Of a DNA stretch of 64,000 nt, positions 1 through 64,000 are shown one piece after another. The stretch comes from Eledone cirrhosa (lineage: Eukaryota), in the NCBI GenBank assembly GCA_964016885.1, contig OZ024741.1:58838001-58902000 (forward strand). Reading direction: 5' to 3'. Each line of letters begins with the position of its first letter. Position 1 is the first letter of the stretch. The position numbers and the translations under genes were made by a program. The notes beneath the pieces are model-generated. The model saw only the letters and a list, made by a program, of their open reading frames with translations. It made no database searches and was not told the origin of the DNA.

Positions 1-172
1 GTAGAAAGTCGTTTAAATTGACCCCAGTCCATTATTGGTGCTTTATTTTAACCTTGTAAGGCTGAAAGGAAAAGCTAATCTCAGCAGGATTTGAACTTAG
101 AACGTAAATGACTGTAACTCTATGCCACAAAGCATGGTGTCTGACACTCTAATGATACTGCCAATCCACTGC
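1..172 (-). mobile_element. tRNA-derived SINE family A copy (cut by window edge)
   Basis: Shares ggatttgaact(c/t)agaacg (B-box-like on minus) and tgaaagg(a/c)aaag core with the copies at 195, 1108, 2176 and 17988. Confidence 0.7.
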
Positions 173-194
173 CCTATAATAATAATAATAATAA

Positions 195-375
195 TAATTG
201 TTTCTACTTTTTGGCACAAGGCCAGCAATTATCCCAGTGTATTACTGGTACTTTATTTTATCGACCCCGTTAGGATGAAAGGCAAAGTTAACCTTGGCGG
301 GATTTGAACTCAGACCGTAAAGGGACGTAACTGTGCTGCAAAGCATGGCGTCCGACCCTCTACCAATATTGCCAA
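195..375 (-). mobile_element. SINE family A copy
   Basis: aattgtttctacttttggcacaaggccagcaatt...tcgacccc...ggcaaagttaacc...gatttgaactcag, with (TAA)n tail. Confidence 0.8.
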
Positions 376-1107
376 TAATAATAATAATATGGATTTCTAC
401 TTTAGGCACAATTTGGGGAGGGGAAGTTGATTAAGATGCTCTACCGATACTGCCAATCCACCTCCCATAATGATAATAATAACTTCTTTATTGACCACAA
501 AGGGTTTACAAAAAAATACATTAAGGACAGCACAGAACGGTACAATGTGGGTTTCTGATGTAAAATAACCTTCTTAGAAATTATTACTATTGTTGTGTTG
601 GAGATGAACAAAACAAAATTATACAAAAATGAGGAGTGAGAAGACATTGAAAACAATTTGGCAATGCTGTCAGTAGAATTTCCATGTTAGCATTCTAATA
701 AAGGAGTAGTTATAGGTAGTAGTGAGGATGTTCTCGGGGAAGTTCTAAGGTTTGTGCAGAATTAACTGACTAGTTTGTTGTGGAGGACTTTTGGCCTGTG
801 GACTATGAACCCTGTTTTGGCAGTCCTACCAAAGAGCACTTTTGGTTCAAGACAAATCCTACAGGCATTTCTGTCAGACGGGTCTGTCTGAGATGCAGCC
901 CAAGAGATGAAACCATTCTGCATGCACACATCCAGTGTCTGTGCATTGCTGACTTGTAGAATTTTGTTGAACAGCTGTTATAATGGAAAGGGCAGGCAGT
1001 TTTCTTGTCTGTTGGCTATGACTAAGGAGGTGCATACTAAGAGTGGTCAGTGGCAGATATATACCGTACTGTGATTGCTGACTGCTATATGTAAGCCTAT
1101 ACTAAAT

Positions 1108-1297
1108 AATTGTTTCTACTTTTGGCACAAGGCCAGCAATTATCCCAGCGCATTACTGGTACTTTATTTTATCGACCCCGTAAGGATGAAAGGCAAAGTT
1201 AACCTCGGCGAGATTTGAACTCAGAATGGCAAGGGGCGTAACTCCATGCATCAAAGCATGGTGTCCAACCCTCTACTGATACTGCCAATCCACCGCC
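1108..1297 (-). mobile_element. SINE family A copy
   Basis: Near-identical to 195-375 and 17988-18113; flanked by a ctatactaaataat direct repeat (TSD-like). Confidence 0.8.
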
Positions 1298-1815
1298 TAT
1301 ACTAAATAATATTTTATAATACATACAGGAATTGCAAACACAAGGTTCTAAAAACTTTCGCTAAGTAGAAACCACTACCTTCCTACGGACAACTGACTCT
1401 GCACACCAGGTTCGAACATGGAAGAGCCGAACGCCCACCGTCACCACCTCCATCTCTCTCGCCCTCCCCATCTCTGTATTATGAGCAAATGGGGTCCCAC
1501 ATGCTGGCTGCCCCATGGTCCTGGTGGACAGAATGGAGAAGGCATTTCTCTGGAGGATGGTAATGAGACTGAAATGACTGAAACAGATACATTCCTCTTT
1601 GGCTAAACTGTAATTGACTTTTTCAAATTACTCTTGGAAAGGAAGGTGAGAGTAGAAAATGAAAAGCTGCCTTCCTGTATATTTGTTAAAAGTGGAAGAG
1701 GGGATGTCGTGAGAGTGATCCAAACAAGTGGTCTACTCTAGGCTGGGGAGAATAGAGGAGAGAGTGGCACTTGCTTATCAAGGTGATCAAGGTGATCTTG
1801 GAACTGTGGGGTTCC

Positions 1816-2042
1816 TTAACCTTATAGCATTTAAATCGGCCTATATGTGGCCAGAATTCTCTCACCTCTTCCTGTTCAAACTGGCTGTAACTGGTAGCTC
1901 ATACTGATGTTAAGGTATTGTTCTCAAAATAAATATCAAAATCTCATAGACTTGATATTATGTGAGATAATTATGTGAAGTAAAGCCGTTACCATGAAAA
2001 TATAATAATAAATATAGAGTAATGTAAATGCTAAAGGGTTAA
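1816..2042. mobile_element. TTAA-flanked piggyBac-type MITE (family 2)
   Basis: ttaaccttatagcattta...taaatgctaaagggttaa terminal inverted repeats; homologous to 38620-39182. Confidence 0.7.
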
Positions 2043-2175
2043 ATGTCTTTGTGTGGTGCTCACCTCTAGTAGGACATTCTGTTATTTATTGTTACTTTGT
2101 TACCTGCTTTTTTCTATTTATTTGCAATGTCTTTAATGTTTTGGCCCAAATGGCCAATAAAGAAACCACTATCAT

Positions 2176-2395
2176 TGGATTGGCAGTATCGGTAGAGGGT
2201 CGAACGCCATGCTTTGCAGCGTAGAGTTATGGCCCTTTCTGATCTGAGTTCAAATCCCGCCGAGGTTAACTTTGCCTTTCATCCTTATGGGGTCGATAAA
2301 ATAAAGCACCAGTAATGCACTGGGGTCGATTTATTCGACTTTTCCTTCCCCTTAAAAAAAATGCTGGCCTTGTGCCTAAATTAGAAACAATTATT
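2176..2395 (+). mobile_element. SINE family A copy (a second, diverged copy follows at ~2404-2625)
   Basis: tggcagtatcggtagag...gagttcaaatcccgccgaggttaactttgcc: A/B-box-like head; reverse complement of the 1108 copy. Confidence 0.8.
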
Positions 2396-3699
2396 TTCAT
2401 TAAGAGTGCTGGATTGGCAGAATTATTAGAGCATTGGACAAAGATCTTTGTAGTATTTTTTCTGGCTCTTTACATTCTGTGTTCAAATCCTGTTGAGGTC
2501 AGAATTTTCTTTTCATCCATCCAAAGTTAATAAAATAAACTACCATTCCAGTACTGGTGTCGTTTTAACTGACTTTCCATTCCTCCAAAATTGCTGGCCT
2601 TGTGGTTATGTTAGAAATCATCATCAGCATTGTTATTATTTTTATTTTTAGCTGTAAATTCATTATAGAATGGTGAACCCCGATCACTATCTATTCAGAA
2701 AATAAAATGAAAAAAACAATGCACACATTGTTTTCTCTTCTCTGTAACATATGGTATTCTCTTATAATGAATTAGTTGGGTATATTTCTAGTAGAAAGGT
2801 AATGAATAATATCAGCACCCTTAATCAATATTTTGTTAGGTGTTCTGATTAAATAGTTTTACAGTTCATTTCTCTAATTAGTTGGGGGTTTTTTTAAACA
2901 GTAAATTGGTAGAGTTCTTAGAGCATCAGATTTAATGTGTTGTGGTATTTGTTCTGGATCTTTGCATTCTAAGTTCAACTTTGCCTTTCATTCTTCTGAG
3001 GTTGATAAGTATTGCTTCTGTGTGGAGTTTGATTTTTTTTTTCTTACTTTTTTGCTTAAAGAAATCGTCTGTGTTTAACCTGGAGAGAGATAGGTTCTGA
3101 CAGGTTTTAAATGCCCAAGACCTGCTATTTGACAAGGTGGCACCTCTATGGCTCCATAAAAAATTAAAGGCTCTTTTTTTTGTTTCCATTGGAACATTGG
3201 ATTTATTGTCTTGTGTTGTTCTCAGTTCAAATCTTGTCTTTTCTTATCCTTTTGGGACCATTGAACAAAATACCAGTCTAAAGCAGTGGTTTGGTGAAAT
3301 TGTTACAGCACCAGGCAGTATACCTTGTATTCTATCCATAGTTTTAACGATTCTGCCACCTCACTGTCCTATATACCATACAACATATACCAATTCCCCA
3401 TTGTGTTGGAAATAATGGAATATTTAAGTTTTTGAAACAACATTGAAGAAGAACAAAAGTTCCACTGAGAAATTCTTCTGGTTAAACAAAATTGCAGTAA
3501 TTTGAACTTGTGCCATATTCAATGGTAATACATAATTCCAGAACAATTCTGTCAGAAGCGAGGATCTACTGTTGCAAATAATTGCCTTTATAATAACTTC
3601 CATTAATACTGCCAGCTTTAACGGAGCAGTTTAACTCCTTCCACTGCTGGTATAGAACTGTTGCCAAAATATGCTATAATACTATTGTTCTGTAAAGCT

Positions 3700-3980
3700 G
3701 TGTTTGGCTCATGATCATAAGGTGGCATGTTCAATTCCTGGCAGTGTACTGTGTCCTTGATCGAGCAACTTTATTTTAGTCCACTCAGCTGGAATAAAAT
3801 AGAGTTTCACTTGTAATACAAAGGGCTAGCCATGTCACACACTGTCATACTGAATCTTCCCGAGGACTACATTATGAGTATGCATGTCTGTGAGATGCTC
3901 AGCCACTTGCATGTTCATTTCATGAGCAGGCTGTTCCATTGGTCAAATAACTGGTACACTCACCATTGAAGCTAATGGAG
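3700..3980 (+). mobile_element. tRNA-derived SINE family B copy
   Basis: gttcaattcctggcag...ccactcagctgg...gctcagccacttgcatgt...caggctgttcc, shared with the 6942, 23642 and 35030 copies. Confidence 0.65.
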
Positions 3981-4336
3981 GTATGTGTGTGTGTGGGGGG
4001 GGGGGGGGTCCAAAACACACACGCACACACTTTATTTATCGTTTAACAGAACAAAAAACTCAGGTGATATCAATTAGTTAATGACACAATAGTAATTCAA
4101 ATTACTATATTTACCTGAGTAGAAAGAAACCCCAAACACCTAAAAGTCTTCCATCCCTAACACTTCCTTATTAACAAAAGAAAAATGAAAATTTAACCTA
4201 ATTATCATATTTCTAATGAAAAATATTGCCTATAATTTTGAAAATAAAATATTATTTAGTTGTGGTTTGGAATATAACTTAACAAAGGTTCTTACATAAA
4301 ATTATGATGGAAGGTTTTTAGATAAATACAATCACT

Positions 4337-4604
4337 TTAATCCTTTCACTATTGTACTTCTAATGAAAAGCACAGCTCGTAATCTTTTAAATAATCAAGA
4401 ATTTTGAGAGATTTAACAATAATGTAACTAACATTCTTAAATTGATGTTTGGAATATAACTTAACGAATGTTCTTACATAAAATTAAGATGGAAGGCTTT
4501 TAGATAAATAGAAACAATTCTAAAAAAAGAAAACCAGCATAAAAACCAGCGTAATATGATAGAACCAAGGGTGGTTTCAGGCAGGTTATTATCAAAAGGG
4601 TTAA
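4337..4604. mobile_element. TTAA-flanked piggyBac-type MITE (family 1), nested in a partial copy starting ~4193
   Basis: ttaatccttt...atcaaaagggttaa; internal sequence homologous to the 24361, 38420, 49731 and 50623 copies. Confidence 0.65.
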
Positions 4605-5298
4605 AAAAAAAAAACAGGTGGGTGTGGGCAATCATACAAAAAATTTGGGAAAGTCTAAAGTAGAACACTGGAAGTCTCCACTGCTACAGGTTCTATGAGA
4701 AACTTATCAGCTGTTGTTGACTTGTTGACTCAGTGCAGCTAGTGTAGAAGCAAGGATTTAACAAAAGAAATCAGTGAAGCAGAGGTGTGGGTGAAAGATG
4801 ATAGCTGAAATAGAGACAGGGGCACTTTAAAAGATAATAATATTAGGTCTTCCTAGTCATAGAGGTTAGGGAGTTGTATTTCACCTTTTTCTTATTTTGT
4901 TTCTTGTGCCTTTTCTCTCCCTTATATTTGTTTCTTATTTATATGGGGTATTAGATACCTTTCTCAGCCTGACATGACTTAGCTTTGATTAAATAAATAA
5001 ATAAATAAATAAGAAAGAAAATGATAGATAACAGTCCTCACTACCACCTACACTAGCCTCAGAACTCTTACAGTTTCATACACCACTACACCACCACTGC
5101 TATAGCACAAATAAAACACAGGGACATTAAAATAATTTATATAAAGAGACAATCCCCAGAATACAATCTTACCACTTGACAAACCTATTTCATTTAATAT
5201 TTCTTTTATGTCTTATATTCTTTGTAACTACACCTACATACCTACCTACTTACATGTCTACCTACTTACCTGGCTTTCTCTACCTGTAAAGTAGTCTG

Positions 5299-5660
5299 GT
5301 GGCATATATTTTGCTTCTACCTGGCCCACTTAAGGAGTTTGCTTCTCAATTATCAGGATCTGGGTTCAATCTAATATACACAGTAAGACAAAACAAAATC
5401 TTTGAATACATGGAAGCTATGAAAAGATTTAACAACAGAAGCTTCTGTTTTACAACTTCCCTGGTTTCTTCTTTTCTTTTTCGTTTTCTTAAGCATAATC
5501 TGCCTTCCATTTTTTTTCCCCTTTAAAAATAAAAAAAATCTTTTATTACTTGTCTAACTAGCTCTTTTTGATTAGCAACTGTAGGGAGTACTCAATACTT
5601 GCCCTAGTCTGCCATGGCTTACTAGCTCTAAATGGATGTTTAAATTGAATAAATAAATGT
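5299..5660 (+). mobile_element. 3' end of an I-superclade-like LINE
   Basis: KIFEYMEAMKRFNNR matches KILEYTEVMKRFNNR at ~48345; shares the 3' end catggcttactagctcta...aataaata with ~48585-48640. Confidence 0.55.
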
Positions 5661-6537
5661 GTGCATATTGGCTTTGTATGATTTCATCCCATGTTTTATT
5701 TTACCTACCCAGGACTAGCACCTGGATATTTAGTGCTTTACAATGTGTGACACTCCATTCATCCAAATAATATGAATTTAACTCAAACCTAGTTTTGTGA
5801 CAACTATGATATTTAGTTATACAAATTTGTGTAAAACTGTGATCCTTTACATTTTAGTAATGTGTCTTTCTGAGGTCTACGCTCAAGATGGCTGCCTTAG
5901 TAGCCTTAAAGGTAGCATCAGGCTTGTGTAAAACTGTGATTTTTTAAGGTTCAGTAATGAAATTTAACATGTCATATTTTGTTAAAAGTAATTCTTCAAC
6001 TGTGGTCAACCTTACCTTAGATCTTTTCAAGGTCGATACCAATCCGGCGGGCTCTCTCGCAGAAATCAGCTGTGATCTGACCTAGAGAGGAAATGGCTCT
6101 GCCAGGTTTAAAATCCCCACAACATGATGGCACCCTTATGGCTACATGAGGAGTTAAAATGCCAATAGAATTCTTTAACTATTTACAATTGTTTAATTTG
6201 TATCTAATGCCATTTATTTTCTCATTCACATTAAATGTGTTTAATAGCTTCCATTCCACATTTAATTTTTATATTCACCTCAATCACTTTTGGTATACAC
6301 CATAAAGTGGTTGGCATTAGGAAGGGCATCCAGCAATAGACGCCAAACCCAAATCAGAATCTATGAGCAAGATGTGACAGCCTGTCTAACTCATGCCAGC
6401 ATGGAAAATGGATGTTAAACAGTGATGATGATGATCCACTCAAATCCTTTGCTTTAAACCATTTTTTACCCCTTAATTTACTTTATTTGCTCTCATGGTA
6501 AAATTATTTTTGTACCATATCTATATCTATCTATGTA

Positions 6538-6580
<43 letters not shown>

Positions 6581-6941
6581 ATATATGCATCGTATAATCG
6601 ACAACTGTGTGTTTTTTTTTCTATTCCTCCATAGCACTTCTTATTCATCTTGTCATCTCCTTCTTACCATGTTTTCAGATCTTTAAATCTTCATTCCTTG
6701 TTTGTCTTAGTTTCTGTTTCAAGGTCAACCTATGTTGTTTTGTTTACTGTACATCAGTAATTCACAAAAACTGAATATGCGACAATACTCCCTCTCTCTC
6801 ACCCTCCCTCATCTGGGCATAATGACATTACCACAACATTGCCTATGTGACAAACTGCTAAAATTACAAAGAACACACAGCAATGAACAAATTGTGTAAA
6901 GGTTTAATACAGTATTACTTCATTTATATATTTACAATAAT

Positions 6942-7245
6942 GTAAAGGTGTGTGGCTTAGTGGTTAGAGTGTTCATGATCATATAATCATGATTTTGATT
7001 CTTGGCAGCATGTTGTATGCTTCAGCAAGACACTTTATTTCACATTATTCCTGTCTCCTCGGCTGGCCAAATTGTATTGAACCTGTTGTTCAAAGAGCCA
7101 GCTTTGTCACACACTGTCATGGTGAATTTCCCTGAGAACATGTTAAGCATATTTGTGGAATGCTCAGCCACTTGTATGTTAATTTCAATGTAAGATTGTT
7201 CTGTTGTTTGAACAACTGAAATACTTGTCATTGGAACTGACAAAG
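6942..7245 (+). mobile_element. SINE family B copy
   Basis: tggcttagtggttagagtg head; caagacactttatttcaca; ctgagaac...tgctcagccacttg. Confidence 0.7.
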
Positions 7246-8379
7246 ATCAAAACAATTATAATGAGAATTTAATTTTTTGAGTGACAATGATGATGATATC
7301 ATCTTCATTGTCATCACCGTTTAACGTCCATTTTGCATGGGTCGGACAGGTTGTTCGCTTTGAGAAACAAGTCTGGCCAGGATTGACCACACCGTACCTT
7401 GCTCTGACAGGACTATAAATTTGACCAGGGTTTTTACAGCTGAATGCCCTTCCTAACATCAACCACATTTACAGTGTATATATGAATATTCTTTACTGTA
7501 GAAATGTAATAAGATCGAAACACATCTGTTATTTTCACCAAGCTGGTTTAGAGACAAGTTTCACTGCATTCTCTTCAATTGTTTAAAGTGTTGGATCAGG
7601 TATAGGTTTTAAAATTGCAAGGATAGTCTCGGTAGATTAATATTTTTTCCCCCTCACCATATTTAGACAGTGAGACTCTGTGTGTTTGTGTGTGTGCACA
7701 CACACACACACACACACACACACTCCCCCCCTCTCTCTCTCTGTAAACATTGGAGTAATTAATTAATGAAATAATTACCAGCCACCTGAAAGCTTGTATC
7801 ACTGAATTAAAATCATCAAATGTTTTAAATTAATCAAAGTAGAAAAAAATAAAGTCATTGGATTGTAAATAGATTCTAAAATTACTTGTTACTTATTTAA
7901 ATTTATGGTGATGGTACATAGCATAGTGGTTAGGGTATTCGGCTCATAATTATAGGATAGTGAGTTTGATTCCCAGTAGCATGTTGTATCCATGAGAAAG
8001 ACACTTTATTTCACCATGTTCTAGACCAAAGGTTCTCAACGGGGTCGTTTCGGAGCTCTAGGGGGACATTTTGGAGCAAGAGGGCGTTGGGGGGCGCTGG
8101 AAGCCCCTTTAGTTTGGTAAGTTTTATAAGTCATATTTGTACGTCTCTTAGACAGCCAGTATGAATGCATTTGAATGAAGAAAACAAAGAAAATAAATAA
8201 AAGAAGCTTGTCAACGAATTCCCTAGGGAGATAAAAGAAAAATGAAAGAAATCAAAGAAAATGAAAATAAGGACGTCAACTTTTACAACAGTTACAAGAA
8301 CAATAGCAAGAAAAAGAAGCAATAGTGATGAAAGGTGTGGGTGTATACATATACATACATTCAATCATACACATACGTT

Positions 8380-8427
<48 letters not shown>

Positions 8428-8675
8428 AACACACACAGGCCGGCGTTGGTGTTTGATGAGGTTGAGAACCTGGTCAGCTTTCAGCCAGAGCTGTGGTATT
8501 TAATCTCCCTAGGTAATAAAATCTTATAGCAAAAATTTTCTCCTTACAAAAAAAACAACAACATAAATCATGTCAACATCCTTACACACTTAAATATAAA
8601 TGCATGTATATATACAAATGTATAAATCCATAGCTATATTCATACGTAAATGTATGTATGTATATATGTATGTAG

Positions 8676-8709
<34 letters not shown>

Positions 8710-8787
8710 CTACATACATACTTATATATATATATACATATATATATAAATCTACATACATACATATATATACATATATATATAAAT

Positions 8788-8818
<31 letters not shown>

Positions 8819-8952
8819 AATATACATACATACATATATATACATATATATATAAATCTACATACATACATATATAAGTATTGAAGTTTCCGTTGAAAAT
8901 TGAAAAAGTTATAGGAATGAAGAGTGCTCTATGTAAGTACCAGAGCTAAATT

Positions 8953-10704
8953 TAATGTATAATAAACAATACAATATAATTACCTCATTACCAGAGGTTT
9001 CCTGAATAAGACGAATACGAAAAACGTCCTCATTCGTTCATCGGATAAGGCAATATGTGGGTATGACACAAGACAAATTCAAAACGCGTTATTACTCACA
9101 TGTCGCATCTTTCCGACATCCAGAAAAAAGATTTACAACAGCTCTGGCTAGCAGAATATGGGATTTGAAGGACCAAGGTATCCAATATAAATTGGATTGG
9201 TCAATTTTGAACCAATCTAAAGAATATGCAAGAGGAACAAGAAGATGCACACTCTGCATAAGTGAAAAATATTGGATTTTACAGAACCTTAAATCACCAA
9301 AAACCTGCCTAAACGCAAAAACAGAAATTTTCACCAGTTGCCCACACATGAAATCACACTTGCTTTCCAGCTCATATAAACTTAACTCACTTTCAGATAC
9401 TTATCCTCCATAAACTCTTGTTCTTCACTTTCCTTAAATTATCCTCTTTACAGTCTTCTCTTTGTGATTTACTTTTATTTTTAACTTTATTTTTATTTTT
9501 ACTTCACATCCACCAGTGACCCCCCCCCCCCCCCTTACTTTTTGATTCTTTTACCTAATATCTTCAAATTCCACATTTTACTTCCCCATTTTCTTTCACT
9601 ACCTGATATCACTTGTCACTCCAGATATATTCTGTTGTTTCGCAGCCGATTTTATATTTGTACTCATTTATTCGTACGGCTGGTTTATAATTTGTATTTA
9701 TGCGTGTGAGTATGCATATGTGTGTATACGTTCTGTATATGTATACGAACGCCTCCGTATGTGCACGTGCGTACGTATATATATGTGTGTGTATGTGTGT
9801 TTTATATCTGTTTTTTACATACTTATTTATACGTGTGTGTGTATGTGGTTGAATGTATGTGTATGTATATGTATGCGTATGTGTGGGTGTGTATGTATAT
9901 ATATATATATAGTCGCGTACGTACGTGTGATTAGATATACATGTGGCGATATATATATATATATACGTGCCTCGTGTGTATGTATGTACGCATGCATGCG
10001 CTTTTGTCTGTACGTATTTATATTTATATATATATATGTGTGTGTACGTGCGTACCTATGTTTGTTTTCTATTTTCTAGTGTTAATTGATAACCCTTCCC
10101 TCTTACTTTCTCTTTGATTTAAAATTATTTTTCATTCTCATATATTGTTTCATTTTTATACATATATCGAGAATGACACTTCTTTTTACTATTACACTCC
10201 CTTCCCTCTTTATCTTACGCATATAAATGACCGCGCGTGTGTGTGTGTTTATACGCGTGCTTTCATACGCGTATGTGTATATATTTAATACCTGTATCTG
10301 GATGTGTGTTAACTATATTATCATTTTCTTTTTCAACTCATATTATATACGTATTTGTGGTCACACATACACAAATATACTTGCCCTCATATATGTACTT
10401 ACGCACACGTTTTCACCATACACATGCATTTGTACATACACACATATGTACATTTGTGAGTGCATATACATACAATACACATACCTTAACTATATTTCCT
10501 TATTTTTTTAATATATCTCTTGCATTACTTTTATTTATATATTTTTATGCCCGTTAAACTCTTGCCTTTCTTGAGGAGATTTTTCAAATATTTCACTATG
10601 TTTTAAATTGCCTTGTCCGATGAACGAATGAGAACGTTTTTCGTATTCGTCTTATTCGGGAAACCTCTGGTAATGAGGTAATTATATTGTATTGTTTATT
10701 ATAC

Positions 10705-10708
<4 letters not shown>
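8953..10708 (+). mobile_element. 5'-truncated Penelope-like element with inverted pLTR fragment
   Basis: ~102-bp inverted repeats 8953-9054 / 10607-10708 around a GIY-YIG ORF fragment and 3' UTR. Confidence 0.85.
9054..9413 (+). pseudogene. PLE GIY-YIG endonuclease C-terminal fragment (Naiad-like)
   Basis: YVGMT..FKTRYYSH..SF...T.LA..IW.LK...W.IL...RCTLCISEK...LN.KTEI..SCPH. Confidence 0.85.
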
Positions 10709-10758
<50 letters not shown>

Positions 10759-10762
10759 AATC

Positions 10763-10831
<69 letters not shown>

Positions 10832-11024
10832 CTACATATATATATATATATATATATAATATGTTGAGAAGGTAACACACCAGAGAGAGATATATAGTGC
10901 GCTATCAATAATACAGGGAAAAAACCACCAGTGTATGGAATCTATAACCTATGAAAGGCAGACTATAGACACAATAATTAAAAATATAAATTAAAGCGTA
11001 AATAAATACCTCTATAACTATATA

Positions 11025-11106
11025 ACACACGTACAAATCCAAAGATATGTTTCACCAAAAAAATTTGTTGAAAGAAATGGTCTAGTCTCGGTTCATCAGC
11101 GTGTGT
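11025..11106 (-). ncRNA. Type I hammerhead ribozyme (mirror copy)
   Basis: Reverse complement of 11578-11659. Confidence 0.8.
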
Positions 11107-11577
11107 AAGGCCATACATTTCAGACAACACTAAGAGAATTTTACAATTGACCGTCCAGCTACACGTGGGAGAGAGAAGTCACAGCGTGTTTAAGGGCAGT
11201 GAACCAGTGGCCTCTGAGAGACGAACTGCTAGAAAGGGCAGCCCAAAGCCACTCAGAGAAGTGTGCTCAACCAAACAGAGCTGGGGAAAGACTGTTATTA
11301 GGAGCGAAATATCACGATAAATTAAGGGAGGCATAGGCCGTCGTGGCCTATGCCTCCCTTAATTTATCGTGATATTTCGCTCCTAATAACAGTCTTTCCC
11401 CAGCTCTGTTTGGTTGAGCACACTTCTCTGAGTGGCTTTGGGCTGCCCTTTCTAGCAGTTCGTCTCTCAGAGGCCACTGGTTCACTGCCCTTAAACACGC
11501 TGTGACTTCTCTCTCCCACGTGTAGCTGGACGGTCAATTGTAAAATTCTCTTAGTGTTGTCTGAAATGTATGGCCTT

Positions 11578-11659
11578 ACACACGCTGATGAACCGAGACT
11601 AGACCATTTCTTTCAACAAATTTTTTTGGTGAAACATATCTTTGGATTTGTACGTGTGT
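11578..11659 (+). ncRNA. Type I hammerhead ribozyme
   Basis: Stem I acacacg/cgtgtgt; CTGATGA at 11585-11591; stem II accgaga/ttttggt; GAAA at 11631; stem III acatatc/gatttgt; GUA cleavage triplet ending at 11652. Confidence 0.85.
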
Positions 11660-11946
11660 TATATAGTTATAGAGGTATTTATTTACGCTTTAATTTATAT
11701 TTTTAATTATTGTGTCTATAGTCTGCCTTTCATAGGTTATAGATTCCATACACTGGTGGTTTTTTCCCTGTATTATTGATAGCGCACTATATATCTCTCT
11801 CTGGTGTGTTACCTTCTCAACATATTATATTTTAAAGGGCTCAGGATCTCTTCCCCTTTGAGCACATTATTTACAGGGAATAACGACGGCCTATGCCTCC
11901 GTTAATTTATCGTGATATATATATATATATATATATATAAATCTAC

Positions 11947-12004
<58 letters not shown>

Positions 12005-12020
12005 CTACATACATACATAC

Positions 12021-12066
<46 letters not shown>

Positions 12067-12181
12067 CTACATATATACATACATACATTTATGTATGCAT
12101 ATAGCTATGCATTTATATATTTGTATATATATATGTACAAGCATTTATATTTAAGTGTATATATATATATATATATATATA

Positions 12182-13072
12182 CAGGGTGTGGACGATATTT
12201 GTTCGCAATTTTCAACTGCTAATTTTATGCAAATTTTTTTTCACTTCCGTTGTCACTCTTGTCTTCATAAAAACAGTGACTATATTTCCATTATTTATTT
12301 TCAGAATAATTGATTATGAATAATTTTGAACCTCCAAATTTGTGGAAGAGACACAGAGTTCTTCTTGGAATCCGCGCTGGGAGGACAAATAAGACCAGAA
12401 GATCAATTCCCAGAATAACAAGTGGCTCGTTGTCTCATCCAAAGACGTGCCCAGAGTCATGCAGACAAAGTTTCCAGCGACAACATTGGTCTTAGGTATC
12501 ATCAGCAGTCAAGGTGACGTCATGCCACCTCACTTCTTCCCTGAGGGCCTCAAGCTGAACACCGATGGCTACATCCGCGTTCTGAACGAGGTAGTAAAGC
12601 CCTGGATCGACCAGGTAGCTGGAGGTAGGCCGTACGTATGGCAGCAAGACTCTGCGCCCTGCCATACCAGCCGAAAGACCCAAGTCTGGCTGTCAGAGAA
12701 CTTCGTCGACCACACTTCACCTGACATCTGGCCTCCCAGCTCGCCTGACTGCAACCTCCTCGACTTCTTTGTGTGGGGCGCAGTGGAACGAGACACCAAC
12801 AGATCTAGCTGCAATACGAAAGACGATCTGAAGGCCAGGCTCACAAGTGCCTTTAGGGGCCTAAGTCGGGGGACAGTGATGAAGGCCTGTAGCCGGTTCC
12901 GAGGCCACCTTGAGGCCGTCATCAAAGCCAATGGCGGGTTTATCGAGTGAGATCGAAAGAACAAGTCATGAAGACAAACTGACCCAAGTTTGATAAATAT
13001 ATCTTAAAAAATAAAACTACTGTGTTACTTTTTCCTAGACAGTAATCTTGCGAAAAAATATCGTCCGTACCA

Positions 13073-13074
<2 letters not shown>
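12182..13074 (+). mobile_element. Internally deleted Tc1/mariner DD37D (maT-like) transposon
   Basis: Imperfect ~27-bp TIRs cagggtgtggacgatatttgttcgcaa / ttgcgaaaaaatatcgtccgtaccatg, TA on the left, inside TA microsatellite. Confidence 0.85.
12310..12950 (+). pseudogene. maT-type transposase remnant
   Basis: WQQDSAP.H...WPPSSPDCNLLDFFVW with 37 residues between the last two D; the N-terminus joins DQKINSQNNKW out of frame at ~12390, so the HTH and first catalytic D are missing. Confidence 0.85.
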
Positions 13075-13124
<50 letters not shown>

Positions 13125-13261
13125 AAAGTTAAACAAGTTTCAATGAATAAATCAAAGAATGAGTTTTACAATAGAATGGAAGCACTCAACAGCTTTGGTT
13201 TTCCAGAGTTATTAATATTAATTCAAAATATTAACAAAATAGATATTCTTGTGAACAAGTA

Positions 13262-13328
13262 TATTTTATTATACATATTTCAGAGGTACTGAGTTAAGTT
13301 CAACAGTACGTCCTCATCAGATAAAATA
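13262..13328 (-). ncRNA. Minimal type I hammerhead in a pLTR-like fragment (~13120-13400)
   Basis: Minus strand: tattttat CTGATGA ggacgtactg..cagtacctct GAA atatgtat a ataaaata. Confidence 0.8.
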
Positions 13329-13514
13329 AGATGATGCATGACATACCCTGACATAGTAGATGGTTAAGATTCAGTCATGGTAGTGAGTAATATATGACAA
13401 AACTCAATATTTATATACCTTAATATTGAGAACATGAGAAAAATATATAAAACATACAATAGAGAGGGTGCGTGTGAGACAGCTTAAAAAATACATGGCA
13501 TCAATATAACAGGT

Positions 13515-16500
13515 AAAAAATTTAAAATTACTGAAGAAAGAGGAAAGAAAGAAAAGCAAAGAGGAAGAAAACAGCTGACGGGATACTATAGTTAGTAGTT
13601 GCCTCGAAAGACAAAAGAGAGTTGATTACAGAGAGAGAGAGAGACAAAGGGGAATAATTTATGTTCAAGTTTTTAGACAATTATCCATATATACAATATA
13701 TATCTAAACTTATTTGGTTGACCGTTAATATTCAAAATATTTAATTTAAGTTAGTTCAGAGTAATGAATAATATTTTAGGTTTTAAAAGTTAATAGGTAT
13801 CTGTATTAATATTAAAGTATACTATCAAGTTTAATTTCAAAGATCAAATTTTATGAAATCAGATTTAAAGGATTTACAAACACGAGAAATAAAACAATGT
13901 TTTACAACCTCACGAAAAGTAAACTTTACCAAAATTATTTATAATATTGACAACCGTTTATATAATATAATTTAGAAAATAAAAAGTTATAATTTTTAAA
14001 GAATTTATGATTAACAATTTGAGTGCCAAAAGGATAAACAGGCCTTATAATTAAACTTAAAGAGGTCTGAATTTTAAATTACATATATGTGTTAATCAAA
14101 AAATATACAAAAAATATATTGTCTAAAGACTTAAGGTGATACCTTTCAAATATACATAACATAATACAATAATACAATATAGTAAATACATTACTGAAAA
14201 TATTGTTAAAAATTAATGCTTTAGATATATCCGTTAAATTTGATAAAATAAATTAAATTATATTAAATTAAGTAATCAACATTGACAGCCGAGGATCACT
14301 TTTAATGATCACAAAAGAAACTTTGAGGAAGACCTGCCAGTTAGACTGATTGCTCCATCCAAATCGGATATTGGAGTAATCAGTAAGAATATTATTGATA
14401 GAATTCTACCTACTTTGAAATTGAGGTCTAAATTGAGCTAAATTGAGCTAAATGAAGTGATTGATTGGTATAAAAATATAGAGGATAAGAAAAACCATAA
14501 ACTCATCCAGATGGACATAACAAGCTATTACTCTTCCATTACGCCTAACCTACTAAATAAGGCTTTATCCTACGCTTACAACCATACAGATCTAACTACG
14601 GATGAAATCGATATCATATTAACTACTAGAAGAACTCTAATTAATTTCAACAATGAGTATTTGACCCACTCAGATAGAAATAGAAACTTCGACATTACCA
14701 TGGGATCATCCGACTCAGCGCAAGTCACGGATCTTCTGGGGATATTCATCTTAAGTATGATAAATAGAAAACTGCCGGAGATTACCGGTGGTTTATATAG
14801 GGACGATATTTTATTTACGGTAGTTAAACACAACAATACAGAACTAAATAGGGTAAAGAAAAATATAATTGAATTCTTTAAAAATTACGACCTTAAATTA
14901 GAGGTAGAAAGTGGTACCAAAATAGTTAATTTCCTTGATGTTACCCTTAACTTAAACTCTGGTTTTTATTACCCTTTCCATAAGCCCAATGAAAACTTAA
15001 ATTACGTTAGTTATTACTCTAATCACCGTAAATCTGTGAAAAATGCAATTGTCAATAATGTACAGAAACGCATATCTAGAATATCTGCTAATAAATCAAT
15101 ATTTGATGAAAAAGCAGGATATTACAATGATGCGCTAAGAAAGGCAGGTTATAAAAATAATATAGAATATATAGACAATAATAATCTGAATCTTAATCCT
15201 GATAAAAATAATAATAATATGACTGGCTTATATAAACGAAATTCTAAAAATTATAATTCAAACTCCTGTACTGTGAATAAATCGGGGAAAAGAAACAGAA
15301 CTAAATCAGTTATATGGTCCCCCCTCCCCTGCTTCTGTAGCAGTAAGAACACCACTAGCTAATTTATTCTTTAAGGCTTTAGATAATTCCTTCCTTAGTC
15401 AACATAAATACCGTTCCATATTTAATAGACACACAATTAAGCTTTCTTATTCTACAACTATGAATATAGCTCAAAACATCGCTAAACTAAATAGTTAAAT
15501 TCTAAACCAAAATCAGCATAATGCTGTTAGTAATAATGTTAATATAAATAATAATAAATCGAAATGTAATTGTAGAAATAAACCAGATTGTCCTCTGCAA
15601 AATAATTGTCTGGATAGAAATTTGGTGTATAAATGCACCGTAAAAACAAATAACAACACATACAACTACATAGAGGAAACTTCTTCGACATTTAAATCGA
15701 GATTTGCGAATCATAAATGCTCGTTTTCGAATTTTAATAGGAAGTCTTCGACTTCTTTATCACAACTTATATGGTCATTAAAAGACAAACATTTAAAATA
15801 CTCGATGTTTTGGACGAAGCTTTGTAATAGTAAAATATATTCGAACTCGTCTATATCAACTAACTGCAACCTCTGCACAAAGGAGACCCTATTAATAATT
15901 ACTAATTATGAAAACTTAATTAACAAAAAAAGTGAATTATTCTCAAATTGCCTCCAGAAAGCTTTGTCTACATTCCAAGCCTCACAAAAAGTCAGGAAAA
16001 AAAAACTAAACAAACAGGCTTTAATTTTTGACGTTTCTTATCAACTGTTGGACCTAAAACGTTTTAACAGTTTATAAAACTTTAATAATATTTTATTTTT
16101 TAATAATTTTAGATATTTATAATTTAGATTCAGATCTTTATTTATTTGTCTCGGTTTTAAATATATAATTTGGATATTTAATTTGTAAATTTACTGCTTA
16201 TAATTGAACCGTAGATCATTCATGCATTTATATATTTTAATCATTTTGGGTATGTTCTGGGACTCAGAAAGATAGATCTGCACTTATATACTTTTATATA
16301 TATCTAGGTATAAATATTACAAACCATACTAGTCGACAAATATTGGTCTTTCTCTCCACTGAACTGGAGGTAAAACTACAATTATAGCAGTACTAATAAT
16401 GGTTATAATTATTTATTTATTAAATGTATATCGTTTCATTAATACCCATAATTCTGTCTATATATAGTTGTATAAATATGTTTATCTAGTGTAATAACAT

Positions 16501-17335
16501 GCTCCTAGTTTCATTTATAAATAATTTAGATACTCAAATGACTAATCCCTGGATCTTCGAAATTATATAATGTGTATTACTTAATTTAATATAATTTAAT
16601 TTATTTTATCAAATTTAAAGGATATATCTAAAGCATTAATTTTTAACAATATTTTCAGTAATGTATTTACTATATTGTATTATTGTATTATGTTATGTAT
16701 ATTTGAAAGGTATCACCTTAAGTCTTTAGACAATATAATTTTTGTATATTTTTTTTATTAACACGTATATGTAATTTAAAATTCAGACCTCTTTAAGTTT
16801 AATTATAAGGCCTGTTTATCCTTTTGGCACTCAAATTGTTAATAATAAATTCTTTAAAAATTATAACTGTTTTTATTTTCTAAATTATATTATATAAACG
16901 GTTGTCAATATTATAAATAATTTTGGTAAAGTTTACCTTTCGTGAGGTTGTAAAAACATTATGTTTTCTTTCTCGTGTTTGTAAATCCTTTAAATTTGAT
17001 TTCATAAAATTTGATCTTTGAAATTAAACTTGATAGTATACTTTAATATTAATACAGATACCTATTAACTTTTAAAACCTAAAATATTATTCATTACTCT
17101 GAACTAACTTAAATTAAATATTTTGAATATTAACGGTCAACCAAATAAGTTTAGATATATATTGTATATATGGATAATTGTCTAAAAACTTGAACATAAA
17201 TTATTCCCCTTTGTCTCTCTCTCTCTCTGTAATCAACTCTCTTTTGTCTTTCGAGGCAACTACTAACTATAGTATCCCGTCAGCTGTTTTCTTCCTCTTT
17301 GCTTTCTTTTCTTTCCTCAGTAATTTAAAAAATTT
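13515..17335 (+). mobile_element. Penelope-like element (Naiad-like), 5'-truncated, with ~760-bp inverted terminal repeats
   Basis: 13515-14276 is the reverse complement of 16576-17335 with few mismatches; encloses RT and GIY-YIG coding sequence. Confidence 0.9.
14285..16077 (+). pseudogene. PLE reverse transcriptase + Cys linker + GIY-YIG endonuclease (disrupted)
   Basis: ITFNDHKRNF..RLIAPSKSDIG, MDITSYYSSI, TMGSSDSAQ, GGLYRDD, NFLDVTLNL, YPFHKPN..YV..SNH; CNCR...CPL...C; VYKC, CNLCTKE, LINKKSEL..C; frameshifts and stops present. Confidence 0.92.
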
Positions 17336-17338
17336 TAA

Positions 17339-17389
17339 ATCTGCCTATGGGTAACAAGATGGCCGCCATCTTGTAACCCATAGGCAGAT
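17339..17389. repeat. 25-bp-arm hairpin
   Basis: atctgcctatgggtaacaagatggc-c-gccatcttgtaacccataggcagat, 1 mismatch. Confidence 0.85.
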
Positions 17390-17949
17390 CTCACACAATG
17401 CAGCCTCGACAGAAGAGTACTGCTCGACTATGGCAGACAATTGATATACCCAGGACACCATAGTGAAATACCAATATATGGAACATTACATTTATGTAAC
17501 ATTCTTTCCTTATTTTAATTTATATTCCTTTTGAAGTTCCAATGAGCTGCTCTATCTTTACCTATGTTAATTATTTTTAACTGAACCAGATCAATAATGA
17601 TATATAATCATTTGATCCAGAAATATTATATGGAGTAGCGAAACAATTGTAAACAGACATTATTATTATTAATATTATTATTATTATTCTCTACATTCCT
17701 TATCTCAAACTAAAATATGTTGACAATCTTTTAATAATGTCTTCCTTGTGAAATTTGTGGTCTTGTTTTGCTTAACTAATGAATATTTCCAGCTTTGTGC
17801 ACCTAACCTCTGCATGAACCAAGCCACCTAGCTGCTTTCCACTGCATATTGCACATTGAGCACATGCCTTTACGCTTTGGCTTCTAAATAATTCACCAAT
17901 CTCTCCTCTCCTATCTCCATCTCTCTCTTTAAGATTAGTTACTCTTGAA

Positions 17950-17987
<38 letters not shown>

Positions 17988-17991
<4 letters not shown>

Positions 17992-18113
17992 GTTTCTACT
18001 TTTGGCACAAGGCCAGCAATTACCCAGTGTATTACTGGTACTTTATTTTATCGACCCCGTAAGGATGAAAGGCAAAGTTAACCTCGGCGGGATTTGAACT
18101 CAGAATGGCAAGG
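17988..18113 (-). mobile_element. SINE family A copy
   Basis: Near-identical to 1108-1235. Confidence 0.8.
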
Positions 18114-21100
18114 GCCGCCGTTGTTGAAAAGAGCAGTGGCCTTTGACCTGGCAATAAAAACTGGAGACAAAATTCTTTCTGTACCAAAACCAAGGCACAC
18201 ACACAGAGGTTTGTGTGTGTGTATGTATATATATATGTGTGTGTGTGTGTATATATATGTGTGTGTGTGTATCTATCTATATATGTATATAAGGAATACA
18301 GATATTTCTCTCTCACTGTCACCAAGCTTCTCAATTCATTTGTTGCTACTAAGTATTTTATTTTGCTACGAGGTATTTTATTTTGCAAGGTACTATTTCC
18401 CCCTGAGTTTGTGATTTCAGAGAAAGGTAAGAAATTCTTTATAGTTTGCATCTCTTGTATTTTGACTTTACAGTTTGAATTGTAGAATTGTCTATCCACT
18501 CAAAATATTACAGCAGCTAACAGTGAAATATAGAATTTAAAAAAAAAGAAGCTTTTTCAACTGAGATCAAATCTTTGAGAACATTCATGTCTATTTTTCA
18601 AAAATATATAATTTGAAATAGTTTGCTTTTGTTTTGGACTGAAACTTTTTTTGTATTTAATTCGTACGAGTATTTTTTAAAGATTCTAACATAACTTGAT
18701 TTGGCCCAGTAATCTACTGATATCAAAATCAGTAGTATATTGAAAAATGGAAAAATAGGGTAGGGGATTTCGAGGGGCAAAAGGGGACGTTTGGCCGAAA
18801 TGGGTTGAGAACCTTTGTTCTAGACCACTCAGCTTGTAAACATGAGTTGTACCTGTAATTCAAAGGACCAAGTTCATCATCTCTGGTGATACTTTGGTAG
18901 ATTTCATTTTTCAATCTTTAAAGCTCAATAGAATAGGTATCAGTAATTTACCTGAGAACTTTAAGTGTATTCGTGTCTACAGAATGCACTGCCTATTCCA
19001 TGTTAATTTCACTGTAAGGTTGTTCTGTTGTTTGAACAACTGAAACATGTCATTGGAACTGACAAAGATCAAAACAATTGTAATGAGAATTTGAGTGATG
19101 ATGATGATAATGAATATATGAATATTTTTCACTATGGAGATCTGATAAGATCGAAACATGTCTATAATCTACTAGTAACAGTAGGCTTCTCCCTATAAAA
19201 TTGCCTTCATTCTTAAAGAAAACTTTTCCTTTTGAGGATGTTATTGTTGTTTTTCTAAACTGATTCATCTCCCTTTTTTTTTTTTAAAGATTATAAGGTA
19301 GGGTTTTGAGGAAGATTTGGTAACTATTTATAGCAAGAAAACTATTTATAGCAAGAAAACTGACCATATTGATCTTTTGTTGGCTTCTGAAGATGTTGGG
19401 TAAAAGTCATTATAATTTTGTAAGCTAGAGTTCCAAAGATTTTTGTACATTAAAGTTCCAAAGATTACTTTTATTTTGAAGAAACTGTAATGTTTTCGTA
19501 TGAATTGAACAGAGTTCCATGTTTTAATATTGACTTGTGGTGAGGGTATTGTATAAAAGCCATTGGCCATTTTGTAAGTCAAAGTTCCAAAGCTTGAACA
19601 TTGATATAATATATAGATGTGCAACAGTTATTGGGTTTTCTTGAGAAGAATTTTAAAAACATTTCAGAAATGGCCATGTAATAATCTAAGGCATAGTTTC
19701 CTTCTTATTGTGCAACGTTGATCTCCGTTTTGATCTTGATCTTTTCATATAATACTTTTCTTATCTCCTTGATTTTATTCTAACTAATCTGCTATAGATT
19801 CTTTGGATTGTAAGCTGATAATTCCATGCACAGAGACAGCCCAGAGTATTAAACAACAAGAAATAGAAAACATAGTAACAAAGGAAATATCTATAATAAT
19901 AAATGTGAGTTTCTGTGCATATGTTCACATGGTTTTCTGGCTCTGGCAAATATACGTATTGTATTTAAGTATTAAACTAAATAAACCAAAAAATCAAATA
20001 TGTCATTGCAAGTTCGTATCATTTTCCCTCACAAAAGAAACTTTTGCTTTTTAATTATAAATGATACACTAGACTGCTTTCTCTTGGAATAGTGGATATG
20101 GGATATTCAAGAGTTGATAAGAAAAACTGGTTTATTTGTAAATTTGTACAGATTCGGATTTCATCAAAGTTGTTGTACTGGGATTTTTCAGTCATGCCTC
20201 AGCTTATTGCTGGTTCATATTCCATCTTTTCTTAATTAATGCGACAGTGCACATTGAAAATATAGTTTTCCCTTTTCATATATTTGTATATAGATTGATA
20301 GATACATTACAAAACAAACACACACATACCTACACAAGCAGAAAACTGTCTAGATAAGGTGATATTTCTGCTAGTTCTAAATATAAAATAGAATAAAATA
20401 AAAAACAGCTGAAAAGTTGACATCTATTATATAGAGAGAAGCCATGGAAAAGCAACAGCCATTGAAACACTTAAAGTGTATGTTGTGTTTTAATTCTCAT
20501 GGAAGGACCTCTGCCAGTTTTCACGATGAGTGTTCAAGTTGTATGAACACTGGGGAACTCTGCTAATGCAATTAACATGTAAGTGACTGAGCATTGCACA
20601 GAGATGTGTACTCTTTATGTAATTTTCAGGAAGATTGAGCATGACTATATGTGACAAGACTGGTCCTTTGAATGCTAGGTACAGTCAATCTTGTGTTATA
20701 ATGTAAGTAGCTGAGCATGACTCTGTCATATGTAACCCTAACGTAATTCGCAGGGAGATTCAGCAAGATACAAGTGGGACATGGCTGGCCTGTTGAATTA
20801 CAGGCACAATCCATTCAACAAACTTACAAACATTTTCTGTGTACCCAGTTTCTCTCAGAATGCATGAGTTGAGCCATTTGGTTGAGATGACATCCAGTTG
20901 AATTGAACACAGCACCTAGTGATTGCAAAGCAAACTTCTTAATCATTACCATACTATGTCCCTACTTAAAGTGCATGCTGTATTTTAATTCCCATAGTTT
21001 GGGGATTGTGGATCATACATAGGAAGTTCTCTTCAATATTGACAGCTTCACAGAAGTTGGATGTCACAAGAATACCAGAATACAATAATCCAAGAATAGA

Positions 21101-21939
21101 AGAATAGAAACAAGAATATTGGTCATCTTGTCACAAACATCTGCTAAGTTTAGTTAGGTTGCAGATTATCATTGTTCAGTATGTTGTGTTGTGTGTGTGT
21201 ACTTGTGTGAGAGCTTTGTGTGTGGGTGAATTTTTCTGTGTGGATCTATGTGTGGGGAAGTGTTGCATGAATTTGTGCGGTATGTCTGGCTTGTGTGTGC
21301 CTTTGTCTGTGTGTGTGTGTATGTGTGTGTGTTTAAATACATGCAGTTCCAGTAATGTTTTCTTTTGAAAAAGAAGTTCTATGAATGCAATGAGAGAAAA
21401 GAGAATATTGTATAAAATGGAAAGTAAAAATTAAATCCATCTGAAGTTTATTATTTTTGTTAATAACTATGTTCATTGATCTAGTCATTGAACTAGTAGT
21501 AGTAGTAGTAATTAACTTGGACGAAATTGAAAAAAATACCATATACTGAAAATTAAAACTATGAATGTGGTCAATACCATCTAGCAACAACAAGATAATT
21601 CCAGTTGTAAGAGCCCTGGTCTTGATACCACTAAAACTGAGAAGGCATCATAAGCAAATTGCTTTCCTATAAATGACTACACTGTTGGGCATTGATTGTA
21701 TATATAGTCAAGACATTAGCCTAAGGTCTTTCTTGACACTTGACAAGCAGTAGAAGCTTCAGTAATTATCAATCTTTTACTAGTATTAATAAATAATGTT
21801 TGTAATTATGTCATTATGTGGAGTAAGAACAATTTCTTGCCATGAAGAAAAACATTTTTGCTATGAAAAAAATCAGCAGACTAATATTCTTTTTAGAATA
21901 GCCAAATGATTTCTAGCTACCATGTATGGAAAATAATAA

Positions 21940-22114
21940 TAATTGTTCCTACTTGAGGCACAAGGCCAGCAATTTGAAGGGAAAGTCGATTAAATCGACC
22001 CGAGTACTTACTGGTACGACCCCATAAAATAAAGTACCAGTAAGCACTAGGGTCGATTTAACTGACTTTCCCCTCCCCTCAAATTGCTGGTTTGTGCTTT
22101 AAGTAGAAACAATT
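21940..22114. repeat. Inverted pair of SINE family A 3' halves
   Basis: aattgttcctact..ccagcaatttg..aatcgaccc..ctggtac then gtaccag..gggtcgatt..caaattgctgg..gtagaaacaatt. Confidence 0.7.
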
Positions 22115-22215
22115 AATGGACCAAATACCTGGAAAGCTATTTCTGCAAGAGATACAGAAACTAGTACTGACTGACACTGTCCACGTCCAGAGAAGGCATT
22201 ATCAATTTAAATACC
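22115..22215 (+). pseudogene. Degraded C-terminus of an R4/Dong-like (RLE) non-LTR element
   Basis: Reads approximately DQIPGKL..QEIQKLVLTDTVHV with frameshifts; a related IIPVV.AL.LIP remnant lies near 21595-21640. Confidence 0.4.
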
Positions 22216-22322
22216 TTATCAAGACATTTACTGTTGTTTATGCCCTTTTGGTGTAGGATGTGTTGTCACCAATTTGTTTGAAGATGTAAATTCCAATTTA
22301 ACGGAGAAGTATTTTAGAGAGT

Positions 22323-22735
22323 TGTAATGTCGCCACGAGGAACCAGGTTTGGTAGAGAGATATGATAGGAATATCAACGACTTTAGCTTGGTTTTACATT
22401 ATTTATTAACAGAGGTTGAGCTGGCATGCCAAGAGAAATGAAATAATTCAATTAAGATTACAAGAGAAAATACGGGTGACTGGCTGAAGGCGTTTGGCCA
22501 GGCTCGTAGGTAATGTTTTGTTGTTACATATTGTTTGCGCTGGCGGAGCAAAAGAACAAGCGGTTTTTACTTAGCATGGTCAAGCCTGGAAGTGGTTGCG
22601 TCTTCAAATCTTTGCGGGCTATTTCTCCCTCAGAACGCGTAGGGATACATCCTCTTCTACTGGCGCTGATTGGCTGAGCTGAGCCAAATCACGCACAGAT
22701 AATGTATGTGAGCCCGCGGAATATAGGTCACTACA
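22323..22735 (-). mobile_element. LTR (3' LTR of an LTR retroelement; CpG-rich internal sequence to ~23640)
   Basis: Ends tgtaatg...cactaca (TG..CA, short inverted ends); AATAAA on minus; purine-rich ggaggtga just upstream on minus (PPT-like). Confidence 0.6.
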
Positions 22736-23641
22736 TCACCTCCGAGCAGATTTTCAGCCGAAAATCGTTAACGAAGAAACTGAGGACCCACAGATAATTG
22801 AATCAGCAAGAACAAATGCTGAAAGAGCACATCAATGAAAAAATAATTGAGCAGAAAGATGCATGCAAGAACAAAAAAAATTAGGCGCGACGGGCCGTGT
22901 TGATCCGCTGTCAAATGACTAGCTGTTTTGCAGATTATACGTGACGAGAAAGGTCTACCAGAAAACAGATAAAGTCTGACATGGGCGAAGTTGCTGTTCT
23001 TGCATTAAATGTTAATGGTGAGCGTTGTACCAGTAGCTGTGAACGAAGCTATTATGGTAGTTTACCAGTGCTGGCGAGAAAATGATGGCCTCCCAAACGT
23101 ATTACCGAATGTGCTATGGAGCCAGGAAAAAATGGCTTGTTGCTTTGATAAGGAAAAAAAAGCAAGTTGAATCTGTAGGTGAGTTGCAGTTCCATGTAAT
23201 ACAGCAAAGAAAATGTGCGCGCGCGGTTAATATATAATGATAGAGAGAAATGAATTTTCATATAATACAGTTTAAAAAAAAAATAAATGTCCAAAATAAA
23301 TGCCTGAAAAAAAAAAAAGGAAGAAAGAAAGAATTGTTGTTAAAGCAAAGTCACAATGAATCTTCTGTAGAGTCGAATTCGAGCGTTGAAGAAGCTAGCG
23401 TCACCGATATGGCAGCCACGTCTGACGCCATAATGGTGAGAAAACTAATGTCTTAATTTCTCGAGTCCTTGTGGTAACGAGACAGAAGGTATGGTGGTTG
23501 CGTCGGTAAAGTTACAAGCCGTTTCCTGGTGTTGGGTAATATAGCAATGTGTTGCCGCTGATGGCTGTTACTTGGTGGTAGCCATTTTGAAATCTCCTCG
23601 TGGCGTAAAGTTTTGGAAATAATGCTAATTTTTTTCTCTAA

Positions 23642-24136
23642 AAATGCTATTAGTTCAATTCCCAGTTGCCCATTGTGTTCTTCAGCAAGAAACTTTATTT
23701 CACATTGTCTCAGTTGACTCAGCTGGCAAAAATGTGGTGTACCTGTGATTCAAAGGGTTAGCTCCTGACAACTACATTAAAAGTAGGCTATTCTATTGAT
23801 CAAACAACTAGAACACTCATAGGTCTGAACCACCAGTTGCCAAATCACATATGTATATGTGTATGAGTATATATATATATATATATAGTTGTTTGATCAA
23901 TAGAATAGTCTACTTGTGGAATAAATATGCAAATTGTTGAGAATTCAACAGACACATGTGTATATATATATGTGTGTGAATGTATATATATATATGTGTG
24001 TGAATGTATATATATATATATGGGTGTATGTAGCTCTGTGCATACATTCATACATATGTCTAATCCCTGCTATCAGTGAAACTGTATGTTAAATGATGAC
24101 AACAGATATTTTATTTAGTAAATTTAGTGTGTAATT
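23642..24136 (+). repeat. ~495-bp direct duplication of 35072-35568
   Basis: Identical apart from one substitution and TA-run length, as read by eye. Confidence 0.9.
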
Positions 24137-24360
24137 GATTGTAAAATTTTACCTCAGGTGTCAGGTTCATATGTGGCAAGATATGTGGTCATATATGGCA
24201 GAAGTCAAATACCCAACTTCATTCACAAAGTTGGGTTGAATTGAGGCTTTGGTAAAAAGAAAAAAAACAACACTTGCCAAGATGTCCCACAGTGGGATCA
24301 AACTTGGAATTTGAATGAGTGTGAAAAGAACTGCTTAACCATTTGACTATGCTGCATCAA

Positions 24361-24608
24361 TTAACCCCTTCATTATCATATTTTTAATGAAAGACAGCCT
24401 ATAATTTTCAATTAATTTGGAAAATAATCAAGAATTTGGAGTGATTTGGTAATATAAATAACTTTCTCATCATTTAGCATGTTTTGAACATAATAAAGGT
24501 CCTTACAGGAAATTACAGTAGAATGTTTTTTAGAAACCTTTTGAAATAAAAACTTAGATATCATAGAACCAGAGGTGGGTTCAGGTGGTTTGCTATCAAA
24601 AGGTTTAA
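24361..24608. mobile_element. TTAA MITE family 1
   Basis: ttaaccccttc...atcaaaaggtttaa. Confidence 0.6.
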
Positions 24609-25859
24609 AGAGAGAACTGTCGCCTAGTTTCAGAGAAATATCAGTAATAAATTTTCTGTTAAGAAGTGTAGGTAGATATAATAATTTCTAAAGAAAGACT
24701 TTTATGACACAAAGCTAAGACCGAGATGTTTATCAACAAAAAATATATTAACATAGATCACGTAGACTAACACCAACACCATAAAATAAGAAATAACAAC
24801 CGAAAAAAGCCCCCACAGGGAATAAAAGCAAAATCTAAACAGCACATAAAATGTTAACATACAATAAAAGGTTGATATAACCAATAAAACATAATTATCA
24901 CATAAAATATAGTATACACTAACATGATAGACAAAAATTACGATGGTTAATGTTGCCATTGTTTGGGAAGACCATGATGAATGGTCTCTGCAGACTCCTT
25001 TCATTATTTCTGTGTGTGTATGTGTGTATATACACACACACACATGTATGTATATATATATGCACACACATATATATGTATAAGTGTTATTCTTTGGCAG
25101 GGTCATGCTGCCCATAAATGCACACGAACCAACACAAGTTGAGTTCACTTAGGTTTTGTTATTAGTCATGTAACTAATCTTGGCAGAGTTATCCTACTAG
25201 ATAACAGGCCACAGGTGGTGAATATGGCTACCAGATAGGATGGTTAGTTACAATATAAGTGGGTTTCTGCTGGATGAATAAGCAAACCTGGACCAACTGG
25301 TAAACTACTAGGGGAGATGGAGCAATGAGAGATACTGTTAGCTTTCAAGAAAACTCTCACAACCCAGTGATGTAGCTATGATGATCTGAGTAAAAGCCAC
25401 CTCTAAAAAAAGCCTAGTCTTCACAGGTCTGAGAAAAGTTCTACATTGTTGACTGGCATGAATAAGAACTCCAAAAACCTGCAGTATAGCTAGATACATT
25501 AAACATTCACACTACATCCTTCTTTGCACAGGATAAGAAGAGACACATTCAGGCTTTAGGTAGAGATGCCTGTTCAAAAAATATATTGCAGTCTCCATTG
25601 AATACTGTAAGAACTGGCAATGGGCCTGAGACCTGTCCTGGGAAGTGTGGGATAGATGCATAATGGTTGCAAATCCTGAGACACCAAAGAGAGTTCAGAA
25701 TGGAGCAAATGTTAACTACACTCACCAGTGTAATCTAATTCAGTTCCTAGTACTCAAACTCAACTATTCAGGTGTGGTGCAAGAAATGACTAACCGGCTG
25801 TTGGAATGTCTTATGAACTGGATGGATCTGATTAGAAGGCAGGATTTTCCACTTGAAGT

Positions 25860-26420
25860 TTAGGCTGAAAGAAATATCTTTATGTAGTGCAAGTTTATGA
25901 GCTAAACATTGAGTCTGAATACAGATCCTTCATTGATGAAATCACTGCAGTGTTAGAAAAGACTGAATCATTTATATTAGTGGGAGACCTCAATACACAA
26001 GTTGGCATTGACCACCTGACATGGAAGGGAATGATTGAAAGGAATGATAATCCCAATCTGAATATGAATGGAGAGGCCTTATTAGATTTCTGTTCTAGTA
26101 ATGGACACTCTATTATGAACAACTTCCAGCACAAAGACCTCCATAAATACACTTGGTATAAGGGAATCAGGGACAAAGATTAATAATAGATTTTGTTATT
26201 GCTTCTGATATCTTCAATTCTGTGCTGGATGTTCATATTAAGAGAGGGGCTGAGCTGTCAACTGATCACCATCTAGTTATTTGCAGCCTGAGGCTACCTA
26301 AAGCCAAGAAACTCACAAAACTGACAGGATAAAGTGAGAAGCACTGGCTGATAACTGATAAGGAAGTCAGGTGCAGGTATGCGATACTATAGTATCCAAA
26401 TTCAGAGAACTCCCTGAGCA
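25860..26420 (+). pseudogene. LINE APE endonuclease fragment (RTE-like)
   Basis: FILVGDLNTQVG, NGEALLDFC, KYTWY, IDFVI, STDHHLV motifs. Confidence 0.8.
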
Positions 26421-27426
26421 AACTAACAAAGGACCAGTCAGTTAAAATGTGAGGTATTCAAACAATTAACAAAAAGTGAAAACAGATGATATGTGGTTGA
26501 CAAAAATATGATTATTGAGTGTTCAGTAGAAATATTTATGCCAAAAAGAAAAAGAAGAAAGGATCTTATCTAAATTAATCAGTAAAGAAAAGAATAAGAT
26601 TCTGAGTTGGAGAGAATATGTGGTTTAAATGGCTGCATCTTGTTGAATATAAGAAGTTTGATGATTAGAAGAGGAAGAGAACAAACAAGCAAGGTGGCAG
26701 TAAAAGAAGATAGGAGGGTGTGTGAGTGACAAACAGGATGGGCATGTGAACTCATAGAGAGAAGGAGGGAATGGGAAAGAGAGATGAGAATGTGGAAGAA
26801 AGAACAAGGAGGAGAGGTAGGAAGAACAAGAGGTTACTTAGTTGGAAAGAAGGGGTAGGAGTAGTGAAATAGATAACAGTATAAATTGGCAGAGAGGGAA
26901 GAAAGAGTAAGAAGGAAGTAGTCTGTTTGTATAGAAATGTGCAAGATCTATACAATTGACAGTATATTGTGTGTATTTAGAGGCTATGGTAAATGGTGCT
27001 TTCTCAAGATGTCACACAGTGCAATCAAATCCAAGACCTTATGATTGCTAAGCAAACATATTAACCACAAAGCCAGGCACCTTCAAAATGTAATATATAA
27101 CTAGCCATTGAAAGACATTTCTACTAAATTCTCTATGTAGACACAGAAGAAAGTACTTAGAGATAATATCAATCATAAGATCTGTTTAAGTTACATATTT
27201 TTTCTTTTCTGAGAAAAAATCCTGTAGAAATAGCAATTTCAATAATTGGCTTTACTTCTCACACACACCAAGATAAATATTTCTTTACCTACTTCTTTGT
27301 AATTTAAAAAATATATATATTTAAGATTTAATTCATTTTTCTAAGAAATTTTAGTAAGAACAATGAAATTAATATTTTTTCTTTTCTTTTTGAATGTGTT
27401 TCACAAATACATTTACGCTCAAATAA

Positions 27427-27474
<48 letters not shown>

Positions 27475-27552
27475 GGGTGGGTGCCGGTGTGTGTATATAT
27501 ATGTATGTGTGTGTGTGTGTGTGTGTATGCATATATGTGTTTATATATATAT

Positions 27553-30273
27553 ATCATCATCATCGTTTAACGTCCATCTTCCATGCTTGCATGGGTTTGG
27601 ACGGGAGGTTTCCCACTTGAGGCAAGGTTTGTTGTCCTGCTCGTATAGGACTGTCTGGCGGGTTTTCTACGGCTGGATGCCCTTCCTAACACCAACCACG
27701 TTTACAGTGTGGACTGGGAGGTTTTTACTGTGTTACCTACACGGCCACATTACAGCGTGGACTGTGTGTTTTTTTTTGTCATGACACCTACACGAACTCA
27801 TTTGTTTCGGACTGGATGTTGTGGTACCAATATAACTTCACATTTAAGGGGGTGGTGTGGATGTGGTGGTGGTGGTGGTGGTGGGGGGGGGGGGGGGTTA
27901 TTTTGTTAGAGGTGCCTACTGACTGTAGGTTTCGCTTTGTACTTAGGCAGGGCGGGTCTTCTGTATGACTGTGTAGCGCCAAAGATCTCGGTCCAGTGAC
28001 ATTGTCTTGGAGAGGTGTAAGTGTGTGAGGTCGGAATTTATCAAGTCGTCCAAGTTTTTTCTGGGTCTGCCTACTCCGTGGCTACCATCTATTTTTATCG
28101 CCCTGCACTTTTTTATACAGCTGTCATCTTTCATGCGCATCACGTGACCGTACCAACGTAGTCTTCTCTCGAGTAAACAACATCTGATCCCTCTTATTTC
28201 TAATTTCTCACTTAGTTTGTTTATGCTTTGCCGTTCACGTATATTACTATTACACATCCAGCGGAGCATGCAAGCTTCGTTTCTCTCCAGTCTGCATATA
28301 TCCTCTGCACACAGTGCCCAGGTCTCACTGCCATGTAACATTGCTGTTCGTATGCAGGCATCATACAGCCTGCCTTTCATTTTTAGAGAGAACCCTTTAG
28401 CGGCCAATAGTGGTATAAGCTCTCTGAACTTTTTCCATCCCGTTCTGACTCTAGCTACTGTACTTTCAGAGCACCCTCCCACACTGCTGATTTTGTCACC
28501 CAGGTAATGGAAGGTGTCCACTATTTCTATAGTACCATCTGTGCAATGGAATGAGCTAGTATTCTGTGGGCACTTGCTGCTACTTATTGCACCAGAGCAC
28601 CGGACACATATAAAATCTATATTCTTAGTTAGCTTACCTGTGATCCCACTACATCTTTTATGCACCCATACTTTGCATTTGGGACATAAAATGGAGTTTC
28701 TGCCTACTCCTTCCTACACACTGAGCATGGCCATTTCCCAGATGGGACTGGTGCCCTATTTTCCTTCCTACAAACTAGAACTTTAGTCTTAGACAAGTTA
28801 ACTTTAAGGCCTTTTGATTCTAGGCCATGCTTCCATGTTTGGAATTTCTTCTCTAGTTCAGCCATTGATTCAGCTATGAGCGTTAGATCATCTGCATATA
28901 GGAGTTCCCATGGGCAGCCGGTCTTGAACTCCTCTGTTATAGCCTGAAGGGCAATAATAAATAGGAGGGGGCTAAGAACGGAACCCTGATGAACACCCAC
29001 TTTTATGCTAAACTCTTCACTATATTCATTGTTAATTCTAACCTTGCTGACTGTTTCTTTATACATGGCTTGTATAGCTCTCACAAGCCATTCATCAACA
29101 CCTAGTTTTCTAAACGCCCACCAGATAATGGAGCGGGGGACTCTGTCAAAGGCTTTCTCCAAGTCAACAAAAGCTAAGTATAAGGGTTTACTTTTAGCTA
29201 GGTACTTCTCTTGTAGTTGTCGTACAATGAAAAGAGCGTCTGTGGTACTTTTACCTGACACAAACCCGAACTGCATTTCATCAGGATAAATTCGTTCTCT
29301 GATTAGTTGTGCTATTACTTTTTCTGTGACCTTCATGACCTTGTCAATTAATTTAATGCCTCTATAGTTACCCCTACCAAGAGCATCTCCTTTACCCTTG
29401 TAGCAGTTAATGATGATGCTGCTACGCCAGTCCATCGGAACGGCCCCATTCTGTATGACTTGGTTTACTATCCGGTCCCACCGTTCCAGATACTTTCAAC
29501 ATTTCAGCAACTATTTCCGAAGGCCCGGCTGCCTTACCCGTCTTCATATCTTTGATTGCCTTACTTATTATACTACCTTCAACTCGCACTGCTGGTCCCT
29601 CTATTGGATCGATGTAGGGGAGACTGTCTTTCTCCCATTTATTCTCCTCATTTAGTAGCCTTTCGTAGTGACACTTCCAAACTACCTTCTTATCAGCGTC
29701 AGTGATGGCAAGTACACCATATCATTAAGGACACACTTCTCCCTGACAATATCACGGTTTTCCTTGACACATTGCCTAGCAATCCTGAACACCTCACGTT
29801 TTTGGTCCTCGCGTTGTAGAACATGCTTGAACTTTCTTTCCTCTACTTCTCTTCTTGCGAAGTACACTTATCTCCTAGCTTCCCTCCTGGCCACTTGATA
29901 GTCTTCTCTACTTCCCTCATCCCACCATACTTTCCAAGCCTGCTTTTTGGCCGTAATTGACTCCTCCACCTTACTATTCCACCACCACGTTACTCTCCTC
30001 CTGCCTATAGGCCTGCTCCAGCCACAAACTTCATCTGCCGCCTTCAGCAGGTTAGCTTTCAGGAATTCCCACTGTTCCTCTATATTGTACGACTCTAATT
30101 GCTCTTCCTTACTGTCGAAAGGATCAAGTAATATGCTTTTAAATTTATTACTGGCTGTGGGGTCCTTTAGCTTCCATATTTTTCTCCTGAGGATAGTCCT
30201 CCTCTGTTGTCGAGTACGTCTTGTCCTGACTATGAGGTCGCTGACTATGAATCTATGTTGGGAGGTGCATTCT
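27553..30273 (-). mobile_element. 5'-truncated RTE-clade LINE with (GAT)n tail
   Basis: RT ORF pieces, 3' UTR, gttaaacgatgatgat tail; truncated at the end of the APE domain (QHRFIVSD). Confidence 0.92.
27943..30270 (-). pseudogene. RTE ORF2 (RT + PHD finger + C-terminal domain), frameshifted
   Basis: KGKGD..NYRGIKL, QFGF, FVDLEKAFDRV, GVHQGSVLSPLLF, LLYADDL, FHYLG, RLRWYGHVMRM, GRPRK. Confidence 0.92.
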
Positions 30274-30312
<39 letters not shown>

Positions 30313-30367
30313 ACATATATGAATGCACACACATATGCATATATACATATACACACATATATATTAT

Positions 30368-30465
30368 AAAGAGTTGGGGCACCGAGATGGCTGAGCTCTT
30401 GCCATTTCAACAGCTAATTCTAGACAATCTGGAAATAGCTGATGAAACTGGGGTCCTGACTCTTT
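30368..30465. repeat. Imperfect palindromic element related to 31088-31205
   Basis: aaagagt...tttcaacagctaattctaga-caa-tctggaaatagctgatgaaa...actcttt; the downstream ccctagtattgaatactctggtg also matches ~31231. Confidence 0.55.
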
Positions 30466-30547
30466 ATAATATAACCATGCCCCTAGTATTGAATACTCTG
30501 GTGAGTAATGGTCTAACCAGTTTCAAACAGGATCCATCTTGATGTGT

Positions 30548-30858
30548 ATCATCATCATCATCATCATCATCATCATTTTATGTCCGCTTTTCCCTGCTTG
30601 CAAGGGTGGGACGGGAACTGATTCTGGCTTGATTTCTACAGCTGGATGCCCTTCCTAACACCAACCTCATTTACAGTGAGTGCTGGGTGCTTTTTTCCGT
30701 GGCGCCTACAGTGGAATGATAGGGACCTAAGTCCCTATCATCTCATCTCTACAGCTGAGTAAAATGGAGCAATGTGAAATAAAGTGTCTTGCTCAAGGAA
30801 ACAACACATCACCCGGTCTGAGAATTAAACTCACAACCTTTCGATTGCAAGGCCAATG
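30548..30858 (-). mobile_element. SINE family C (tRNA head + RTE-type tail), head truncated
   Basis: Homologous to 38812-39158 and 47182-47530; (CAT)n tail. Confidence 0.85.
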
Positions 30859-30953
30859 TATATATATATATCAATATATATATATATATATATACATAAT
30901 TTTTTTAATTTTTTTTAAAAATCAATTTCAATCTAATTTTAAAACTTATATAT

Positions 30954-30987
<34 letters not shown>

Positions 30988-31038
30988 AAGTTTTGAAATT
31001 AATTTCAAATTGATTTAAAAAAAAAAAGAAAAAAAAAT

Positions 31039-31087
<49 letters not shown>

Positions 31088-31090
<3 letters not shown>

Positions 31091-31205
31091 AAAAAGTTTA
31101 ACCCCAACAGCAGAGCGCGAGCTGTTTCGACGGCTATTTCTGGACTAGTCCAGAAATAGCCGTCGAAACGGCCTGAGGTCTGCCGTCGGGGTTAAACTTT
31201 TTCCT
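31088..31205. repeat. Palindromic MITE-like element in TA microsatellite
   Basis: aggaaaaagtttaacccc...gtttcgacggctatttctggac|tagtccagaaatagccgtcgaaac...ggggttaaactttttcct. Confidence 0.8.
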
Positions 31206-31533
31206 ATATATATATATATATATATATATACCCTAAGTATTGAGTACTCTGGTGCGTTATGGTCCATCTAGTTCCTTACCACACCTCCTTCGTTATATAT
31301 ATATATATATTTTTTTTTTACATCTGCTTTTCCCTGCTTGCAAGGGTGGGACGGGAACTGATTCTGGCTTGATTTCTACAGCTGAGTAATATATATATTA
31401 CACCAACCTCATTTACAATGAGTGCTGAGTGCTTTTTTTGCCGTGGCACCTCCACGACCACTTTGCAGTGGAATGATATGGACCCCTGTCCCTATCATCT
31501 CATTTCTACAGCTGAGTAATATATATATATCTA

Positions 31534-31569
<36 letters not shown>

Positions 31570-31575
<6 letters not shown>

Positions 31576-31897
31576 ATTAATACATGGAAACTATCTTTAT
31601 AAAACCATATTTATTTTATTATATATATTTCAAGGGTACCAACATTTTGGTACGCTCTCATCAGATAAAATACAAAAATTGTTTTATAAATATTGACATA
31701 TCCCAAAACAAGACCTTATCATTTTAATGAACTTAAAACGATAAGTTCCTGTCTTTTTAAAATAAATATAGTTTTATAAAGATAGTTTCCATGTATTAAT
31801 ATCATTGATATTATACCCCAGAAGAAACTTTAGAGTGCTTCGAATCTGTTATAAATAAATTTGTTGAATAACCAACAAATTAAATATCTCTTTGCTT
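31570..31897. mobile_element. PLE pLTR fragment with inverted arm
   Basis: 31571-31618 inverted at ~31758-31805; homologous to 36083-36505. Confidence 0.75.
31612..31672 (-). ncRNA. Minimal type I hammerhead
   Basis: tattttat CTGATGA gagcgtaccaa-aatg-ttggtaccctt GAA atatatat a ataaaata. Confidence 0.82.
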
Positions 31898-32212
31898 ATA
31901 TATATATATATATATATATATTGGGTGGCAAGTTAACAGTCATTAAAACGTTGAATAAAATGCTTTGTGTCTCTCTGAGTTCAAATCCCATCGAGGTCAA
32001 CTTTGTCTTTCATCCTTTACATCTCTTTCTCACTCTCTCTTCCTCTCTGGAAGAAATTTGTTGTGTTCAGACCTGGAGAGTGATGGGATCTGCCTGGTTT
32101 GAAATGCCCCCAAAATGCCATATACCACTATGGTGCCCCTATTACTCTATTGAGTCATGGGACCATACCCTCTATATATACACACACACTATATATATAT
32201 ATTTTTTTCTTT

Positions 32213-32534
32213 TCATTTTACGTCCGCTTTTTCCCTGCTTGCATGGGTGGGACGGGAACTGATTCTGGCTTGATTTCTACAGCTGGATGCTCTTCCTAAC
32301 ACCAACCTCATTTAAAGTGAGTGCCTGGTGCTTTTTTGCCGTGGCACCTCCACGACCACTTTGCAGTGGAATGATATGGACCCCAGTCCTATCATCTCAT
32401 TTCTACAGCTGAGTAAACTGGAGCAATGTGAAATAAAGTGTCTTGCTCAAGGAAACAACACATCACCCGGTCTGAGAATTGAACTCAACCTTTTGATTGC
32501 AAGACCAATGCTCTAACCACTAAGCCATGTGCCT
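32213..32534 (-). mobile_element. SINE family C copy
   Basis: Full-length homologue of 47182-47505. Confidence 0.85.
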
Positions 32535-32981
<447 letters not shown>

Positions 32982-32994
32982 AAATATAATCATT

Positions 32995-34305
32995 CCACAC
33001 TTGTACGGGTCGAGCGGGCCCTTTTCAGCACAGCCTCTCTCCACATGTTCCTTCATCATCTGCTCTATGAGTTTCAGAAATTTGAGATCAGCTCTCACCA
33101 CATTTGCCCATGTCATCCTTGGTTTACCTCTACTGCAGCTACCTACTAATGTGATTTGCTGGCACTTCTTCATCCAGCAATCATCATCCATGCGCATCAC
33201 AATTCCACACAACGCATCTTCTCTCTTACATACCACTTCAGATTTCTCTTTATCCCAGTTTCTCCCTCAGATCATCCAAGCTCTGCCTTTCTCTCACATT
33301 TACATTTCACATCCAATGAAGCATGATAGCTTCATTTCTCTCTAGTTTACACATGTCCGCTGCAGTTACTACTCATGTTTCAATACTATGCAACATTGCG
33401 CTTTACACACAGGCATCATACAGCCATACTTTTGTATGCAGGGAGAAACCATTTGTTGCAAACAGTGGGAGTAGTTCTCTAAACTTCTTCCATTCTATCC
33501 TTATTTTAGCTATTTTGCACTCAGTCCTCTCGTCCTTACATTGTGTACATTGTGTAGATTTTATGCCTACTCTTTTTCTACATATTGAACAGGGCCACTT
33601 TCTTGAAGGAATCTGAGTCATATCTAACACTTTAATTTTGACTAAGTCTACTCTCACCCTTTTGATTCCAAATTCTGTTTCCATGGAGCTTATTTTGTAG
33701 TTCTTTTATGGATTCAGCTATTAAAGACCACATTATTTACATAGAGAAGTTCCCATGGACAGCCAGTAGGCTGGAGAACTATGATGAACAGCTGTGGGCT
33801 AGGAACTGAACCATGAATTCCTCACTAAACTCACTTTCTACTCTCACTTCACTGACAGCTCCTCTGTACATGACTTGCACTCCTCTCCTAAGCCATTCTT
33901 CTCCACCTAATTTCCTAAGAACCACCAAATAACAGAACGAGGTACTCTGTCATAGGCCTTTTCTGGATCAACAGAAGCTAGATATAGTGGTTTATTCTTG
34001 ACTGTAGTACTGTCTCACTAAGAAGAGGGCATCTGTAATACATTTCCCAGGCATAAAACCAAACTGGATCTCGTCTAATTTGACTCTTTCCCTAATTAGC
34101 TGTGCTAGACCTCTGTCACTTTCATAACTTGGTCCATCAGTTTTATTCCTCTATAGTTGTTCCTTTCTAAAGCATCCCCTTTACCATTGTAGCAATTTAT
34201 GATTGTACTGCTGCACTAGTCATTGGATATGACACCATCCTGTATTATCTGATTGATTATGCTGGTTACTAGTTTGGCTTCTACTTCTCCCAATGCCTTT
34301 AGCAT
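32995..34305 (-). pseudogene. Degraded RTE LINE ORF2 fragment
   Basis: KWPCSICRK, WKKFRELLPL, LYDACV, MRMDDDCWMKKC, RGKPRMTW; paralogous to 27943-29500. Confidence 0.85.
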
Positions 34306-35029
34306 ATATGTGTGTATATATCTATTTGTCGTCATCATCATCACCATCATCGTTTAATGATTATTTTCCATGTTTGCATAGGTTAGACAGGTTGTCATTT
34401 TATGAGACAAGTTAGGTCCAGTGACCATATCTTGCTCTTATGGAACTCTTTCTATGGCTGGATGCCCTTCTTAATGCCAACCATATTGCAGCATGGGCTG
34501 GGTTCTTTTTATCATGATAGCAAAACAACCATCTGACAAATTGAACTGGTTGATTTTTGATTGTGGTACCAGCACAACCACTTTACTGGGAGAACTGGGG
34601 AACATTTGAAAGTGGTAGTGTTTTTTTTCAACACTGGAAATAGTGAATGGATCTTATGGTATGTAATCTAAGCTATTGTTGTATCATTTTTGAAGTGGGT
34701 TGATGTGCTGTTCTATATATATGTGTGTGTCTATATTTGCCAAAAATGTGTTGTGGATTTGGCTGTTGGAAACCCCATGATGGTCTATATTAATATTAGT
34801 CACATGATGGTCTATATATTGTTTAAGAGAAATATTATTACCATAGCTTTCCTAGACAGTTTGCAGTAAACTCCCAAATTTAACATTTTTTTTTAGATAA
34901 ATCAACATGTATATTTGATTTAATAAAGTATATTTCGTTTTATAAAAATCAAAGATGATCAAATATGGCACCCATCCTACAATATATCAAAAACATATAA
35001 ATCATAGAAACCATTGAGAAACCACTGTG

Positions 35030-35270
35030 AAGGCATTTAGCGTAGTGGTTAGAGTGTTTAGCTAATGATTGAAATGCTATTAGTTCAATTCCCAGTTGCC
35101 CATTGTGTTCTTCAGCAAGAAACTTTATTTCACATTGTCTCAGTTGACTCAGCTGGCAAAAATGTGGTGTACCTGTGATTCAAAGGGTTAGCTCCTGACA
35201 ACTACATTAAAAGTAGGCTATTCTATTGATCAAACAACTAGAACACTCATAGGTCTGAACCACCAGTTGC
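35030..35270 (+). mobile_element. SINE family B copy (start of the duplicated block)
   Basis: tagcgtagtggttagagtg...agttcaattccc head. Confidence 0.7.
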
Positions 35271-35669
35271 CAAATCACATATGTATATGTGTATGAGTAT
35301 ATATATATATATATATATAGTTGTTTGATCAATAGAATAGTCTACTTGTGGAATAAATATGCAAATTGTTGAGCATTCAACAGACACATGTGTATATATA
35401 TATGTGTGTGAATGTATATATATATATGTGTGTGAATGTATATATATATATATGGGTGTATGTAGCTCTGTGCATACATTCATACATATGTCTAATCCCT
35501 GCTATCAGTGAAACTGTATGTTAAATGATGACAACAGATATTTTATTTAGTAAATTTAGTGTGTAATTAATTCCTTACTGTGGCCGACCTAAAAAAATAT
35601 ATGTATACACCCTTCATATGTGTTGAGTACTCTTTCTTCTTGTGGCAACTCTAATATACATCATCATCA

Positions 35670-35699
<30 letters not shown>

Positions 35700-35700
<1 letters not shown>

Positions 35701-35853
35701 CACTGTAAACGTGGTTGGTGTTAGGAAGGGCATCCAGCCGTAGAAAACCTGCCAGACAGTCCCATACAAGTGAGACAACCAATCTTGCCTCAAGTGGGAT
35801 AATTCCCGTCTAAACCCATGCTAGCGTGGAAGATAGAAGTTAAATGATGATGA
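35700..35853 (+). mobile_element. RTE 3'-UTR fragment
   Basis: Matches 42052-42200 and 49088-49235; gttaaatgatgatgat tail. Confidence 0.8.
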
Positions 35854-36041
35854 TACATACATACATACAAATCATACAAATTTAAGGTATCATAACATAT
35901 CAATTTTACTCTTTTACTCTTTTACCTGTTTCAGCCATCCGGCTGAGGCCATGCTGGGCCATGTATGATATTTGTGCTTTTCAATGGAAAAGCTCAATGG
36001 ACATTTGTCCAGAGCATCAATAATTCAAATTTATATATATA

Positions 36042-36082
<41 letters not shown>

Positions 36083-36083
<1 letters not shown>

Positions 36084-36496
36084 GAGGTTATATTTAATTT
36101 GTTGGGATTCAACAAGCTTAAACATTTTTTATAACTGATATAAAGCACTCAACAGTTTAGTGGAGTAAATATACAATATATTAACAAATGGAAACTATAT
36201 TTATAAAACCATATTTATTTTATTATACATATTTCAAGGGCCACCAAGGCAAATTATGGTGTGCTTTCATCAGATAAAATACAATACAGATTAGTTTTAT
36301 AAATAAATATTGACTATCCAGGAAGCTCCAACCGTTAAGATTGTCTTTTTTCAGGGTATGTCAATATTTATTTATAAAACTAATCTGTATTGTATTTTAT
36401 CTAATGAAAGCGCACCATAATTTGCCTTGGTGGCCCTTGAAATATGTATAATAAAATAAATATGGTTTTATAAATATAGTTTCCATTTGTTAATAT

Positions 36497-36505
<9 letters not shown>
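36083..36505. mobile_element. PLE pLTR foldback (arms 36169-36314 / 36360-36505)
   Basis: ~146-bp inverted arms, 45-bp spacer, hammerhead motif in each arm. Confidence 0.85.
36216..36281 (-). ncRNA. Minimal type I hammerhead
   Basis: tattttat CTGATGA aagcacacca..tggtggccctt GAA atatgtat a ataaaata; the plus-strand mirror 36393-36458 has CTAATGA (G5A, presumably inactive). Confidence 0.78.
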
Positions 36506-36559
<54 letters not shown>

Positions 36560-36560
36560 T

Positions 36561-36602
<42 letters not shown>

Positions 36603-36724
36603 TATGAGAGAGAGAGAGAACCATATTTCTTATGACAACACACAGCATTTTGTATACATACAAAGCCCATATATCTAGGAATACGTACTTCAGAGGGAAA
36701 AGTTCTTAGTTCTCATAAGATATA

Positions 36725-36803
<79 letters not shown>

Positions 36804-37128
36804 CCCTCTCTAAATAAATAAATAAATAAAGTGTCTGGTGCGGGATACAGTTAGATGAGATTGTGGCTTTGCTTTATTAACAAATCAGAAGAGCAGATCG
36901 AGCAGGAGTCAGGTCTATAGCTTTAATATAGATCCTGAGCCACCCATCTGTGAAACAGTTGTAACTATGAACCTTAATGTGAAACCTCGCTTTGTTTTCA
37001 ATATATATATATAAGATGGCCAACTGAATATGCACGTATGATTTTTTTCTCCCAAATTTTTTCTCATTTTCCCCGTTCCTTCCTCTCATCACTCTTTACA
37101 TTGTATTTATCTTCTATTTCTAACTCTA

Positions 37129-37164
37129 TCTTCTGATGAAGGAGTAGTGTCTGAAACATTAAGA
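37129..37164 (+). ncRNA. Degenerate minimal hammerhead (PLE-type)
   Basis: tctt CTGATGA aggagtagtgtct GAA acat t aaga; stem III probably ACGT decayed to ACAT. Confidence 0.45.
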
Positions 37165-37277
37165 CTCTCTTCCTGCTATTTCAAGCATTAAACTAATATA
37201 TTTCTTCCATGTACTGTGTCGTTTATTTTGTTAGTTTTGTTATTATTTTTACATACATATATATAAATTAACAGTAG

Positions 37278-37762
37278 CATGGTTCATAATAGGGGTGTAT
37301 ATAAAAGCATATATGATATGTTTACATATAATAAACATACAAGAGTATCACTATGTAGGTTTTAAGTAGTCAGTGAGAATGCCAGACAGATGTTTCTGAG
37401 TTTTTATATGTCATTGGTGACATTTACTCACTTGGTACTGAGACAAGAATAAGCTGAAGCTTATATGAATTTTTGCCTATGAAACATCGGTTGGATATGG
37501 TCATTTGAGTATAACTTGAACCTGACAGGCTAAGATTAATAAGTAGTAACACTAACATCATATGGTTCATAATAGGGTGCATATGAAAGCAAACAATATG
37601 TTTGTGTATAGTAAACGTACAAGAGTCCCTCTATGAATGTTTTAAGCTGTGATCATGAGACAGCTCTCTCAGAAACTGGTGAAAATGTCAGACAGCTGTT
37701 TCTGGATTTTTCCCTGCTGCCATTGATGACATTTACTGACTTGGTACTGAGACAAGAATAAG
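37278..37762 (+). repeat. Old tandem duplication, period ~285-310 bp
   Basis: atggttcataataggg...tacaagagt...tgacatttact..cttggtactgagacaagaataag occurs twice. Confidence 0.75.
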
Positions 37763-38419
37763 TTTATAAGGTTTTTTGTGTATTTGACATTGGCTGGTAT
37801 GTGTGTGTGCACACATTCACAAAACACAAACACATACATAAACACATCCATCTTTAGAAATTATGAATCCGTTTAAGCTATGGTGTGCAAACGCTTTTGT
37901 TCAAGGTTTTGTTCAAAATTAACAATAGCATGCAAGTCAATAAATTCGGAAATTGCTTGGATGAAAAGGAACAATAATAATAATGATAATGACTGTGATA
38001 CTACTACTACTACTATTACTACTACTAATAATAATAATAATAAAGTTAACACTATTGAAATTCTGTACAATTTTCAGTATAAAGAATAATAAACATTCTT
38101 AAAGACTCACAATTTATCACTTTTGTTTTCTATCCAATCACCACATCTTAATTATTTTAATTCTTTTAATTTCATTATTTATGAAACTGAACACTTGTAG
38201 TGTAATTAAGAAATAATTATCAACGAAATGAGCCACACTTTATTGAGATATTAATTAAAATGCAGGTGTTAAATATGATATTCTATTGTATCAAGTTCAG
38301 ATAAATGAATGTGGATTGACAAAGAAATAGGAACCCTTGAACTGCAGCCCATATGTCTTTAATTTAATGAGAAGATGAGGATGTCTGTTTTTGTTTTTTT
38401 TCAAATTGGAAGTCAGATA

Positions 38420-39236
38420 TTAACTCTGTTATCACCATATTTCTATTGAAAGACACTGCCTATAATTTCCAAATAATTAAACAAATAATCAAGTATTTGG
38501 AGGGCTTTAATATTGTAACTAACTATTCTTTTCATTATTAAGCTGGTGTTTAGAATACAGCTTCACAAAGGTTCTTGCATTAAATTATGATGAAAGGTTT
38601 TTAGATAAATATAAATACTTTAACCCTTTAGAATTTAAACCGGCCATATCCAACTGGAATTATCTCACCTATTTCTGTTTAAACTGGCAGTAACTGGCTG
38701 CTCATACTGACGTTGTTATTCTTCACAAAATTTCATAGATTCGATATTATCTGAGATAATTATGTGAGATAAAGCCTTTACCGTGAAAATATAATAGTAA
38801 ATATAAAGTAATCATCATCATCATCATCATCATCATTTTACGTCCGCTTTTCCCTGCTTGCAAGGGTGGGACGGGAACTGATTCTGGCTTGATTTCTACA
38901 GCTGGATGCCCTTCCTAACACCAACCTCATTTACAGTGAGTGCTGGGTGCTTTTTTGTCGTGATGCTTCCACGACCACTTTGCAGTGGAATGATAGGGAC
39001 CCCAGTCCCTATCATCTCATTTCTACAGCTGAGTAAACTGGAGCAATGTGAAATAAAGTGTCTTGCTCAAGCAAACAACACATCACCCGGTCTGAGAATT
39101 GAACTCACAACCTTTCGATTGCAAGGCCAATGCTCTAACCACTAAGCCATGTGCCTCCATAATATAAATGCTAAAGGGTTACAACAAACAAGTCTGTATC
39201 ATAAAATGTGGGGCAGTTGGATATCAAAAGGGTTCA
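38420..39236. mobile_element. TTAA MITE family 1 containing MITE family 2 (38620-39182), which contains a SINE
   Basis: Homology to the uninterrupted copies at 49731-49988 and 1816-2042. Confidence 0.7.
38812..39158 (-). mobile_element. SINE family C full-length copy
   Basis: Head ggaggcacatggcttagtggttagagcattggccttgcaatc...gagttcaattctc; tail matches the RTE 3' end + (GAT)n. Confidence 0.88.
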
Positions 39237-40344
39237 ATGAAAGACTTGTGTGCACATGTGCAGCTTTCTTTTATTGACTGTTGTTTGTATTGTTTGTAAT
39301 ACTTTTCTTTCCATTTTCATGGCTTCTGTTCTGTATTTTGGGAGGAATTTGTTTGGCAGAGACACTTGAAGAAAGTTTTTATATTTTTGCAGACTCTACC
39401 ACAAACGAATGCACACATCACAAACTTTATAAGATATGGATGGGTCCTCAGTCAGTTTCGAGGATGAGCATGCAGTAGGTGGATTAAGTGGATGTCTGGA
39501 CTGTGAATTAATGTGTAACTGCTTCAGTATTCCACAAACACATCTACCTTTTATGTATTTCTCAGGTAGAATCAGTGTGACATAATGTGACAAAGCTGGA
39601 CATTTGAATTACAAGTATGACCTCCATCACCCCTCCCATATACCTCCCACTTCCTAACACCCCACCCATATCCTAACACTCCACCCATGTCACAATACCC
39701 CACTCCTCACCCATGCCTCTAGATCTATCTCCCCAATTCCCATGCATCTCCCCCACTTAAGTCGCCAGTCCACACTGTAAAGTGTTCATGTAGATGTCAT
39801 GACTAAAAACGCCCAGTCCACACTGTAAAGTGGTCATGTAGGTGTCAGGCCAAAAGCACTCAGTACACACTGTATATGTGGTTGGCATTAGGAAGGGCAT
39901 CCAGCCGTAGAAACCAAGCCAGAATCATCCGACCTGACTTATCCTACAATAGGACAGCTTATTTAACCCATGCTAGCATGGAAAATGGATGTTAAACAGT
40001 GATGATGATGAGTGTATTATAGTGTAAGTATTTGAATATTCCATAGATATTTCACATTATGTCTTGCTGATCTTACCTGAGAAGTATGCTAAGGGTACAT
40101 ATGGTTGTGGAATACTCAAGCATAATTCCTAAACTGAATCAGTATGACACAATATGTGACAAAGATGGGTCTTTGAATTACAGGTACAATGGCTTCAATG
40201 GGCTTCAAAATAGTTTTCATCTAGTTAATTTCACTTACAAGGCTAAAAGACAAAGAAGACCATGGTAAGATTTGAACTCAGATCACAGAGACCTGGAACA
40301 AATATTCAATATTTTGCTACTCTGCCAAATCAACCACCTTATAT

Positions 40345-40600
40345 ATCATCATCATCATAATCATCATCATTTTACGTCCACTTTTCTCTGCTTGCAAGGG
40401 TTGGACAGGTCCTATTCAGCACAGCATCTCTCCACTTGTCACAATCCTTCGTCATTTCCTCGGTGAGTTTCAGCGATCTGAGGTCTGCTCTCACCACCTC
40501 CGCCCATGTTTATTGTGGTCTACCTCTACTGCATCTTCCTTCTACTGGGATTTCTTGGCACTTCTTTACCCAGCGGTCATCCTCCATACACATCACATGT
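40345..40600 (-). mobile_element. RTE 3' ORF fragment with tail
   Basis: [25 protein letters not shown]; (GAT)n tail. Confidence 0.8.
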
Positions 40601-40631
40601 CCATATATATTATATATATATATATATACAC

Positions 40632-40722
<91 letters not shown>

Positions 40723-41255
40723 CATATATATATATATACACACATACATATATATATATATACACACATACATATATATATATACATATATACATACATA
40801 TATATGTATATATATATATGTATGTATATATGTATATATATGTACATATATACATACATATATACATATACACATATACATGCATACATGTGTTTGATTT
40901 ATTATGCTGCCAGAAACTCATTCATTTTACTTCTTACTTAAATGTTCCAAACTATACATCAATCATTAACTGTGAGAATGTATTATTAATTACACAATAC
41001 ATCATTAAACATACATCAGTCTCTGTCGCAACATATAACATACAGCAATTGCGCTAATGTAAACTGTTATATCACAGACAAATAACTCAACTTAAAAATA
41101 AACGAGAATTAAACTGTAAAACATGTGTAATGTTAGATCTGCATCAGTTCTAACTATGAGTGTTCCAGTTGTTTGATCAAAAGAATGATCTGTTGTTTGG
41201 GAAATCTCATGCAAGTAGCTGAGCATTCCAATGACGTCTGTTAGTTCCAACAAGC

Positions 41256-41320
41256 TGTTTGATCAATGGAACAGTCTACTGTTTGTCAAACAAACAGTAG
41301 ACTGTTCCACTGATCAAACA
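41256..41320. repeat. 30-bp-arm inverted repeat within SINE B debris
   Basis: tgtttgatcaatggaacagtctactgtttg / caaacagtagactgttccactgatcaaaca. Confidence 0.8.
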
Positions 41321-41735
41321 TGTCTATTGGAGCTCCATCAGCTCTGATGACTATTCCAGTTGTTTGATAAATGCAACAGCCTGCTTGTAAAATTTACATG
41401 CAATTGGCTGAGTTTTCTGCTGACATGTACTTTTAATGTAATTCTCAGGGAGATTCAGCAGGACTCAGAGTGTGACGAGGCTTAACCTTTGTATTATAGT
41501 TTAGGAGAGATGGTCACCATTTTAGAAGGCTGCGTTGTTTTATGATTTAGAGGGGAGTTCGTTTCCCTAGTTTGGCTGGTAGAACATCTCTTCTATTTGT
41601 TGTTAGGTGTAGGTAAACAATTAAGCTATAAGAACATACCTAGAGATTATATGTACATGAGCATTTTAATCAGAGCAATAAACAAAACAGGTTATCATAT
41701 CAGTTGCTCCATGATTGGTAATTCGTAATTATCTC

Positions 41736-42226
41736 ACACACTTGCACCTCTCCAAGACAATGTCACTGGACCGAGATCTTTGGCGCTACACAGTCATACA
41801 GAAGACCCGCCTTGCCTAAGTACAAAGCGAAACCTACAGTCAGTAGGCACCTCTAACAAAATAAACCCCCCCCTCCCCCCGGTCCCACTACCCCCACCAC
41901 ATCCACACCACCCCCTTAAATGTGAAGTTATATTGGTACCACAACATCCAGTCCGAAACAAATGAGGTCGTGTAGGTGTCACGACAAAAAAAAACACACA
42001 GTCCACGCTGTAATGTGGCCGTGTAGGTAACACGGTAAAAACCTCCCAGTCCACACTGTAAATGTGGTTGGTGTTAGGAAGGGCATCCAGCCGTAGAAAA
42101 CCTGCCAGACAGTCCTATACGAGCAGGACAGCAAATCTTGCCTCAAGTGGGAAACCTCCCGTCCAAACCCATGCAAGTGTGGAAGATGGACGTTAAACGA
42201 TGATGATGATGATGATGATGATGATG
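41736..42226 (+). mobile_element. 5'-truncated RTE copy, same family as 27553-30273
   Basis: Reverse complement of ~27553-28028 at high identity; (GAT)n tail. Confidence 0.9.
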
Positions 42227-43422
42227 GCGGTATTCAAATATCCTATGACCGCATGGTGCAATATCGCTGTTTCGCCACAGTGAAACTCGCCTGCTCGCAT
42301 CAACATACAAAGTTGAAAAAGAGAGTGTATTCAGCTACTGACGTCAGAACTAAGGGCAGTTAATCGACTGCCGCCAAAGTCAAAACTAGGTGGCGTGAAC
42401 TTCTATGCAACAGCCTGCTTGTAAAATTTACATGCAATTGGCTGAGTTTTCTGCTGACATGTACTTTTAATGTAATTCTCAGGGAGATTCAGCAGGACAC
42501 AGTGTGTGACATGGCTTAACCTTTGTATTATAGTGTAGGTGATTGAGCTTTCTACAAGTGTGTGTATGTGTGTTGGTCCTCCCTTACTTTTCTGAACAGA
42601 ACAGCCTGCTTATGAAATTAACATGCATGTAGCTGAGCAATTGTACCCTTAGTGTAGTTTTCAGTAAGATTCAGCATGACACAAATAAGACAAGACTGAC
42701 CCAGTTACAATTCATTTTGTATTATAGTGTGTGTAGCTGAGTATTCTACAGACATATACAACCTTAATCTCAGGGAGATTTATCATGACATAGTATATGA
42801 CAAGTCTGGTTTTATGAAAAAAGTACAGCTTATTTTTCCTGCTGTGTGGACTGGAGCAATGTGAAATAACGTGCCTTGCTCAAGCACTTTATGAGCAAAT
42901 CATTAGATCGGACCAAAGAAACAATATTTCTAATGGTCTTTCGATTGCTGATATGATCTGCCAATCACAACACCTGGCAGATGAAAGGAGCTGAACATCA
43001 GAACACAGTCGATGCTCAAGAACACAGTGCACAACCCAGTCCAGGAATTGAGCTGATGATTTTATAATCATTACTTCAAAACCCTAACCACTTAGCCACT
43101 TGCCTTCACTTGTATCACTGATAGTTCTTCATATGGTTTCTAATGGATTCTAATTTAGGCAGAAGGCAAGCAGTTTTATGGAGAAGAGGAAAGTCGATTA
43201 CGGCTTGGTACTTGACAGGTGCTTTATTCTGTTGACTTTAGCAGGATAAAAGCTAGTTGACTTTGGTGAGATTTGAACTCAGTATATAAAGAGCCAGAAC
43301 AAAACCAGCAAGGCCTGTGCCTTCAGTGTATCAATAACAGTCCTACATATAGCACCAAATATCTCTCGGTTTCAATATCCGTTTGTTTGGTTTACTTGGT
43401 TATATTTTTCATCTAACATTAC

Positions 43423-43613
43423 TTGCGTTCCGAGAAGGATTGGAAATATCTTTTATCAGGAAATAATTTGTCACGTTGGAAACTGCTAATATTGGAATTG
43501 TATTTCTCCAGGAATATTTCAACATTATTAATTTGTCTTTCACTTTCAATTATTTCACGGGACTTTTGGTTCAACATTCTTATTTCCTGTGACTCGCTTT
43601 GTAACAAATTGTT
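43423..43613 (-). CDS. Candidate host exon, unknown product
   Basis: tatag| acceptor, open frame NNLLQSESQEIRMLNQKSREIIESERQINNVEIFLEKYNSNISSFQRDKLFPDKRYFQSFSER, aa|gtaatg donor; non-repetitive sequence; weak polypyrimidine tract. Confidence 0.3.
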
Positions 43614-44399
43614 CTATAGATATAGCATGTCAAATTTCCACACTTAATAAATATATGCATATATATTTATTTTCTGTATGTACACATTTGTATGTATGTA
43701 TGTATATTTGTATGCATTTTTGTACATATATATATTTCTGTGTATTTATGCATGTATGTATGCATGTATATACATACAGAAAAGTACATGGACACACATG
43801 CCCCAATTGTTGTATGTGCATATGTCTGTGTGTATATATATATATCATCATCACCATTCAACGTTCATTTTTCTGTTAGCATGGGTTATATATATATATA
43901 TATATATACACACACATACAAAAATACATATGTACACAAACACACACACAGAGATATATTAATGTTGAGTTGTAGATAGATATGTATATAAAAAACAACA
44001 AACATTTATGGATGATGTAACTCCATACATGTTTATATTATATATATCTCAATACTTCAGTTTTGCCAGTGTCACTAGCTAATCACCTATAACCTCTCTC
44101 TCTCTCTCATGTTCCGGCCAACAATAACTTGGTAGAGGTATCCAAGGTAGAGAGAAACTCGAATCTGTAGGATGAGTTTTAATATACTTATTTAGGCCAG
44201 TTAGTACAACACAGCCATACTAGAAACCATATATTTCGTTGGCTTAGATGGCCAACTTTTTCAACCTGTGCTGGTGGAATCAAACCAGAAATTCAGGTTC
44301 AATTCTACTGGCACAGATTGAAAACATTGGTCATCCAAGCCAATATAGTGTATGTCTCTGTTGTAGAAACTGGCCTTAATAATTTTATATATATATATA

Positions 44400-44729
<330 letters not shown>

Positions 44730-46451
44730 TATATTATTAAGGATACTATTTATGGTTATGTATATACTAAAACCTTTTATAGTTATATATATTTTAAACC
44801 CTAAATAGTGAAAGAGAGTAATTTATTATTATCTTATTACCAGTAAGATAAATAGCTCAATGTAATAACATCAGTTGTTCTACAGAGCAGTTATATAGAA
44901 ATTACATGAATCAAAGTTCTGTTTAAACCATTTATTAGCTTACAATTGTTTCTTCCAAACCGAGGTTTGGAGTCTTTGGAGCAATTTTTCAATGATTGTT
45001 TACATACATGACCTCCTTTCCAACACAAGAGACATACAGAAACATATGCATATATTGATGCACAGTGGATTGACATCCATTATAATATTTTAGCATGGCA
45101 ATTTACATTCAAAGATTAAAGTCATATTAAAAGAAAACAAAATATAAGTTAAAATTCAACATTGGCAGTTTACGAAGATAGTGCAAGAGGATAGTTAGAA
45201 GTAGTTAGTGTATGCAATAGTTACACATGGGGCATGCACGTGTGTCTTATTTATATAAGATTATAGTGCGGCAGGGTGTTATATGTAATACAAGCACTTT
45301 AAGCGGGCAATCAAGAGTATTATGGGGGTTGTATTGGTAAAGTATTTTTTTATATGTATGATATAGAAGCTTGTATGCAGAGAAATATTAAAAATATTAA
45401 AAATGAGAAGCAAAACAATGTTATGGTTTTCGTATACACCACCATTTTCACAATCCACGAAACGTAATATATAGATTATATGTCCTTCACATAATCTACG
45501 ATGATTCAATATTGGATGCTTGATGAATTATGTTAGAATATTACAGCTTGTTCTTTAATCCAATTTTATAGAGCAGGTTGTTTTTGTTGCGAGAATTAAC
45601 ATCGTATTATTTTCCGGAAGTGTGTGTGTGTGATTAAGGGGAGTTAATGCGTGAGGGAGGTAACTAGCTGATTTCTATAACTAAATTTATTATCCTAATG
45701 TACATTAAATGTTGTCTCAAATGAGTCCCTATCATATAAGGTTATAAACAGTTTCTAAATTTAAGTATCCTATCTATAAATTACAGTGTAGTCTATCAAG
45801 AAGTACTAAAGGTGTTTATATTAGGATGATTACTCTCTATCATAGAGTGCCACAACTGAATATTCCACATGAAGAGTCAGATCCCCAAATCAATGATCTT
45901 TGTAAGTGTAGTCTACCCGCAGAACCTGGTAGGGTTTTATTAGAATCACTTCTATATATAACTCCTGGTAAGCTCTGGGTCAGTGCATGTCTGATTGCAT
46001 GGCAAAGTTAAATATCACTAGGGTAGACCAGAGATCAATTCCCACTTACAATGTCACTAATCTGACCATCAAGTCATACATGTATGTATAACTCATATAT
46101 CCCTTGTACATAATTCATTGCACTCAGCATATAGGTTATATAGCTCTTTTATGTTAATAAATTAATTAATCTTCCATTTATCCAATGATGGCACTCCATA
46201 CACAGAACAACATTAGCACAACCAATTCAGTGTTTAAAGTTTACATTAATTATATAGTGGTGTAATGTAGTCTAAGTAATTGAAGGCAATGATACCAAAA
46301 GTAGATGTACACAGGGATATCTCTAGGGTAAAAGTTTCCAGAAGGGTGTCACTATTTGTGTTAAAGTGGATCAATGAGTGTGGAGATGTGGTGTTAGGTG
46401 TGCCCTTGAGGTTTGTTGCTAGGGGTGGTGACGGGTTCAAGTCTGACATTG

Positions 46452-46890
46452 TTATATATTGGGTTTAAAGTTTTGGAAGGAGTGTCGGAAGTGGTGCTGG
46501 CAAGACGCGAACACTTCTGACTTTTTATTAAGGAGGTTATGGTTTGAGAAGATAATAGTATGGGTCTCTAGTAGACAGAGGTTACAAAATTTATTAGGTA
46601 GTTTGTACGATATCGCGTTACTTATCACTTCCCATTTAAGTGTATAAGATTTATGTTTAGTTTTTAGATAGTGTATGTAGCTAGATAGTGAAGTGGAGTT
46701 GGCTAGACTGTGTTTTTTGAAAGAGTGGAGGTGCGAATTGTAACTGGTTTTGAAGCAGTTTGAAGTAGAGCCTATACAGGTTTCAGAAGAGTTGCTAGTT
46801 GTGACGGTGCATGAGTATATGATATCCTTGATAAAGCATTTTTTTTATCTAAAGGGCAGGTTCTATTTGATCTACAGTTACAATTATTCT
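46452..46890 (-). pseudogene. PLE (Naiad-like) Cys linker + GIY-YIG endonuclease fragment; element probably ~44730-47164
   Basis: Manual translation: CNCRSNRTCPL..(frameshift)CFIKDIIYSCTV..CIGSTSNCFKTSYNSH..SF..STSLS.YI..LK..W.V...CNLCLLET...LLNKKSEVFASCQH. Confidence 0.85.
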
Positions 46891-47181
46891 GGGTGTTAGT
46901 CTGCCGGTTATTATGTTGTGTAGAAGTCTGGATGGTAGCTATAGGATTATGGTTATGGGGGTTGTCGTTCCCAGCGTTATTGCTTACACTAGTGCTATTA
47001 ATATTATTACTATTGTTATTAGGGTTAGTTGATATAATGTTATTTTGATGGTTTATCGTCTGTTGTGATTTAGTTTGTTGGAAGTAAGAATTAATTTTTT
47101 TTTTTAAGAATTAAGAAAAATTAAGAAAAATTAAGAAAAATTAATTCTTACTTCCAACAAACTATATATATATATATATAT

Positions 47182-47530
47182 GGAGGCACATGGCTTAGTG
47201 GTTAGAGCATTGGCCTTGCAATCGAAAGGTTGTGAGTTCAATTCTCAGACCAGGTGATGTGTTGTTTCCTTGAGCAAGACACTTTATTTCACATTGCTCC
47301 AGTTTACTCAGCTGTAGAAATGAGATGATAGGGACTGGGTTCCCTATCATTCCACTGCAAAGTGGTCGTGGAGGTGCCACGGCAAAAAAGCACCCACCAC
47401 TCACTGTAAATGAGGTTGGTGTTAGGAAGGGCATCCAGCTGTAGAAATCAAGCCAGAATCAGTTCCCGTCCCACCCTTGCAAGCAGGGAAAAGCGGACAT
47501 AAAATCAAATGAAATGAAATGATGAAATGA
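47182..47530 (+). mobile_element. SINE family C full-length copy
   Basis: tRNA-like head (A box tggcttagtgg, ttGCAat loop, B box gagttcaattc) + RTE-like 3' end. Confidence 0.88.
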
Positions 47531-47599
47531 AATATATATATATTTCATTTCATCTGGATCAACAATATATATATTTATTTCATCTGGATCAGCAACTGG

Positions 47600-48642
47600 A
47601 TCAGTTATTCGGATGGAACAAGGGAGTTAGGTGTGACCTACTTGATCTCTCAAAAATAATAATAGAGATATGAGCTTCAGATTACATGAGGATTTCATAA
47701 GATTTGATACAGAGTGGTGGGGAATTATAAAATCCATAGATTCAGCTAAAGAAATGCCCTTTCTATTTACTGATAATTTATCGAGACGAACTGTTCAATC
47801 AAGGAAAAGGGGTTGGGTTAGAGATATTGAGAGTGCTTTGCTAAGAATAGTTAATAAACAAATAACATTGATTTGGATACCAGATCATACAGATATTACA
47901 AGAAATAGGACAGCAGATGAATTAGCAAAAGAGGGAGTACAAAGGGAAACTACATCCCAAATCTATTGCAAGTGAAATCATTTAGCAAAAATATTAGTCA
48001 TGGGTGGGAAAATTTGTGGGAAGAATCTAGAGATAAACTCTTAAATTTCAATTCTCCATTTTCTCAACTAGATCTGCCAACACTTAAACCATATCAGACA
48101 CTGAGTAATGTTAATAAAACAAGACTATGCTGGCTTCGAAGTAGACATATACCATTGAATTATATTTTATCACAAACAGGTCATAGAGAATCACCTCTGT
48201 GTTCTTGTGGTGACTTCTCAGAAACTTTTGGCACTATTTGTTCCAATGTTAAAATTACCAGTCTGAGAGAGAGAAAGAGGACATCTTGAAGCTGATCATT
48301 AAAAACTACCAATATGTTTTAAAAGATCTACTAACAATAAACAAAATCTTAGAGTACACGGAGGTTATGAAAAGATTTAACAACAGAATCTTTTAGCTGC
48401 TTTACAGCTTCCCTTGCTTTCTATTTTAAAAATATTTTTTATGCTTATTTTGCCTCCCATTAGCCTTCCTATTTAAATTATTTAATTTTATTTTTCAAAT
48501 TTTTATTTTTATATTTCCTTATCTCTATCTATTTTGTTTTTTTGTTTCTCAACTGTAAGCAGTCTAGATACTTTCCAGAGTCTGTCATGGCTTACTAGCT
48601 CTATACAGACGTTTAAATAGATTTAAATGAATAAATAGATAA
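47600..48642 (+). pseudogene. I-superclade LINE 3' part: RNase H + CCHC knuckle + 3' UTR
   Basis: LFTDN, ITLIWIPDHTDITRNRTADELAKEG (cf. WIPGH.GI.GNE.AD.LAK); LRSRH..LN; CSCG..ET..H. Confidence 0.75.
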
Positions 48643-49005
48643 ATTATATATAATTGTTAATTTATCAATTTTATTGATAATCTTTATTGATTTGTTCATA
48701 ATCTTTATTGATTCATTATATCTCCAGTATATCTGTTGTGTCCACTCCAATTCGGGAAAATATTCCTGATATCATCTAGTAAATTTAGTGAGCAGCTAGA
48801 ATCAAGTGATTTGCAGTGCCCCGGAGCATTGTTTGTCATTTAACATAATGAGGAGAACCAGTTTAGCGTACTATTGTTGTTTTTATTAATCTTTTGAATA
48901 ACAACCCACCCAAAATTGCCTTTAGTTCCACAAAACAAAACCATCCATATTAAATAGTTCACATTTAGATTGAAACCTTCCAACATAATTTTATATAAGA
49001 ATGAG

Positions 49006-49258
49006 GACGTGTAGGTGTCAACAAAAAAACACACAGTCCATGCTGTAATATGGCCGTGTAGGTAACACGGTAAAAACCTCCCAGTACACACTGTAAACGT
49101 GGTTGGTATTAGGAAGGACATCCAGCCGTAGAAAACCTGCCAGACAGTCCTATACGAGCAAGACAACAAATCTTGCTGCAAGTGGGACAATTCCCGTCTA
49201 AACCCATGCTAGCGTGGAAGATAGACGTTAAACGATGATGATGATGATGGTGATGATG
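49006..49258 (+). mobile_element. RTE 3'-UTR fragment
   Basis: Matches 41965-42226; (GAT)n tail. Confidence 0.85.
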
Positions 49259-49730
49259 AACCCTATAAGTTATGTTGTGAGTACCTTCTTAATAAAAATC
49301 TAGTAAACCTCTCCAAATTATTGTACATACTCCAATATAAGACGACCCCCACCCTATTTTATGTGTGAGAAATGGGTAAAAATCCCAACCTCATATATAA
49401 GCTAAGGCAGCTAATCAACATGTTTAGATGATTAGATGATGTATTTAAACCCCTCCCCCACCTCCTCATGTTACAAACAATTCTTTGGTCACATATTCCT
49501 CAGCTGATATTCAAGTATATATAGTAATTGATATACTGTACATTCCATTAGATATTTGGTCAGGAGAGGGTTAGGGGTGGTTATGTACTCTTTTGCTTCT
49601 CATATAATAGAATTCTAATTGTTAGTATCACATTTTGGTAATAGTATTAAATAATAATTTCTTTTGTTTATGTTAATTAATTTTGGTCTTGGATTTTGAT
49701 TGGAATTATGTAAGATTATTAAATTCCTAT

Positions 49731-49988
49731 TTAACCTTTTCGTTACTGTATATCCAATGAACTAAACTGCTAATGTGTTTCAATTATTTTTTAAATAACA
49801 AACATTTGAAGTAATTTAATAAAATGTTTTTTTTATTAGTTAGCTGATGTTTGGAACATTACTTAAGAAAACTTTCTAAAATAAGATTACGATGAAAGAT
49901 TTTAATATAAAGATAAACATTTTAAAATTAGCAGTTTTGTATCATGAACCCAGGGCAGTTTCAGGCAGTTTGGTATTAAAAGGGTTAA
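49731..49988. mobile_element. TTAA MITE family 1 (another, reversed copy at ~50623-50857)
   Basis: ttaacctttt...aaaagggttaa. Confidence 0.7.
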
Positions 49989-51091
49989 AGAGTCTTGAAA
50001 GATGTAAACATTTCTGAATTGCCCTAGTTTTACTGAATTATCTTTAACTGTTTATTAGTCAGGGAAGGCATGGCAATGTCCATTACTATGATGAACAGCC
50101 TCCGTGACTGTTGATAGGAGGATATTCTCAAAGCAAAAACTTGGCTCAAATATTTGTTACAGAGTAATGGGGGTTGTGTTCTATAATCACTCAAAGGCCA
50201 GGTGATTGTGTTAGATCAGCCACAGCAGGGTTTTGTCCACAGAACCCAAAGGACTGGATCAAATACTGCAAGACATCTTGTTGAATGCTCTAACAACTCT
50301 TCTGGTTCACTGACCTGGACTGGTTCATTATTTTATCGATCTCAGAAGTACAATCTTGGTTCAAATGCCCTGAATTCTTTATTCACTGTTTTTTTTTCTT
50401 CTTGATTTAACACCTATAATTGAAATGTCATGGGTTCAATTCCTGGACCAGATACGTGTGTTATGTTCTTAAGAAAAACACTTAATTTCACATTGCTCCA
50501 GTAGACTCCACTGAAAATCAATGCCAGCAATAGTCAGGGGTAACCCTAACCCTAGGAAACCAGGAGAAACACTGGCTTAATGAGCTTCTGGGATTGAGAG
50601 AGACTTTAGACTTTTTTTTAGAACACCTTTAATATCAAACTGTTCAGAACCACACCTGGTTCAATAATACAAAACGTTTTATAATTTTTTAAAAGCTCCC
50701 ATCATAATGCTATGTAAGAACCTAAGTTAAGTTGTGTTCCAAACACCAGCATAATAATGAGAAAGTTAGTTACATTACTAAATCTTTAAAAATTCTAGAT
50801 TATTTCCAAAGTCATAGGTAGTGTCTTTAATTAGATATATAGTAATAAAAGGGTTAATATAAAGTTATGTGTGTATCCCAGGTGTGTCTTGTGCCAAAAA
50901 AAAAAAAAAAAAATTAACATATTATCTCATTTTGATTATGGAGTCTTCGATTTCTCCCTCAGAGAATTCTTCAGTTTGTTGTTCTTTTAGATAGAATGGA
51001 GATATTTTTTTGTGAGTGGGAATAATTAAAATATTGGTCTAATTACACACAATGAAATTTTTGTATTTTTTACATTGTAAATTTATCTTCC

Positions 51092-51428
51092 ATGATGATG
51101 ATGATGATGATGGTAAAGATGATCATGATGATGGTATGTTGGTGATGATAATTATGGTGGTGTTGATGTTGATGGTGGTGATAATTCATCATCACCATGA
51201 TCATTATCACATGATCATCATCACATGATCATCATCACATGATCATCATCATCACCATGATCATCATCATCACATGATGATCATTATCACCATCATCATC
51301 ATTATCACCATCACCATCATCAAACACATGATCATCATCATCACCATGACATTCATCATCACCGTGATCATCACCACCACCATCTTCATCATTATCACCA
51401 CCATCCTACCCCTATCATCATTATCATC
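51092..51428. repeat. Degenerate (GAT)n then (ATC)n microsatellite
   Basis: Seen directly; the orientation flips at ~51185. Confidence 0.9.
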
Positions 51429-51439
51429 TGGTATCTTCT

Positions 51440-54400
51440 ACTCTAATGCTACCTGTGTCTTACCTTACAGGTGTGTATGTATATGACAAGACTAAGACTC
51501 TAATGCTACCTGTGTCTTACCTTACAGGTGTGTATGTATATGACAAGACTAAGACTCTAATGCTACCTGTGTCTTACCTTACAGGTGTGTATGTATATGA
51601 CAAGACTAAGACTCTAATGCTACCTGTATCTTACCTTACAGGTGTGTATGTATATGACAAGTCTAAGACTCTAATACTACCTGTGTCTTACCTTACAGGT
51701 GTGTATGTATATGACAAGACTAAGACTCTAATGCTACTTGTGTCTTACCTTACAGGTGTGTATGTATATGACAACACTAAGACTCTAATGCTACCTGTGT
51801 CTTACCTTACAGGTGTGTATGTATATGACAAGTCTAAGACTCTAATACTACCTGTGTCTTACCTTACAGGTGTGTATGTATATGACAAGACTAAGACTCT
51901 AATGCTACCTGTGTCTTACCTTACAGGTGTGTATGTATATGACAAGACTAAGACTCTAATGCTACCTGTGTCTTACCTTACAGGTGTGTATGTATATGAC
52001 AAGACTGTGACTCTAATGCTACCTGTGTCTTACCTTACAGGTGTGTATGTATATGACAAGACTAAGACTCTAATACTACCTGTGTCTTACCTTACAGGTG
52101 TGTATGTATATGACAAGACTGTGACTCTAATGCTACCTGTGTCTTACCTTACAGGTGTGTATGTATATGACAAGACTAAGACTCTAATGCTACCTGTGTC
52201 TTACCTTACAGGTGTGTATGTATAATGACAAGACTAAGACTCTAATGCTACTTGTGTCTTACCTTACAGGTGTGTATGTATATGACAAGACTAAGACTCT
52301 AATGCTACCTGTGTCTTACCTTACAGGTGTGTATGTATATGACAAGACTAAGACTCTAATGCTACCTGTGTCTTACCTTACAGGTGTGTATGTATATGAC
52401 AAGACTAAGACTCTAATGCTACCTGTGTCTTACCTTACAGGTGTGTATGTATATGACAAGACTAAGACTCTAATGCTACTTGTGTCTTACCTTACAGGTG
52501 TGTATGTATATGACAAGACTAAGACTCTAATGCTACCTGTGTCTTACCTTACAGGTGTGTATGTATATGACAAGACTAAGACTCTAATGCTACCTGTGTC
52601 TTACCTTACAGGTGTGTATGTATATGACAAGACTAAGACTCTAATGCTACCTGTGTCTTACCTTACAGGTGTGTATGTATATGACAAGACTAAGACTCTA
52701 ATGCTACTTGTGTCTTACCTTACAGGTGTGTATGTATATGACAAGACTAAGACTCTAATGCTACCTGTGTCTTACCTTACAGGTGTGTATGTATATGACA
52801 AGACTAAGACTCTAATGCTACCTGTGTCTTACCTTACAGGTGTGTATGTATATGACAAGACTAAGACTCTAATGCTACCTGTGTCTTACCTTACAGGTGT
52901 GTATGTATATGACAAGACTAAGACTCTAATGCTACTTGTGTCTTACCTTACAGGTGTGTATGTATATGACAAGACTAAGACTCTAATGCTACCTGTGTCT
53001 TACCTTACAGGTGTGTAGGTATATGACAAGACTAAGACTCTAATGCTACCTGTGTCTTACCTTACAGGTGTGTATGTATATGACAAGACTAAGACTCTAA
53101 TGCTACCTGTGGCTTACCTTACAGGTGTGTATGTATATGACAAGACTAAGACTCTAATGCTACCCGTGTCTTACCTTACAGGTGTGTATGTATATGACAA
53201 GACTATGTCTCTAATGCTACCTGTGTCTTACCTTACAGGTGTGTATGTATATGACAAGACTGTGACTCTAATACTACCTGTGTCTTACCTTACAGGTGTG
53301 TATGTATATGACAAGACTGTGACTCTAATGCTACCTGTGTCTTACCTTACAGGTGTGTATGTATATGACAAGACTAAGACTCTAATGCTACTTGTGTCTT
53401 ACCTTACAGGTGTGTATGTATATGACAAGACTAAGACTCTAATGCTACCTGTGTCTTACCTTACAGGTGTGTATGTATATGACAAGACTAAGACTCTAAT
53501 GCTACTTGTGTCTTACCTTACAGGTGTGTATGTATATGACAAGACTAAGACTCTAATGCGACCTGTGTCTTACCTTACAGGTGTGTATGTATATGACAAG
53601 ACTATGTCTCTAATGCTACCTGTGTCTTACCTTACAGGTGTGTATGTATATGACAAGACTAAGTCTCTAATACTACCTGTGTCTTACCTTACAGGTGTGT
53701 ATGTATATGACAAGACTGTGACTCTAATGCTACCTGTGTCTTACCTTACAGGTGTGTATGTATATGACAAGACTAAGACTCTAATGCTACCTGTGTCTTA
53801 CCTTACAGGTGTGTATGTATATGACAAGACTAAGACTCTAATGCTACTTGTGTCTTACCTTACAGGTGTGTATGTATATGACAAGACTAAGACTCTAATG
53901 CTACCTGTGTCTTACCTTACAGGTGTGTATGTATATGACAAGACTATGTCTCTAATGCTACCTGTGTCTTACCTTACAGGTGTGTATGTATATGACAAGA
54001 CTAAGTCTCTAATACTACCTGTGTCTTACCTTACAGGTGTGTATGTATATGACAAGACTAAGACTCTAATGCTACCTGTGTCTTACCTTACAGGTGTGTA
54101 TGTATATGACAAGACTAAGACTCTAATGCTACCTGTGTCTTACCTTACAGGTGTGTATGTATATGACAAGACTAAGACTCTAATGCTACCTGTGTCTTAC
54201 CTTACAGGTGTGTATGTATATGACAAGACTAAGACTCTAATGCTACCTGTGTCTTACCTTACAGGTGTGTATGTATATGACAAGACTATGTCTCTAATGC
54301 TACCTGTGTCTTACCTTACAGGTGTGTATATATATGACAAGACTAAGACTCTAATGCTACCTGTGTCTTACCTTACAGGTGTGTATGTATATGACAAGAC

Positions 54401-57400
54401 TATGTCTCTAATGCTACCTGTGTCTTACCTTACAGGTGTGTATGTATATGACAAGACTAAGTCTCTAATACTACCTGTGTCTTACCTTACAGGTGTGTAT
54501 GTATATGACAAGACTAAGACTCTAATGCTACCTGTGTCTTACCTTACAGGTGTGTATGTATATGACAAGACTAAGACTCTAATGCTACCTGTGTCTTACC
54601 TTACAGGTGTGTATGTATATGACAAGACTATGTCTCTAATGCTACCTGTGTCTTACCTTACAGGTGTGTATATATATGACAAGACTAAGACTCTAATGCT
54701 ACCTGTGTCTTACCTTACAGGTGTGTATGTATATGACAAGACTATGTCTCTAATGCTACCTGTGTCTTACCTTACAGGTGTGTATGTATATGACAAGACT
54801 AAGTCTCTAATACTACCTGTGTCTTACCTTACAGGTGTGTATGTATATGACAAGACTAAGACTCTAATGCTACCTGTGTCTTACCTTACAGGTGTGTATG
54901 TATATGACAAGACTAAGACTCTAATGCTACCTGTGTCTTACCTTACAGGTGTGTATGTATATGACAAGACTAAGACTCTAATGCTACCTGTGTCTTACCT
55001 TACAGGTGTGTATGTATATGACAAGACTAAGACTCTAATGCTACCTGTGTCTTACCTTACAGGTGTGTATGTATATGACAAGACTAAGACTCTAATGCTA
55101 CCTGTGTCTTACCTTACAGGTGTGTATATATATGACAAGACTAAGACTCTAATGCTACCTGTGTCTTACCTTACAGGTGTGTATGTATATGACAAGACTA
55201 AGACTCTAATGCTACCTGTGTCTTACCTTACAGGTGTGTAGGTATATGACAAGACTAAGACTCTAATGCTACCTGTGTCTTACCTTACAGGTGTGTAGGT
55301 ATATGACAAGACTAAGTCTCTAATGCTACCTGTGTCTTACCTTACAGGTGTGTATGTATATGACAAGACTAAGACTCTAATGCTACCTGTGTCTTACCTT
55401 ACAGGTGTGTATGTATATGACAAGACTAAGACTCTAATGCTACTTGTGTCTTACCTTACAGGTGTGTATGTATATGACAAGACTATGTCTCTAATGCTAC
55501 CTGTGTCTTACCTTACAGGTGTGTATGTATATGACAAGACTAAGACTCTAATGCTACCTGTGTCTTACCTTACAGGTGTGTATGTATATGACAAGACTAA
55601 GTCTCTAATGCTACCTGTGTCTTACCTTACAGGTGTGTATGTATATGACAAGACTAAGACTCTAATGCTACCTGTGTCTTACCTTACAGGTCTGTATGTA
55701 TATGACAAGACTAAGTCTCTAATGCTACCTGTGTCTTACCTTACAGGTGTGTATGTATATGACAAGACTAAGACTCTAATGCTCTCTGTGTCTTACCTTA
55801 CAGGTGTGTATGTATATGACAAGACTAAGACTCTAATGCTACCTGTGTCTTACCTTACAGGTGTGTATGTATATGACAAGACTAAGACTCTAATGCTACC
55901 TGTGTCTTACCTTACAGGTGTGTATGTATATGACAAGACTAAGACTCTAATGCTACCTGTGTCTTACCTTACAGGTGTGTATGTATATGACAACACTAAG
56001 ACTCTAATGCTACCTGTGTCTTACCTTACAGGTGTGTATGTATATGACAACACTAAGACTCTAATGCTACCTGTGTCTTACCTTACAGGTGTGTATGTAT
56101 ATGACAAGACTAAGACTCTAATGCTACCTGTGTCTTACCTTACAGGTGTGTATGTATATGACAAGACTAAGACTCTAATGCTACTTGTGTCTTACCTTAC
56201 AGGTGTGTATGTATATGACAAGACTAAGACTCTAATGCTACCTGTGTCTTACCTTACAGGTGTGTATGTATATGACAAGACTATGTCTCTAATGCTACCT
56301 GTGTCTTACCTTACAGGTGTGCATGTATATGACAAGACTAAGTCTCTAATACTACCTGTGTCTTACCTTACAGGTGTGTATGTATATGACAAGACTAAGA
56401 CTCTAATGCTACCTGTGTCTTACCTTACAGGTGTGTATGTATATGACAAGACTAAGACTCTAATGCTACCTGTGTCTTACCTTACAGGTGTGTATGTATA
56501 TGACAAGACTAAGACTCTAATGCTACCTGTGTCTTACCTTACAGGTGTGTATGTATATGACAAGACTAAGACTCTAATGCTACCTGTGTCTTACCTTACA
56601 GGTGTGTATGTATATGACAAGACTAAGACTCTAATGCTACCTGTGTCTTACCTTACAGGTGTGTATGTATATGACAAGACTAAGACTCTAATGCTACCTG
56701 TGTCTTACCTTACAGGTGTGTATGTATATGACAAGACTAAGACTCTAATGCTACCTGTGTCTTACCTTACAGGTGTGTATGTATATGACAAGACTAAGAC
56801 TCTAATGCTACCTGTGTCTTACCTTACAGGTGTGTATGTATATAACAAGACTAAGTCTCTAATGCTACCTGTGTCTTACCTTACAGGTGTGTATGTATAT
56901 GACAAGAGTAAGACTCTAATACTACCTGTGTCTTACCTTACAGGTGTGTATGTATATGACAAGACTAAGTCTCTAATACTACCTGTGTCTTACCTTACAG
57001 GTGTGTAGGTATATGACAAGACTAAGTCTCTAATGCTACCTGTGTCTTACCTTACAGGTGTGTATGTATATGACAAGACTAAGACTCTAATACTACCTGT
57101 GTCTTACCTTACAGGTGTGTATGTATATGACAAGACTGTGACTCTAATACTACCTGTGTCTTACCTTACAGGTGTGTATGTATATGACAAGACTAAGACT
57201 CTAATGCTCTCTGTGTCTTACCTTACAGGTGTGTATGTATATGACAAGACTAAGACTCTAATGCTACCTGTGTCTTACCTTACAGGTGTGTATGTATATG
57301 ACAAGACTAAGACTCTAATGCTACCTGTGTCTTACCTTACAGGTGTGTATGTATATGACAAGACTAAGACTCTAATGCTACCTGTGTCTTACCTTACAGG

Positions 57401-60400
57401 TGTGTATGTATATGACAAGACTAAGACTCTAATGCTACTTGTGTCTTACCTTACAGGTGTGTATGTATATGACAAGACTAAGACTCTAATGCTACCTGTG
57501 TCTTACCTTACAGGTGTGTATGTATATGACAAGACTAAGACTCTAATGCTACCTGTGTCTTACCTTACAGGTGTGTATGTATATGACAAGACTAAGACTC
57601 TAATGCTACCTGTGTCTTACCTTACAGGTGTGTATGTATATGACAAGACTAAGACTCTAATGCTACTTGTGTCTTACCTTACAGGTGTGTATGTATATGA
57701 CAAGACTAAGACTCTAATGCTACCTGTGTCTTACCTTACAGGTGTGTATGTATATGACAAGACTAAGACTCTAATGCTACCTGTGTCTTACCTTACAGGT
57801 GTGTATGTATATGACAAGACTAAGACTCTAATGCTACCTGTGTCTTACCTTACAGGTGTGTATGTATATGACAAGACTAAGACTCTAATGCTACTTGTGT
57901 CTTACCTTACAGGTGTGTATGTATATGACAAGACTAAGACTCTAATGCTACCTGTGTCTTACCTTACAGGTGTGTAGGTATATGACAAGACTAAGACTCT
58001 AATGCTACCTGTGTCTTACCTTACAGGTGTGTATGTATATGACAAGACTAAGACTCTAATGCTACCTGTGGCTTACCTTACAGGTGTGTATGTATATGAC
58101 AAGACTAAGACTCTAATGCTACCTGTGTCTTACCTTACAGGTGTGTATGTATATGACAAGACTATGTCTCTAATGCTACCTGTGTCTTACCTTACAGGTG
58201 TGTATCTATATGACAAGACTGTGACTCTAATACTACCTGTGTCTTACCTTACAGGTGTGTATGTATATGACAAGACTGTGACTCTAATGCTACCTGTGTC
58301 TTACCTTACAGGTGTGTATGTATATGACAAGACTAAGACTCTAATGCTACCTGTGTCTTACCTTACAGGTGTGTATGTATATGACAAGACTAAGACTCTA
58401 ATGCTACTTGTGTCTTACCTTACAGGTGTGTATGTATATGACAAGACTAAGACTCTAATGCGACCTGTGTCTTACCTTACAGGTGTGTATGTATATGACA
58501 AGACTATGTCTCTAATGCTACCTGTGTCTTACCTTACAGGTGTGTATGTATATGACAAGACTAAGTCTCTAATACTACCTGTGTCTTACCTTACAGGTGT
58601 GTATGTATATGACAAGACTGTGACTCTAATGCTACCTGTGTCTTACCTTACAGGTGTGTATGTATATGACAAGACTAAGACTCTAATGCTACCTGTGTCT
58701 TACCTTACAGGTGTGTATGTATATGACAAGACTAAGACTCTAATGCTACTTGTGTCTTACCTTACAGGTGTGTATGTATATGACAAGACTAAGACTCTAA
58801 TGCTACCTGTGTCTTACCTTACAGGTGTGTATGTATATGACAAGACTAAGACTCTAATGCTACCTGTGTCTTACCTTACAGGTGTGTATGTATATGACAA
58901 GACTAAGACTCTAATGCTACCTGTGTCTTACCTTACAGGTGTGTATGTATATGACAAGACTAAGACTCTAATGCTACTTGTGTCTTACCTTACAGGTGTG
59001 TATGTATATGACAAGACTAAGACTCTAATGCTACCTGTGTCTTACCTTACAGGTGTGTATGTATATGACAAGACTAAGACTCTAATGCTACCTGTGTCTT
59101 ACCTTACAGGTGTGTATGTATATGACAAGACTAAGACTCTAATGCTACCTGTGTCTTACCTTACAGGTGTGTATGTATATGACAAGACTAAGACTCTAAT
59201 GCTACTTGTGTCTTACCTTACAGGTGTGTATGTATATGACAAGACTAAGACTCTAATGCTACCTGTGTCTTACCTTACAGGTGTGTAGGTATATGACAAG
59301 ACTAAGACTCTAATGCTACCTGTGTCTTACCTTACAGGTGTGTATGTATATGACAAGACTAAGACTCTAATGCTACCTGTGGCTTACCTTACAGGTGTGT
59401 ATGTATATGACAAGACTAAGACTCTAATGCTACTTGTGTCTTACCTTACAGGTGTGTATGTATATGACAAGACTAAGACTCTAATGCGACCTGTGTCTTA
59501 CCTTACAGGTGTGTATGTATATGACAAGACTATGTCTCTAATGCTACCTGTGTCTTACCTTACAGGTGTGTATGTATATGACAAGACTAAGTCTCTAATA
59601 CTACCTGTGTCTTACCTTACAGGTGTGTATGTATATGACAAGACTGTGACTCTAATGCTACCTGTGTCTTACCTTACAGGTGTGTATGTATATGACAAGA
59701 CTAAGACTCTAATGCTACCTGTGTCTTACCTTACAGGTGTGTATGTATATGACAAGACTAAGACTCTAATGCTACTTGTGTCTTACCTTACAGGTGTGTA
59801 TGTATATGACAAGACTAAGACTCTAATGCTACCTGTGTCTTACCTTACAGGTGTGTATGTATATGACAAGACTATGTCTCTAATGCTACCTGTGTCTTAC
59901 CTTACAGGTGTGTATGTATATGACAAGACTAAGTCTCTAATACTACCTGTGTCTTACCTTACAGGTGTGTATGTATATGACAAGACTAAGACTCTAATGC
60001 TACCTGTGTCTTACCTTACAGGTGTGTATGTATATGACAAGACTAAGACTCTAATGCTACCTGTGTCTTACCTTACAGGTGTGTATGTATATGACAAGAC
60101 TAAGACTCTAATGCTACCTGTGTCTTACCTTACAGGTGTGTATGTATATGAAAAGACTAAGACTCTAATGCTACCTGTGTCTTACCTTACAGGTGTGTAT
60201 GTATATGACAAGACTATGTCTCTAATGCTACCTGTGTCTTACCTTACAGGTGTGTATATATATGACAAGACTAAGACTCTAATGCTACCTGTGTCTTACC
60301 TTACAGGTGTGTATGTATATGACAAGACTATGTCTCTAATGCTACCCGTGTCTTACCTTACAGGTGTGTATGTATATGACAAGACTAAGTCTCTAATACT

Positions 60401-63400
60401 ACCTGTGTCTTACCTTACAGGTGTGTATGTATATGACAAGACTAAGACTCTAATGCTACCTGTGTCTTACCTTACAGGTGTGTATGTATATGACAAGACT
60501 AAGACTCTAATGCTACCTGTGTCTTACCTTACAGGTGTGTATGTATATGACAAGACTATGTCTCTAATGCTACCTGTGTCTTACCTTACAGGTGTGTATA
60601 TATATGACAAGACTAAGACTCTAATGCTACCTGTGTCTTACCTTACAGGTGTGTATGTATATGACAAGACTATGTCTCTAATGCTACCTGTGTCTTACCT
60701 TACAGGTGTGTATGTATATGACAAGACTAAGTCTCTAATACTACCTGTGTCTTACCTTACAGGTGTGTATGTATATGACAAGACTAAGACTCTAATGCTA
60801 CCTGTGTCTTACCTTACAGGTGTGTATGTATATGACAAGACTAAGACTCTAATGCTACCTGTGTCTTACCTTACAGGTGTGTATGTATATGACAAGACTA
60901 AGACTCTAATGCTACCTGTGTCTTACCTTACAGGTGTGTATGTATATGACAAGACTAAGACTCTAATGCTACCTGTGTCTTACCTTACAGGTGTGTATGT
61001 ATATGACAAGACTAAGACTCTAATGCTACCTGTGTCTTACCTTACAGGTGTGTATATATATGACAAGACTAAGACTCTAATGCTACCTGTGTCTTACCTT
61101 ACAGGTGTGTATGTATATGACAAGACTAAGACTCTAATGCTACCTGTGTCTTACCTTACAGGTGTGTAGGTATATGACAAGACTAAGACTCTAATGCTAC
61201 CTGTGTCTTACCTTACAGGTGTGTAGGTATATGACAAGACTAAGTCTCTAATGCTACCTGTGTCTTACCTTACAGGTGTGTATGTATATGACAAGACTAA
61301 GACTCTAATGCTACCTGTGTCTTACCTTACAGGTGTGTATGTATATGACAAGACTAAGACTCTAATGCTACTTGTGTCTTACCTTACAGGTGTGTATGTA
61401 TATGACAAGACTATGTCTCTAATGCTACCTGTGTCTTACCTTACAGGTGTGTATGTATATGACAAGACTAAGACTCTAATGCTACCTGTGTCTTACCTTA
61501 CAGGTGTGTATGTATATGACAAGACTAAGTCTCTAATGCTACCTGTGTCTTACCTTACAGGTGTGTATGTATATGACAAGACTAAGACTCTAATGCTACC
61601 TGTGTCTTACCTTACAGGTCTGTATGTATATGACAAGACTAAGTCTCTAATGCTACCTGTGTCTTACCTTACAGGTGTGTATGTATATGACAAGACTAAG
61701 ACTCTAATGCTCTCTGTGTCTTACCTTACAGGTGTGTATGTATATGACAAGACTAAGACTCTAATGCTACCTGTGTCTTACCTTACAGGTGTGTATGTAT
61801 ATGACAAGACTAAGACTCTAATGCTACCTGTGTCTTACCTTACAGGTGTGTATGTATATGACAAGACTAAGACTCTAATGCTACCTGTGTCTTACCTTAC
61901 AGGTGTGTATGTATATGACAAGACTAAGACTCTAATGCTACCTGTGTCTTACCTTACAGGTGTGTATGTATATGACAACACTAAGACTCTAATGCTACCT
62001 GTGTCTTACCTTACAGGTGTGTATGTATATGACAAGACTAAGACTCTAATGCTACCTGTGTCTTACCTTACAGGTGTGTATGTATATGACAAGACTAAGA
62101 CTCTAATGCTACTTGTGTCTTACCTTACAGGTGTGTATGTATATGACAAGACTAAGACTCTAATGCTACCTGTGTCTTACCTTACAGGTGTGTATGTATA
62201 TGACAAGACTAAGACTCTAATGCTACCTGTGTCTTACCTTACAGGTGTGTATGTATATGACAAGACTAAGACTCTAATGCTACCTGTGTCTTACCTTACA
62301 GGTGTGTATGTATATGACAAGACTAAGACTCTAATGCTACTTGTGTCTTACCTTACAGGTGTGTATGTATATGACAAGACTAAGACTCTAATGCTACCTG
62401 TGTCTTACCTTACAGGTGTGTAGGTATATGACAAGACTAAGACTCTAATGCTACCTGTGTCTTACCTTACAGGTGTGTATGTATATGACAAGACTAAGAC
62501 TCTAATGCTACCTGTGGCTTACCTTACAGGTGTGTATGTATATGACAAGACTAAGACTCTAATGCTACCTGTGTCTTACCTTACAGGTGTGTATGTATAT
62601 GACAAGACTATGTCTCTAATGCTACCTGTGTCTTACCTTACAGGTGTGTATGTATATGACAAGACTGTGACTCTAATACTACCTGTGTCTTACCTTACAG
62701 GTGTGTATGTATATGACAAGACTGTGACTCTAATGCTACCTGTGTCTTACCTTACAGGTGTGTATGTATATGACAAGACTAAGACTCTAATGCTACCTGT
62801 GTCTTACCTTACAGGTGTGTATGTATATGACAAGACTAAGACTCTAATGCTACTTGTGTCTTACCTTACAGGTGTGTATGTATATGACAAGACTAAGACT
62901 CTAATGCGACCTGTGTCTTACCTTACAGGTGTGTATGTATATGACAAGACTATGTCTCTAATGCTACCTGTGTCTTACCTTACAGGTGTGTATGTATATG
63001 ACAAGACTAAGTCTCTAATACTACCTGTGTCTTACCTTACAGGTGTGTATGTATATGACAAGACTGTGACTCTAATGCTACCTGTGTCTTACCTTACAGG
63101 TGTGTATGTATATGACAAGACTAAGACTCTAATGCTACCTGTGTCTTACCTTACAGGTGTGTATGTATATGACAAGACTAAGACTCTAATGCTACTTGTG
63201 TCTTACCTTACAGGTGTGTATGTATATGACAAGACTAAGACTCTAATGCTACCTGTGTCTTACCTTACAGGTGTGTATGTATATGACAAGACTATGTCTC
63301 TAATGCTACCTGTGTCTTACCTTACAGGTGTGTATGTATATGACAAGACTAAGTCTCTAATACTACCTGTGTCTTACCTTACAGGTGTGTATGTATATGA

Positions 63401-64000
63401 CAAGACTAAGACTCTAATGCTACCTGTGTCTTACCTTACAGGTGTGTATGTATATGACAAGACTAAGACTCTAATGCTACCTGTGTCTTACCTTACAGGT
63501 GTGTATGTATATGACAAGACTAAGACTCTAATGCTACCTGTGTCTTACCTTACAGGTGTGTATGTATATGAAAAGACTAAGACTCTAATGCTACCTGTGT
63601 CTTACCTTACAGGTGTGTATGTATATGACAAGACTATGTCTCTAATGCTACCTGTGTCTTACCTTACAGGTGTGTATATATATGACAAGACTAAGACTCT
63701 AATGCTACCTGTGTCTTACCTTACAGGTGTGTATGTATATGACAAGACTATGTCTCTAATGCTACCTGTGTCTTACCTTACAGGTGTGTATGTATATGAC
63801 AAGACTAAGTCTCTAATACTACCTGTGTCTTACCTTACAGGTGTGTATGTATATGACAAGACTAAGACTCTAATGCTACCTGTGTCTTACCTTACAGGTG
63901 TGTATGTATATGACAAGACTAAGACTCTAATGCTACCTGTGTCTTACCTTACAGGTGTGTATGTATATGACAAGACTATGTCTCTAATGCTACCTGTGTC
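51440..64000. repeat. 57-bp minisatellite, ~220 units, runs off the window
   Basis: Unit actctaatgctacctgtgtcttaccttacaggtgtgtatgtatatgacaagactaag. Confidence 0.98.

What the first reader, a model, noticed from the sequence alone, without database searches (positions are those of the whole stretch)
8019..18825. 10.8-kb hAT element that splits a SINE and encloses a cluster of ribozyme-bearing and other elements
Seen: perfect 14-bp TIRs and a perfect 8-bp TSD (ttctagac) 10.8 kb apart. Removing the interval restores a continuous family B SINE (..acactttatttcaccatgttctagac|cactcagcttgtaaacatgagttgtacc). Inside are two PLEs with inverted pLTRs, a ~980-bp foldback, another hammerhead pLTR fragment, a maT mariner, a SINE, a hairpin and unexplained non-repetitive sequence (8130-8580, 17700-18750). 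Known: CA.nGGTTCTCAAC-type TIRs and an nTCTAGAn target fit the hAT Charlie/Buster group. Inference: either a smaller non-autonomous element that became an insertion sink, or a large cargo-carrying hAT that moved as a unit. The short perfect ends cannot tell these apart.
Basis: partly seen in the sequence, partly recalled or inferred. Interest (0 to 1): 0.72.

Follow-up and report, generated by a model that had tools for sequence, protein, structure and literature searches.

The report
Buster transposon turned retroelement landing pad
This is one of hundreds of copies of a non-coding DNA transposon that likely swelled from about 2.6 kb to 10.8 kb after landing, as other jumping genes inserted into its internal microsatellites; the ribozyme-bearing cargo was found in no other copy examined, but the family's transposase-coding parent is an unusually large composite of about 7.4 kb.

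Summary
The 14-bp TIRs, 8-bp TSD and split SINE are real. The element belongs to a Buster-type hAT family (at least 448 copies share its internal deletion junction); 27 paired copies span 1.3-17.6 kb, four longer than this one. The 'non-repetitive' stretches are family core plus the end of a third Penelope element, not host exons. The cargo (three Penelope pieces, a retrozyme, a maT mariner, a SINE) is shared with no other copy examined; one junction tested is unique genome-wide. Across 66 copies, 62 of 238 microsatellite intervals hold inserts versus 7 in 155 kb of unique core (48-fold): an insertion sink. Hammerheads are no denser inside than in flanks. Unexpected: the transposase-coding parent is a ~7.4-kb composite carrying SINE-like pieces, a microsatellite panel and half of a second hAT transposase, and did move as a unit. 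Earlier scan notes report similar microsatellite nests elsewhere in this genome. Known mechanisms, new family, modest interest.

The parts
7881..8018 (+). 5' part of the old host SINE split by the insertion
   Evidence: 70-75% to other window copies; rejoins across the junction
8019..8026 (.). left 8-bp TSD
   Evidence: identical to 18818-18825
8027..8040 (+). left 14-bp TIR
   Evidence: 493 exact family left ends, control 0
8027..8345 (+). family core, left end and segment A
   Evidence: 921 candidates, best others 92%
8346..8437 (.). core (CATA)n/(CA)n tract; empty here, holds inserts in 11 of 44 copies
8438..8605 (+). family core, segment B
8580..8880 (.). left half of the core's (TA)n-centred palindrome; main insertion site
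   Evidence: arms 87% to 12060-12175; 22 of 27 B-G intervals hold inserts
8881..10707 (+). PLE1: 5'-truncated Penelope (GIY-YIG remnant 9054-9400, 3' UTR, inverted pLTR copy 8953-9054); hammerhead-like motif at 10617-10680 with a variant core
   Evidence: left boundary inferred
10854..11918 (+). non-LTR retrozyme: monomer 11345-11918 with type I hammerhead at about 11578-11660, plus a 486-bp 100% inverted 5' copy
   Evidence: 2382 candidates, 98% copies, tandem 541-bp units elsewhere; motif scan
11915..12178 (.). right half of the core palindrome
12181..13073 (+). internally deleted maT (DD37D) mariner in (TA)n
   Evidence: 2558 candidates, 95-96%; DDE_3 weak; spacing
13121..17337 (+). PLE2: Penelope with broken RT and GIY-YIG ORF (about 14284-16077), inverted pLTR 13121-14283 carrying a minus-strand hammerhead near 13265-13330; direct 3' end cut short
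   Evidence: arms 96.5%; family copies 88-95%; 41-49% to a 704-aa PLE ORF
17338..17952 (+). PLE3: 3' end of a third Penelope family, with a 30-bp 5' inversion (the 'hairpin'), ending in (TA)n
   Evidence: 2714 candidates, 92-97%; GIY-YIG upstream in 4 of 4 copies tested
17986..18117 (+). young SINE, 3'-truncated and fused to core segment K by a deletion that likely removed core segments G-J
   Evidence: 93-96% to window copies; junction unique in the genome
18118..18708 (+). family core, segments K and Z
   Evidence: 1422 candidates, best others 94%
18697..18719 (+). junction of the founding deletion that removed about 4.7 kb (second-transposase remnant and the Buster ORF) from the parent
   Evidence: 448 matches at <=1 mismatch, control 0; parent layout
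18804..18817 (-). right 14-bp TIR
18818..18825 (.). right 8-bp TSD
18826..18870 (+). 3' part of the split host SINE

Best explanation
This is one copy of a several-hundred-copy, non-coding Buster-type hAT subfamily whose core of about 2.6 kb was likely inserted into the SINE by the family's transposase and then likely grew in place to 10.8 kb as Penelope elements, a retrozyme, a mariner and a SINE inserted into its internal (TA)n tracts. Shown: family membership, the core map, the founding deletion from a ~7.4-kb transposase-coding parent, cargo private to this copy among those examined, and strong concentration of inserts in microsatellite intervals across copies. Inferred: trans-mobilisation, the order (landing first, cargo later), and endonuclease or TA-target preference as the cause. 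Each tract type draws its own guest: (CATA)n an RLE-type LINE, (GATA)n an L1/Tx1-like LINE in fixed orientation, (TA)n Penelopes, retrozymes and mariners.
For: Ends are high-copy and paired with their own TSDs. Spans 1.3-17.6 kb with different interiors. The window's 9.2-kb interior is matched by none of 20 other copies on the same strand; a genome search with it returned only single-component Penelope hits among 29 scored candidates; its SINE|K junction occurs once while the founding junction occurs 448 times. 62 of 238 microsatellite intervals (28.7 kb) versus 7 cases (4 independent) in 155 kb of unique core hold an insert of at least 250 non-repeat bases, 48-fold. Same-age control inside parent copies: the microsatellite-free right 4.9 kb is nearly constant while the left part varies. 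Sister subfamilies with the same TIRs but without these tracts stay near 0.7 kb (9 of 40 left ends) or 1.2-5.0 kb (18 of 40). The 12 (GATA)n inserts are 71-97% alike with different 5' ends. Best-hit identities of guests are equal to or higher than the core's: retrozyme 98, PLE3 97, mariner 96, PLE2 95, core 94. Printed precedent for microsatellite bias of PLEs (PMC8557442) and Tx1 LINEs (PMC4494074).
Against: PLE2 is about as diverged from its relatives (95%) as the core (94%), so it could have been present in a donor copy that was excised without trace. No empty allele and no cargo-free allele of this locus was seen. Some cargo in this family did move as a unit (a Helitron-like 0.5-1.5 kb insert at one junction in 4 parent copies at different sites), and L029/L057 carry similar inserts in the same tract (93%). 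DNA searches score at most 40 candidates, so absence of a duplicate is not proven. About half the copies were chosen as best hits to the window's ends.
Confidence: 0.86

Rival explanations
1. The 10.8-kb element, or most of it, was assembled elsewhere and transposed here as a cargo-laden unit.
For: The parent moved at about 7.4 kb and, with the Helitron-like insert, above 8 kb; TIRs and TSD are perfect; PLE2 is about as old as the core.
Against: No sibling shares the cargo; the retrozyme arms are 100% identical and its family 98%; every long copy examined has a different interior.
Confidence: 0.08
2. The element is a Pack-TIR that captured host gene sequence at 8130-8580 or 17700-18750.
For: The source of core segments A, B, K, Z, X2 and X3 in the parent was not traced, so an ancient capture of host DNA by the parent is possible.
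Against: Both intervals are family core or Penelope sequence; no ORF of 90 aa there other than simple-repeat or SINE readings; no match of these segments outside family copies in about 265 kb of background.
Confidence: 0.03
3. The two ends come from different copies joined by deletion or misassembly, and the matching TSD is chance.
For: Target preference makes TSDs resemble each other; tandem insertions at one target occur (L029, L076).
Against: The SINE rejoins across the site; core segments are in parent order; short-read contigs cross both outer junctions with 0 differences (possibly the source sample, so not independent).
Confidence: 0.03

Closest known systems
Buster family of hAT transposons (TcBuster, AnBuster; MITE Mar of Drosophila willistoni)
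   Same: 8-bp TSD with central TA, 14-bp TIRs, parent transposase of about 594 aa 54-59% identical to proteins named ZBED8, SCAND3, FAM200; non-autonomous derivatives by internal deletion as for Mar (PMC3517528, passages).
   Different: Described Busters are 2.5-3.0 kb (PMC12637253, passages); this parent is about 7.4 kb with 4.9 kb of foreign sequence ahead of the ORF, including half of a second hAT transposase.
Tx1 in Tx1D (Xenopus) and Tx1-Mar/SINEU in Mariner-N4_AMi (crocodilians); Kibi and Koshi
   Same: Retroelements piling into a non-autonomous DNA transposon; Tx1 LINEs specific for microsatellites (PMC4494074, passages).
   Different: Here the target is the microsatellite, not the transposon (the same LINE end sits by GATA repeats outside the element too), and three tract types each draw a different clade.
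Penelope-like elements and non-LTR retrozymes
   Same: Inverted 5'-truncated copies, (TA)n bias (PMC8557442, passages); tandem monomers with a type I hammerhead (bioRxiv 10.64898/2026.07.22.740005, first fifth read).
   Different: Nothing different; they are guests, and hammerhead density inside equals that of flanks.
Pack-TIRs, e.g. multicopy Pack-hAT-N8_XT
   Same: TIR element carrying foreign DNA to several sites with distinct TSDs (PMC8277862, passages); true of the parent.
   Different: Identified cargo is transposon debris and microsatellites; no host gene source found.

Membership tests
hAT, Buster family | 8-bp TSD | tested here: met
   (20 of 27 paired copies, at most 1 mismatch)
hAT, Buster family | TSD consensus nnnTAnnn (PMC3517528) | tested here: met
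   T at position 4 in 20 of 20, A at position 5 in 19 of 20
hAT, Buster family | short TIRs (14-16 bp) | tested here: met
   14 bp perfect
hAT, Buster family | Buster-type transposase in an element with the same ends | tested here: met
   parent ORF 79% to P0001; relatives named ZBED5/8, SCAND3, FAM200; none in the window copy
hAT, Buster family | placement in the Buster clade on a tree with reference transposases | not tested
   no named reference transposases were held; assignment rests on homolog names and TSD
hAT, Buster family | transposition activity | not testable with these tools
   longest open frames 575-588 aa in 4 of 82 matches, none shown complete
Pack-TIR | captured non-transposon host sequence with an identifiable parental copy | tested here: not met
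   all window cargo is repeat-derived; source of the parent's A, B, K, Z, X2, X3 not traced
Pack-TIR | same cargo at several sites with distinct TSDs | tested here: not met
   not met for the window's cargo; met for the parent's cargo
Penelope-like element (PLE1, PLE2, PLE3) | PLE RT and/or C-terminal GIY-YIG, inverted pLTR copy at the 5' end | tested here: met
   Pfam itself gave no hit on the window ORFs, so this rests on similarity and motifs
non-LTR retrozyme (10854-11918) | non-coding tandem monomers, each with a type I hammerhead | tested here: met
   541-bp period, 4 units in L102 and 2 in L099; motif with stems I-III; no ORF of 90 aa
non-LTR retrozyme (10854-11918) | self-cleavage and circular RNA | not testable with these tools
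   Rfam gave no hammerhead hit at gathering score; free folding did not give the ribozyme fold
maT (DD37D) mariner | 37 residues between second and third catalytic Asp | tested here: met
   counted in the 185-aa ORF 12393-12950
L1/Tx1 clade (guest of the GATA tract in other copies) | ORF1 plus APE-RT; clade placement on an RT tree | tested here: inconclusive
   APE and RT domains found; no tree built, the Tx1 label is inferred

The most novel reading that the evidence does not exclude
A giant composite Buster, the only transposase-coding form of its family, acts as a mobile multi-target landing pad: it spreads an ordered panel of (CATA)n, (TA)n and (GATA)n tracts that three unrelated retroelement groups prefer over equivalent tracts elsewhere, so a DNA transposon seeds retroelement nests and itself carries on moving some of them.
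Probability: 0.12. Interest if true: 0.6.

Novelty: new variant of a known kind. Interest (0 to 1): 0.32.

Why it matters
The window element itself is ordinary nesting. Two things have some value. First, the autonomous form is a ~7.4-kb composite, about 2.5 times the printed Buster size, showing that a natural Buster tolerated kilobases of cargo, including half of another hAT transposase, through a burst of at least 80 copies. Second, several hundred same-age copies offer the same microsatellite targets in the same context, a ready-made in vivo assay of target choice and insertion rate (a GATA tract of about 10 bp took a LINE in 12 of 38 copies). The genome-size effect is small: about 4 kb times roughly 600 copies, under 0.1% of 3.0 Gb (my estimate).

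Tried and rejected
Empty or cargo-free allele: laying 7 run-stretch pairs over two calls found none; the one joint from 8014 to 18842 has 23 other letters between and is a paralogous SINE; an orthologous contig of organism A (about 94%) stops at 19101, short of the junction; three RAD-seq runs do not cover the site. Organism A shows very low summed depth on the core and retrozyme at 90% likeness, which hints at a burst after the split but is no copy number. Ribozyme enrichment: rejected, 20 motifs in 329 kb of inserts versus 16 in 225 kb of flanks, shuffles 0-1; that insert set included a few mis-chained gaps later removed. Rfam found no hammerhead; free-energy folds did not recover the ribozyme fold. 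Pfam was nearly blind to these transposases and PLE ORFs. No remnant of either transposase in the window copy. Shared-by-descent test of inserts: 12 pairs align over 70% of both; those inspected differ at their 5' ends (L021/L039, L033/L160), L029/L057 remains open. A looser first count (68 of 252) was replaced by the stricter one; 31 gaps between non-adjacent segments, including the window's own, were left out of the count. The core tree is star-like and did not resolve sub-lineages well. Sequence look-up in earlier findings returned nothing.
Full report
Observation. The window is G000:C2:58838001-58902000 in a 3.0-Gb assembly; its repeats look octopus-like to me (recalled, not tested). The TIRs (8027-8040, 18804-18817) and TSDs (8019-8026, 18818-18825) are exact. 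Keeping one TSD, the flanks rejoin into a SINE that aligns across the junction to 6 window copies and in 21 of 26 junction-reaching hits in fetched loci. Short-read contigs cross both outer junctions without differences, though they may come from the source sample.

Family. The left end has 921 candidates, the right 1422; a left-end 19-mer occurs 493 times against 0 for the reversed control. Of the first 40 listed left ends, 9 are 0.7-kb MITEs, 18 are a subfamily 'T' of about 2.5 kb with the C-terminal half of a transposase, 10 share the window's longer core, and 3 were unresolved. The T protein's relatives are named ZBED5/8, SCAND3 and FAM200, Buster-derived genes by my recall. In 27 copies with the window's core and both ends, spans run from 1,285 to 17,583 bp, median 4,492, with four longer than the window's; 20 of 27 have matching TSDs with central TA, the Buster signature (PMC3517528, passages). 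Two of the 27 later proved to be parent-type copies.

Parent. L117 and L141 carry a Buster ORF inside segment Z. Fetching 40 more copies that hold the ORF's N-terminus showed the same layout or a deletion or rearrangement of it in all 40: left TIR, A, (CATA)n, B, a (TA)n-centred palindrome, SINE-like G and H, I, (GATA)n, J, K, Z, then residues 402-792 of a different hAT transposase (80-85% to P0030, Dimer_Tnp_hAT, 25% to the Buster protein), two further segments, the Buster ORF and the right end, about 7.4 kb. No simple 2.5-3 kb autonomous copy, the printed size range (PMC12637253, passages), was among them. 82 matches to the N-terminus pass E 1e-60; four have open frames of 575-588 aa, none shown complete. 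The window's subfamily is one internal deletion of about 4.7 kb whose junction (18708/18709) occurs 448 times. A Helitron-like insert (A|T site, TC and CTAG ends; label recalled) sits at one junction in 4 parent copies at different sites, so cargo-laden versions did transpose.

Window cargo. PLE1 (8881-10707), a retrozyme (10854-11918; 541-bp tandem units elsewhere, 98% copies, 2382 candidates), a DD37D mariner (12181-13073), PLE2 (13121-17337), PLE3 (17338-17952) and a young SINE fused to segment K by a deletion that likely removed G-J. All start or end in (TA)n or (CA)n. Inverted 5' copies and (TA)n bias are standard for Penelope-like elements (PMC8557442, passages), and tandem hammerhead monomers define non-LTR retrozymes (bioRxiv 10.64898/2026.07.22.740005, first of five parts read). 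My scan finds canonical type I motifs at 11585 (+), 11099 (-) and 13320 (-); the PLE1 motif has a variant core. The stretches called non-repetitive are core or PLE3.

Sink versus cargo. None of 20 other copies shares the window's interior on the same strand; a search with the 9.2-kb interior returned only Penelope components among 29 scored candidates; the SINE|K junction is unique at up to 2 mismatches. In 66 copies, 62 of 238 microsatellite intervals (28.7 kb) carry an insert of at least 250 non-repeat bases, against 7 cases, 4 independent, in 155 kb of unique core: 48-fold. By interval: (CATA)n 11 of 44, mostly an RT plus restriction-like-endonuclease LINE and a short partner; palindrome 22 of 27, Penelopes, retrozymes, LINEs; G-H 1 of 29; (GATA)n 12 of 38, all one orientation of an APE-RT LINE, 71-97% alike with different 5' ends; J-K 13 of 46; K-Z 3 of 54. 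In parent copies the microsatellite-free right part stays at 3.8-6.0 kb while the left part ranges 1.2-8.7 kb. Guests are as young as or younger than the core by best-hit identity; the window core is 2.2% from the majority of 55 copies. The preference is for the repeat, not the transposon: 22 of 23 ends of the GATA LINE in all loci sit by GATA repeats, inside or outside the element, and hammerhead motifs are no denser in inserts than in flanks.

Against and open. PLE2 is nearly as old as the core; no intermediate or empty allele was found; searches score few candidates; about half the copies were best hits to the window's ends; L029/L057 may share an insert by descent.

Comparison and novelty. 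It works like Tx1 in Tx1D or Tx1-Mar in Mariner-N4_AMi and like Kibi and Koshi in microsatellites (PMC4494074, passages). It fails the Pack-TIR test for the window's cargo (PMC8277862, passages). Seven paper searches (listings and abstracts only, apart from the papers named) showed no description of this family or of a composite Buster with a second transposase remnant; PMC13282606 (passages) gives only class totals, and its supplements and Repbase/Dfam were not seen. Earlier scan notes on this genome report ACAT-homing LINEs, Penelope ends stacked in (TA)n and satellites growing in hAT copies; I treat them as leads, and my own counts agree with the first two. Verdict: real element, insertion sink, known mechanisms; the oversized composite parent makes it a variant. 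Interest 0.32.

Noticed in passing
L027, L145, L148, L151, L160, L139, L030, L033 (I-J interval): An L1/Tx1-like LINE group, 5.2-6.0 kb when full length, inserts into (GATA)n in one orientation; 22 of 23 ends found sit by GATA repeats. GATA was not among the targets in the passages I read (PMC4494074).
   Followed up: partly
L021, L039, L066, L076, L060:5087-8410: An RLE-type LINE with an 1108-aa open frame and (CATA)n tails, plus a short non-coding partner, occupy the A-B tract.
   Followed up: partly
   Followed up: no
L029 and L076: Two family members sit in tandem at one target with the same 8-bp sequence at each junction; a possible route to composite elements like the parent.
   Followed up: no
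G000:C10:25.9-26.84 Mb: Nine near-identical right-end hits spaced about 50-70 kb apart suggest a tandem segmental array that copied one insertion.
   Followed up: no
window 51312-64000: A 57-bp satellite of at least 218 near-identical units fills the end of the window.
   Followed up: no
L027:6630-7280: Another perfect foldback, of a different family, sits at the centre of the same core palindrome in this copy.
   Followed up: no
L117, L145-L149, L151: A parent sub-lineage lacks 273 bp that include the start of the Buster ORF yet still spread to several sites.
   Followed up: partly
window 32473-32527 (-): The only Rfam hit is a tRNA-like head of the same SINE family that the element splits.
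   Followed up: no
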